Translations under genes and position numbers: made by a program
NCBI GenBank assembly: GCA_036172245.1
Contig: JAYWIR010000006.1
Location: forward strand, 3,906,001 to 3,970,000
From: Raillietiella orientalis
Taxonomy: Eukaryota
Direction of reading: 5' to 3'
Length of the DNA: 64,000 nt
Notes under the pieces: generated by a model
Databases searched by the model: none
What the model was told of the DNA's origin: nothing
Seen by the model: the letters and a program-made list of their open reading frames with translations, nothing else
In this document: one piece after another, positions 1 to 64,000 of the stretch
Layout: the number at the start of each line of letters is the position of its first letter
How positions within the stretch are numbered: position 1 is the first letter of the stretch

Positions 1-2249
1 CCGAGAGAATATCACCTTTCAAGTACCTCCCTGTTTGCGAGCTGAAATCACGTGTACAGTACATCGGCTTGGAAGGGTTCGTACATGACAGATAGAAAGA
101 ATTGTTCCATTTGAGTTGCGGTTCCGACTTGTTCAACACTTGCAGACTTTGCAGGGGAAGATGCTCAGGCAAGAAAGACGTTGCTGCCATCTTGGAGAAC
201 ACTCTAGAAGGGAGGCTCAGAAGATAATTATGACGAAACGAGCTGGAAAGCTTGCGTTATTATGGGTTAACGAGAATGGATGACGTCAGAGGCCGAAGTC
301 AGCACTTCGTAAATGACCGCGTTGTCTTTGGTACTTCCGCAGTGCTTCAACTTCCGGTGGGAACGAAAAGGTTGCCGGCCGCCGGTCTAATTGCTTCCGG
401 AATTCGCTTTTGATCGTTTGCTGTTCGAAAACGAGCAAAAGTAACTCGGATTTTTTTTTTTTATGGTTGCGAAAGAAAGAAACATCGAAGACTTCGGACG
501 CATTCCTTCCTTTCCAGGAGGCACGCCGACGGAACACCGCCCACACCAGGTGGAAACGAAAAACGGGAAGCGCGATCCCAGGTGGTTCCCGGAAGCATCG
601 AAGGATGGGGTTTTTATCGATCCGGGAAGACGCCGCCCTCAGGCGCACTCCGACGTGGAACGATGTGCGCACCTTTGGCTGCGCGTGCAGACGGAGACGT
701 CGTGCGAGGAGGTCGCGCTCGCTCTCTCCTCCTTTCCCATCCTTTTCGGGATGAAATCTGGCAGCCCTTTTCTACCGCCGAGCAATAGCAGCAGCCGCTT
801 CTTCCCGAGTCAACAGAACCAAAGTCGCCTTTCTCGAGAGTTGCAGAAGGGAGGGGATGCTTTCGGGAAATGAAGGCCGGGAACACGTTCCTTAAATCTC
901 CCTGATTCGTCTCTCCTTCAGTTTTGTGCAGAATCGTGGCAAATTAATTCTGATTCGGATAAGCAACACGTGGATAGAAAATGAAAAAAAAAAAAAAAAA
1001 AGGAGGAGGAGAAGAAACCTTCCATGAGCTTCTTTGCAAACTCAAGAGTAATTAAATCCGGAGGGACGGTGCAGTTATCTTCCATGAACATTTTGGAGTA
1101 AGTGCTTCTTTATCTTTTGAATGCAAGGGTCGCTCAGAGTGATATGAAATGCCACACAAAAGAAAGAAGAATGTCCTCCTTAATCTCCAGTATAAAGGAG
1201 GATGCTCGGGAGTCAGGGAAGAGAAGAAGGCGGCCGCGTGATTCGGGTCCGGTTTTCATTTCGTTAGTGAACAGGCGCAGGGCCCAATTCCAGCACGTTG
1301 CCCACAAACACGGAGGGAAGAGTACGGCCGTCCGAACGAGCCCCATCCCGCTTTGATCGACGGCGCGAAAGCGACGGAGAGAGAGAGAGAGGATGATAAT
1401 CAAGGAAGATGCATAATCAGAGAGGAACGGGGCAAGGAGCGGTCTTGGCAACTCCCCGAGCGCAACGGCAAGCCGCGTTGCATAAGCTGCGGAGGAGGAG
1501 CACCTAATTTCACGCTTAAATCGCCAGTTCCGTCTCCTAAATCACACTCCGCACCACGCACGCACGCACTCACACGCCTCGGAAGGCGGGAAGAAGGAAC
1601 AAGAGCAGGCCGACACTGCAGCGGCGGAAGGAGGCGAGGACCCGCGGGCCGAAAAGCGCCCCGGTGGGGTTTGCGCCGGACGCTCTGTGCCCCACGCGGG
1701 GTCGAGAGAACCGAGGTCCTCCAGCGTCTCTTTCCACGTCGTTCACCTACTAGCCGGACTCGGTTTCCGACAGAAAGTTTCGCTCCTCACGGAAACGCAT
1801 TCAGCTTCCCACAATCGGAAAAGAACGTACCCTAAAATGTTTTCCCAGTGCGGAACACATGAACCCACCCTGAGAGGGGGGGACTTTGTGGGCCCTTCTC
1901 CTACCAACGCCGGGTTTATCGACCGGATCCACCTCCTCTCGCAGTCAGCCTCCTCGCTGCTTTGTCGATCCCATCCACCTCTCTCTCCTAGGACAAATTT
2001 CCACTATTCTCTCCGATTGCGGGGCAAACCAAAGTAAAGTCTCGGCTGGGAAAGAACATCTTTGCCAGCGAGTGCTTGTGCGTGGCAGCGGCCATCGAGG
2101 AGTTGCTAACATCGGTGTTCTGTCCCAGTTCGAAGGATGGGTGCTCGGAAGATAGAAAGCTCAGGATCTCAAGTTCGAAACCGATGCTGTCTCCCTCCTT
2201 GGTCATCCCTAGAAGGCCCGTTCATGTGGAAGGGATCTCAGGCATCCCC

Positions 2250-2465
2250 AGGGCCGTGACGGTGCGGACAATGCCCCGTTTTCACCGCCACCTCACTCGA
2301 TTCGGCGGAAGGCTGCGACAGTCAGTTGAGTCCCCTGGAGCGCAAGGAGTCCCTCAAACTCCTCACGAGCAGAGTGGCCTTAGCTCGTCTTCCCTTTCCT
2401 GGAGACTCTTCTCTCAGCTAGCGGGCGCGGGGTCTCCGGGACCGAGAAGTTGCCCAAGAATCGTC
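2250..2465. repeat. Left arm of a perfect 216-bp inverted repeat (partner 3266-3481)
   Basis: AGGGCCGTGACGGTGCGG...CCCAAGAATCGTC is the reverse complement of 3266-3481, with no mismatch seen by eye. The ORF track shows the same peptide (TVRTMPRFHRH...CPRIV) on both strands. Confidence 0.95.
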
Positions 2466-2699
2466 GGATGAGCCATGAGTGCTGCGGACCTTCCATGCAC
2501 CCGGCACGCGCGTACCTCAACTGCTAAAGGCGCGCCCGTAGCGACTGTTCCGAGGAACCGTCTCGCTGGAGTGCACGAGCCTAAGGCGCCGGGCTTCTGT
2601 TCCTGGGATTGTCCTCCTGAGGACACGTAGGCCGGGGCTCTACACGGGCGCTGCTGCTTTACCCTGGACGAGGAGGAGAGCGCAGCTCCTTCTCGACTC

Positions 2700-4250
2700 T
2701 GGTTCCCGACCCTTTTGCTTGCCGAGTCCATGAAAAGGAACTGCTTCCGGAGCTCAACGCATCGACGCAGGCAGCCCTGGGGGGGACGGACTCTTCCGAG
2801 TCGAGGAGCGTGGGAAAGCGCTGCCGCAGGCGGTCCCCAGGTTCTCCCAGTAGGAGACAGGAAAGAGCCCGCGTGGCGGAGGGCAGCGGCCACGGAAGCA
2901 GAGGAAACGGACGGCTCCTCGGCAAGCAGGCAAGCAGGAGGGCAGCGCCGTCCTTCCTGCGGGAGAGCCGACGACGCTCCGCCGAATCTCCCCGGCGAGC
3001 GCTTGGATCGAAGCCAGGCGACGCGAGGCGGAGTCGCCGCCTTGCGGGCGGACCACGCGGACTGGAGGCGCGGGGGAGCGAGACGGGTCCCCGGCTGTTG
3101 TTGCCGCCAGGAAACCACCGTGGGAAGCACTTCTCGACCAAACGCTTCGTCCTCCCCTACTCTCCCAGGAGACGTGTCTGCCGGAAGAGAAGCGCGCGCG
3201 CTCTCACCCGGGCAGAGCCCCAGCAGCCCAGAAGGGTGAACGAGGAGGTAGTCTTTCAGTCGGAGGACGATTCTTGGGCAACTTCTCGGTCCCGGAGACC
3301 CCGCGCCCGCTAGCTGAGAGAAGAGTCTCCAGGAAAGGGAAGACGAGCTAAGGCCACTCTGCTCGTGAGGAGTTTGAGGGACTCCTTGCGCTCCAGGGGA
3401 CTCAACTGACTGTCGCAGCCTTCCGCCGAATCGAGTGAGGTGGCGGTGAAAACGGGGCATTGTCCGCACCGTCACGGCCCTCCTGGAGTCGCACCCCCCT
3501 CTGGGGAATAGCGCCGGACCACAGGAGGCAGCGTCTTCTTTTTTTTTGTATGTCCCGCGACTCCTTGCAACTCCTTCCCAGCTGCGAGCCGCTTGCCCGG
3601 AAATGAGTAGCTTTCCTCCTCGCCCCTCTGTGAAAAGCCTGGGAAAACATCTCAGCTTGGAGGCCTCCTGGACGGGGTTCCGCAGAGTCCCTGGGTAAGA
3701 GGATGCGCCAAGAAACCCGGTCGAGCGATTTTCCTGATGGCCTGCTTCCGCCCTCGATGACTTACAGAGGTTGGTGTTGGGGTCTCAATCGACTTTTCGG
3801 CTGCGACCACGGGCCTCGAATGACGCGAGCGTCGACGGAAGGCCTGGTGGAATCGTTCCTGGACTGCTTCGCAATCTGCCACCTGCAAGCCCAACGTTTG
3901 AACCGGTGAATGCTCTCTGGTAGGCGGATCACGATAAACCGCGTCGCGGCAGCGCACCGTGCTGCCGCCTGTTTGGGGAGGCAGACGGAGCAAAGGTGGG
4001 GACGAGACACCTCGAGTCCTGTCTTTAGTCGCGCCGATAGGGCAGCCAACACTGACCCGTATGACCCAGGGCGCTCACAGAGGGAGACCTGGGAGCAACA
4101 ACTGCCTGCGGAGGAAAGCAGGGATCGTCTGGTCTTGCTTCTCCACCTCCACCCTGCCCTGCGGGACCTCGACCAGCCGACTGATCCTGGCCTGCAGCCT
4201 ATGGGCCGGCATTGTGGGACAGGAGAACCTGGGACTTTTTCCTGACTGGA
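2700..4250 (+). mobile_element. Heavily decayed L1/Tx1-like non-LTR retrotransposon ORF2 remnant
   Basis: Frame-shifted fragments occur in the expected order: LLPELN...VEERGKALPQ (pre-RT), VKTGHCP (cf. GVRQGCP), QRLNR*MLSGRRITINRV (cf. W..R.LSL.GR..VIN) and VWGGRRSK (cf. FLWxGK). Recognised by eye only; boundaries approximate. Confidence 0.4.
3266..3481. repeat. Right arm of the 216-bp inverted repeat (partner 2250-2465, 800-nt spacer)
   Basis: GACGATTCTTGGGCAAC...CCGTCACGGCCCT is the reverse complement of 2250-2465. Confidence 0.95.
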
Positions 4251-5470
4251 TTTCGTCGTCAACGTCAGCGGTGGCATGGTCTGGAAAGGGTTAAAAAGAA
4301 ATAGAGGAAGAAGGGGAAGGAACGTGGAGCAGTATGGGCTCATGGAAAGGCGTGATGCGGGTGGATACGAGGTAGGCGAGAAGGAGGAACAGGTGAGAGA
4401 GCGTTGCCGCAGGGGCGCGATGGAAATCGCACAGCCCGACCGAATTGCTGACCGCGTTCTCCCGCGACTTGGCAGTCGGAACGTCCGCATCGAAAGAGAC
4501 CGCCGCGGGCCAGAAGGGCAGGCCGCAACCCCCTGCGCTGTCCCGCCTTTCCCTGGAAGCACGTCGCATTGCTGACGCAAGGCTGCAGCGCCCCCCTTTC
4601 CCCCCCTTTCCCCCTCTACGTCGCCTGGGAAGACCAGAGATTCCTCCTCCTCCTGCAAAGAAAGTCGCCTCCTCGCTGTCTACTGTTGCCTCTGCCTTTG
4701 GATGGGGCTCGGAGCGGCCCTCGCGGGGCCCACATGCCTTGCAGCCACCACTGAGGCCTCGTGGAATCCGGGGTGGCTAGGGGCGGAAACTCTTGCTGGG
4801 AGCTTTTCGCTTACACTTTGGGTGGAGGGGAAACGCCGATCGCTCGCGCTCAAACACGACCCGAGAGGTGAATGCGCTTGACGGTCAGAGGTCAAAGAAG
4901 AAGGGCCGAACCGACGTGCGATGCCCTTCTCTGCGGCGGTCAGATGCTCGCTCCTCTGCTTTTGCCTCTCTCTCTAGAGCGAAGAGGAGACGAAGAGGAA
5001 GCGACGAGGGCAATCCATCTCTCTTTTCCTACTGCTCGTCTCCCCCGCTGACGTCCCCCTTCCTTTTCCACCCTCTCCCTATCAACGCCACTTTCTCCTC
5101 CCCCTTACCTTCCGAGACGCGTCCCAGCTGCGGAACGGTGGCAGTCCCGGCTGCCGTCCGCTGCAATCCGGGAAGACGCTCGGCAGGTCCCCACCTACAC
5201 GAGGGGATGTCGGCTCCCGGCAGGCTGTGCCGGGAACGCGGCTGTCCAATGGCGAGAAGACGCTGATCCCGAAGACGCGAGATCGCCGACCAATAGGAAG
5301 GAAGCGCGCTCTCTCCGGCGGTCCGGGATAAGCGAGCGGCACTCCTTCTTCTCGGGGAGAGACTGCGCCCCGGCGCAGTCCTCCGGTTATCGCGTTCTCG
5401 GAGTGTCGTGCGCTTCCCTCCTGGAGGAACATTCGGAAGCGGGGGACGCGCGCGCGCGACGCCGACGCCA

Positions 5471-5500
<30 letters not shown>
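5471..5500. repeat. (ACG)10 microsatellite
   Basis: Direct reading. Confidence 0.9.
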
Positions 5501-5501
<1 letters not shown>

Positions 5502-8379
5502 CCTTGGTGGTGGTGGGAGCGGCGCAGGCGCGGAAGGGTGAGTTTCCGTCCCTGGCGCGGCTGTCGGCGCCGGCGCCGCTGCACCCTCGCGAGGAAGGAC
5601 GGGGGGCCAAGGGTGGCGGGAGCAGAGAGCTCCTTAGGAATCACGTTTCCAGAGAGGCTATCCTGGGAGAGGCGGCCAGATGAAGTGGGGTGGGGTCCGA
5701 CCGTCTCCCTCGGAGGCGCAGCTTTGGGAGGGAAGGGTGCTCGCGTCCGGGTCCTGCGCCAACACGAGGCTTGTTGGGGGGCAGGGTCCGTCCGTCTCGT
5801 TCGATTGAGCTCATGGGGAGGAGCCGTTCCGTTCCCTCCCGAGCTCATGTGCCCGGGGTCAGCTCGGCGTAGAGGGACGCGCGGGGTTCACGGCACTTCG
5901 TGAGGAAGAGAGGGACGCGGCGGTCCGTCCCATTTCCGCAACAACGGTCGCGTCCGGTGAGTCCAGCGAAAGGAGCCCGGCGGCGAACGCTGCGGTGCGC
6001 TTGCAGCACGGGAAGCCAGGAATGCGCCAACGGAAAGCGAAATCGAAACAAAGGGAAACCTAAAAACAGGGAAAAGGAGATCCTCCTTCCTCTCTCTTTT
6101 TTTTTTTTTTTGACAAAATAAAGGAATAGAAAAAAAGAGCGGCGGAAGAACAGGATTTCTGCAGTTGGGTGCTTTCTCTGGAATCAGCGCGCATCCTGGA
6201 TAGGGGGAGAAGTCAGCGTTGGGGGCCTCCCCTCCCTCAGTACCGAAACACGCTGCTGCTGTGTGCTCCGTTCCCTCCGCCAGCCATTTACCAACACGCC
6301 CGTGGCCATCCCCTTTACGAGGCGTCCTTGGAGCCCGAGGAAGGATGCACCTCAGAAAATGGGAGAGCTCCTTGGAGCCCTACGGCGTTATGGCATCCTC
6401 GGCTGCCTTCCTCGTGGGGAATTCCTGAGTCAGGGACCACCTTCACGCGATTCACGCAGGACTCGGGTGCGACGGAGCGCGGGAGATGGTGGAAACGTAG
6501 GCGACGCCATGGGAACGCTCACCCGCGCGCTCCGTTGTTGGGGTGGTCGGTCAGACTGTTTGCATCCGCTGCTCTCGTGTGCGGCGCGTCCGCACGGAAA
6601 TGCAAGGTTACCAACTCTTTCTAGTGAGTTGAAAATCCAACTTTCCCGGAATCAAAGCGATCACAGTGAGTGCGTACGATTAGATATGTGCGACGACTTC
6701 AGGTAGACGCAAGAACCAGGTTTTTAAAAATCCAACTGGAACTAAACGCTCGAATGTCTTAGAATTTCCTTTCTTTACTGTATTTGTGTCTGCGTGTGTA
6801 TATTGAATTACACATCGAGTCTCAGATATATATATATATATATATAAACAAAAAAAAACTAGTAGATAATCTTAGTTCTTGCAATTGCTGCTGTTTCAAA
6901 GAACCTAAGGAAGAACTTTCGTCAATAATCATGATCTGACGCCCCAAACAGGAGATACGACTTTCCGATAGCCGATATCATCGCAAGTTTATATTGGATT
7001 AATGAATTCCAAGTCACAAACTTCTCTTTGATTAAAGTGGTATGCACATCTTCATGGGGACAAAAGAGGAAAGAAAGGAGGAGGGGAAAACACACACACG
7101 AAAAAAAAAAAAAGACGTGCTTAGTTTATTCGATCCGTTCAGATCCCTCGCTCTTGATGCTTGCTTCACTAGGCATTTGCAGTCAATCATAGCCCTGAGA
7201 TTAATTCAGTACCATTTCCACTGCCGACTCAACGACTCCAGGAAGCGGTTTCTGTTGGCGATCCGTTTTCCTCCCGTAGCCTCTCCGGTTTTTAATTCGA
7301 GCAAATCGGGTTTTCGATATTCAAAGCCCGCTGGGAGTCCCCGTGAAATCCATGTCGAGTAATTTAGGCGAGGAGGGCGTCAGCCACTTGCAGTTCGCAG
7401 GTCGTATCATCATCGCCCCAGTCTCTGTCGCTGCAGCGCCTGGACCCGTGACGCCTGTGCTCTCTGTCCATTTCCTGCTTCCCGTGCTCGACCTCGTAAT
7501 GACTGCTTCCCCTGCGTGCCACCGCTGGTTAAAAGAGCATCGCGGGGGGTGATAAGTGAACATTTTATTTTTTTTTTTTTTTAGGAGTCTCCTCAAGCTG
7601 GGAACTTCAAATTCCTTCGTCCGATTTTGGTTTTCCTTTTCTTCTCTTTTTTTTTTTTTTCGTGTTTTTAAGTGTGTGTGCGCGTGTGTTTTGTGGAGAA
7701 ATTCTGCATGATTTGCTAGATTGATTTTAGATCCGTGATGGAGGAATTGACGTGTTAAGTCCTTTGTGGTGTTGCGCGGCATGGCGTCTGCCTTCTTCGT
7801 CCGCTTCGCAGATCCATCCCTAAGGCTTATTAATCTCAGATCGCTGTTCATCCTAGAGCCTCTCTTGACCGACGTTTAACTGGAGGGACAGCGAATGGCC
7901 TGACACTCCTGTCGCCATCATTGGACATCGTCTTAAGCACCAAGTGGACTTTTCTGGAATTACCGCCGCAGCCCTCATGGCCTGGGCATTCAGGAAGTCG
8001 GCGTGCGGATTAAGGAGAGGCGCCCGTCCGGCCGTTCCGAATTCGTGCCGAAGAGTGTCCGGAGACTGAAACTGCCGTAGTCCGCTTCGCGATGGTGGCG
8101 AAGGTGGTCAAATCTCTTGCGCCCTTGGAGACCTCCCGGGCTCTCTTCGGTGTCCACACAACCACTCTTCTGCCCAAGCTCGTCCATGCCGTGGTCGGCA
8201 CGCTGGTTCGTCCGCGGAGCGGGAGCGCACGTCCCGTTTCGCATTTTCTCTCAGGAGCACGAGATCGGAGACTCCCGAACGTGAGGGAGCGAAGGGGGGA
8301 ACGAGAAGAGGAAGCGGAAACGGAGCGTGGTCGGCGCGCGCAGTTGGTGGGGAGTTTCCCGTGGCTGCTCTTCCTGTCG

Positions 8380-9280
8380 CTGCAGAACCCGGAGGCGGCG
8401 GCACTCTGCGATTGGGATGCCCTCTGGAGGTCACCTTGCCGCGCGGAAGAGCGCGGCAAGGTGACCTGGAGAGCACGCCCACCCGGAGGCGCGCCGTTCC
8501 TCCTCGAACTTGGGCACCCCACCGTGCGGCCCGCTCTTCGCGGCGGTGAGTCGCATCGTCCGCCGCAGGCTGCCAGTCAAGACAGCTGCTGCTGCTGGGC
8601 ATTCGGCGCCACTTACAGTTGCAGCGCGCGAGGTGATGGCAAAGGTGCTTGGCGAGACGCGGGGATAGCTGGGCAGGATACTCGAAAACGGGCCGTGGTC
8701 AGGAAGCAGATGTTGCCAAGCGAGGCGACGGAGGGGGGGGTCACTCGGCATGAGGAGGGGGTGGCGCTTGGGACGGTAGCCGGACCCTCCGCTCTTCTGA
8801 CTTCCGCGCTGACTCGGCTCTATCTCGCCCCAGAGGGTGCGTGGGAATGCCCAGCAGGCAGCACGGAACGGCTGGCGCCATTTCACCTCCCCATCTCCAA
8901 CGATCCCTGGTGGCGGACAGCTCCTCCCTCACTGTCCTCCCCTTCAGAGCTCCTGCGTCCCGCATCTTCCGCGACTTGAAGAAAGCCGGCGGCGGGCTCT
9001 AACGTCACGGCGCGTCTTGCCAGCGCAGGCGGGGCGAAGACGGTCAAGGTGGGCGTGCCCTCCCCTTTCTCCCCCTGTTCCAGTCCCCGGCAGTGGGGAG
9101 AGGGGGAGAGCGGGCGCTTTGGAAGAACCCGGAGTTCGCTCCGCGCGGTGGACTCCGCGGGGGAGTCGCGACCTCGGGGCGGTGGAGGATCTGACCCGAA
9201 GGGAACGCACCTGCCAAGTCGACCTGCCTTGGTGCGCGACGGGTTGGTCGCGACAGCCTGCTGCGTCCAGCCGGAGTGCG
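8380..9280 (+). mobile_element. Possible decayed L1/Tx1-like ORF2 3' fragment
   Basis: VVRKQMLPSEATEGG resembles the V..L.LP...GGL motif, and HLPSRPALVRDGLVATACC resembles the start of zf-RVT. Weak and frame-shifted. Confidence 0.25.
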
Positions 9281-12200
9281 AGAGGGGAGGGAGGAGAGGA
9301 GGAGGTAGGTGATGGTGGGGGAAAGGGGGCGAAGCTTTCGTGGACCGCCGCAGCTGGATGGAACGGGAAGAAGGAGCGAAGGAGCTCCCAGCGTGAGGTC
9401 GCCCGCTGGCCAAGGGTGTGTGACCGCTCGATCCAGCGCAGCACCCAGGGGCGACGCAGGGTCCTCCGGGGCATCCGTCCCGCCTCCCCCGCGCCCAGCT
9501 CCCTGCCCTGCCCTTTCGATCTCTCTCTCCAGGCTGGCGACGGGCCACGTGGCTTCCCCCCCGCCCTTGACGTCAGCCAGCTCACTCGCACGTGCGGCTT
9601 CGCGCCCCGCCGCGCACGCGCGCGATGACGACGACGACGATGATCCAGGAGCTGCTGCAACCCGCGTGCCGTCGGCTGAAGAGCGGGGTGCTGGTGCTCT
9701 TCCGGAGGTAAGACTATCCCGCCCCCCTCTACCCTTCCTCCCACCCTCCGGGGACGCGTGGGTAGCTTGGGGAATACTGACCGGCCAACCCCGGAGCCGC
9801 ACAGAGCCTGCCTGCTGGCACCTGCGGAGACGCCCCGGCGTGCTCCTCCCTCCTCGGCATTCCGGGGCGGACCAGCCGCTGCGGCTCCCTTCCCGGTCCT
9901 GTCGGAGGAAGCGGCGGCGTTCCCCCTTCGAGACCACGCAGCGAGATGGGGGGAAAGGGGGAGAGACCCCCCAGAAGCGCACGCGGGTGCGATCTCTTCC
10001 CGACAGGAGGGCGGACGGACGTCGACGGAAGGGGAGTCTCCGGAGATTCGAAGGGCGGGGGGGGAAAGGGGGAGGAAGAGAACTTTTTCCCCTTTCCCTC
10101 TTCCTGTTTTCAGAGTTCCCCGGGACTTCCCGGAAGTCCCGAAACGATTCCGGCTGCTCGGGCGAGTGCGCGCGCGCTCCCTTTCGCTCCGTCCTCCCCG
10201 CCCCGCAGCAGGAGCAGCGGCAGCGGAAAGCGCACGCGCCCCTACTCCCCCTCCCCCTTCGGGAGGGTCCTCACGCCGAGCCTCCTGAGGAGTGGCGATG
10301 GCGGCGGCGCACCAGTTGGACTGGGACGGGATCTCCCCCTTCCCCCCGCCACCCCTGCTCTCGGTCCCGCTTCCCCAAGAGGGACGCGCGCGCCCAGCCC
10401 GTTCGTCACAGAGGGCGCGCACACAGCCTCCCGGGAGCTCGCCACGCGCCAGTGGATCCCCTGAGGCCTTCGTCGCGGGACCTCTCCGGGCGCTGACCGC
10501 CTTGCTCCCGAGGCGACCGGCAGGAACGCGCGCGTCTCGGACCGCAAGTCGCCCCAGGAAATGCAGGAAAGGGGGCGTCGTGGAAATCGGCGAGCGCCTC
10601 CCTCCCCTCACTCACTCCCGCTACCCCGTGAGAGGAACGGGAAGCGCTTCTCCTCCTCCCCTCTTCCTTCTCTGCAGGCTTCCCGTCTCTCTCACGACGT
10701 CCGGCAACCGGGGAAACCGATCCTTCCGACTGCTACGCTCGGTAGCAAGACGCCTGGTCTCACAGGTGCCGCTCTTGACGGCCACTGAGCTCCGCTTCGT
10801 TCGAGGGGGGGAGGAGGAGGGGAAAAGGGAAGAGGTTGACGCCCGGGACGCCTGTTGATGCCCGTCAGTTCCGACCTCTGGATTGTGGCGTGGGGTGCCC
10901 CACGCCTCCCTCTTCCCCCTGAGGGGGTCATCCGCGCGGCCGCCCTTCACGCCGGCAGAGGCCTCCCCGCCCGACCTGACATCGCACCCGGCGGACGGGC
11001 GCTCCGGGATCATCTGCGCGCCCTCTCCCGCAACCCGACTTGCGGTCCTCCCGCCTCCCCAGGGACGGCTGCTGTGGTGACTACGCCCTCTGCGAGGTCC
11101 TCGTTCGCTCTTCCTTCTGGCTCTGCAACGAACGGAGGGGGCGTGCACGTCCTCTCTGAGAAGCGGCGGCGGTGTCAGGGGGGGGAGAGCGAATGGGCGG
11201 ACGGTGACCCCGCGGACGATCCTCCGGCACCAGAGGGGTTTGATGACCCAAAGGGAGGCGGCGGCAGGGAGGAGGGTCTCCCTTCCCTGTTTACCCCTTC
11301 CCTGCACTTTGGGCTGTCCCAACCACCATTCCCTCCCGCACCTCGAGAGATGGCGCGGAGGCGGAAGAGAGCGCGCTCGCGGAAGGAGGGGAAAGGATTT
11401 CGGAAGGTTCCCTGCGACACTCGGCTGGCATCTTTCATCGCAATCGATTGTGGTCCTCGGAGGAAACTTCCCGTAATCTCTTCCCAGCTTCCACCCTCCT
11501 CCTCGTCTTGTCTTTCCGCTCCGACGACCGCGCGCGCGGGCGGGTTTCGCTTCCTTCCCAGCTGCACCGCCGTCGCCGTCGCCGGGGCAGCGGTGGCGGC
11601 GAGCGGGCGGGCGGACGCACGGAAAGACAAGACGAGGGAGGGAAGGAAGGGGGGGGGACCCCGAAAAAAAAAAAAAAAACATTTTCATGTTCTCGCGGGG
11701 GGAGAGGGGATTAAATGAGACGCGGCGACGATAAGAAATATGGGGACGCGCGGGAGCGGGGCAGGGCGGGGAAGAGGGGGAAAGGAAACGCGTCCCCGTG
11801 CAGGGGGAGGGGGAAAGGAGGCAACCATTCAGGAAGAGGGGAATCGGAAGAAGAGTCTGGATCGCCTCTACTGCCGCCACGCGCGTGGACCGGAGAGAAA
11901 GAGGAGGGAGCAGCCCCAGTCCTTCACGCTCGCACGCGCGCGCGCGGCCGCCAGGCGGCGGCGACTCCGAAACGGCCCACCCGCGTGCGGGCAAAGGAGA
12001 GGAGGTCGCCTCCGTCACGGCACGCGCAGGGTTGCACCCGTCGGAAACAACCACGTCTTGCTCCTGCTGGGTGTCCCTCCCCGTGCCCTTCCTTCCCGTT
12101 TCACTCACTCCCTTGCCTCTCTGTATTTCCTCCCATCCCCGCTATCCGACACGTCCTCCACTTACCGCGACACCGACAGTTGTCTTTTTGCGAACGTTCG

Positions 12201-15200
12201 TTCGCGATGCGCGCAACGCGGGCCACTCGCCTCATGAAGGAAGAAGCGGCCATTCCTGCCTGGTTAAGGCTGGGGCCACTATGTATTCGGAATATGTACT
12301 CACCATACTACTCTTGGAATAGCACGCTATCCACACTGTACAGTACAGATTCATAGTGTCCATACTTTGTATACGGATATAGTATGTTATCAGTTCTGGA
12401 TAGCGCACCGTAGGCATCCGAGAAAGTCAACAATGCACTGCGTAACAATGCGCCAGCTCGAAATTTTTCAACAATGTGCGCAACAATGCTCTAATTTTTG
12501 CTCGACGTTTCGAACTGGGCAAACTGCTGCGGACAGAATGAAGAAAGCAAGGAAATGTCACAAATAAAGAAGGGGAAACAAAGCGTTCCACAGCCGATAA
12601 GCTTTCGGAATTTTGAGGGTAGGGGAAGTTGGCTCGGGTGTCATCTCGTGTGGGGAGGGAGTTACGGGAAGTTGCTCCCATAGCTTATGACAGTCAATTG
12701 AGTTCGGGGATTTGGAGAGTAGGGGAAGCCCGGTTAGGGTCTCATCTCGTTCATGGTTAATGTGCAGTTCTTCCATAGCTGCAGAGTCACCTGATTGCAT
12801 AGGCTGTGGGGCTACGGGACGGTGGCTGGATCCCTCCTCTTTTGTGGCTCTACATGAAGTTCCGTGACCACTTGAACGCGATGGAGAGACCCCCCCTTTC
12901 AGGAAGGGGAGGCTGTGTGATGGAGCCTTTGAAATCGAATCAGGAATTTGTCAGTAGGCGACGCTGTTGACACAGATCCATGTCCTCGCAAAGTCGAGGA
13001 ACGTTCCACAGCTTCTTAGTCATCTTATCTGAAAAAATCGAAGGGTAGAGAACGGTGTCACGAAGAAATCCTCCTCTTTGAGCGTTTCCGGGTGACAGGT
13101 GGTTCAGCGACAGAAAAGCACGATATCGCCGAAGAAGGGAATGGAGTCAGGGATACGTTCTGCCTCAAGCAAACGCACCGCTTCGCGTTCGTCAAAAACA
13201 GCAAATTGGACACGAAACGCCGTACAAGACAAGGCAATTTCGGTTGCTCAAGCAGGCACGCCCGCTTGACATCCCCGAAAAAGTTACTCAGAATTTTGCT
13301 TCGTTTCATCCGACTGTCGAGTTCCGGAAATTCGAGCGGACACTCTTGCTGCTACCAAACGCCACCGCAAACTGGTGAGGCGAGGGTTCCCATGGTGCAG
13401 GAACCTGTTTTCTCCCTCCAGCGCTGCTGTTTGTGCCTGGCTGTCCGTGTCTTGCATACTCCCGTCACGAAGTTCATCTCAGCTACAATCAAGTCATGGT
13501 TTTCCAGCTTCATTTAAGAATTTTTCCCATTCGTACACCTTATTTATCACTCCTCTGCCAGCAAAGAGTTGTACACTCAAGCCCTTTATCGCTACAGGCT
13601 CTTATTGTGGCAGACTGCTTCGTTGAATCGCAAGCTTTTTACATTCACGTTAAAATCTCCTTGTTTGTTCTTGGCAGTTTGATGAAGAAAAGCATTTAAA
13701 GGTGCTTCGAGAAAACTAAATACTAGATCAAAGTACATGGATACTATTCTGTGGATGTGGATACAATACAGTGTAAGTGGATACCATAATATCATCATGA
13801 ATATACACTTTACGTGATGCTGTGTATGTGAATGGATGCCATAAATACAGATAGCATACTACAGTACACAAATGCAAACTGTAAATACGAATGGAGGATA
13901 TTTTAGTGATCCTCTTCCATGTGAAGAAGTACTCTACTAGGCCTGTGGATTCCATAGGGCACATAAGCACACCATGCGATGTAAATCGTAATGGATACTT
14001 TAGATGGATGCTCCACAATGTGAACGACTGCTGTGCAATATCAGTGTACCGTACGCCTCATACGTACAGAGTGAGCGATTTCAAACCGACTCCTCTCGAG
14101 CCCGTCTTTGCGCCGTGGCTATCAGGATGGCCACGGCGCGATCTAAAAATGCAATCTAAAAATACACGGCGAGGGCCTGAAAGGCGACCCTCCTCAAGCC
14201 TGGACTTGCGACGAAAAATAGGGCGCAATGCATGAGGTGCGGCAGGAAGTCACAGGTAACTTCTTCAGTGCTCACTTTCGGGATGGCTTTAGGTGGTGGC
14301 CTACGCTGCCGTGTTGTCTGAATGTGTAGGTACACTGTGCTGTGTGTGTGTAGATTGGATGGATGCATGCATGTGTGCATACTTCCCAGAGGAGTTGACG
14401 TTCTTACTCTCGCGGGACGGCTTGTGGAACCACCGGGGGTGAGCCGCGGGCTGTACACCCCGGTTCCGTGTCTCGGAAGACGGTAGTCGGCACAGCGGTG
14501 TCCAGCACGTACCCGCGCTGCTTCTCAGCGCCCCTTTCCGCGGCTCCACCGGTTCAGCCGAACTCCCCCCACAGCAACAAGCAGGCGTTTCCATGCCTTG
14601 GGGCATGCCAGCGCCTACGTCGGTCGCACTAGACGGGAGACTTGCCTCCAGCAAAGAAACTTCCCTTTGAGCCCGGTTGAGCGCGACTGCGGTAACCTTT
14701 CCCCCCAGTGGCCCTGAAGTCTCGATCTGGTAGGGCTGTGAGGACGTGCGTCCCGCGCGCTAGATATTCGACAGCCTCCGGGATGGAGCCGCGGACGCCT
14801 CCACCCGCGGGTCGTCCCCTCGTGGGAGGTGGAAGGGGAAAAGGGGTCGACAGAAGAGACAGATGGGATCTCGGCGCTGTTTTTTTTTTTTTTTTTTTTT
14901 TTTTCCCCCCTCCCGTTCCGTCGGCCTTCCCGGAAGTCTTCTCGGTTCCGGAAAGCATCGGCAGGCGCTCTCTTCCGGGAAGGAAAGAGCTCAGCGCGGG
15001 CGTCGACCTCTCGCCTGCTCCCGGCAGCATCTCGGTGCCTCCCCCGGGCCGTAGGGAGGCGTAGCGTCGGAGGGGGTTCGCTGCCGGTTTTAGGAACGCG
15101 GGACCCCCGGCCGAGTCGGCGTAGCCACTAGGGGAAGGAGGGAAGCGGATCTTCACGGGAAGGGAGGGAGGGAGGACCCTTCTCCTTCTCGGGGAGCGGA

Positions 15201-15344
15201 GGATGAGGGAGGGGAAGAGCTGCCTCTCCCCCACGAGCTGCTCCGAGTCGCTCGAGGGCGATCGCGTCAGTCCATCTGCTGGAGACTCCCCCTCCCCCGC
15301 GGTGCGCCCAGCCGCAGCCACCGCAGCTGGGAAGAAGAGGGAAG

Positions 15345-18300
15345 ATGGACGGGTATTCTCTTCACCCCCCTCCTTCCCTATTTCTCCACTGTTCTGGTTC
15401 CCCTGCAATACGCCTGGCGGAAGGGGAACTTCCGGTACCTCACCGACCCATCGATCTGGGAGGGAAGGGAAGAGCGCGCGCGTCCAATAGGGGAGCGTCT
15501 GTCCGTCCTGGCCATCGATCGCCACGGCTCGTCCCATCCATCGCCGGAGGTGGACTTCGTCGATCCAACTCCTTCTCGGACCCGCGCGCCACAGCAGTTG
15601 CAGAGACCGCAGCCTCCTCTTCTCCCCCTCCTCTTCCTTTCCCAGAGTTGCCCACACTCACCCTCCCCTCCTTCCTGAGATCAGGACGCGCGTTCCTTCC
15701 CGAGCTGCCGCCGCTCCAGCGTCCTCCCGTTCATCCCCCTCTCCCTCTTTTTCATCTCCCTAAGTGGAGCCGCGGGATCGCCGGAGCGTTTTTCGGGACT
15801 TCGTCGGGAGGGACGAGCGCTTTTTCCGGGGACGTGACGATGACGTCAGCGTTAAACGGAGCGCATCGTTCAGAGACGGTCGCGTTTCAGAGTACCCGTG
15901 CCTTCTGTTCCACCTCGTCCTCATCCCCGTTTTATCCAACAAGACCGCCCCCATTTTCCCGTGTTCCTGTTCACCGCTCTCTCCCTATAACCCCACCCTG
16001 TCTCCCGCTCTCCCCTCTTACGCTTTGCTTTGCCTTCCCGTTTTTACCTCTCCCATTTCCCTCACCCTGTCCCGATTTCTCTCGGTCCTCCCCCCTCATT
16101 CCATTCTCCTAAGCTATTCTCATTATCTCCGTTCTCTTCGCCTCACATCCTCACCCCATCCTGTGAGAACTTCCTCATTCACATGCTGGACCTAAAGGAT
16201 GTCAGAGTCAATGGGGTCAGAGGTCAAGGAGCAAGGACGGGTCTGCACCTTTCTCTCCCATCCACTCTGCCCGTTGGTCTTGCACTTTCCTCCCCTCTCA
16301 TTTCCCCTCCCTCCAGTCCTTTCCCTGTCCTTCGCGTTTTGTTTTTTTGTCCCGGACTGCAGCCAGGAGTAGCGGCAGCGGGGCAGCCTGAGACGGGGGC
16401 AGCTGACCTCGCGTCCTCAACGAGTACATCCCTCAGACGGGCTGCTCGGGGAGGAAGGACAGTGGGACGGAGGGGGAGGAGTTAATGGGGAGAGGGGATA
16501 ACGGCGGTGCGGCATTCCCTGGTCCCGCTGCGCCCATTAAGAAGGGTTGCCGGGCAATGAAAAATTCATCTCTTGTGAAACGCCGCTCGTCGCCCAGCAT
16601 CCTCTGCCCCACTGGGGGAAGAGGAGGGGTGGGGAGAGGGAATGCTGGTTTCCTCCCTCTTCTCGCGGTCGAAGGAGGGGTGCAGCGGCGGAGGAACAGA
16701 AGCAGGGCAACCATGGCAACCCCTGCGGCGCTAGCGAAGTCGCCCCGCTTACGGCACAGAGTCCTCCCCGTCCTTGCCCGTCCTGCGGGCTTCAGGACGG
16801 GCAGCTCACACCTCCTCTTCCTGGTGAACAGGAGACCTCCCGTCCTGGGAGAGGGACAGTCGTGTGGCGAAAAGGAGGGAAGGGAGGTAATGCGACCACG
16901 CTGCGGCCCCAGCCCGGCGGGCAGTCGGCCTTTCCGGGAGACTCGACCGCGTGCGTCGGTCCGTACATGCAGGAGAAGGGATAGACTCTTGCGGCGCTCC
17001 CCGATTCCGGAGCCTCCGGTCGACTCGGCGGGAGGAAGAGGGAGATCCCTGGGAAGGGAAAGGGGAGAGCGGATCTCGGCTTTAGAGGGCATCCCACCCT
17101 CTTGAAGGTGAGAGAGGGGTGGCCTGCATCCCCTCCGGCGCGCGTAGCCCGAACATCCTCCTCCTCCCGCTCCCCCTCTTGCTTTCCCGTTCCGCGTCGC
17201 CGCGGGGAGTAGGCAGGTTCGCCTCCCGCCGAACGGGCCCTTTCCGGACGCCCGCTAATCCGGCTTCCATCTTTCCAGGAGGACCCCCTACGAGGAGTTT
17301 GAGATCGGCTCCATCCCGCAGACTCCTGAGTAAGTGACGCTGCAGCGGGTGAGGAAATCTCTTCCCTCTCCCCTCTTCTCTTCTCCCCTTTTCCTGCACT
17401 CTCGCACTTCCCTCTGCTCCTGCTTCCCGGCCTTCCTTCGCCGACCCGGACTAACTGCTCACTCGCAAAGACGAAGTTCCTCCTCAAACAGGCTCCCTGG
17501 AGACCCCACGGAGCTACAGCAAAGCCGGCCGTGACCGACGTGAACCCGTAGGGACAGGTCGGAGGAACCGACAAGAAGGAAGTGGAATGAAGGAAGAAAA
17601 CGGGGGATGGTGGCTTGCGCGCCCGTGCCCCCGAGGTGAACCAGGTTCTGGATCTGGTTTCTCGAGCCCGCGGCCCTAGGTCCGCCGTATCTTTTCTTCC
17701 CAACATCCCAGAAGGTTCCTTCCTCTGCAGCAGCCATCGTCTGGCGCATCCCTCTTTGTCGGAGGTGCTCCTCGGCGGGAAATGCTTCCTTTTCTTTCGC
17801 AGGTTCCTTTGGTGGATCTAGGAAGCCGCGAGCGCTGCTGTTCTCTTCGTTTACCACCGCATCTCAAGGGAAAGTTGGGGGAGGGGGGAAGGAACATCTG
17901 GGAAGAAGATGCATCGCTGTGCACAAATATTCCAACCACGATCTTCATCGTCGACATCTGTCGTGGCTTCGGTTCCTGCTGGGAAGGTCTGTTCTTCTTC
18001 GTTCAAGAATGGACGAATCCCCAGTGGGTGCCATTTATCGGGAGCTGCGGCACTGCGCCTGCAGCTCTCCGTCAACTGCTTCTCCTCCGGTATTCCGTAG
18101 TCGAAAACACCCATCTTCACGAGGAGACCCTGAAGAAACGGTCTGGACAACGGTCTTCCCCAACCAGGGGATCCCTTCCTGTCATCTTCAGGCCGCAGAG
18201 TTGGTTCCCTCTCAGCTTCCGTTTTAGAACAGAATCGCTTCGGCTCCCCTATTGCGGAAATTTTCTCAGGATGCACAAACAATACCGGTTCAGTGGTTAG

Positions 18301-21300
18301 TGGTTTCCAGGTTCCGCGGGAATGGCACGAGAAGGAAGGAATTCCTTCGGGAAAGAAACGGAAACAGAGTGAAGTCTTCAGAGCAAGTGCCATTTTTCCA
18401 CGAGGAGTGACCACGGAACAAGAAGACTGTAGACGAACTACTTACCTACAGCAGGAAAACAGCAATGCCAGTTGGCAAAGAAAGTTGCTTTTGTGGGAAA
18501 CCTAAGAACTTTGCAGTGGTTACATACGGGCCCATCCACTAAGAAGAGGTTGCCCCGAGTCAGTCGGTAATTCAGCAGCCAAGGCGGTTGTCTCATCATT
18601 CGAATGTGAATAAGTACTCATCAAGTACATACAGTTACACATGAGAAAGCGCATGTATGAAAATACACTTGGCTTACCAGCGACTCTTGCGAAAACATTT
18701 TGAAAGACAGCGGCAGCTCGGTTACCTCAACGGCTACACCGCAGGGTGTGCATTGGGTGTGAAATTCTCCAAGTACGCTGTGGAGGTGCAGTAAGCATTC
18801 ACGGCTTGAAACAGACGTCAGGGCTGTGAGATTTCGGACGACGCAGATGGAGGTGACCACCAGATGAACTGAAGAGGCGAGTGTCCGCAGGCAGCGCACG
18901 CGGCTACGAGCAGCGTCCGAAACAAATGAGGCACGGAGACGAAAACGCGAAGGGCGAGGAGGACGAGCCCTACGCAACAATGAAATCGGGTCGCATGGAA
19001 ACGGCAGAAACGAATCGTCGTGCTCAATAATGGGATGAAAAACCGCTCTAATCCGAAGCTTGCCGCATCGCCATGGCAACGCCGTGCGGCGCATAACCGT
19101 CTCGAGATACCGGGGTGCTCTTTGACTCCGTCGTGCCGCCCATGGCAGAAGGCTGCCCCCTCCCCTCCCTCCCCCCTGATTGAGTTTCCTTTCCGAGAAG
19201 GCAGTCTCTTTTCAGTGCTTTTGTCACCGCCCTTCAATTTATTCGTTTCTCTATCTCCTATTAGATCTCAACCATTTGATCCATCAGCTTCCGTCGTGGA
19301 TAGAGATATTCCGAGACTAAGGAAGATAGACACATATATTCGTCCAGAATGCCCCTGCTGTCCGAATATGAGCAAACGGTTCACTATGGCTATCATGGCA
19401 AGCATAGGTACGTGTCCAGAAAAAAAAAAAAAAACTGCCACTCTTTGCTCGAGTCTTGAGAGCGTGTTGGCTCACAGGAGACGTTCCTCGGGCTTTGTGA
19501 GTGGCAAAGCCGGAACTGAGTGACTGAGGGTGCGCGGACTTCCGGCATGACAGCCCTCTGTTCTTTTTGGAACGATTCGGCAAACATCTCTTTTACATGT
19601 GCGTGGCAATCGATGGGTTTCCTTGGAGAAGCAGGCCCCTCTTCTAGTTGGACTTGGGATAAACGTGTCTCGCATGAACCTATCTCTTCCGCACAAGGAA
19701 CGCATCAGGAAAAACACTTTTTTCCGTGTCGCTATACTACTTTTTTTTTTTTTTTTTTTTAAAAAAAAAGGGGAAAAAAAAACAGCTTGTGCCCTATTTG
19801 TGTGATCTCTGTTGACATAGAATGACACCGCTAATTACATCTACATAGCATCACATAAAAAGTTGGGCATGCAAGAGTCCAGAGTCTGGATTGCTGATTA
19901 CTTTACAGCAAGGACGGAAGTTTTTCTTAGTTTCTCCTTTTACAGGTGCTTAGCTATTTACCTTTGCCGTGAAATGCTCCCTCGACCCCGAAACTCGTCA
20001 ATTGTGGATCGAAACGGATCCGTTTCTTCGCTTCTGACCCGCCTGAGTTCGTGGGATGCTCTTCCTTTTCCCTAGAAGTTCTTCCCGTTTCAGGAGCAGA
20101 AGTGTTTCGATCGCTTGCTCCTGACCAAAGATGCTTCCTGCATGTTTCTAACAGGTCCACCGAGACTTTTTTGGATTCCGAGAGCAGGAGAAAAATTCAC
20201 CTACCCTGGGACGACGGATCCCAATTTTGACCTCAGACCTGAGGTTTGAAAACCCCGAAAGGAAATTTCTTTCCCCGGACTTTTCGATTCGGGGTTGTCG
20301 AAACATTTAGCGACAGCTGAGGGGTAGGGATGCTTGGCAGCCCTGCGGTACGAGTTTCAAACGTTTTACACATTTCCTGCTCGAATTCCCGCTCCTCAGC
20401 GAAACGAGACGTGGCAACCGTTGCGAAGGGATGCAGCGTTGCACAGGGGAAGACGAAATAAAGGCGTGGCTTTGGTATCCCGTCGCTTCAAAGTCTGCGG
20501 GCAGAGATCGGGGCGTGGTGCCTCTCCACTTCTGGATGCGGTTGTGTAGCCCCGACCCCCTGAGAGGGAAACGCGAAAAGCCCTCCTCGCCCTTTGGAGG
20601 AGGGCCCGACCACGACCCCAGTTTGCTTTCGGGCCTGCCTGCCTTCTCTTCGTGACATCCAGCGTGGCGACAGCTTGAATCCGCCTCGGGAAGACATCCA
20701 CGTGGGCTCCCCGCGGTTCTGGAGGAGTTCGCGCCCATGCCGGGATTTCTGGGAACACGGAGGACGCCCTCGCTGGGAAGGGCGTGCGCAGTGGTTGCGG
20801 CTCGACCGGGCGTGTTCGCGGACCCTGCGAACGAGTCGGGTCGGCTGGCAAAGTGCAGTTTAAAAAAAAAAAAATCCCCTTCAACGGTTCTTTTCGGCCT
20901 TCAGTCTGTGCGTTCGTTTCCTTCCGCCGCTGCGGTCCAGAATTCCCAGACGCTGGGGTAAACCAGACGGGAAGTGGACGATCCACGTGCGCGCTGCTGC
21001 TTGTGTGAGTGGTGGTGGCTCGAGGGAGGGAGTGTCGCGTCGTCCGCGGTGCAATCCGTTTCTCCAGGAAAAAAGAAAAATGGAGGCCACGCGGGAAGCG
21101 AGCGAAGCGCAGGAAAGGGAGGCCATCCGCGCGCGGCAGCAAATCGGGCCACGGGCCGCGGTGGAAACAAATCATCGTCTTGCTTCTCCACGAAAAATTT
21201 GCGCATTCTGTTTTCCCGAGGGATTCCTCGAGCATAAAAGTCGAGTTATTCGGGGAGGGCAGTTGGTTCGTCGCTCGCCTTTCTACTTAGGGCCGCAATA

Positions 21301-24300
21301 AGCTCCAGCGCTGCTTCGACTGACGTCGACCTGAAAATCCTCTCCTGTCGTTGCACGTTTGGCACGGTCTCGTGGAGATTCACAAATATGATCTTGTTCT
21401 GAAGCATTTCATTAAGATGTAGGAAACTGGGGGTTGGCGAATATATGGCGAGGGTTTCTGCGGAGTGAGGGGCGAAATCAGAATGAGGGTTCGGACTTGA
21501 GATGCGATGCGAGGAAAGATTAGGTAAATACTGTTGGAAAAGTAAGTGTGGATCTGCTTACATTAGATCACAAATTGAGAGAGATGGGAAGCACAGTTTG
21601 CATGAAATTACAGGCATTATAGATCGCATTCAAGTTGCCGAAAATCGGTCGATTGCGGAGGTGCGGAGTGCGTGTGACGTCACAAACGTCGCGAGTTTCG
21701 GGCTCCGAGCGAGCGCGTTTCTTGCCAGGTCGGTCAGGGGTCACGGTGCCATTTCTTGGAGATGCGAGAATTTGTCCCAGGTGGCGGAAGACAGATGGGG
21801 GTCGTTTTTGATAATCCACTGTTTTCCTTACCGTAAAAAGAACAAGGAGAAGAAAAAAAAAACGTATTTGTGGCGGCGTCGATTTTGCCAAACATCTTTA
21901 TTTTAACGTCTTGTGCCGAGGAAAAGGCGTCCTTCCTTAGACCGTAGCGTTCATCTCGGAGCGAGGTCCAACTGGAGATCCCTGATGCGCTTCCTAGTAG
22001 TTTGCTCACGGCTGTTGGCGAAATCTGCAGCTTTTTTGGTTGGCATTCTTTCCATGCATCCCGTGGATGTTTTTGTACGCTCGTATATTCAGGAATGTGT
22101 ATCAACATAATCCCCCCCCCCTTTTTTTTTTCCTTTTCCTCTTTTCGCATAGCTTCACTTCCGTTCTTGAAGTTTATTCCACAGATGTTGATACTCTGCA
22201 TCTTATTTTCACTCCTGCAACAGTTAGTGGTACAGTAATAAAATATTAGCAACAGACGCGTTTGGACTGTACACATAGTGTATAAACAAAGTAAGCAATT
22301 GCTGTACTTCAATCACAGCTCGCAAGGTTTTGTCTCGACAGCGACTTGTCGTTATGGTTAGTAGTCTGCTGACTTCCCAGTTGATCAAAAACCACAGACC
22401 GTGTGGTCTTTCATTCCAGGTTTCCTCATATCCTTCGGGATTCGCTGCAACCTTGGTGTGACGGTTGTCCAGATGACGGCCAATGTAACTGGAGAGGTAA
22501 GAGCTGCGTATGCGCGCGCGCGCGCGCCTTCTAGTCACTTCGGTGCACGTCAAAGAAGGGTTGAGGGTTTGCGTTTATCGCTCTGTCGATTCGATGTGAA
22601 AGATTTACCGAAGCGGAGCTACCGACGGGGTGAAACCATCATTTATTCTTCACTTATCTGGCGGTAACGACATCGCCGGCATGATTGAGGCCTTTCTTCG
22701 GAGCCTCCGTTCTTTTTCTCTCTCTCGTGCACACAGGCGCTGGAACCCAATAACTTTCCAAAGCCAGCATCAGTCAGGATAAAGCTTTCCCTGGAAATCC
22801 GGCTTCATCTTTCGGATCATCATCCTGACATCTCCGTCATCCCGGAGAAGGAGAAAACAAAAAGGAGAGAACAGCGTTTGGAAATCATCCTGGGATCAGA
22901 AGGAAATGATCTTTCCGGATCATATTTCAGCACTTCAAAAGAGACGCGTGCGCGCAAAAGCGTGAAGATCCAAGCAGTTTCGATAATCTTCCTGGGTAGG
23001 TGGCAGTCGAACGGAGAAGACTTCACCGGCGCTGCCCGCGCGCCGCATGCAAACCGACGGCGGATTTCGCTGCTACCCCTAGCAACGGCGGAAAGCCACC
23101 TGCTACGGAAGCTTTGTTGCCGTCCATGCGCATTTAAAAATAGCTCGCACCATTCTGGCAACAATAAAAGTCGACTTCTTTGTTTCGAGGTATTAATAGA
23201 TGCTGTACCTGTGCGTCACCGGTGGCAACAGGTTTCCAAGCTGCTCGTGCACGTCTCTCCGCGAAGTGTTCCTTCCGACTTCAACCGGCACAGTCAGCCG
23301 CCGCTGAAGGCGGCTGGCGCTTTCTCTGGAAAAATGCGCGGCGTTGCGACGCCGGCCTTCCTCGGGATGCCGTGGTGTTAACCCGAAAGCAAACGCTCGA
23401 CTCCACGACTCGAAGAGTGGAGGGCAGCGAACGTGGGGGGGGGGGGGGGGGGGAATCGGCAAACTGTAGTGAAACGGATCGGCTTCCCGCGCTCGCGAGG
23501 TCGATCCGCGGACACGAAGTGCAAACAGGAAGACAAAACCGCCTGCACAGATGGACGGAAGATTGCCTTCGTATGATCACCCTTTTCGAGCAAATATCAA
23601 ACAAAAACCTCGGAGAAGCAGGGAACAGCTTGGATGAGAAGGGGAGCTGGAGATGGGTTTGCCATGCGTTTCGCCACGGATTGTTCGAAGTGAAGCATGA
23701 AAAAAAAAAAAAAGGGAAGACATAAAAGAGAACTCCAGGAACGTCGGAGGTCGGAGCTATGACGTTCTTTTGCAGGCGGTGCGTGCTCTGTTGCCAGAGT
23801 TACTTCCAGGTGTTGCCGGAGGGATTTTTGTTTTGTTTTGCTTCTACTGGTAACATGTACGTGACGACTACTCTGGAGCTCGTTGAGACGATGGCCGTAA
23901 AACCTCCTCCTTCCTGTCTACGACACGGACTTCGATGAAATTCGGTTCACGTGGGAGCTGCAAAAAGCAGGCGGCACAGGCGCGCACCTCGCTGTTTTTA
24001 TTTTTCGATTTTTTTCCTTCTTTCTCTCATCTGTGCCACCTGCAGGGTCCGGAGTTCGACTGGTCTCGCCAGACCATAGGATTTATAGACAGCTCCTTCT
24101 TTTGGGGATACCTGATAACACAAGTGCCCGGTGGATTCCTGGCTTCCAAGGTGCCGGCCAATCGGTGAGGAAAGGTCACAACTCTCTTCCCGATGTCTGT
24201 GCGTATCCCTTTCTTTTATTCCAGGGTTTTCGGAAGTGCCATCGCAGCCTCCGCCTTCCTGAACCTCTTCATACCAGGAGCTGCGAAGTTGCATCCCGCT

Positions 24301-27300
24301 GCTGTCATGGTCGTCCGGTTCTTCCAAGGACTAGTCGAGGTGTGAAGGTCCCTTAGCTCCTCCTGGCTGCCCGCGCGCTCTTCCCCCGGTGGGCAGAACC
24401 TGCGCACCCAGCAATCTTCGAGGTGCATCACGCACCTCAAGCTAAGTGCCGGCACCTCCCTGTCCACCGGTTTCCCCAGCGCTCGCACAGCATTCTCCCG
24501 GAAGTAGGTGAGGAGTAAGCATTCAGGAGGCACTTTTCGCCTCATCCTCTTACGGAAAGCGTGGTTTTGCTTCTCGAATGGAGGATCGAGTCCAGAACTG
24601 CCTTCTGGCTTGGCTGGCTAAAAGGAAGCCGCTCCTGTTGGACAAAAGCAGCGGGAGCGAATGGTCGAGCCCGCACGTGCGTTGTAGCCCGTGCGGAACG
24701 CCATCCGCATGGGCGACGATTCGGGGAGAGCACCCGGCCGGTTGCATCCCTCCTTCCGGGATGGGGGAAGCTGCTTTAACAGGAGGGAGAAAGTTACCTG
24801 CCCTACTTTCACGCTTATGGCTTTCTTGCTGTCATGGAAGCCATCACTACTCGCAGCAATAGCAGGGGAGCAATCGGCGCTTTCAACGGAGCCTCGCGCG
24901 CACGCGCTCGCTTGAAGCTTCCCCTGCCTCCAGGAGATGCAGGAATTTTCTTCACCCTCGGTTTCTCCCCCCCCCCCCTCCCCACATGTCCTCCACGAAA
25001 AGTCCATCTGCGCGCTCGGGAAAAAAACACCGTCGCGGCAGCTATCCCGGTCCGACTGCCTCTGTCAGCCATTCCCGAACGGCTTGAGATTTCTCGAACC
25101 TTCGGCATGCGCTCTCCTTCCCTCCTCCCCTCTCTCTTTCTGAATCCAAAGCACTTCTGGGCACTTGCAGCCCGAGTTGCTGTTTGACCCAAAGATTCGT
25201 CCTGCGATTCTTCGTGGGGTGTTCATGTTCCAGCTGACGATACCTCCTGCCATCCACTCGCCTCCTCCCTGTCTCCTGGAATCCAACGAGAGGGGAGGCA
25301 AGCAAGACCAAAGTCCTGCCCGTCCCTATCCCTTGTCAGTCCTGGGCTGCTGGCGCAGGACGGTTGCTTCTTTGTTCCCCGCTCAAAAGCACCCTGTACG
25401 GAAGGAAACGGTTGCTGCCCCCTTCCTCCACCAAAGCAGAAATCTTCGCGGAAGAGTAACCCCTTTTTTTCCTCTTTTCCCGATCTTCCTGCAGGGAGTG
25501 ACGTACCCGGCCTGTCATGGAATCTGGAGACACTGGGCGCCTCCTTTGGAACGTAGCCGCCTGGCCACCTTGGCGTTCTGCGGATCGTACGGCGGCGCTG
25601 TGGTCGGGATGCCGCTGTCCGGATGGCTCACGGACAGCTACGGGTGGTCATCGCCTTTCTACTTTTATGGTTTGCACCTTCCTTCAGTCTGAGAGGGGGA
25701 GAGGGAAGGAGGGGGGGGGTGCAGTTGCTGCAGCGGATAGCGGCGGTCCAGCAGGTGCTGACGTGCACGTGATTCAGGCATCCGCACGCGCGACACCCCG
25801 CACGCGCACTATCAGCCGAGCCACTGCGGCAGCGGCACAGCGGAACACTCGGTCCCCCCCCCCCCTGCACACGCACGCTCCTGGGTGACGTCACGCGGAA
25901 TGCCGCCGCGCCCGCGCCAAGTGGCTCTCTGCACGGCTGCGTTTGATTACGCCGCGGAAGGGCCCCAGTGAACGGCGGGCGCCGTTCGTGTGGGCGCGTG
26001 TGCGGGGCGTGTGCTACGCAAACACGAGAAGGTTCCTCGAGCGACTTGGCGCGCTTCGTACTGAACACGAAACTTGACGACGAAGGGCCAAGTGCTTTTC
26101 CCCGGGGAAGACGCTTGCGGCGATTCATTCACTTGGTATGCCCCTTGTACTCGCTTGCGTACAAGCGGAATACGAAGTTTTCCACGGGGCGTTGTTTCCA
26201 CGTTTTTTTTGTTCCATGTTTTCGCCGTTTTTCTGCATCCATCCTTTGCTTTCGTCTTGCGTGATGCTCATCTCTACACACGCGCATGTGTTCTTCTAGC
26301 ACTGATTTTGCATCTAGCGTAGACGCGGCGTCTGTCTGGTGCTGCTTCCCCCTCTACCGTTAACAGGCTTGTTATACCCCGTGCTCTCGCCTCTGATTGG
26401 TCTTCATTTCGCAGTGAAGTTCGAGTGCTGGTACTTGTCTCTCGATTCGCGCGCTGCAGGTGATTGAAGAATACCCAGCATCTTCTGGGCTCATCCCTGG
26501 CCTCCGGGATTCCGCGCACGGAGCGCATTTCTGAAGGCTGCTCGGACCCAGGGAGTCATGGCACCCCTGCGCTTTCCGCTCTCTCCCGGTTTGCGCACTG
26601 CCGATATCATAGCCGAGGAGGGAAACTGAGGCGTGGTTGAAAACTTTCCCCGATCCAACTCGCGGCTTCCTCCTCCCTTCAAGACGTAGCCGAGTCTTCC
26701 CCCAAATGTGCGCCTCTCCCGTCCCAGCCGGGAAGGGCGCGAAACCGAACCGGGACGAAAAAAGAGAGAGGGAAGAAAAATCGGGGCCCAGAAAGCCCGC
26801 GAGCCGCCCGGAGCTTTTGACGAGGAACCACCGCACTTTGGAGCTTAGAAGAGGTGCAGTGCGGTGGTCGGGGAAAGAGCTGTTGGATCGGGGAAGGAGC
26901 TCGCGCGCTCCGGTCCGGGACTCACAGCTCCCCGTAGCGCGGCGAAGAGACAGCGGGGGCGTGGCAAGCCGGGAGAGGAGCGCGTCCGCCCGCTTCGATG
27001 CCCGCAGGTTTTTCGCCGGGTCGTCACGGGTGCATCCTTTGGGAATGGGCGTGGGCGCGGGCGTGGCGAGAAGTCTGCGACGAGGAGGACGGCCGTCGGA
27101 TTCCCGAATGGAGACCGCAGAACTAAGGGGCGTCACTTCCGGAAATCCGGCTGCTAGGAGCTTCCGTCCGTCTCTTGCCTCTCCAGTCCCGTTGGGACCT
27201 TGGACCTTGCGTCTTCCTCGGACGCTGACCTTGCGGACTCTGTGGGATCGTTGCCTGGCCTTTGGAAAGTCCCAACGAAGCGTCCGCCCGACACGGTGCG

Positions 27301-30300
27301 CAGCAGCCCCGGAGGGTCCGCAAGAAGGTCCGATGAAGGTGAGAAGGTGGGCGAAACCAGCTTCGAGCGCCGTCCTGCCGTCCGAGATCCTGGCGGGACT
27401 GGTATGGGCGGGTGATGTCGCCGCGTGACCAGGGAGTCCCGACTGCCGGTCGCAACTCGGGGAGACTGGGGCTGCGGGGTGGGATGCGCCCCCCTTCCGC
27501 CCTAGTCCGTCATTCGCGTGCCTTGTGTATCTTCCCAGGTGCCACCGGAATCTTTTGGTACGCCTTCTGGATGTGGCTGTCCTTTGAGAAACCGCGTCTG
27601 CACCCCAGCATCTCCCCTTCGGAACTGGCCCACATAGAAGAGAGTTTGGGAAGCACGACCTACTCCATGCCCGGGGTCAAGACCACCCCGTGGAAGTCCT
27701 TCTTCACCTCGGCGCCGGTGTACGCCATCATCGTCGCCAACTTCTGCCGCTCCTGGACCTTCTACCTGCTGCTGAACTCCCAGCCCACCTACTTCCGGGA
27801 GGTCTTCCAATTCGAGCTAAGCGAGGTGGGGCCCGTGGGCTCTTCCGCCCAGCGCATGCGCGCGATCCCCCTTCGTGCGACCCGTGACCGCGAGCGCGCC
27901 CTTCCAGGCGGGCGTGCTGTCGGCCCTGCCGCACCTCGTGATGACCATCGTCGTCCCGATCGGTGGCCACATCGCCGACCACCTTCGCCAGAGGAAGGTG
28001 CTGTCTACCACCTCCGTGCGGAAGGTCTTCAACTGCGGAGGCTTCGGCATGGAGGCTCTCTTCTTGCTCATCACCGGCTACTCCACCGACACGACCATCG
28101 CCATCAGCATGCTGACCTTCGCCGTGGGCTTCAGCGGCTTCGCCATCTCCGGTAGGTCGCTCGACCGATGGATCCGCGACGGCCCCGCTGCCTGTGACGA
28201 GGACCGCGGAGGCGCCTCGCCGTGATCGACTCTGCGACACCTCGGCTTGCTCCACCGCAGCTTCGGCAGTCCCTCCTCCATGGGGTGCTCGACCTGCAGC
28301 GTTCCTCCCGCGGCAGTACATCTCCCCCACCCTCCCCGACCTTCCTTCCAGCCCTTCACCCTGCTACGTCTGGATGGAGGCTGAGGGAGGTCACGCTGGC
28401 TTCCCCATCCCTCCAACCTCGTCGCGCGCCCGCAGGGGCTGTGGTCAGCTGGAGGTTCCACGCGGGCCGCGCGCATCCAGCAGCGACGGCCGAGTCCCCC
28501 CCTCTCCTCTTCCTGGCTTCTGCCATCGTCTCCTCCCCTGATATCAGCCGTCTCCTGAAACCACCGCCTCGATTTCCCAGCTCTTCACCCCGCCCGTCGC
28601 CCCGGTTCGCGTGCGCCGGTCGGAGACTGCACTGGGGGACCGAAGGAGCTCTCCCTCCGCCCTCATCCTCTCTCCTTCCTCGGCTTCTCGACACCTCCTC
28701 CTTTCCTCGCTCACGAAAGCAGAAAGCCGACGGGGAGGAGGAAGACCGCGGCGGCAGTAGACAGGTGGGTGGCGCCGTTGAACCCTCGTCAGCAGCCGAC
28801 CAGGGAAGTGGCAGTCGCCGAGCCCGTTTGCCGATGGATCCATCGACGGAAGACTGCGGTGGAGGAACTGGCGCCATCTCCCGTGGGTCCAGAAGATCAC
28901 GATGGCGACGGCGTCGTCGAAGATGGCAGCGGAGGAGGCGAAGACACGCGACGGTGACGTCACTGGCGGTGACAGAGATCTCGGTGAAAGTGACGACAGC
29001 GACAGTGAAGATGACTCTTCTTTCCTCCTCCTCTTTTTTTTTCCCCTCTTTTTTCTTTTTAACGATGATGCGAATGCTGACGATAATGACTGCAACCGAT
29101 GACGATAACCGTGATGACCCGGATAAACGATGGGTGACCACGGCGAAGGCGCTGGTGGCGGTGCACATCCGCACGGCGCTCCTGCGCCAAGGGTACCCCG
29201 CCCCTTGCCTGAGATCTCCCACGACCCCCTCCAGTGGGGGTTGAGGGAGGCCGATCGGTCAGCGGGGCTGCAAGGCTCGGGTGTTGCGTGCCCGCAGTAC
29301 GGACCGCGACGACCGCCGCACTATCGGACGCTCGGATCCCTTTTCGGGACGCTCGCCACTGCACATCGGCTCTCGGTCGGTGCGAGCGGCACCAACCGAG
29401 CGCTGCTTTTGCCGAAGACGGGGCCCAACCACTGTCCGTTCCTCGAAGACTCGTCCTGCCCTCTTTGCAGGGAAGTGCCCTCGCCGAAGCTGCTGCAGGG
29501 GAAAGTTTGGCTGCCCGCTGTTCAGGAAAGCGAATTCTCTAAAACGTTCGCTTCCCCCCCCCCTCCCCTTCGCATGCTCTCCAGGAACATGTCCACCCAA
29601 CTCCATGTCCTCCCCAGTCATTGCTTGCTCCTCGTCTTGCCTTCTCACTCAACCTGAGGCCCGCCGTGCAGTCTGGTCATGTGCCCCCTGCGAACTCCCA
29701 GTCGACTCGGGCGGACACGCCGAGTCGATTGGCAACCCTGAGAGCGCGAGTTCATAAAAATCTTTCAGAGTCCGGAGGGAACCATGAAAAGTGTTCAGAG
29801 ATGTAACATGTTTCTTTCTTTTTCTTTTTTTGGCGCACTCTGTAAAGTCCTGAACTGGCCTTTTATTCCAGGTTTCAATGTGAACCATCTAGATATCGCC
29901 CCGAGATATGCCAGCATACTGATGGGACTATCCAACGGCTTCGGAACTCTGTCTGGTATGATCTGTCCGATAGTCACGGAATATCTGACAAAGGACGAAG
30001 TAAGTACCGCTGCCAGACCTATTTTGTTGAAAAAGGGCTTCCTTGAGGTGCATCAAAGGATATCCCCCCACTTTCTTGCATTCTGATAGGGATTGCGACC
30101 GTCCCGCTCTAACCTCCTCCTGTCGAGATGATAAATTGATTTCCGGGAACGAGCGCGCTGCTTTCGCAACTGAGCCAGGATGCCGAATTCACTAATTAAT
30201 TACTCAATCAGACCTGTCGGGATGCTCTCTGCGTTCGATGAGACTTGCGCATTATCCGAGGAATCTCTTCGGTTTTCTGGAGAAGGTGCCGTTCCCGCGC

Positions 30301-33300
30301 CAGCATTCTGCGGTAATCGGCCGTTTCCTTCAAGGCTGCCCTCCCCGGTAATGGCAGGGTTTTCTCATCAGCCAGATCTGTTTGAAAATCATTCTTGGTA
30401 GCAAGATAAGTGGCAGATGGAAGCACTTCGTCTTTATGAAACTTTTCTTCGAGAAGTTTGCTGCATTTATCGATGCTGCCTAGAACGGTTTCCATTGGCA
30501 ACTCCAAAGTCGTAAACGCATTACGCCCTACCTGCGAGCCAGAACTTTCCAGTGATGCATCAAACGATCAATGGAAAAACATCTGTGGCGTGGGAGACAA
30601 ACAACTCGACTGCTTATTCAATTTGAACTGAAAGATCGTGATGCGCCAATTTTGATGGTGCCGTGCCACACTGTTCATTTCATTCCCGTCCGCACCACCG
30701 TAAAAGAATCACCTCGAATACTAAGGGACGCGGGCAGCACTTGGAGTCCTGCTCTTGGAGCGGCTTTCCACCAGTCTCTGCCTCTTCCCGAGGTGGATTG
30801 CCTGCTTCTCTTCCTCCTTGCCCCCCTTTTCGTAGCGCAGTTGAGCGCCAAAATCTTCCCGACTTGCACGTCAGAAAAGATATCATGCGAACACATCTCC
30901 AAGATTTCATCATCATCACATCGAGATACCACTGCCGAAGAGCCCATATTTCTTGCCTCGCATTTTTGATATTCAGCATAACAAGCCATCTACTTGTTTG
31001 TGCCTACCGGCAGGGATACACAAAGGGGGTGACTTCACTTCAGCACGGTTATGTGCAGTGATGATGCCTTTCTGCGGGGCAATCAGTCGCTTCCCCTGTC
31101 TTCGGGTTCTAAGCTCATCCCCCCCCCCCCCAAAGAAACCCCCCCTCATCCCCGCGTGCCGGTTCCCGTTTTCATCCTGACGCCTACACACACACACACA
31201 CGTACACACACTCCACGAAGATAGAAAGTGGATGAGTGTGGCCCACCGTTTTTGGGGGACAGTTGTCTAACGACGAGCTACGGTGATTCTGGGGTTAGTC
31301 GTCCCGCAACGACGCGCGCTGCCGCACACGTTGGCACGTCACTCTCTGTGTAGGGCTGGAAAACTTCCTGTGGAATATCTCGAAGGATCGAAAAGAGGAA
31401 GAAAAAAAAAAAAAAAAAAAAAGGGGGAAGAGAATCGGAATCAGTACAAGAGCGGGGGAGCAAAATTCCCATGACCATCCTCAGGAGTCGCCGAGAAGCT
31501 AAGTTTGGGATTTTGTTCTTGCTTTTTGATCCTTTGCAATCTTCATTCCCGGCTTCGCAGGGAGCAGAAAACCTGGGAAGCCCCTCGAAACCGGATGGGA
31601 GGCGCAGTCACGCTTATCAAATGCGTTTAAACCTAATGAACTTAATGAATGCATTTGCGAAAGTCGTCGTTTCCTCCTAGGGCCCGTTTCAAAATGGCCG
31701 CCTCCTCGCTTTCCTGCCCGTCGAAAAGCCACGGGCCTCCGACGCCCCCCTTCCCGAAAGTTTCCGAAGCTTCCCCTTGCGATCCGGCGTTTCCCGTTCC
31801 CGTCTTGCGCCGTTCGCGATTCCCGCCTCGCCCGGAACGCGGGGGGAGGAAGGCGGGGAGGCAACAATGCGGGGTCAACAATGCGTCCCCGGAGCGTGCT
31901 TTCCTTTGTTGCTTGAGGTTATTTATACTCCGTTTATTTATGGAACTCGTGCGTGGCGGGGGCGCCTGCGAGAGGAACTCGTTTTCCGAATTTTTCGGAG
32001 GACGCTTTCCCGCTTTTTTCATTTTATTTTATTTTATATTTTCTGCTCATTCTCAGTTCGATTGGAGGTGCTTTATGTCGAAAAAAAAAAAAAAAAAAGA
32101 CTCGATACGTCATATGATGCACATTAATTTTCCGATGGAATGAACTTGAAATCTTAACCTTGAAATCCAATACGTAGACACGGAAAACCACAAGACCACT
32201 TCTTCTTCTTCTCCCCCCCCCCCCCTTCCCCGCCTTTATGTGTGCTTCGAGCTTCACGTGTCGCTTGCCTTTCAGTAAGTCGCTAACCGTGTTGCGGTGA
32301 CAACCGCTGTGATGGCCGGAACTCTCTCTCGTTCTCTTTTCGATTCGCTGTTGTTTTCTATATATGAAAAAAAAAAAAAAAAAAAAAAAAACTAGAGGCA
32401 GGATTTGCTTCACTTCGGAGCATGACGTCGAGAGTTCCCAGTAAACAAAAACCCGGGTTCCCAGTCGATTCGGAATCGCAGTTTCGCAGCCGAACGCGCG
32501 TGGTCTCCCCCCTCCCTCCCTTGCGCGCGCGCTTCGTGGATCACGTCGTGGATGTGGAGGGCGGCGGCAATTCACCTGGGATGCATGGATTTTTCTTTCA
32601 GAAACCCGAGGACTGGAGGAACGTGTTCGTGATAGCTTCGGCGGTGCACTTCTGCGGCGTCATATTCTACGGATTTTTCGCTTCCGGAGAACTGCAGCCT
32701 TGGGCAACGGATGGCACCGGCAACCCCATGAGCGCTCGTCCTTCTTTGAAAGAGAAACCTTCGTTTACCGCCGACTTTGACAAGGCAAGACTTGCGCGGT
32801 TTTCTCCCGGATAGGAGGGCACTTCTCGGAGCACGGCACCCCCCACCCCCCCATTCATGAGGGGAAGACGCAGCTCTGGAAGCTAAGCTTCCTCCTCGCG
32901 GGCTCCCTTCTCCACGCGCGCGCGCGCACCGCCAGAGCCAGGTCGCTTCCTCTTCGAGGTTTCTTCTCTGCCTGCCCCGTGGTTTTCCTTCTCTTCCTGC
33001 TCCTTCTCGAACTTTTCCTGGCCGACGGTGCTCCTTGCCGGGCGACTCCTTGTGGAGTCGTTGCTCTCCGATCTCGGAAAACGGTCCACTCTTCCCCGGG
33101 TTTCTTAAGCACGTGGAGGCGAACCCTTGCGCCGCACTCTGTCAGGTCCGGTCAGTTAGTAGTAGTAGTGGCCAGGAGTGCAAGCTCTGGGAAGCGTCCC
33201 TTCTGGAGGATAAGACCTATGTGGGGGTAAGGGACGGAGGGTCGCTCTGTGAGCCGCAGTAGGACTGCGATGAGATCGAAAGGGGGAAGGGCGGGGAGAA

Positions 33301-34553
33301 TGGCAGCGTGCAAGAGAAAGAAGTGGATTTCTCTCCCCTCTTCTCACTCGGTTTCGGAGCCCCTGGCTTGACGACAAGCGGCCGAGGCTGTGCGTCGCCC
33401 TGGTGACGGATTGCTGGTGTCACATTGTGGTGGTGGTTCTTCCTCTCCGCTTGCTTTGAAAAGCGCGGCAGAGCGGAAGGTATTGCCGCGGAGATACGTC
33501 GTCGTCGTCTGTTCAACCCATATGGAGGAGGAGTTGAGCCGATGTCCCCTTAGCTGTTCTCCCGCCCTTCTTTGCCTCCTGGCACGCGTCGCGGGAGAGT
33601 CCCGGACATTCCCGTCAGCCCTTTTAGGACTCCTTAGAAAAACTCTTTCAATGGTTGGCTCAAGCATCGGGAAGTTGGACTGCTGCAAAGAGTCACTGCA
33701 CTCCCTCTCCTCCTCATTTTTGTTTGTTTTTCTTCTTTTTCTGTCTCCTCGGGATGCCGCTGCTTCTTCCAGGGACTCCACGCTCTTCTGACCCCCGGGA
33801 GCTCTTTCCGAAACAAAAGCTATGCAGGTGACTGCTGGATTTGTAGTGGACTCCCTGAGCTCTACGAATACGAGGGTAGAGGAACTCTCCCCTCTTCCCT
33901 TGTATTCGTGAAGGGAAGTCCCTGGACCCCCCTCCTCTCCTCAGTTCTGATCATGGCACCGCTCGCGACTCTCGCTGACAGCGTCTGCATCCCACACAGG
34001 TGGCACGGAGTCACGTCCACTCTTCCACAGACCGCGGGCTCGCGCCCTGTCGCACTGGTTTATCACTCGAAAATTCTTGCATGATGGAGGGACTTTGCTC
34101 CGTCACTCACGCTCTTTCTTCCTTCTTACGGAGTCTCTGTAGAACCAGGCGCCTCGTGAAACTCCGCCACTCCATCCCTTTCCCCTTCTGGATTTCAGGA
34201 ACCGATGATTCTCATTTCTTTTTCAGGCTTTCGGAGGAGGAGGGGGAATGGTGGGGGCAAAGACGTCCTCCCGAGAGGTCCTCGCTGGCAACGGTCCCGT
34301 CTCCGTCACCGGTGAAAGCGGCGGGGACGATGGCTGCGGCGATCCTAGGGAGAGCACAGCGACAAGGGCGACCGTTGCCGAGGGAGCCGCGCCTGCCAAC
34401 TCCACGAATCCGTTTCGGCCTGCCTCTGGAAATCGTCAGTATCCTGAACATCAGTCTCCTCCTCCTCCTCCTCCCCCTTTTCTCGCAAGGACGGAAGTGG
34501 TGCAGAAGACAGCGGACGGCCGACCGGCGTGGCCGCACGCAACCAAAGTGTAA
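15345..34553 (+). CDS. VGlut: Vesicular glutamate transporter (VGLUT / eat-4 / SLC17A6-8 family), about 618 aa
   Basis: Phase-compatible exons: 17279-17329, 19265-19407, 22420-22496, 24046-24164, 24225-24339, 25495-25669, 27539-27825, 27908-28151, 29872-29999, 32602-32784 and 34227-34553 (TAA). Diagnostic peptides: [132 protein letters not shown]. The first coding exon is tentative (15345-15352, gaagATGGACGG|gtatt, giving MDG-RTPYEEF). The last intron has a GC donor. Confidence 0.93.
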
Positions 34554-37500
34554 AGGAGGGGAAGGAGAAAAAGGAGGAGGAGGAAGAAAAGGAGAGCAAG
34601 AAGTGACAGGGGATCGGAACGAGCGGTTTCTCGATCCGCTCCACGCGCGAGAACCTCGCAACCTTGAAATCCATTCGGACTTGTAAGGAAAAAACGAAAA
34701 AAACAAAAACAAAAAACAAAACAAAAAAAAAAGAGAAAAACGAGCCCTCATCTCAAAGGAGCTTTCTTCTTGTCGTTCTGATGTCCCCCTGCTTGCGTTG
34801 CTGTCAGTGTGCTGTTCCCATTGCCCTTTCCCCTCCCCCCCTCCTCCCCCCTTACGGGCTCGAAATATCAGACTAGAAGAAACTCCACTAGCATCTCTTA
34901 CCATTTGTCTTTCATCTCCGAAATGCTGCTCCACGGTAGCATCGCTTGTACGTTACGTAGAAAACACGTGAAATGGCTCAGAAGCCTGAAGGTTGCTTTA
35001 TTCCCCACGGACTCTGTGCAGCTTGGAAAAAAAAACAAAAACAAAAAAAAAAGGGGGGGGGGGAAATGTGGTGATGAAGTCATCCGCAACTGCCATTATG
35101 AGCATCCATTCGGGAGAGACAAAAAAAAAAAAAAAAAGGAAAAAAAAAAGAAAAAAAAAAAAACCCCCCCACTGTTCTTCACATGCGTGTTCTGGTGATT
35201 GCACCCACCCACAGCACTTGACGTCAAGCCAAACTTCGCGGCGAAAGTTTCCACCGATGTTTCCTCGGTGTTTTTCCTAATTGCGATCCGAGATCTAAAT
35301 GCGCGGGGTGGACTGGACACCCTGGCGGAAGTTCCCTGCTGTTCCGCAACCCGTGCGGTGCAACAGTCGCGCTCAGGTACAACAGATCGAGTCTTTCCAT
35401 AACGATGCTGCTGTTTCGACAGTAACCTATCAAATGGTCTTCCGATAGCTGTTTGTCATTTTGTGGCTTCGACGGATTCGTCTCCCCGCCCTTCCCCACC
35501 CCTTTTTTTCCTTTTTTTTTTTTTTTTTAGGAGCTTCTTCCATTTTATTATGTACTTCCGTTTTTCCGAGTGGTGATCGTTCACGCAGGTGTCGTCGAGT
35601 TCCACCTAGCCGGTGATCGTTATCAGACTGTGCGTTCGTGTCCGATAAGGAGATGGAGATCTCGTACCACGTCGCTGCGGTGGGATCCGTGCACTCAGCC
35701 GCAGGAGCGGCGGGGTGGTCTGCAGAATCCCGTAACGCGGAGCACGTCGCACAATTCGGCGTGCCGCCGAGCCAACGTCTTTCCCGCCACGTTCCCGAAC
35801 CACGAGTTTCGCGGCCGGGCCGCGGCGCCACCTCTTCCCTCTCCGTGGGCTCCAGCGCGGTTTCCAACGGCAGCCTCTCGCGTGCACCATCGGCACACAT
35901 CCGCAATGCGAGGAAAGCGCTTCCTTTTCGGCGCCCCCCCCCCTCCCCGAAACTCCTCGAGTTGGTCATTGGCGGGAAAAGGAAAAAGCAAACGAATGGA
36001 CGACCATCTTCTGTTCCAAAGTGCGGAGGAAGGAAAGAAAGGGGAAAAAGCACGCTGTTCGTGAGGTTGAAAAATTTCGGCCGAAGACTTCTTCTTGGAA
36101 CCGTGAAACCACGTGCCCCTTCCCAAGGATGCAAGTGGACTGCCGAGGCTGCTTCCTGTCGAATTCGTGGGTGGGGATCCGCATTTGGCTGGAACTTTTG
36201 GCGGGAATGAAGTAGTGATTCGAATCACGAGCTCGCCGCACCGAGAGCTGCAGCTGGGGAAGCTGGTGGTCGTTCCAGTTGTTCGCCAGCAGTCCCCCCC
36301 CCCTATCCTTGAGAAGCTCTTCGACTGGTTCCCCAGGGCGAGGCACGGAGACGTGGGGAAAAGACCCACGGCTGCGTTTGTGATTCCCTTCCTCGTGGGT
36401 TCGGTCGGAGGTTCGCGTCGGGAAACGAACTGAGCACACCCACGGGCCGAGCTGCACGATCTGCTTCGAGTTCCAAAAGTACACCTTCGAGGGGTGTGCG
36501 CGCGGTCCCAGAACCGTGCGCCGTCGACGTTCTGTGTAGTTTGTGTGTTTGCAAAATTGTAAAGCCACGTATTCCGATGTTCATTCGACTGTAAGTGGAA
36601 ATAAAAAACAAACAAGCAGTGCACTTGACAAGAAACGGTGTTCCGGTGCTTCTGGTGAACGGATGCGAACGTGCTGGAGCTGCATCCAGGATGTTTTCTT
36701 TTGCCTCGTTGATTTCTTTCCAGGATTAAACCTTCGATTGTCCTGCTGGCGAATTCAGGGGCGCGGTGTACGTGCACCTCCCTCGTTCCCAGTTGATGGC
36801 GGCCACGCACCGCTCGGTCGTTGCTGCACGGGAAGGGGGGGGGGGGATGCGCACGTGACTGCCATCGCCATGACTACCACTGTACTGTTGACTGCTGGAA
36901 CATGGGCTTCCAGGGAATGAGCGTCTTCAAAGTCGATACGATTGATAAGCGTGCCTTTTCCAGGATGCGTCCTGCTCCTCCATGCATTTTGCACGACTCC
37001 CGAAAATCTTCCCGAGGTCGTGAAATTGACGATGGTGGCGACCGAAAAAATTCAGTTGATCCTAAGACGCGCGTAAGCTCGACACCGACACTCCACTCGG
37101 CGGTTCGAATAATTTTACCGAACAAATTCGGTCATGAACTCTTCTTGTATTGGCGCTGAGCAGTCTCGTGTAGCATAACATAAAAGGCTCTTAACGAAGC
37201 GCCACTTTTGACAACATCACAAGGGAGATTCCCCCCCCCCCTCTCTCTCTGTCCAAAAGGGCTGCCACTACAGAAAATTGTCCCAAGCTAGCCGTAGACA
37301 AATTTTCAAGCACAAAGCTGGAAGTGCTTTCCATAGGAGCCGTCTTTGGAGGGTCCACACCATCCTGAGTGAATCGGATAGGAGTGCTTCTTAGCAAAAA
37401 GCATTCTCAACTAAGTGATCATCAGAATTTATTACGTATTGCCATGCATCACCAGTGTGCTCCATGCTCTTGAGGTAGCTCCTCACTCTGCCAGATATCC

Positions 37501-39868
37501 AAATGGGAAGCAAACAACCCCCTTCATTCTGTAATCATGAAAAATCGTGAAACAGTTCAACACGATTAGTGAGGTAAAGGGCGGCGGCAATGCAGGCGTT
37601 CCATCAACGGCGTGCTTTCCTCATATGAACATCTCTTTCGTGTCGGAGCTGATTTGGCGGTGTTACATTCTTACATTCAGGTGCTGTCCTTTTGCTGAGT
37701 ACAGAAATGGGTTTACCAGTTGAACACTCTCAGGAACTGAGAGCCGCGGGGTGGGTGTCCAGTTGCTGTTTGAACGCCTTCTCAATGCAGGGAATCTCCC
37801 AAAACAAAAAGGTCATCGGTGCAATGGGAATGGCAACCTCCCGTGGAAGGCAAAATTGCGAGGGAGCAATCCCCAAAACGTTCCATTAGCAGGATGTATG
37901 GAAAATTCATGAAAGTAGCTTTTCACGAGCGGATACGACCAAACACAAGCACTATTCATCATTCGTCTGTCTAGGGAAAAAGTTGAATCCAGTTCATTTT
38001 CCAAGGCCTGGGTCTGACCAAAGCATCACTCATGCTTGATGTGGTGATGATGATGCATCTAGCGATCCTGAATGCACCTCGGTCCAAAGGCTTCAGAAAC
38101 TGTCCACTTCCTCAGTTTACGGCGGAGTAGACAAATACCAAAGGCTTTGCTAAAGGCTTTTTTTCCTTTTCTTTCCTTTTTGCATGCTGCTTTAGAAGCA
38201 CACGGGAAAACAATTCGGTATTCAGTTAGGAGTTTTAGGTGCACTGGAGAGAGTCCGTTTCCTAAGAGCTGACTTTTCGTAGTCGATTATATTTTCCCCT
38301 TTACTTGCTTTGTTCGTTTTCTGGTTGAAGAATGAAAACCAGTTGCTCCAAGTTATCTTCGATTTCATCCATCTATTTAAATAGAAGTAGCATGGCTATT
38401 GCAGTTTTTGCTCTAAGAGACATTACAAATGGTTTCGCCTTGAATTCACTTGAGCTCTTGAGGGGAAATCGTAGATGCCCATTCGCGGAAACTCAAGAAA
38501 CTCAAATTGTGGCCAACCCTCAGAATATTCACCATCCAGGCCTCAAGAGCCCATCCAATCTCTGGTTCTGAAAGATCTCACTTGTCTGTCCACCAGATGA
38601 ACAAAGCAGATTCTGGTTCGGCGAACTTGCTTTGCTTTGGGGCTCAACTTGCCCAAGTTTCGAAAGGCGACAGAGAGTGGAAAAGTAGAGTACTTACACA
38701 AAAAAAAAAGGAGGAAAGCAAGAACTGAAAATCGCTCGAACTGATAGGGCCTTAGCAGCTTCTCAATGCTTTGGGCGTAAGTTTTCAAATCCTCTCCTAA
38801 GGATTAAAGACGATGTAGGCTGCAAACAAGTGCAAACCATCATAGGTCCCATTCGAGCTGTTGGAGAAGGCTTACAACATCGTTGTAAAAATGCAAAGCT
38901 TGCATGAGAATGATGTTGGACAAGCTTTATGCATTATTCAAACGACCGTTTCGAAATTCTGAATCTCCACATCCGTATGTGTCGAGCAGGAAGGATTGTT
39001 CTCATCAGCTCACTGAGCATCCGATAATATCTTGGATTCCGGAGTCGCCATACACGAAATCTCAGTTTCATTGAGGTTCCTCTTTTTTTTTTGGTTTGAT
39101 CTTCAAGACCGCTGTTGGGATTTCACCCACACTCTGCCGCCTGAATTTGACACACGAAATATGGAAAAAGCGGCCTTCGCGGTAGATTTGAAAACATTTA
39201 CTGAAGTGGAATATACATCAATACATAAATTATCAGAGATGCCTTTCATGGCACACAGAAGCCATGATAGTTTTCGCGAACCGGTGTGAAATCGTACACA
39301 ATCGTTTTTAAGGAACAAATGCCTCCCTCCCAGATAAAAAAAAACAAAAAAACAAAAAAAAATGGATGGATATTTTATCTACATGGTTCGATACATCAGA
39401 TAGCAAGATTTCAGGTGCTGGAACAAAAGGGAACACAGGCAAAAGCAGCTTCTTTGCACGGAATATATTGCGTTTATGATTATTACTTCATGAATTCGTT
39501 TGAGGTTGTCATACGTGGTAACTTCTGCAATGGAATGCATTTCCTGAAGTTGAAAAGATCCCAAAATTCGTTTTACAAGAAGCACCCTCTGGTTTTGAAC
39601 TTTGCTAGGGGATGTTTCAAGAACGCTGCGCTTACTGGAAGTCTCAAGCAATGAATAAATATTACATTTTAAGGAATGCCACGAGGATTTTTGTTTTCTT
39701 CCCGAGTTGCATTCGTGTTTGCGACACCCAGTTTCGTAGAAGCATTCTATAAAAGACCCTTGTCTTCAAGAAGGCTAACAGTATTGGCATCCTAGAGGGT
39801 GGCCATGACGGCGTAGGATGGAGGCTTGAAGGCTTCAGCGGATGGTGATTTAAAAAGTTTCTCGCAGG

Positions 39869-40239
39869 TGATGCTCGATTCTCAGATCGCAAATGATGTG
39901 CACGCCTATTTAAGCAACCTTTCGTGCACTTTTCGTGCCCAACTCCCTGGATACGAATCCTCTTGCATTTTACTGCCCGAGACCTTTCGGATGTGCCTTG
40001 AAAAGATGCTGGGAACACGTAACTGCATCTCCGGTTTCCTGGAAACTGGCATCATCGAGTTTCAGCCACGTCGTGTTCGCCAACACACGTCGTGTATCGA
40101 TTCGTGCAAGAACTTCCAAAGATCTGTATCCCGTGGAGGGAATGTTTACCGGCACCGGGGATGCATCTTTGCTTACGGGATGCTGCGCGGGGAAAACGAA
40201 AAATTCCACGTGAAACTTGGCCGGAATCAAATAAACTGA
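39869..40239 (+). mobile_element. Possible pogo/Tigger-type DDE transposase C-terminal remnant
   Basis: FRMCLEKMLGTRNCISGFLETGIIEFQPRRV resembles the post-DDE motif (NI.SGF..TGI.P..P..V) of pogo-like transposases. No TIRs seen. Confidence 0.25.
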
Positions 40240-40873
40240 GGTTTTGGCAATAAGTCCAAAAATGGAAAAAAGAGAGGGGAAAGGGCAGTGGGAATTCACA
40301 GGAAGCAGCAGAGAGCTCCAGAGAAATGTCTGTGTGTGTGTGTGTGTTTTCCCGCCGTGTACGTGTCTGTCGGAAGGCACGCATGCAGCAGCAGGGCGAT
40401 GGTGCACTTTCGCGAGCGTTGCAGTGCAGCCCGTGCCGGGGGGTCCTGCCTTTGTGAATTGCAGCAGAAGCAGCAGCTCGGGAAGATTTCAAATCTCATC
40501 CGCTTCGCCCGAAAGAGGCGTTTCCTGTTTGTTTCTCCTGCCTCCTGCAGTTTCCAGCGGGAGATCGGGAGGACCTCGGTTGGCCCCAGGAGAGAATGCT
40601 GCTGAAACCTCGGATTGACGCGTGTTTGCGGGAGAGCGTGCTTTTAGGTACAGTAAAGACGATTTTGCAATGGGTATAATCTGTACAAGACATTTCTTTC
40701 CTTCGAGGAAAGAGCGGATTTTCGTCACCAGCGGAAAAAGCGTGTTGTAATGTAATCTTAGGAGGAAAGTCGGATCGCTGCTCCTTCTCTTCTGGGTAGC
40801 TGTTTTTTTTCTTTTTTTTTTTTCTTTTTTTTGGATATTCACTCACTGCTTAACCGTTCTTTCCCGTCCCCAT

Positions 40874-40899
40874 TATATATATATATATATATATATATA
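40874..40899. repeat. (TA)n microsatellite at the GC-rich to AT-rich boundary
   Basis: Direct reading. Confidence 0.9.
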
Positions 40900-41427
40900 A
40901 TGGGGACGGGAACCCAATATGTATACATATTTATTGGTACACATTTGAAATATCATCTGATTAGAAAGCCAAATTTTCAATTTAAGAAAAAAGCCTAGTG
41001 CTATGGAAATCACTCCCATCAAATCCAAATAATTCACAAACGAATTTTGTGAATTATGAAGCGATTGTGAAAAGTCCATCGTGTGATTTTGTGAAGATTG
41101 GCTCTCCGTTGCAGAGTTGGTGTGGCTTAAACTTTGCAAAGACTCGCCTTTGCGAATTCTCGAACCCAATGACGGGCTGACGAACGAGCAGTCGCGTATG
41201 TAATTCATGATTTTCAGTGTAAGAAATGAGATGTAGTGAGTACATTCATAGTTATGTGATCAATAAAACATACTGCAGTCAGTTGCCTCATGGCCGTGTT
41301 AAAATAATATGGTTGACGATTGTATTCCGAAAAGTTGATACCGCATTCACCAGCATCCTCCAAACAGCAGTTTTGGAAAATTGGGAGGTGGTGGCTTTTC
41401 GGTTTCGTGTACAGTACGCTTCCTTCC

Positions 41428-41481
41428 AGTTATATATATATATATAACTCGAAGTTATATATATATATATATATATAACTT
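41428..41481. repeat. Two tandem palindromic AGT(TA)nACT units
   Basis: agttatatatatatatataact cg aagttatatatatatatatatatataactt. Confidence 0.8.
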
Positions 41482-41519
41482 CTAAACTGGAACGTGTCAA
41501 GTTTCTATTCAATCGGTTG

Positions 41520-44500
41520 GCACATTCGTTAATTTTAGGGATATTGTTAATGTGTAATTAAAAGACAGTAAGATTGTTAGTGTTTTTATGTATTCAAATT
41601 CTTACCCAAAATTGATTTTTTTTGCCCTTCATTTTAATATAAATGCCTCAGATCAAAAAAATACTAATCTTGCATGTTACAAATACTTTGATGTGTGCGC
41701 GCGGTTTTTTTTTGATGATTGTATAGTTTTCAGATAAAATTTCAAAAGTTGAAGTAATGTTTGATTTGACAGAGATATCCATATGCACATATGTGTTTAA
41801 TACATGATGCACAGTTCACTAAACCTTCAAGAAAATCAATTCATCTAGCGATGTATTTGCCATGAAATAATTAAGTGGTGTTACATAGGAGCAACAGATA
41901 CATTTCATTCTCACCTCTTTCATAGCCTGTTGTTTTTATGAAATATATAGCTTTGCAATTTAGGAATTGCTATTAGTGTACGTGCTTATTATTGTATCCA
42001 ATTTACAATGTCAGCATATGATTATTTTTCTGTTACTGCACTTAGTATTTGGTATTTCATTTTCTGCTGTTTGCAAAAGTGCCCTTGGAGATGGCATTCT
42101 GTTGTGTTATCAGGAAACGGATAATTTATTTAATTTTCGTAATAATTTCTCGTGTTTATGCAATTAACTTGCATACCATACTGCCATTGTAGAGATGAAT
42201 GTTTTGTTTTTGTTTTTGCACCAGTTAATTTTGTAAAGTTGATGCATTTGCTGTCGGTTTTCCTGTTGAATTATTTGGTTTTTGAGGAGTCGATACAAAG
42301 CAGAATTCTTAATTTTTATTGTACACCATAATACAAAGAATAATTTGAATTTTTGGTTTCATTTTTGATCATTTTAGATAACTTAACAAAGGAAAATGTA
42401 AATTCATAGATAAGAGTAATTTCAAAATTTTCGTGTTTATTGTCTGTTCATTCATATTAGTTTATTCATCTGAGCTTTCTATTTTTGAGTGGTTTACCAT
42501 TCATTCTAAACCAAACCGTCTATGGTCAGCTGTAATCTATTTTTTTCCTTCAATCAATCAGTTGATCTGTAAAGCAAGAATTCAATAATGCAAAGCTCAT
42601 TTTTTTTTACCCTTAGCTCATTTTTCACTTTTAATACTCTTGTGCATTCAGTTTGGCATTTGTAATGTTGACTGTTACCATAAACAAGTAAGTTTACAAA
42701 GTAATTAGACTGGAAGGAATTCACACTGATAGCAGTCTTTGTAGAACATGACTTAGTTTGTCAGTTTAAAATCGGCAGTTTTCAAAATTGATCTATAATT
42801 TAATATTATTTAAATAAATGCAGAGGGCATATGCATTAAACTCTGTGGCAAAGGAAGAAAAAATTCCAGTTTTAATTTTTTTAAAACATTTGAATCAATC
42901 AAAAATAACTGTTTGGTATCTGATTTATTATTCCGAGTTTGGTTTTCTGCAACAAAACAAATTTTTGCTCAATATTGTGCACTTTGCATGCATTTAGATT
43001 TTATTTTCTTCCTTTTTTTTGCGTAATTTTCCTTCATTCCTCCGTATGCTTGATTTCTTTTCTTTCATTACACTATTGCTTTTCTTGCATATAACCATGT
43101 TTTGTTTCATTTATTGTTGTGACATTTGAAAAAACCTGTAGTCTGTGTTCAGCATGTGTTAATATCTTTGGATTTTTTTTGTTCCTGTTATCATTTTATG
43201 CTATCATCTGATTTCTCAAATAAGATTTCTCAGCATCACATTTGTTTTGAGAGATAATTAATTTATAACATTAGTTCATGTTTATGAGGATCTCTTGCTT
43301 ACTATATTGACTAGCTAGTCCTGTGCATTTTACAATCTAATGCTAAGATTAACTTTAATAGTATATGGTCTGCACTTTCTTTTCATTTATTTACTCATAG
43401 ATGGACAGGAGAATTTTGAGCATTTATTAGACTTAATTGTATAATGTTCTAAATGTTGCAGTCTGCAGTGACTTGTGCCACTGAAAGCATTTATAGTGTT
43501 CACATGGATCCTGTTTTTGCATGTGTTTTCTTTGTATTGATGGTTATGCATTTATAGTTTACATGATCATGTTTTATTGTCTAAATCGTTTGATGATGAT
43601 AGATGTTACCTGATAGATGTTGAAATATTTGCTAAGTGTTTTTCACATAATATGTATTTGTTAATTTCGTTTTTATCCACCATTATTCATGCACTTTTTT
43701 TTCTTGAATGTGAAAAGTGAAGTTAGTTTTGTTGATCTGCAGGTGTAGGTTGAAAACCCATCAGATCCTTGCATTTTGGCCAGTTTCTCATTTCAGTTTT
43801 GTTCCATTTTACCCTTTCGACTGATACTGTGTGCCCAACTGTTTTTTTGTCCAACTAACTGTGTGAGTTTTATAGTTTACTTTTTTCATATTTCTAATAA
43901 GTTCAGGTGCCAATTTATGCAATTAAAGATTCCAATGAGAGTTTGATGTCTCAGGAGTTAATAATTAGCTTGATGTCTTGGATTAACTTTCTGTAATTTG
44001 AAATACGGAAAGGGTTTTGTTTCAATAATGAAATCTGCCCTTTATGCTACAGACTGTGCCTGCTTGCTGTTTGCCATATTCATGCTTGTTCTGTTGTTAA
44101 ATGGCTCCTTGTGCTTTTGTCACTTTTTGTTGGAAAACTGCTGAAGATGTTTTAATGTAACTACCTTATTTCTGGTGAAACAGACACTATGCTGCAAGGG
44201 GTATTGTTATTGTGACTTTCAAATTGTGCTTCTAACATGCATCTTTTGAGCATGATTCCATTTAAAGTGATATTAACTCAGTATGTCTGGTATATGGATT
44301 TTTATCTGGACAAGTTGACTGAGCAAAATATGTTGATGTCCACGTAATGTCCATGTAGATGTTTAAAGAATGTGTTTAACAAGTATTGTTTCTGTTCCAG
44401 TAAAGTAATTGTGTTTTTTTCAGTTTTCATTGGAAATACTTTGAAGGTTTTGTGAGTTTTATTTAATGCAAAAAATTAGTGGTTGCAATCCCCCTCCCCA

Positions 44501-46748
44501 ATCAGAAGTATGAAATTTAATTATTCTAGTTATTTCATGATTTCTTCTGACTGTAATGGCGACAAATATCCACATTGCTTCTTGAGATTGCATCAAATGT
44601 TTCACATTCTTCAGTTTAAATTATGAACTGAAAATCAACTTCATTTTAAAATGTATGTTTGTATGTAGAACTGGGTTAACTCTGTGTTGTGAGTGGGATG
44701 TAATGCAAGCAAGTATTGTTTGTTTTTTTTGTTTGCATTATGTGTCCCCAAGATTATGTGTATAGCTGATATTAAAGATACGAAAAGGTATCGGTATAAT
44801 TGAAAACATTGTTCATGGTGCTTATCATCACATGGCAACCGTAAATAATAAACATCAATCATATTCAGTTGTAAAGTGCGACTTGGCATTACTAATGCTA
44901 GAATATAAGGAACATGCTGTTGTAAGGGTCCTAATGTAAACAGTATCTTGGAGAAAACATGGTGCTAAGATAAGAACAAATGAGTTATATTTAATCCAGA
45001 GTGGTGTAATATAATTTGGTTTCTCAAAAAATCAATATTTGTGTGCAAGCTTTAGCATCGCTTTAAACTTGCAATTGATTTTGAGGTAATGCATAAAGAA
45101 GTCTTATGATCAGACCAGTAAAATAATGGAGTATTTACCAGGTATTGAATCATGTTAGAACATGTCTAGAGATTAAGAAATTTTTCAACTTCGGACATGT
45201 TCTGGTGGAATAAGGTAGATACATGCATTAAGCATTTAGTTTGCTTTTGCACTTGTTCTATTGGTGATGTTCAAGAAATTTAACGTCATTTATAATCCAA
45301 GGAATAAATCTGTATGCATAGAGTAATAATGTACCTAAAAGTGAAAATATAATGTGGTTAGGTTGCCAACAAGTTTTTTGGTTTTCTCAGTGCTGTTTGG
45401 TTACATTTGCTTTGCCAGATTCCTAGATGAGATCTTCAGATTTGGCGATGTGAGTCACCTGTTATCCCACAACAGTGTAGCTGGGAGAGTGTGTATGTTA
45501 TTTGCATCAGAGTCATACTCTTATCACACAAAACATTTGCATTCATACATTCATCTACACACGAATCAGTCTATACATGTTCAGTTAGTTTCCCCATGTA
45601 CTGATGTACTCTGATCTGTGTTTATACAGTGTTTAGAGTCTTTTCAAAGGGATGCATTTCAGCTTCATCAGGAGTCATTATGTTCCAGATGAAATCTTGA
45701 TCCATTTTGCAAAGAACTGTCTCTTTTCCTGTTTGTATCTTTTTTCCCCAGTTGTAGGGCCTTTTTCTGAAATTTATGAAACAAATTGTTTCAATTTTTT
45801 CCATTATGATTAGGCTCGTGCATCCCTTACCATGTGGGCATTTGTTGCAGAATTCTCTCATCTCTCTCAGAATTCTCTATACAGCAAAGCATCAAGAATC
45901 ATTCTATTTTTCACCATTTTCTCATCAGTTTACCACCTGTGTAGAAGAAACAGGAATAAAAGTACTTGTAAGAAATCCTATGCAGGTAGCATCTGGGTAG
46001 CTGTTAATTCTACTAAAATTGAACTCTTGATAATGAGCAAAGAAATTGGCATAACTTGCAATATGGAAACCGGATGTGCAAAAAAATCAAGAGGCAATGA
46101 GGCACGTTATAATGGAGAAAGTTTCAGGTATGCTAAAGTTCATCATTCGGAAAATTAATTTGTTTTGAGTTTTATTTTAAATTTCATGCTGGAAAGTGAT
46201 TTTTTTCAGTTTTATGAGAGTAAGTTTGTGGTATTTTTTTGTTACATTATTCTTGCAATGAGTTGAAAGCATTTCAAATTATGAAGGTATGATGCAGGTA
46301 TGTGTACATAGTAACAAACGTAGCAGTCAAAGAAAGAAGGATTTAGGGCATATGGTATTTTGTTTGGTCCAGGAATTGAAAGGAACTTTAGATAAGGTGC
46401 AGTAATCAAAGGAATGATGTTTTTTCTTATGAGCTCATAATCAATGTGAAAAATTCACCAGGATTGTGTACCAAAAAGTGTTTGAAGTTTTATGATGCTA
46501 ATTTTTGAAACTTGTAAAAATCCTCTAGTCAACTGTGCAGAAAAAATGGTCAAATAACAGTAGGAAGGACTTGAACATATATTAGGCATGTGATTTTTGA
46601 AACTCTGATATATTTGCATTTAAAACATTTTTGTATTTAATTACCTCTGAGAACGGAAATGTTTGGATCTTTTAAGGCACTTTTCCTTATTCATGATTTA
46701 GACAATTTAGTCACTAACAAAAGAAGCTTAATTCTCTGTCATTTTCAG
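41520..46748 (+). ncRNA. Candidate multi-exon non-coding or 5'-leader transcript with structured introns (snoRNA-host-like), ending at the acceptor before SMIM20
   Basis: No credible ORF over 5 kb, with strong T excess on + and scarce CpG. Micro-exon-like units: ttttcag|41734-41753|gtaatg, ttttcag|44424-44451|gtgagt and ttttcag|46210-46219|gtaagt. Final acceptor attttcag at 46748. Many stem-loops. Confidence 0.4.
41766..41905 (+). ncRNA. Candidate intronic box H/ACA snoRNA
   Basis: Hairpin (41766-41830), then an H box AGAAAA (41830-41835), then a hairpin (ATCT/AGAT and ATGTA/TACAT stems), then ACA (41900-41902) + 3 nt. It lies inside a putative 172-nt intron (41754-41925). No target verified. 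Confidence 0.35.
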
Positions 46749-46763
46749 TTTCATAGTGCTAAA

Positions 46764-47053
46764 ATGAGATTGAATAACTACAAAATTTTTGCTTGTTTTG
46801 GAACAGCAGTCGGCATAGTTATTTTACCGATAATTATATTTCCTATGTTCAACCCTTCTAAATACAGTGAGTGTATGTGTTTACTGTTAATGCATTGAGA
46901 TTGTTCACTTTTCAGAAAAGATTCAGAAGCAAACTCGTAAACTTCCACTTGAACAAACTCAGCCTGGAGGTAAAATCTCTAGATTGTAGTGAATGTAGTT
47001 TACAAATTTTCCCAGGAATGAGAGTCTGGAGTAATCCATTTGATGAGAAATAA
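46764..47053 (+). CDS. SMIM20: Small integral membrane protein 20 (MITRAC7 / phoenixin precursor family), 64 aa
   Basis: Exons 46764-46866, 46916-46969 and 47016-47053 (GT-AG introns of 49 and 46 nt) give MRLNNYKIFACFGTAVGIVILPIIIFPMFNPSKYKKIQKQTRKLPLEQTQPGGMRVWSNPFDEK*. It has one TM segment, YKKxQ...R, and C-terminal QPGGMRVWSNPF matching the SMIM20 QPPGLKVWSDPF signature. Confidence 0.9.
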
Positions 47054-47065
47054 GAATCCTTATCA

Positions 47066-49250
47066 ATGGCATTTCCCTATAATCTTAAATTGTTAGATGA
47101 GCGACATGTATCTACAGCCATTGAGCATTTACTTTGGTCTCCAAAGATGGATCTTTTATTACTTGCCAATAGTCAGGGAGATGTTATGTTACACCGACTT
47201 TCCTGGCAGAAAGTTTGGCATAAAAGATCGATTCAGGAAGGTGTTCAAGTGTGTTCTTTGGCTTGGCGTCCTGATGGAAGAGTTGCTGCTGTTGGATATG
47301 GTTCAGGTAGGCATAATGGAGGAGGGTGGTCTCTTCAATTAATGATTTTTCTTTCTTTTCTCAGGCCAGTTAGTTCTCTTGAATATTGAGACTGCTGAAG
47401 TATTACATCAGCATGAGCTAGGTGATGCTGTAGTGAGTTTGCATTGGATAGAAAACAGCGATCAGTCCATGCCTGAATGTTGTGGTTTTGAATACATCAA
47501 TTATCTGCCATCTCTGCCAGCTTTGCCTAACAGAAATGGAACCATGAAGCAAGATGACAGTGGAAACGATTACTTATCAGATTTTCCCGAGTCAAAAACC
47601 AGCAAGAACATCAATGTTTTGGTGGCTGGTACAGCTCAAAGAACTGCATATATGTTTGCTTTGGGCATGTTTTTGTGTGGATTTGTGACTTTTGAAAACT
47701 CCGATAAGGTGTTGCAGCATGTATTTCTTACCAAAAACTTTAGTCAATTAATTGGTGTCTTAGTCCCTGAAGATGCTGGACTAATTACTGTGTACCAAGC
47801 AAACACAGAAGTACTCCACAACTGGAGAGTTCCGATTTTTTTGTTTGCTGGACAGCATTCAACTCTTCTTCATTTGTGTACTTATATCCAAAATACCATT
47901 CAAGCTATTCATGATGCCTGGGAAGATGTGCTGTTGGATATGGATGCAAAGCTAGAAGCATATGCTCGTTCATGTCCTGGAGGGTCAGCATCAGCGGATT
48001 TTCTAGATCTTCTGATGTTTGGAACAGCATCTGATCAGTTGACCAGTTTTCTTCTGCAACAGCTCAATATGAAAGCTCTGAAGAAAACAGGTCATGCTTT
48101 GGAGCTTAGTTACACCAACATCCAGAAGCTGTTGTTGCATCACCTGCAACCTGCTGGCCATCATCTGCTTCTCAGACTGCAACATCTGCATGGTTTGGGT
48201 CGCATGTACCCAGTGTTGGGGCTGGAACTCGAGTCCTTGGTTTCTCTGCGCAGAGCAGCAGAAACCTTTCTTTGCAAAACACTAGAATTACAGCAGTTAA
48301 TTGATAGCTCTGTACGCAGTTTACAAGCATTTTATCGCTGGGTACATGGAGTTATTTTAAGAATGGCAGAGGATTCAGAACCTGAGCCTAGTCATTTAAC
48401 CCAACAAGATTTGAGTTCACTGGCTATATTTTTGGATCATCATTTCTCGAAATACGAACAAAGAACTTCTGACGTTCCTTGCAGCTTAGACAAAGTGGGT
48501 CAGTATTTACAAGATGCTGATCTCCCTTTCCTTCCCCGTGCTACATCTCCATGGGCAGCGTTTCTGAAAACAGTGCCTGAACTTCAAGACATTGATATGA
48601 TATTTGTAGATGAACCCCGCAAGTCCTTAGTGCAAAAATTTAATAGCCTCCAGAAAAGTTTGCATCAGATCCTTACTCAGGCCACTGCTTCTTTGCAAGC
48701 AAATATTATGCCTCCTGTTCCCATCCTTACTGATCGTAATCTCTGTGGTGATTCCGTTCGAGCAACTTTCTTGGATCCCTATTGTGCACTGCTCCCTGTC
48801 AGAAGTTCAGCCTCGTCAGATCTCTTCATTTTAAATTTGAAATCCCCTCAAGAAGTCCAAGGTCTCTGTGTGGCATTCAGTCATCCTGAATTGCAGACCA
48901 TGATCAGTAAACTTCAGCCTATCGATGTTGGCTTTTATTCTGCAGAACAGTTGTTTGTGCTTTTAGGAAACAGCACCAGTTGTGTTCTATTGCACTTTCC
49001 TTTAGGCTGGTTCCAGCAATTTTTTCATCCCGTTTCATCTTATTTTGCACAGATCACAGATATACAGCAACCTTTATCAGGTGCTAGCTTGAAGAAACTG
49101 GATAGTTGGAACGCTCATAGTTTTGCAGTGAGTGGACTTCGTAAAGTGATAGCCATTTTGTTCAAAACGCAGAAGAGATTGCGTCTATATGAGACAGAAG
49201 TGGAAGAAGAAGAAGAAATTTTTCGTGATAGCATTAACGTTGAAGACTGA
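47066..49250 (+). CDS. ANAPC4: Anaphase-promoting complex subunit 4, about 708 aa
   Basis: Exons 47066-47306 and 47365-49250 (58-nt GT-AG intron, phase 1). WD40 N-terminus LLWSPKMDLLLLAN..G.V.LHRLSWQKVW...LAWRPDGR; helical region AWEDVLLDMDAKL...ADFLDLLMFG.AS..L..FL; C-terminal FAVSGLRKV...RLRLYETE. Confidence 0.95.
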
Positions 49251-49811
49251 TCAACTGCTCACGTTTTGCCTTGTGGGTGGTAGCAAGTGTGATTCCCACC
49301 ACTACCCTTAGAAGTGTTTGTTTTTCCGGTTATAAAGATAATAGTGCGTATCTGGTCGTGGGGCAAAGTGTGCGCGTGTATCTGCTCAAGCAGTACCTTT
49401 ATTGCAGCAACCGAATGATTGCACAGTGATAATAATGGTATCCCTTATTGTGGTGTTTCACTCAGCAAGCTGGTAAAATTTCAAAGTGGTTATGATGAGT
49501 CGCTTTTCTTGAGCTTGCCAAAAGCAGTTTAGTGTAGTGCCAAGCTTCCCGTTAGTCCAGACCTAGGTCCGAAGGGTGTGTGTGTTTCGATGAAACCTTA
49601 GCTTGCGTGGTGTCAACGTGTGTCACGGAGGCGCTCTTTTCGCTGTTTCGTCTTGAATGCCCAAACGCTGGCTTGATTTTTGTTTCGCCCTCCGTTCGCC
49701 TCTCTCCCCCGTCAGGAGATGCCTTGATGGCGAGAACAGCGTCTCTAAAGGCCTTGTCAGCAGCTAAAACCTTCGTACTTCGTGGCTGCGGTTTGTGGCG
49801 TTGGGCGGGAA

Positions 49812-49814
<3 letters not shown>

Positions 49815-49842
<28 letters not shown>
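49815..49842. repeat. (GT)14 microsatellite
   Basis: Direct reading. Confidence 0.9.
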
Positions 49843-50108
49843 CTGCCACCGAGAAGTCGCTCCTTTTGCAAGATGATGACTCAAAAAGAGTACCATTCTA
49901 CCTGCCCCCCTTTGTGCGAAAGTTTAGGCAAAGTGGAAGTTGGAAAGCCAGCCCTGTGCGATGGATGTGAATCAGTGCCCTTACGAAATATAAACATATG
50001 TTTTCAGTGACCTATTGTTTGTTTACAAAGTGTGCCTAATTCACGTTTCTGGGTTGGGAGTGACAGTGTTTTCGCTTTGTTTGTGACTCACGCCTTTTCG
50101 GTGGTGTG

Positions 50109-50117
50109 CGCCATTTT
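50109..50117 (+). promoter_or_regulatory. YY1-type motif CGCCATTTT in the likely 5' region of the SR gene
   Basis: Matches CGCCATNTT about 130 nt upstream of the ATG, in a CpG-containing stretch between ANAPC4 and the SR gene. Confidence 0.3.
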
Positions 50118-50237
50118 GACACATTTGGGTAATGAATTTCATGCAGCAGCGTTGTACTTTGCAGGTGTCAGCAATATTCAGAGTGGCTTAGAAACAGTTT
50201 AGCCTGTGTTAGTAAAGAAACAGTTTGCACCAGTGCG

Positions 50238-52446
50238 ATGCCTGAGAGTCGGAGTAGATCCACCAGCCGGACCAGCAGCAAGACCAGCAGAAGCAGCAGC
50301 AGACACAGCAGACATAGCAGACACAGCTCCGAGGGGAGCAGCAACAGCACGTCGAAGGACGGCGTGCGTTTGCACGTGGCCGACCTCGGTACGTAAAGGG
50401 CTGCCCGGCGACCCCTCCTCGACGGAAGGTTCCTCTGCAGGTCTCGGCGTAAGCAAAAGAGAGCTGGAACGTGTCTTCGACAGATACGGACGTGTGAAGG
50501 AGGTGTTCCTGGCACGCACCCCGCCGTGCTTCGCTTTTGTAATATATGAAAATAAGGGGGACGCAGCGGATGCAGTGAAAGGAGTCGACGGACAGTAAGA
50601 CTTGTTTGTTGTTTCTCACGGACTTGAAAAAAAAAGGAAAAGACGGGAGGGGGGACCGAACACGGGCGAGCCATATCTGCCAGCCATTGCTGCCGTGCCG
50701 TGCTCACTTTGCCGCGTGTGACTTTTCCAGCATCATCGGCGGCCACCGAGTCCGGGTGACCTACGCCCTGCCGCGCACGCGTGGAAGAGGGAGAAGATTC
50801 GACCCCAGCATGAGGTGCTTCCAGTGTGGCCAAAGAGGACATTTCTGCAGGGACTGCAACAATACGAAATACGGCTTTCGTAGGTCTCCGTATGGGTAAG
50901 CTGCTTACCAAGAGCTGATGATCGTGGATCTCCTTCATTAGCATGTTGCTATACACGTATAGGTGTCAGCAGCATTGAAATGTTTGCGAGCTTTTGATGT
51001 AAAAGACAGATCCTTACTAATATTTGTAATTTCTAGAGCAATTTTGCTTGTAAGTTCTTTCAAAAGACGTTGAAACAATTGGTTACGATATTTTCCTGCT
51101 GTAAAATTTTCAGTAAACTGAACTTTGTCATAGGATGTGTTGTAATGGTTGGTAATGAAGTCTTGTGATTGGTTGTTTGATGATGGCCAGTGGTTGGGTA
51201 CATGGGAGATGATGATGGCTGTGTTATTTGCTGTCACAGACGGTAGGTATACTAACCATAATAGGCGAAGTTGCTTTTGCCCTATCCTGTGTATCCGAAA
51301 TTGAAACTTCACAGTTTTTGTTTTTGTTTTGTTTTATTTGTTTATTTAAAATTGTACTTTCGTTGTCTTATCAAGACCTCAGAACAGCTGCAAGCACCGC
51401 ATTCCATTCCATTATTCATAATAGGAGGAATGAAGAAAGATGTTTGAATGAGAGAATCACAAGTAGATCCACGTTTCACGGAATTAAAAATTCCAAAAAG
51501 GGATTTTTTCTCTTTCCCCCGTTACATATGTATCTAAACTCAGGCGTGCATACATGTGCATGTATAAGATAAATGTGAATGTGTACTTTATTTATGAATC
51601 CGTACTTTTTGTCCAGATTGTTGAGCTTGTCTTTTAGCAGCTGGTGACAGCGATAGGAAATCATGTGGAGTAGCTTTTTAAGCGCATACTGCGGTTGTTT
51701 CCCTTTCTTTTGTTCTATCAGAAATTATCTAGTTCGACGGTGTGTCCACTCCGAAAGAGGGGGTCAGTATACCCCGTGTACCAGAAAAAAAAAAAAAAAA
51801 AGGAAGAAACGTTTCCGCGTGATGCCGCTCTTCCAGGCTGGGTGGACGGCGCGAACTGCTCAGTCGCGTCCACTTCCGGGTCGTCGCCGCGTGACGTGGG
51901 CGGCGGCACGCCCGGCCACCCGGCGGAAGTTCCCGTCTTCTTGGCGCGCTCGGCGCGGCGACTCGGCTGTCGTAGGGCCTCTCCAGATGATGATGATGAT
52001 GATTCCTCCCCTCCCTCTTCTCCAACCCATCTGGTGCAGCCACAGGTCTCTTTCCTGCACGTCCGTGAACTGGCGTTTGCAGATGCTGGTGCAGCTCTCC
52101 ACGTGTTTTTTTTGAGTACATTTGTGCGTGTACACGGGTGGCTCGGCACGGGTGCCTCCTCGTCCAACGTGAAAGCGAAAGTGTCGAACCTTCGTCTTCG
52201 CACTCATCGCTCCAATTAAACGCCAGGATCGGAAAGAACGTTCCGGCGTTGTCCAGCCGCTTTTATGATTTTTCTGTACCGTTTAGAAATTCTCCCGCCG
52301 CTCCCCCTTTCGCTTCTGATTCCTTGTTCCCCAGATCGCCTAGTCACAATCGCCGTCGAGTACCGAGGGAGAGATACAGATCCACATCCAGACCAAGGCA
52401 TCGATCCAGATCCGTCTCAAGAGGCCGTTCTCGCAGGGATGATTAA
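50238..52446 (+). CDS. SR splicing factor with RRM + CCHC zinc knuckle + RS tail (SRSF7/9G8-like family), about 193 aa
   Basis: Exons 50238-50388, 50441-50594, 50731-50895 and 52335-52446, all GT-AG and phase-compatible. Protein: MPESRSRSTSR...VRLHVADLGLGVSKRELERVFDRYGRVKEVFLARTPPCFAFVIY...RVRVTYALPRTRGRGRRFDPSMRCFQCGQRGHFCRDC...RSPSHNRRR...RSRSVSRGRSRRDD*. Confidence 0.92.
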
Positions 52447-52585
52447 GGTTGGTTGCGAACGAGGCTTCTTCCTTCCGTAAACGGGAAAAGGGGGATGTGC
52501 CTTCAGGAAGAAGCCCATTCAGCCACACTCCAGCGTTTCACGACACTCTTTGGGTTAATGGATTGGACGTTGATGTTTAGAGAAT

Positions 52586-52591
52586 AATAAA
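52586..52591 (+). terminator. Likely polyadenylation signal of the SR gene
   Basis: AATAAA 140 nt after the stop codon, followed by T/C-rich sequence. Confidence 0.5.
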
Positions 52592-55023
52592 TGTTGAAGA
52601 ACCTTTCTCTCTCGCCTTGTTCTCGTATGTTCTCCGTGCCTGCAGCATGCTCCGCGAGGGGGTCTCCACATCCTTCAGCCCACGGCGCCTTTTCGGGACG
52701 CAGCCTTTCCTGGGTGTGCGGGGTCGCTTCCGTCCCTGCAGCAGCCCCGCTCTCCGGACCACCGCACCCGAGCGAGCAGCGAGTCCGCAGATTCTTGGTG
52801 GTAGAGCTGATGGCGCTCAGGTGCCAGGAGATTCCAGTCAAGGCCAAGGAGCCAACTGCCGGATGGATGGATGGATGGATGCTTGGGGAGGAGCTGAAGA
52901 GCACTTGTGAGCGGACGATGGGCAAGAGGGTGCGGTGAAACGCGGCGTTCGCGCACCGTAACTCACACAAGGCGAACGCCGTTGGGTCTTCCCAGAGCTT
53001 GGAATCCCCCTGGAGCGACTGCGTGCTTCTTGTGGCTTCTCCGCGACTCGGCTGCGCCGTCAGCCGTTGGGCACCGACTTGCAAAAGAAAGGGAAACGAA
53101 AGCGAAACCGAAAGCAGAGGGGGCCGTCACTGGGGACGAGGAATCGCTGCCGCCATGCCAACCCGGCAGCGACCCACGGCAGGAACGCGACCGTGCTGGT
53201 ACGCTCGCGTGAATTTGTGGGGGACAGGCAAACCAGGAGGTGCCTGCCCCCTTCCCGCTGCCGCACAGAGTTGAGTCAGCGCTCGGCTCCTCCCCGACGC
53301 GCGTTGCCCGCGTCCGGGAAGGCGCACGCGTCGCGCTCTCCCCATCTCGCCCCCCCCCCGATGGAACATCCTTGCTTCGGGACCAGTAACTCTGTTGATC
53401 CTCCTCCCTTGCGTCCAGGCAGGGACTCCCGGGGGCGTTCGCGCGGCGCCTCGCAAAAACCCACGGGCGTCGCTCGGTGCCTCACGCTTCGATCGGAGCG
53501 TTCCCGTCGCCCAGTGACGGGCGCAGAGCCATCTTTTGGGGCGGGCCGATCCAAGATGGCTGCTTGTTTTGTCGTCGTACACCGGCTAAGGAGGAAGAAA
53601 AGGCTTGTCGACGGGCCCGCGGGCTCACCTCCGAATAAACCGAAACAGGAAGATCCACTTCCCGGGGCGATTGGAACGCGACCACACTTCCTCCCTTGAG
53701 GGGCTCCTGAGGTGGCGGGCCAACGAGTTGTGCTCGTCGGCTGGTTGTTGGAGCTTGGGGACGGACGAGGTTCCCCGTGACCAGTCCGCAGGGGTGATCC
53801 GCGGCCGCGCATCGCGCGTGAGAAAGGCATGCAGTCCCGGGAGAAATTCGAACAGGGCGGACGTCGCGGCTCGTGGCGCGCGCCTCGCGAAACAAAGGAA
53901 TCCCCGTGAGTTCCCCTACGCGCGGACAAGGAGGGACCGGGGACCCGGGAACCCTAGGAGAGGAGTCGACACTCCCCCGCGGGTTCGTGGGCACACGTTT
54001 TTCGAGGGAAGTGGCGACGGTTCTTTTAGGTGCGCGCGGACCTCGGCGAGCGGATGCGCACCGCTCCCGCCTTCGGCAGCGCGTCGAGGTTGTCGGGTTC
54101 GGCCGAAGAGGCCGAGCACGAGGCGCTCGTAGTGACCACGCGGATGGCGGAGCTGGGTCGGGCGCGCGTCCCGGGAGCGGTGACGGGACGCCCATCTCGT
54201 CTCGCAGAGGGATTTCCGGGAGGTCGCCGCGTCCATCAGAGTCATCAGGCGCGATTGCGGTCGTGGAGAAAGGTCCAGGGAATCTTGCGGAGGTGCGGGC
54301 GGGGGAAGAGTACCAGATTCAGATTGCCTGGGCGTCGCCATGGAGGCGGTCACGGGAAGCTGACCTTAAGTGGGAGGTTTGGGCGGACTCGTGCCCGAAC
54401 GAGGGAGTTCGCGCGCCTCCTCCCCCCTTGACTCTTGCTGGTAGTTGCAGCAGAGTGAAAAGGCCTCCCGACGCCTCCCCGGCCCCGACTAGCCGGAGGT
54501 GCCTCGGTTGCGGCATTTTCCTGGACGGGAGCGATCAATCAACTGCACGTGGTTTCGCTGTCAGACCGGGCAGATCGTTTCCTAGGCGACTCTCCTTCGT
54601 CCGCGATGCAGACGAACCGGGAAAGCCTGGCAATTTCCGGAGCGCCGGGGAGAACAGAAAGCTGCCATCTGCTTCCGTGGTTGTCCCGGACAGGGTATGT
54701 GGGGCGTTGTCCCCGGGAAGAGCCAGGGTTTCTCGAAAACCGCAGCCACTGTTAGCGGATGCTGGAAGCGGTCCGTGTGAGGGGGGAACGGACCTGCACG
54801 AGGGGCATGGGGGGAAGAGGAAACAGGTAGGAGCGGCCTTCGCGCCCAGGGCATTACCCTGGAGCGCTCAGACGGAGGCGTGCCCTCCTTGGCTTTCATA
54901 TCTGTTGCTTCCGGGGTAGCGGAGACCCTCCATCTGGGGTAAGGGAAAGGAGCCCCGGCAGCGTCTTCCGAGTTGACGGGGGTAAGAGGCGGGAAGGGGG
55001 ATGAGGAATCTTCCTGCCTCCGG

Positions 55024-55742
55024 TTACCCGGGCAGCCTGCTGGACTTGGCATCGGTCGGTCCGCGGAAGGCGTCGCCGTTGTCGCCACGCTGCTGCTGCT
55101 GCTGCTGCTGCTGCCGCCGCCGCTGGTTCTCCTCCACGGGCAGCATTCCTAGGACCTCGGACAGCCGTCTGATCCGCTCGATGGCGCGGCGCAGGATCTT
55201 CAGCTTGGACAGCCTCCTGCCCGTGTGGCTTCCTCTGGGGGGAAGGGGAGGGCGAGGAGGTCAGCGGCAGGGTAGGTGGGTGGGTGCGTGCGTGGTGTTC
55301 TCCTGGGCGACGGGCGCGCTCCGCCGGGGCGAAGGTCGGTGCTAGGTGGTGGTGGTGGTGGTGGTAGTGGTAGTGGTGGCGGGGTGCGTGCATGGGGTTG
55401 CCCCGCACGACGTGCGCGCGCTGCCGGCCGGGCGGCGGTGGGACGGATTTACCGGCACTCGGCGGACAGGGCGTGCTGCAACCTGCCGAAGGCGGCGTTG
55501 ACCGCCTCCACACGGCGCCTCTCCCTCGCGTTCCTCCGCGCCGCCAGATGCGAAGGTCTCTTCTGGCGCTGCTGCTGCTGCTCCTGCATCCCCTCCCGGG
55601 CCACGGCGATCAGCTCGGGTGCCAACGTGAGGTCCAGCCGATGCGGAGCCGGCGACTGACGTCTCCGACGGCACCGCCCCTCCACCTCCCCTCCTGCAGC
55701 TATTGCTCCTCTCCGAGCGGACCCCTCCGTGCTCGCCCACAT
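55024..55742 (-). CDS. Achaete-scute family bHLH transcription factor (hlh-4/ASCL-like)
   Basis: Exon 55742 (or 55589)-55453, intron GTAAAT...CCCCAG, exon 55234-55024. Protein: ...MQEQQQQRQKRPSHLAARRNARERRRVEAVNAAFGRLQHALSAECR|GSHTGRRLSKLKILRRAIERIRRLSEVLG...QQQQQQQQ...RLPG*. Start codon uncertain. Confidence 0.88.
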
Positions 55743-58099
55743 GGCGGGGGTAGGCCATCACGCGCGCCCCGCATGGGCGGACGGACGGACGGATCGATCC
55801 GCGAGCGCTGGTCCAGGGGGCAGACGAGGAGGAGGGCGGCCTCTGCGGGCGGGAGTCGTGGCTCCGCCCGCTCCCCGGTGCTCACCCGCAGCCGACGCGT
55901 GCGGGCACGCGCCGCGGAACTCTGGGACGCCGTCCAGCGTCTCTTTATCCTAAGCTTCGCTGTCCCCTGCATCTCCTTTGCAGTGGACCTTCTGCAGCGA
56001 TCCTCCTTGCATTCCCATCTCGTCTTCGCCGAGGTTGGTCCATGCTGATTTGACTCCGCACATTTCGTTTTTCGTGCCTTGCTCCACTGGAGTGGACTTC
56101 GAAGTGTCCACTCCCTGATTCCCGGCTGTCCAAGGAGACGTTCGGGACGCAGAGCAGACCCTCTCGCATCTCGTGTGCAGCGGGCATTGGACCGCCTGCC
56201 GTTGAGAACGGGGGACTCCGCACCGGCTCAGGCGGACCCTGTGAAAGCATTTTTGGGGATCTTCGGCGGGAGGGGAGCTGCGGCATCACCCAAACTTTCG
56301 GGATCGCCTCGGCTTGCTTCACCGAGGAGGGAAATGCGCGCCTCACTCGGATCTTCAGACCAGCGGAGTTCGTCGGGGAGGAAAAGGAAGGTGGTGGTGA
56401 TTGTGAGGAGGAGGAAGAGGAGGAAGGGATGAAGAAGAGGAAGTCGATGGGGAGTGCAAGAGGAGGAAGAACAAATGAAGAAGGGGAGAGCTATTGTGAG
56501 GAGGAGGAGGAAGAGGAAGGGATGAAGAAGAGCATGGTGGTGATGAGAATGATGATGACGATGGCAGTGAAGCTTTCCTGCATTACCAAAGCACCTCTGC
56601 GGTCCCAGCCTACTTCGAACTGCAGGATGCTGGGTGCTTCCTTTTCACGCGGCAGCCTTCCTCCTTGCATCACTGTTGCCTGTGTCTGCATACCTGCGTG
56701 CAGCAAAAACCCACCAAGTCTGCGAAGAGAGAGTGCGGCACCGCGACCACAGCTCGCCGGAGGCGGTTGGGCACCGCCACCTGTTGTCGCCAGCGGGGGC
56801 GGACCCGGAGGCGGTGCTCTTGAAAGGGCCGGTAAGAGAGAAAGAGGTGTAGGCCATCCTGCCGGATGCCCGTTCGCCCAGTTCGTCGCTGAGGCTCACC
56901 CCATCAGCAGCTTCACCGTGCCCGTCTAGCACAAGGAGAGTCCAGGACCGTCCCTGCGCAAGGCCCTCCGCCGAAGATCGTTGCATCCAGGGCGTTGCGG
57001 AGAGGTTCTCCTGGCAACGGCGAGGAACCGTGGGCGCACCATGCCTACGTTCAGGTTCAGCCACAGGTGGCGGGGTTGCTGCAGTCGTGGCAGAAGCATC
57101 GGGAATCGCGACGCGGAGAGAGCGGAGGGTTCTCAGCCCGCAGTGTCCGCTCCGCGCGACACGTGCGCGTGTGTCGACGTCTCCGAGGAGGCTGTGATGG
57201 GGGCTTCTTAGCAGCTGCTGTTTTTGAAGCCAGTTTGTTGGACTGGAACGGTGAGCGTCGGTCCTCTGCCAACACCCACACAATTTGGCACCAGAGCGCG
57301 CGCGGGGGGGGGGTCTGTTTTCCCTCCGAGCTCGCTGCTTCCTGTGATTGCGACCCCCTCTGATGTGTCTGTAAAAAAATAATGTCGGAATGCGATTCGG
57401 CACGGCGAAACCGAAGATTCGTGCGAGACAACGAAGGAATTTCAGGTATTTCGTATACCTTCGTGCTCGATGATGTACACAGACGAAACACTCTAGAATA
57501 CGGGAAACTGCACGCATATCCGTTTTAGACGAAAATCGTGGTGAATGTGTTTGGTCACTTGGTGTTTCATCAGAGGTGTTTCCTGCCGGCTTCTAACCAG
57601 TGTCCGAAACCAGACGTTGGGAAGCGGTTCACGGGGATTCGAACCTGCCAAATTTTTCGAGCTGAATTCCTCGTGGGAGAGCAGGGAAAAATTTCGTTAT
57701 CGCTCTCCGAGTCTAGCCGTGACGTCATGCTGAACGCATGACGGCTGTGGGAAGCGACGTGTGCGGGAACGGGGATGGCGGGTTCCAAGCGAACGATTTC
57801 CGTCATGACTAATCGAGAAGTCCGGTCGTGGATGTTGGAGTCCTCGCAGCAGTCGGGATAGCCGGCTTGCTCCTGATTCCTCCTCCGAGCGCGGGTAGCA
57901 GCCCTAGGGAAACGTCGACTCCGGCGAACCGGGAAGTGCGTCTCCACTTGTCTCAACCGGACCTTCCAGGAACGAAGGCATCTCCCGTTTTCGATGGAGG
58001 AATCCTGTGTTGGTCAGACGGGTCAGAGTACAAGGTCAGACGTACTCGCAAACATTTCATAAAGCATCTTAGTAGTTGCGTTGCGAGCACGCTCTAACG

Positions 58100-58175
58100 T
58101 GAGGGGCAGTGCCGTGGCCATGGCACCCGCGTGTGGCACCCAGCGCTGTGGGTTCGAATCGCCCCCGTGAAGGTG
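58100..58175 (+). mobile_element. tRNA-derived SINE-like head (not a functional tRNA)
   Basis: B-box GGTTCGAATC followed by CCCCGTGAA. A related GGTTCGAATCCCCGTGAA lies on the minus strand at about 57628-57645. No complete cloverleaf. Confidence 0.3.
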
Positions 58176-59599
58176 GACCCAAACAGTTGGATGCGGTTCC
58201 CGTTCGAAAATCCAACCCTGCCTTCCTTCCTTTCCTTTGTTGCGCACAGTAGAGGGACCTTTTCCGGGAATTCTCCCGAGGGCGCAGAATCCTCAGTCCG
58301 CTGCCGACGTGGGAGTCCTGGCAAAAAGTCCACACCTCCAGCCACTCGCTCCACAGCTCCTCCACGTTTTCAGCGTGCCCTCCTCATCCATGTTTTCGTG
58401 GACCCGGTAACCAGACGCCTTCCGGGGTTCACCGGACTCCCTTGGCAGCACCCGGCTCGGGAGTCAGTCATGTGCGAGGGTGTCCAGTTTCGGGAGGGTC
58501 TGCCGGACAGCGAGAATTCCGCTGAACTTGACCTAAGGCGGCATCGAGGGACGAGACCCAGGTCGACTCGACAGAGGCAATCGAACGGGCTGCTCTTGCT
58601 ACAGGCCCGAAAGCAACGTTTTGCACGGCCGCCATGCTCTCGGCGTGACGTCATGGCATGGTCGGAGAACCCGTGACAACGAAGTGAGGAACGCCCATGG
58701 TCGCAGGGACCGCGTTGGCGGCCGGGGATGGACGCCGAGTAGGATGCGTCGCGGGTTCCGCGTCTGCCCGCGAGGTGACGCTGGGACGGTTCCAGGCTTC
58801 TGGTTCTCACCTGTAGGACGCGCTCGCGAGTGGCCCCTCGACTAGCGGTCGTGAATCGGGATGCTTCCTGGAGACCCGGGATCAATGGCTCCCTCTCCAC
58901 TTCGTGCACTGGAGGAACGTGGAAGGCAGCAGCAAAACTCTAACAGGATTCCATCGTCCTCAGACCAATGGTAACGCCCTCCATCCCGAGGAGGGTGTTA
59001 CCTAACAACACGCCGACGAAAGCCAGAAGGACGAAGGAGTCGGAATGCGATGACGTCTTTACGTGTTCTGGGACTTCCAGATGTCTTCGTCACTTTTCTC
59101 CCTTGTTTTTTGCGTTCTCGGGAAGCTGAGAACGCAGAGATTGAAGTCGCGTTCCTCCTGCACTGCTCCTCTGCAAGAAGTAGATCGAGAGATACCCTGG
59201 ATCGAGAACCCACCTCCGGGGACGAGCTGCAAGAGCGTGCTCTCTTCCCGAAAGCATCGGAAGGACAGAGTTGCCACCCGGTCACGCCGGGGCGTTCATC
59301 AAAACCAATAAACTCACAACTTTCGTGGTGGGGCAAGGAGTCCCCCCCCCCACACACAGTCGATCCTGCATTCGGGCCGGGTCGCAGGTGCGCATACAGA
59401 CGGGCTCACCACGGCAGCGGAGGGGGATGGGGAAAAACAGAAAGAAAAACAAAATAACAACAGTGGACTGTCAGGAGGAGATCACAGTCCTCTGGAGGGA
59501 GTCTACATCCTTTCCAGGATGCCGGCTAGGTCCGTGCAAATAGGTCAACAGTCCGCAGGAAGCGAACTGCAAACTGGATGACGTCCTCTCGTTTCTTCC

Positions 59600-60480
59600 T
59601 CCGTCGGCTTCGCTCCAGACCGCCGCAATCACGCAGATGCAGCAGAGCGCTGCTGGGGCTGCGGCTAGCTGCAGGGCATCACGCAGAAAGAGGAACGTGG
59701 TAAAACGATCCTGGGGGCGCCAACCGGGGACCGCAGGGTCGCTCCAAAACGTTCCCATAGGGGTCGGTCGGCAACGCAGTCCACTAGCAGACGTGGTAGG
59801 GGGAATTCGCGTTTCCCGCACCTGTGACAGTCGCAACTCCTTCCCCAGCGTCCGGTGGTGTCGGTACGCGTTGCAGGGAACCCCAGTGCAGCAGCAGCAG
59901 CAGCTGAAGTGCCAGCTACTTCTGCTTCAGGGGGAGGGCGCTGCTGTCCTTGAGCACTGCTGGCCACTCCAGGTCTCGGCAAAGAACAAGCAGCTCGCTC
60001 CAGCGCTGCGCTCCTCGCGGAAGGACACTCGGAGCTGCGGCATCCGCCAGCTATCCCATGGTCCATCCACTCATCAACTTCCTTGCGCCTGCGATCCGGC
60101 GGAGAATTCCTACCTCGGCAGGTAGACTACTGACAAGTAGCTGCGCCTCACTGCAGCGAGGGAGGTCGTCTCCGCCCACGCGCTCCAGCTAGGAGAATCC
60201 TGAATCTTCCGGAGCGAGCAGTGGGCGTGGACGCGGAGTCGCAGGCAGTTCCACCTTCCAGATCGCATCTCATTGATCTTCGCCCACGTGCCAACTGCTT
60301 CCTCTAGCCAGGTCCTCGAGTTGGCGGGGCAACAAACCATCCAGGCGTTTTCCTTCGCCAGGGAGACCAGGCGATCGAGGGAAGACCGCACCTTCGCATC
60401 CTGGGGCGCGAGCACAAGAGGAAGAACGCGAGTCCTACGTCTCGGCTTCAAGACTGGCGACGGAGAGGGCCTCATTGGAA
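59600..60480 (-). mobile_element. Decayed L1/Tx1-like ORF2 3' end (zf-RVT), copy 1
   Basis: LEWPAVLKDS...KQK*LALQLLLLLH and CDCHRCGKREFPLPRLLVDCVADRPLWERFGATL match the zf-RVT pattern C..CG..ET..HLL..C....W, with disablements. Confidence 0.6.
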
Positions 60481-61119
60481 GAAGACCGCCAGTCGAAAGG
60501 GAGAGCCAGAAGAAGGAGGAAGGGTTGTCGCTGTGCTTCTTCAGGGAAGGAATTTCTTCTCCTTTCCGCAGATTCCGTTGAAGAACACGATCGACGCCCC
60601 CAGGAGATCAGACTAGAATGAACTGCAACCAATGGGACGGCGGTTAGGCTGAACCCAGTTCCGTCTGATGCATCGGAATGGTGCATGGCTGCATTTCATG
60701 ATGTGTTTCTTTAAAGGCCAGTAGCGACCTCATGGGGAGACCGTCAAGATGGGCCTAAGGTGATTCTCACCCGGTTATGCCGGGACATTTGTTACGTTAA
60801 GTAGTAAAAATACTAATTTTTGTGATGGAATCAACGGTTCCCCGCACACAATGAACCTTCCGAAGGATGGTGCGCAGACCGGAAAGGTGCCCATCGGCAG
60901 AGTAGGGGAAGGGGAAAACATAAACAAGAAAAATAAACACACAAAACAGGGGAGGGAAAACTATACATAGGGGAGGATGGAGGGGGGGAACCGAGGAAGG
61001 GATCGAGGTCCTCTGCATCCTGTTGAGGATGCCGGCAAGTTCCGTCCGTATAGCGCCCAGGTGGGGCCATCCCTATGAGGTCCTCAGGAAGATCCGCGCC
61101 CAGTGGTTGGCGCCCCTGC

Positions 61120-61560
61120 TATTTCGGTCTCTTCTTCCCGCGTTCCACACCGCCTGATCCCGCGGAGCCTACAAGGAACCAAGAAGGACGCGTGTGGAGG
61201 TAGTGCGGCAACGCGAGCGAAGAGACGTCTGAAAATGTCCCTGGGCCGCCAACCAGGATTTTTAGGGTCGTCGAAAACCGATCCCAAAGGCCTCGGGGGG
61301 TGGCACAGCCCAGCAGAAGGTGCGGAAGAGTTTCCTTCTTCCCACACCTGTCCCACTCAGCACTCGCCCTCTCCCGTGTCCAGTGGTGAAGGCGCGCTTT
61401 GCACGGGATTCCCCCATGCACCACCAGCAACGCCGACTCTCGCCACTAGAGGAGGAGGGCACCACTGCTCCAGCACGCTGGGGGTCACTTCAGCTCCTCC
61501 GGAGGGATGTCGAGCAGCTCTCCTCAGCGCTCAAGTCCGTGGGGTGGGATGCTCGGGGTC
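61120..61560 (-). mobile_element. Decayed L1/Tx1-like ORF2 3' end (zf-RVT), copy 2
   Basis: LVVHGGIPCKARLHHW...DRCGKKETLPHLLLGCATPRGLWDRFSTTLKILVG is a clear zf-RVT motif, homologous to the 59.7 kb fragment. Confidence 0.7.
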
Positions 61561-64000
61561 GCGGCGCTTGTCGCCTTCCGAGTCGTCCACGACCCCAGAA
61601 GTTTCGTCTTCGCTGCTGTGCAGCACGTCGCTTCCCAGCTGCCGGTATTACGCTGTTCCTTGCGTCCCTTAGGGAGGGCAGCACTGGGGCAAGGGGGTTA
61701 AACGGCTTGGGGTGATGGAAATCCTCTGAGGTCCTTCTGTTTTCGCTGCTTCCCTTCCTGCCTTTCTTTTGGAGGGGGGTTCTTTTTTGTGGTTCTCAGG
61801 GAGGGCTGAAGGATCGCTGTCCTCCCTCAGGGGGGGCTCACCGAACTCTTGAACGCCGCCCACGCCGCCCGGGGTTGCGTGTCACCCTATGTTATAGGAG
61901 GCAACCGCGTAGAGACTGCTCTGTGAAGTTAGGAAGGTTCTGGAGGTAGATAGGTAACAAATGGTGTATAGATACTGAGGTAGATACGTAATAAAAGTAA
62001 GATGAAGAAGTGGGAAAACAATTGGTAAAGGTTGGGAATTGAAATAAATGTTTCCTCATATATAGCAGTGTTGTATCCAAGAAATCTTTCTTAGCAGGGA
62101 AAGAAAGGATAAGCTGAACAGTCAGGTTGAATTGGTTTTATAGAAGAAATGTAAAAGTAATGAAAAGATGTATAAAGGAGATGGCAGTATTTATGAGTTT
62201 ACTAAGGCTGGATGTATATAAGTCATCCTTTGATCTTCAGGATGATTATATTGATGAATGGAGCTGTAGAATTTTGTATAGAAGTGATAGTGCCTTAAAT
62301 GAAATGGACTGAGTTAGTTGAACATGCAAAAAGTATGGATTAAGAACAGTAAATTCACTTGTATCAAATGCTGAATGGCACATAAACATTTGTCATTGAT
62401 TAGTAAATTTTGTAGTTGTCATGGAGATGGATGATTTTAATAGGAAAATTGTGTCATCAAGTTGATAGAGCAAAAAAAGGTCATAAGTATTTTGAGAAAG
62501 GGAAGAAAAGGTTTGAACTGTAGCATGATGTTTGTAGTAACATGGGCTCAGGAAGCATAAGTAAAAATCAAGACTGGGTCAGAGAGTACAAAACTTCAAA
62601 CAGTGTTTGAGACTAGATTAATAGTGTTCCCTTGAATGTGAACCGTCTTGCTTGCGAGAAATTTTTGTTAATTTCTCTAATATGAAGAATACAGAAAGTG
62701 TTGATGCATTAGGGCCATATGGAGATAGACTTGTTGAGCAGTATAGGAGATGAGGAAGCAGAAAAAATCTCTTTTTTTTTAAAATGAGGTTTAAGAAGCA
62801 ACAGAGAAAGAGAGGACTGGTCTGTTAGAGTTTGAGTTTTGAGGAGATCAATTGCTGTGTCTGTGGAATGAGCAGCTAAGGATTTTTATGGTAGATTGCC
62901 TGGCACCTATTGTTTTGTGCTGTGGGTAAAAATTCTTCGTAGTGAGGGTGCTGAAATGTTTGGAGGGGTGTTGAAAGACCAGCGGCAGTGGCATGGTGGA
63001 CATCAAATATCCAGTACTTACTGTTGATTCAGGTGTGACTTCTATTGAAGAATGATTGGGCTACATGAAATCATGGTCAACAGATGCAATAGTAAAATGG
63101 ATACCATAGTAGTGAAATAGTGTAATTGAAGTGACAGTTGTTTATTTTTGCGTATGAGCGAATTCAGTTGTAATGTGTGTTTTCATTATAGTGCATACAT
63201 GAAAGTAGAGTTTGTGGTTGAAAGATCCATGTGTGTGTGGAAGCATTCTGATTTGTGATGATGCAGATAGCAATGGGACTAAGGGTGAGAACCATATGAG
63301 GAGCAAACCATCGCCCTGAGGTGGTGGGAGTTAGGAATAACTGTCTCTTCCATTGCTTTAATTTTCTTTTTTTTTGTGCGCGTTTTGGACCACATTGAAA
63401 AGAATTGTAATTGTTTTCCTGAGTTATGCGTTGGAGGCCTCATCTGGATTTGGATGGATTGCTTGGCAAGATCGAGTTCTTCGAATTTTGCGGTTTTGGA
63501 AAGTGGCGTCGGGGACTGCACAAAGAATTCTATTTTCGTGTGTAGTGGCACTTCTGAATGCTGAAAAGTTTGTAAGAAGAGCTGTAGATTCCAAACCAAA
63601 CTGTTTTTCCACCTTTTCCTCCAAGTGTCTCGTATCTCATTAGATTCCTTAGTAGCTGAATGGAAACACAGAAGACTGATTCTCCGGGTCTTCGTCCGAT
63701 ATTTGTTTGCCAAATCCTTTGTTCTCTGATAGCAAACGCAGTTCCGAGTAAACACCAGGTTCATCCTGCTTTCAGTGGTCCAGCAGCGTCATTCAAATCC
63801 GATCGCAGAGTACATACATTCTGCCACTTTCTTTGCTGCCCAGATTGTAAATTTCCGTTCTTCCGTGCTTCAGGATTCTAAATCCGTCCGTCGACCGAAA
63901 ACTCAGGGATGGAAAATTGCGTGAAGGCTCATTACCGTCTTACCGGATGTTTCATCTTGCACTCCAAGAAAGGACTTTGTTGTTAAGACCTATTGCAATA

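Follow-up and report, generated by a model that had tools for sequence, protein, structure and literature searches.

A 12-nt interval between SMIM20 and ANAPC4 suggests a possible dicistronic transcription unit in a probable arthropod

In Drosophila, 159 gene pairs have been described as dicistronic, which represents 2.5% of the gene models, and few of the partners are functionally related (excerpts of PMC4528330); in the FlyBase polycistronic list of that source, the word "unrelated" appears 272 times for about 334 gene rows. Stop-to-start distances exemplified in its File S1 comprise overlaps of 4 and 34 nt and spacers of 0 nt, 5 nt, 11 bp and 89 nt. One of these pairs, sloth1-sloth2 (CG32736/CG42308; human SMIM4 and C12orf73), gives two small mitochondrial proteins from one mRNA with a 5-nt spacer, the second ORF being reached by leaky scanning past a weak first Kozak context to an optimal second one (excerpts of PMC9681215). 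An APC/C subunit is also found in a dicistronic arrangement with an unrelated protein, in the lemming locus (lmgA, which is Apc11, and lmgB; PMC3372440 and File S1 of PMC4528330), where Apc11 comes first, 89 nt separate the two cistrons and monocistronic transcripts exist for both genes too. Same-strand tandem genes with a virtually zero intercistronic region are moreover known from the spliced-leader operons of Ciona (median of 1 bp) and Oikopleura (60 bp or less), which depend on a spliced leader and on a functional acceptor ahead of the downstream cistron (excerpts of PMC7986045).

The gene pair analyzed here, SMIM20 followed by ANAPC4 on the forward strand, lies in a window of 64 kb (the whole stretch of DNA analyzed), with 12 nt between the SMIM20 TAA at 47051-47053 and the ANAPC4 ATG at 47066 (Table 1). 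As in sloth1-sloth2, a tiny spacer separates two ORFs of the same strand, the first of which encodes a small single-pass mitochondrial assembly protein of the respiratory chain, but the partners here are unrelated and the second ORF has 708 codons, whereas the sloth proteins are two small cooperating paralogues; the start contexts are also reversed, strong first and weak second. The spacer is in the same distance class as the 11 bp of Mocs2/CG42503 (MOCS2A/MOCS2B) and, as in most of the FlyBase set formed by that pair and 158 others, the partners are functionally unrelated. Compared with lemming, the APC/C subunit is a different one and occupies the downstream position. The sloth1-sloth2 mRNA is translated into both products and the FlyBase pairs rest on cDNA, RNA-seq and start-site data, whereas the SMIM20–ANAPC4 dicistron is predicted from the sequence.

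Table 1. Positions of the predicted features of the SMIM20–ANAPC4 locus in the window
Feature	Position	Strand	Description
TTTTCAGTT motif	46742-46750	+	14-22 nt before SMIM20 ATG
SMIM20 exon 1, coding part	46764-46866	+	103 nt; ATG, hydrophobic segment, ends ...PSKY, phase 1
SMIM20 intron 1	46867-46915	+	49 nt, GT..AG, phase 1
SMIM20 exon 2	46916-46969	+	54 nt, 18 codons, no ATG
SMIM20 intron 2	46970-47015	+	46 nt, GT..AG, phase 1
SMIM20 exon 3	47016-47053	+	38 nt; encodes GMRVWSNPFDEK and TAA
Spacer GAATCCTTATCA	47054-47065	+	12 nt, in frame, stop-free
ANAPC4 exon 1	47066-47306	+	80 codons and 1 nt; start of WD40 domain
ANAPC4 intron	47307-47364	+	58 nt, GT..AG, phase 1, 18/20 pyrimidines at acceptor
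ANAPC4 exon 2	47365-49250	+	ends with TGA at 49248-49250

Both gene models are secure. The SMIM20 product, encoded by three exons, has 64 amino acids and matches Pfam PF15061 (DUF4538) over profile positions 5-57 of 57 (E = 2.9e-14, 53 bits for a cutoff of 27). According to excerpts of PMC9004410, two phase-1 introns are conserved across the SMIM20 family, and the same arrangement is found here, with exons of 103, 54 and 38 nt and both introns in phase 1. In the supplement of that paper, the (E/K)Y at the end of exon 1 is at a position common to the mammalian, amphioxus and Tribolium genes, whose layouts are the same as the one found here (...KY, 18 amino acids, GMRVWSNPF...); the C-terminal motif fits the VWS(D/N)PF of the homologues, and these terminate at or close to the same position. 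A reading of the SMIM20 TAA as a sense codon was dropped, as homologues end at or near this point and no other sign of a variant code was seen. SMIM20, as the PF15061 family, is also the phoenixin precursor. SMIM20 peptide motifs were sought in the supplement of the phoenixin (PNX) paper, in which only VWSNPF, common with amphioxus, was found.

The ANAPC4 product has 708 amino acids encoded by two exons without internal stop, with an N-terminal ANAPC4_WD40 domain (PF12894, E = 4.4e-18) and a central ANAPC4 domain (PF12896, E = 1.1e-39). Its residues 1-689 can be aligned to homologues with 27-37% identity, its first methionine falls on that of 10 homologues, and its predicted start codon is the orthologous start. 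The tblastn matches in three termite-like contigs (L001-L003) likewise start at residue 80, which is the position of the ANAPC4 intron. Gene models and Pfam matches thus uphold the coordinates, gene identities, exon structure and 12-nt in-frame spacer of the original prediction.

The organism is probably an arthropod, considering the named proteins among the top matches of an unbiased HMMER search with ANAPC4 and the identities of the VGLUT gene found in the same window. Among 1.84 billion proteins, the nearest ANAPC4 relatives are only 32-39% identical, and the three named proteins within the best 10 matches belong to a spider, a cricket and a shrimp; VGLUT shows about 70% identity to its branchiopod counterparts and about 60% to those of vertebrates. 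Word-based searches led to insects with the large ANAPC4 exon and to molluscs or annelids with exon 1, and over its full length ANAPC4 shows 27-37% identity to insects and to molluscs/annelids alike.

What stands out at this locus is the 12-nt distance itself. It does not reflect a general compaction because the window is gene-poor: the nearest mapped coding exon upstream is that of VGLUT, ending at 32706, 14,058 nt away, and the downstream neighbour begins 988 nt past the ANAPC4 stop. ORFs upstream of SMIM20 gave no Pfam matches, nor did Rfam, tRNA and tandem-repeat scans of the 64-kb window return any. By contrast with the distance, the in-frame and stop-free nature of the spacer is not significant, since about 26% of 12-nt spacers would show it by chance at the local base composition.

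This feature is nevertheless one point in favour of a functional membrane-anchored fusion of SMIM20 and APC4, formed by stop-codon readthrough or by an exon skipping that keeps the phase. All three introns are in phase 1, so that the frame would also be kept if ANAPC4 exon 2 followed directly on SMIM20 exon 1 or exon 2, but phase agreement is expected by chance in about 1 case in 3. A SMIM20-like part was found in 0 of 181 ANAPC4-family proteins (best blastp E = 1.2), nor was PF15061 detected in any of 18 ANAPC4 homologues that are atypical, by an N-terminal extension or otherwise, and the common end point of SMIM20 homologues also argues against a fusion. The SMIM20 stop is UAA followed by G, generally one of the least leaky stop contexts, and the readthrough route put forward earlier appears disfavoured for this reason. 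Taken together, a functional fusion appears extremely improbable.

The layout is of the type by which FlyBase recognises dicistrons, two non-overlapping same-strand ORFs too near for separate processing signals. As originally predicted, motif scans and pyrimidine counts leave the spacer no room for a 3' UTR, a poly(A) signal, a promoter or a pyrimidine-rich acceptor. A 3' UTR with its cleavage site and a promoter with its 5' UTR would not fit into 12 nt. The SMIM20 mRNA has therefore to extend into ANAPC4, and one RNA probably covers the two genes. Co-transcription would accordingly be the most economical reading of the arrangement. The sequences AATAAA and ATTAAA are both absent from 46400-50300, including the interval between the ORFs and 1 kb after ANAPC4; as the canonical hexamer is missing there too, its absence between the genes discriminates little, and the organism may use variant poly(A) signals. 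A junction hairpin that places the UAA in the loop and the AUG of ANAPC4 in the 3' strand of the stem (-9 kcal/mol, z = -2.6) was rejected as a signal: at least as good a folding is reached by 12% of 1,200 windows of 43 nt in 44000-50000 and by 16% of the 511 of them lying within the locus, and longer junction stretches fold at z = -0.8 and 0.0.

Overlapping but independent transcription units would provide a different explanation, in which ANAPC4 would be transcribed from one or several start sites of its own within SMIM20, as a monocistronic mRNA whose 5' UTR is very short, and SMIM20 mRNAs would either end in the 5' part of ANAPC4 or traverse it without serving for APC4 synthesis. Such an organization would spare the essential ANAPC4 an inefficient re-initiation step, and it has precedents: Drosophila dicistronic loci mostly have monocistronic alternatives, for both genes in 45 of 159 and for one gene in 69 of 159, only 45 of 159 appearing exclusively dependent on the dicistronic transcript, and "Alternative promoter" appears 101 times in File S1 (excerpts of PMC4528330). 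An AATAAG at 47049-47054, overlapping the SMIM20 stop, could also direct SMIM20 cleavage just beyond the ANAPC4 AUG; this possible termination of a short SMIM20 mRNA counts against a dicistron. On the other hand, neither TATA-like nor initiator-like (TCAKTY) motifs occur between the SMIM20 and ANAPC4 ATGs, and, with introns of no more than 49 and 46 nt, an internal promoter would fall in the coding exons of a conserved microprotein. The motif scans carry little weight, as dispersed housekeeping promoters lack such motifs. An internal ANAPC4 promoter is considered unlikely, while keeping appreciable weight. TCAKTY is matched only twice in 46400-47066, by TCATTT at 46739 and TCAGTT at 46745, both just ahead of the SMIM20 ATG, an observation that speaks for the dicistron.

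The second of these matches belongs to the TTTTCAGTT motif, which may be read either as a strong 3' splice acceptor opening an exon at 46749 or as an initiator-like TCAGTT (46745-46750). The acceptor-like TTTTCAG ending at 46748 precedes the SMIM20 ATG by 16 nt and has pyrimidines at 16 of its 20 upstream bases, on par with real acceptors; eight TTTTCAG occur in the 14-kb AT-rich island. Its position is typical of trans-spliced 5' ends and, together with very short introns and the near-zero intercistronic regions of the tunicate operons cited above, would agree with a polycistronic pre-mRNA resolved into two monocistronic mRNAs by a spliced leader, joined at the AG of 47053-47054 or at 47015 in competition with the cis-splicing of SMIM20 intron 2. 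The AG of 47053-47054, the sole one of the spacer region, does not look like a usable acceptor, since only 8 of its 20 upstream bases are pyrimidines, compared with 13, 13 and 18 of 20 for the real acceptors of the three introns, and its use would reduce the SMIM20 3' UTR to about 1 nt. The 47015 acceptor (13/20), inside SMIM20, is the last strong one ahead of the ANAPC4 ATG. Moreover, the window lacks the compactness of typical operon-rich genomes and contains no spliced-leader RNA or other Rfam family, 64 kb being a small sample for such a search. The organism is arthropod-like by its sequence matches, and among arthropods spliced-leader trans-splicing is not known outside copepods and amphipods. 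A spliced-leader operon therefore seems improbable.

The same 46748 site could serve cis-splicing from a common promoter, an upstream non-coding exon being joined either to it for SMIM20 or to the 46915 or 47015 acceptor for ANAPC4. Besides the acceptor-like score of this site, the absence of an ATG from SMIM20 exon 2 is compatible with such a scheme, and FlyBase records neighbour genes with common 5' UTR exons (File S2 of PMC4528330). The ANAPC4 mRNA would keep one upstream in-frame AUG, at 47018, heading an 11-codon uORF, but the ORF of the out-of-frame AUG at 47043 would in this mRNA too extend over the ANAPC4 start; no upstream exon was found, the upstream ORFs being those without Pfam match. 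Alternative splicing as the general explanation is hence very unlikely.

The reading that we favour, though tentatively and at somewhat less than an even chance, is that of one transcription unit giving a mature dicistronic mRNA, with a low output of APC4 that would come from termination-reinitiation or from a minor isoform. Transcription would start directly ahead of SMIM20, or farther upstream at a non-coding exon joined to the 46748 acceptor by splicing, and the transcript would most simply continue through ANAPC4 to a common 3' end past 49250, yielding a mature dicistronic mRNA of a kind well documented in arthropods. Ribosomes loaded at the cap would translate SMIM20 efficiently because its AUG (46764) has a strong, near-optimal context (AAAATG), and ANAPC4 output would be much lower. 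Four AUGs (46764, 46845, 47018 and 47043) precede that of ANAPC4, the last of them out of frame with an ORF overlapping the ANAPC4 start, and the ANAPC4 AUG itself is in a weak context with T at -3. Leaky scanning, one of the routes first envisaged, is consequently disfavoured, since four AUGs have to be passed and the first is strong. In one possible route, 40S subunits would remain on the mRNA after termination at the UAA and re-initiate 12 nt downstream. In the other, a minor isoform would lack the SMIM20 AUG, for instance by skipping of exon 1, so that only the 11-codon uORF, whose stop lies 12 nt before the ANAPC4 AUG, would be left. Re-initiation is expected to be poor when only 12 nt follow a 64-codon ORF that begins with a strong AUG. 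This, and the small number of Drosophila loci relying solely on a dicistronic transcript, speaks against the dicistron.

The conservation of the layout was considered in six metagenome loci encoding ANAPC4 relatives. Exon 1 is absent from the contig in L001-L003, only 33 nt are available upstream in L004 and the 5' part is absent in L005; in L006, the only one with such an upstream length, the 800 nt preceding the ANAPC4 start contain no SMIM20-like ORF. None of the six loci was informative, and the lack of any trace of conservation, in L006 as in the 181 ANAPC4-family proteins and the 18 atypical homologues, counts against the dicistron. SMIM20, SLC34A2 and ANAPC4 are found in this order within about 135 kb of chicken chromosome 4 and are consecutive in human 4p15, a linkage that hints at an old synteny. 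It is conceivable, albeit decidedly improbable, that the pair represents an ancient co-transcribed bilaterian bicistron, kept here as a 12-nt dicistron and loosened into a neighbourhood in vertebrates. Literature searches found no description of SMIM20 as bicistronic, and SMIM20 or C4orf52 together with ANAPC4 led to vertebrate region lists only; neither gene is mentioned in the Tribolium small-ORF paper (PMC13670568), and APC4 or CG32707 has 0 occurrences in the supplementary files of PMC4528330 that were searched.

The proposal that this arrangement couples respiratory-chain assembly to APC/C supply found no support and has to be taken as speculation, the Drosophila partners of the FlyBase list being mostly unrelated. 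Setting aside an ancient origin, SMIM20–ANAPC4 is one more dicistronic-looking pair, such pairs amounting to a few percent of genes in the group. If an mRNA spans both ORFs, the locus would represent a clean natural case of a conserved 64-codon coding uORF placed 12 nt before an essential ORF of 708 codons and, leaky scanning being hardly possible, would therefore lend itself well to the study of termination-reinitiation in animals. Should the ancient bicistron prove true, expression of the APC/C scaffold would be set translationally by the ribosome traffic over the ORF of a mitochondrial assembly factor.

Re-derivation from the sequence upheld the gene structures of the original prediction, namely the SMIM20 exons with their terminal TAA, the ANAPC4 ATG and a spacer of 12 nt (GAATCCTTATCA) that is in frame and free of stop codons. 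The 64-aa SMIM20 product matches Pfam PF15061 (DUF4538, SMIM20 family) with 53 bits for a cutoff of 27. Its gene has two phase 1 introns, a layout reported to be conserved in SMIM20/phoenixin precursor genes of organisms as distant as choanoflagellates and mammals (PMC9004410), and its exon ends coincide, residue for residue, with those of the mammalian, amphioxus and Tribolium genes (supplement of PMC9004410). The ANAPC4 ORF holds the Pfam domains ANAPC4_WD40 and ANAPC4; since its Met1 aligned to Met1 in 10 full-length homologues and the upstream frame is shut by the SMIM20 TAA, 47066 is the true start. In an unbiased HMMER search, 389 ANAPC4 relatives came up among 1.84 billion representatives, the best being just 32-39% identical, with three named proteins (spider, cricket and shrimp) in the top ten. 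Word-limited homologue searches were mixed (insects in one, molluscs and annelids for exon 1), identity being 27-37% to insect and to mollusc/annelid homologues alike. Overall, these hits and the VGLUT identities given below make the organism probably an arthropod. The pair has three introns, each in phase 1. If SMIM20 exon 1 or 2 were spliced straight to ANAPC4 exon 2, the frame would be preserved and the SMIM20 membrane segment joined to APC4 minus its first 80 residues, a purely hypothetical chimera.

Features of the window, with positions and supporting observations
Feature	Position	Strand	Observation
VGLUT (vesicular glutamate transporter), SLC17A6-8 type	19311-32706	+	eight exon matches to cladoceran VGLUTs (tblastn map)
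ORF, stop-to-stop	45622-45876	-	84 aa; ordinary protein-like composition
SMIM20 coding exons	46764-46866, 46916-46969, 47016-47053	+	spliced ORF; ATG 46764, TAA 47051-47053
SMIM20 introns	46867-46915, 46970-47015	+	49 and 46 nt; GT..AG; phase 1
ANAPC4 ORF	47066-49250	+	708 codons, one intron
ANAPC4 intron	47307-47364	+	58 nt; phase 1
(GT)n microsatellite	49815-49842		intergenic, between ANAPC4 and SR gene
SR-protein-like gene	about 50238-50900	+	RRM PF00076, E=6e-9

A 12-nt spacer of this composition is expected to be in frame and stop-free by chance in about 26% of cases, so that this state carries no weight; the informative feature is the distance itself. A fusion protein made by the proposed readthrough into a membrane-anchored APC4 is given almost no credence; no fused SMIM20-ANAPC4 prediction occurred among 181 ANAPC4 homologues examined.

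The distance was set against gene density by Pfam scans of 265 ORFs in three batches (62 + 150 + 53). In 36500-52600 every stop-to-stop ORF that reached 70 aa was taken (62), apart from four overlying ANAPC4 coding sequence. The other 203 lay outside that stretch; 202 of them were kept from 499 of at least 60 aa once ORFs in which R, P, G, S or A made up over 47% had been dropped, and one VGLUT ORF was added by hand. Together with the tblastn map, only three coding features were found, VGLUT, the SMIM20-ANAPC4 pair and the RRM protein gene, leaving gaps of about 14 kb and about 1 kb (988 nt past ANAPC4) around the pair. These gaps and the kilobase introns of VGLUT indicate a genome that is not compact, and the 12-nt gap thus calls for a specific explanation.

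The window is a strong GC mosaic, in which an island at 38000-52000 (30-48% GC) holds the pair between flanks of 50-68%. VGLUT is GC-rich and its introns span 1-3 kb, whereas those of the pair measure 46-58 nt; the VGLUT exons are each 60-87% identical to cladoceran VGLUTs (about 70% overall), and the gene shares about 70% identity with branchiopod VGLUTs versus about 60% with those of vertebrates. The SR-protein-like gene, GC-rich in contrast to its neighbours, has an Arg/Ser-rich N-terminus and, by eye, a C..C....H....C zinc-knuckle motif, and its predicted product resembles SRSF7. The many long low-complexity ORFs (R, P, G, A) of the GC-rich part had no Pfam match, nor had the minus-strand ORF, which sits in an otherwise ORF-poor, AT-rich stretch upstream of SMIM20 and could be the degraded remnant of a mobile element.

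The claim that the junction leaves no room for expression signals stood. AATAAA and ATTAAA are absent from 46400-50300, the sole near-variant by the SMIM20 stop being AATAAG at 47049; this argument is weaker than it appears, as ANAPC4 itself lacks a canonical hexamer within 1 kb downstream. A junction hairpin was rejected as a signal, being not unusual for the locus. Neither TCAKTY nor TATA-like motifs lie between the two ATGs, and a promoter of ANAPC4 internal to the pair, with overlapping transcripts, seems rather unlikely. Within 46400-47066 TCAKTY occurs just twice, at 46739 and 46745, directly ahead of the SMIM20 ATG, where TTTTCAGTT is also of acceptor quality (16/20 pyrimidines upstream), so that the SMIM20 5' end is either a start site or a spliced junction. 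At the spacer AG, 8/20 upstream positions are pyrimidines versus 13, 13 and 18 at the three cis acceptors of the pair; a spliced-leader operon, for which equally tight spacing is reported in Ciona and Oikopleura (PMC7986045), fails this test and is improbable.

Conservation was sought in metagenome contigs encoding ANAPC4 relatives, and SMIM20 was not found upstream in L006, the only one with usable upstream sequence. In L004 (1-36), the ATG is preceded by 33 nt that are open in its frame, with a TAA 6 nt before it; the 8 upstream residues are unlike the SMIM20 C-terminus, and the contig is too short to show any abutting ORF. Chicken chromosome 4 is reported to carry SMIM20, SLC34A2 and ANAPC4 at 73.37, 73.42 and 73.48 Mb, within a linked region of 73.37-73.51 Mb (PMC9361851), and a human 4p15 gene list gives the order ANAPC4, SLC34A2, SMIM20 (PMC7169634). 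These vertebrate data are suggestive of an old synteny, which the present pair may share.

As 12 nt are too short for one mRNA end and the next start, transcripts of SMIM20 have to extend at least into ANAPC4. A shared transcript is the simplest case, and the co-transcription originally proposed appears likely. The functional coupling of respiratory-chain assembly to cell-cycle ligase supply proposed with it is speculative. An upstream exon common to both genes, distributed by alternative splicing, is quite improbable, and whatever else might account for the layout, for instance an artefact of assembly or annotation, deserves still less weight. Mature dicistronic mRNAs are described as routine in arthropods, with 159 pairs in FlyBase (2.5% of gene models) and Drosophila stop-to-start distances including 0, 5 and 11 nt as well as short overlaps (PMC4528330). 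In sloth1/sloth2, two small mitochondrial proteins are reported from one mRNA with a 5-nt spacer by leaky scanning (PMC9681215). In contrast, the Kozak logic is reversed here and four AUGs intervene in the spliced SMIM20 mRNA, at 46764 (gctaaaAUGa), at the in-frame positions 46845 and 47018, and at 47043 (out of frame, with an ORF of 17 codons that runs across the start of ANAPC4), before the ANAPC4 AUG (ttatcaAUGg), which makes leaky scanning, one of the routes first put forward, unlikely. We tentatively favour a mature dicistronic mRNA, in which APC4 would likelier be made by termination-reinitiation after the SMIM20 stop or from a minor isoform devoid of the SMIM20 AUG.
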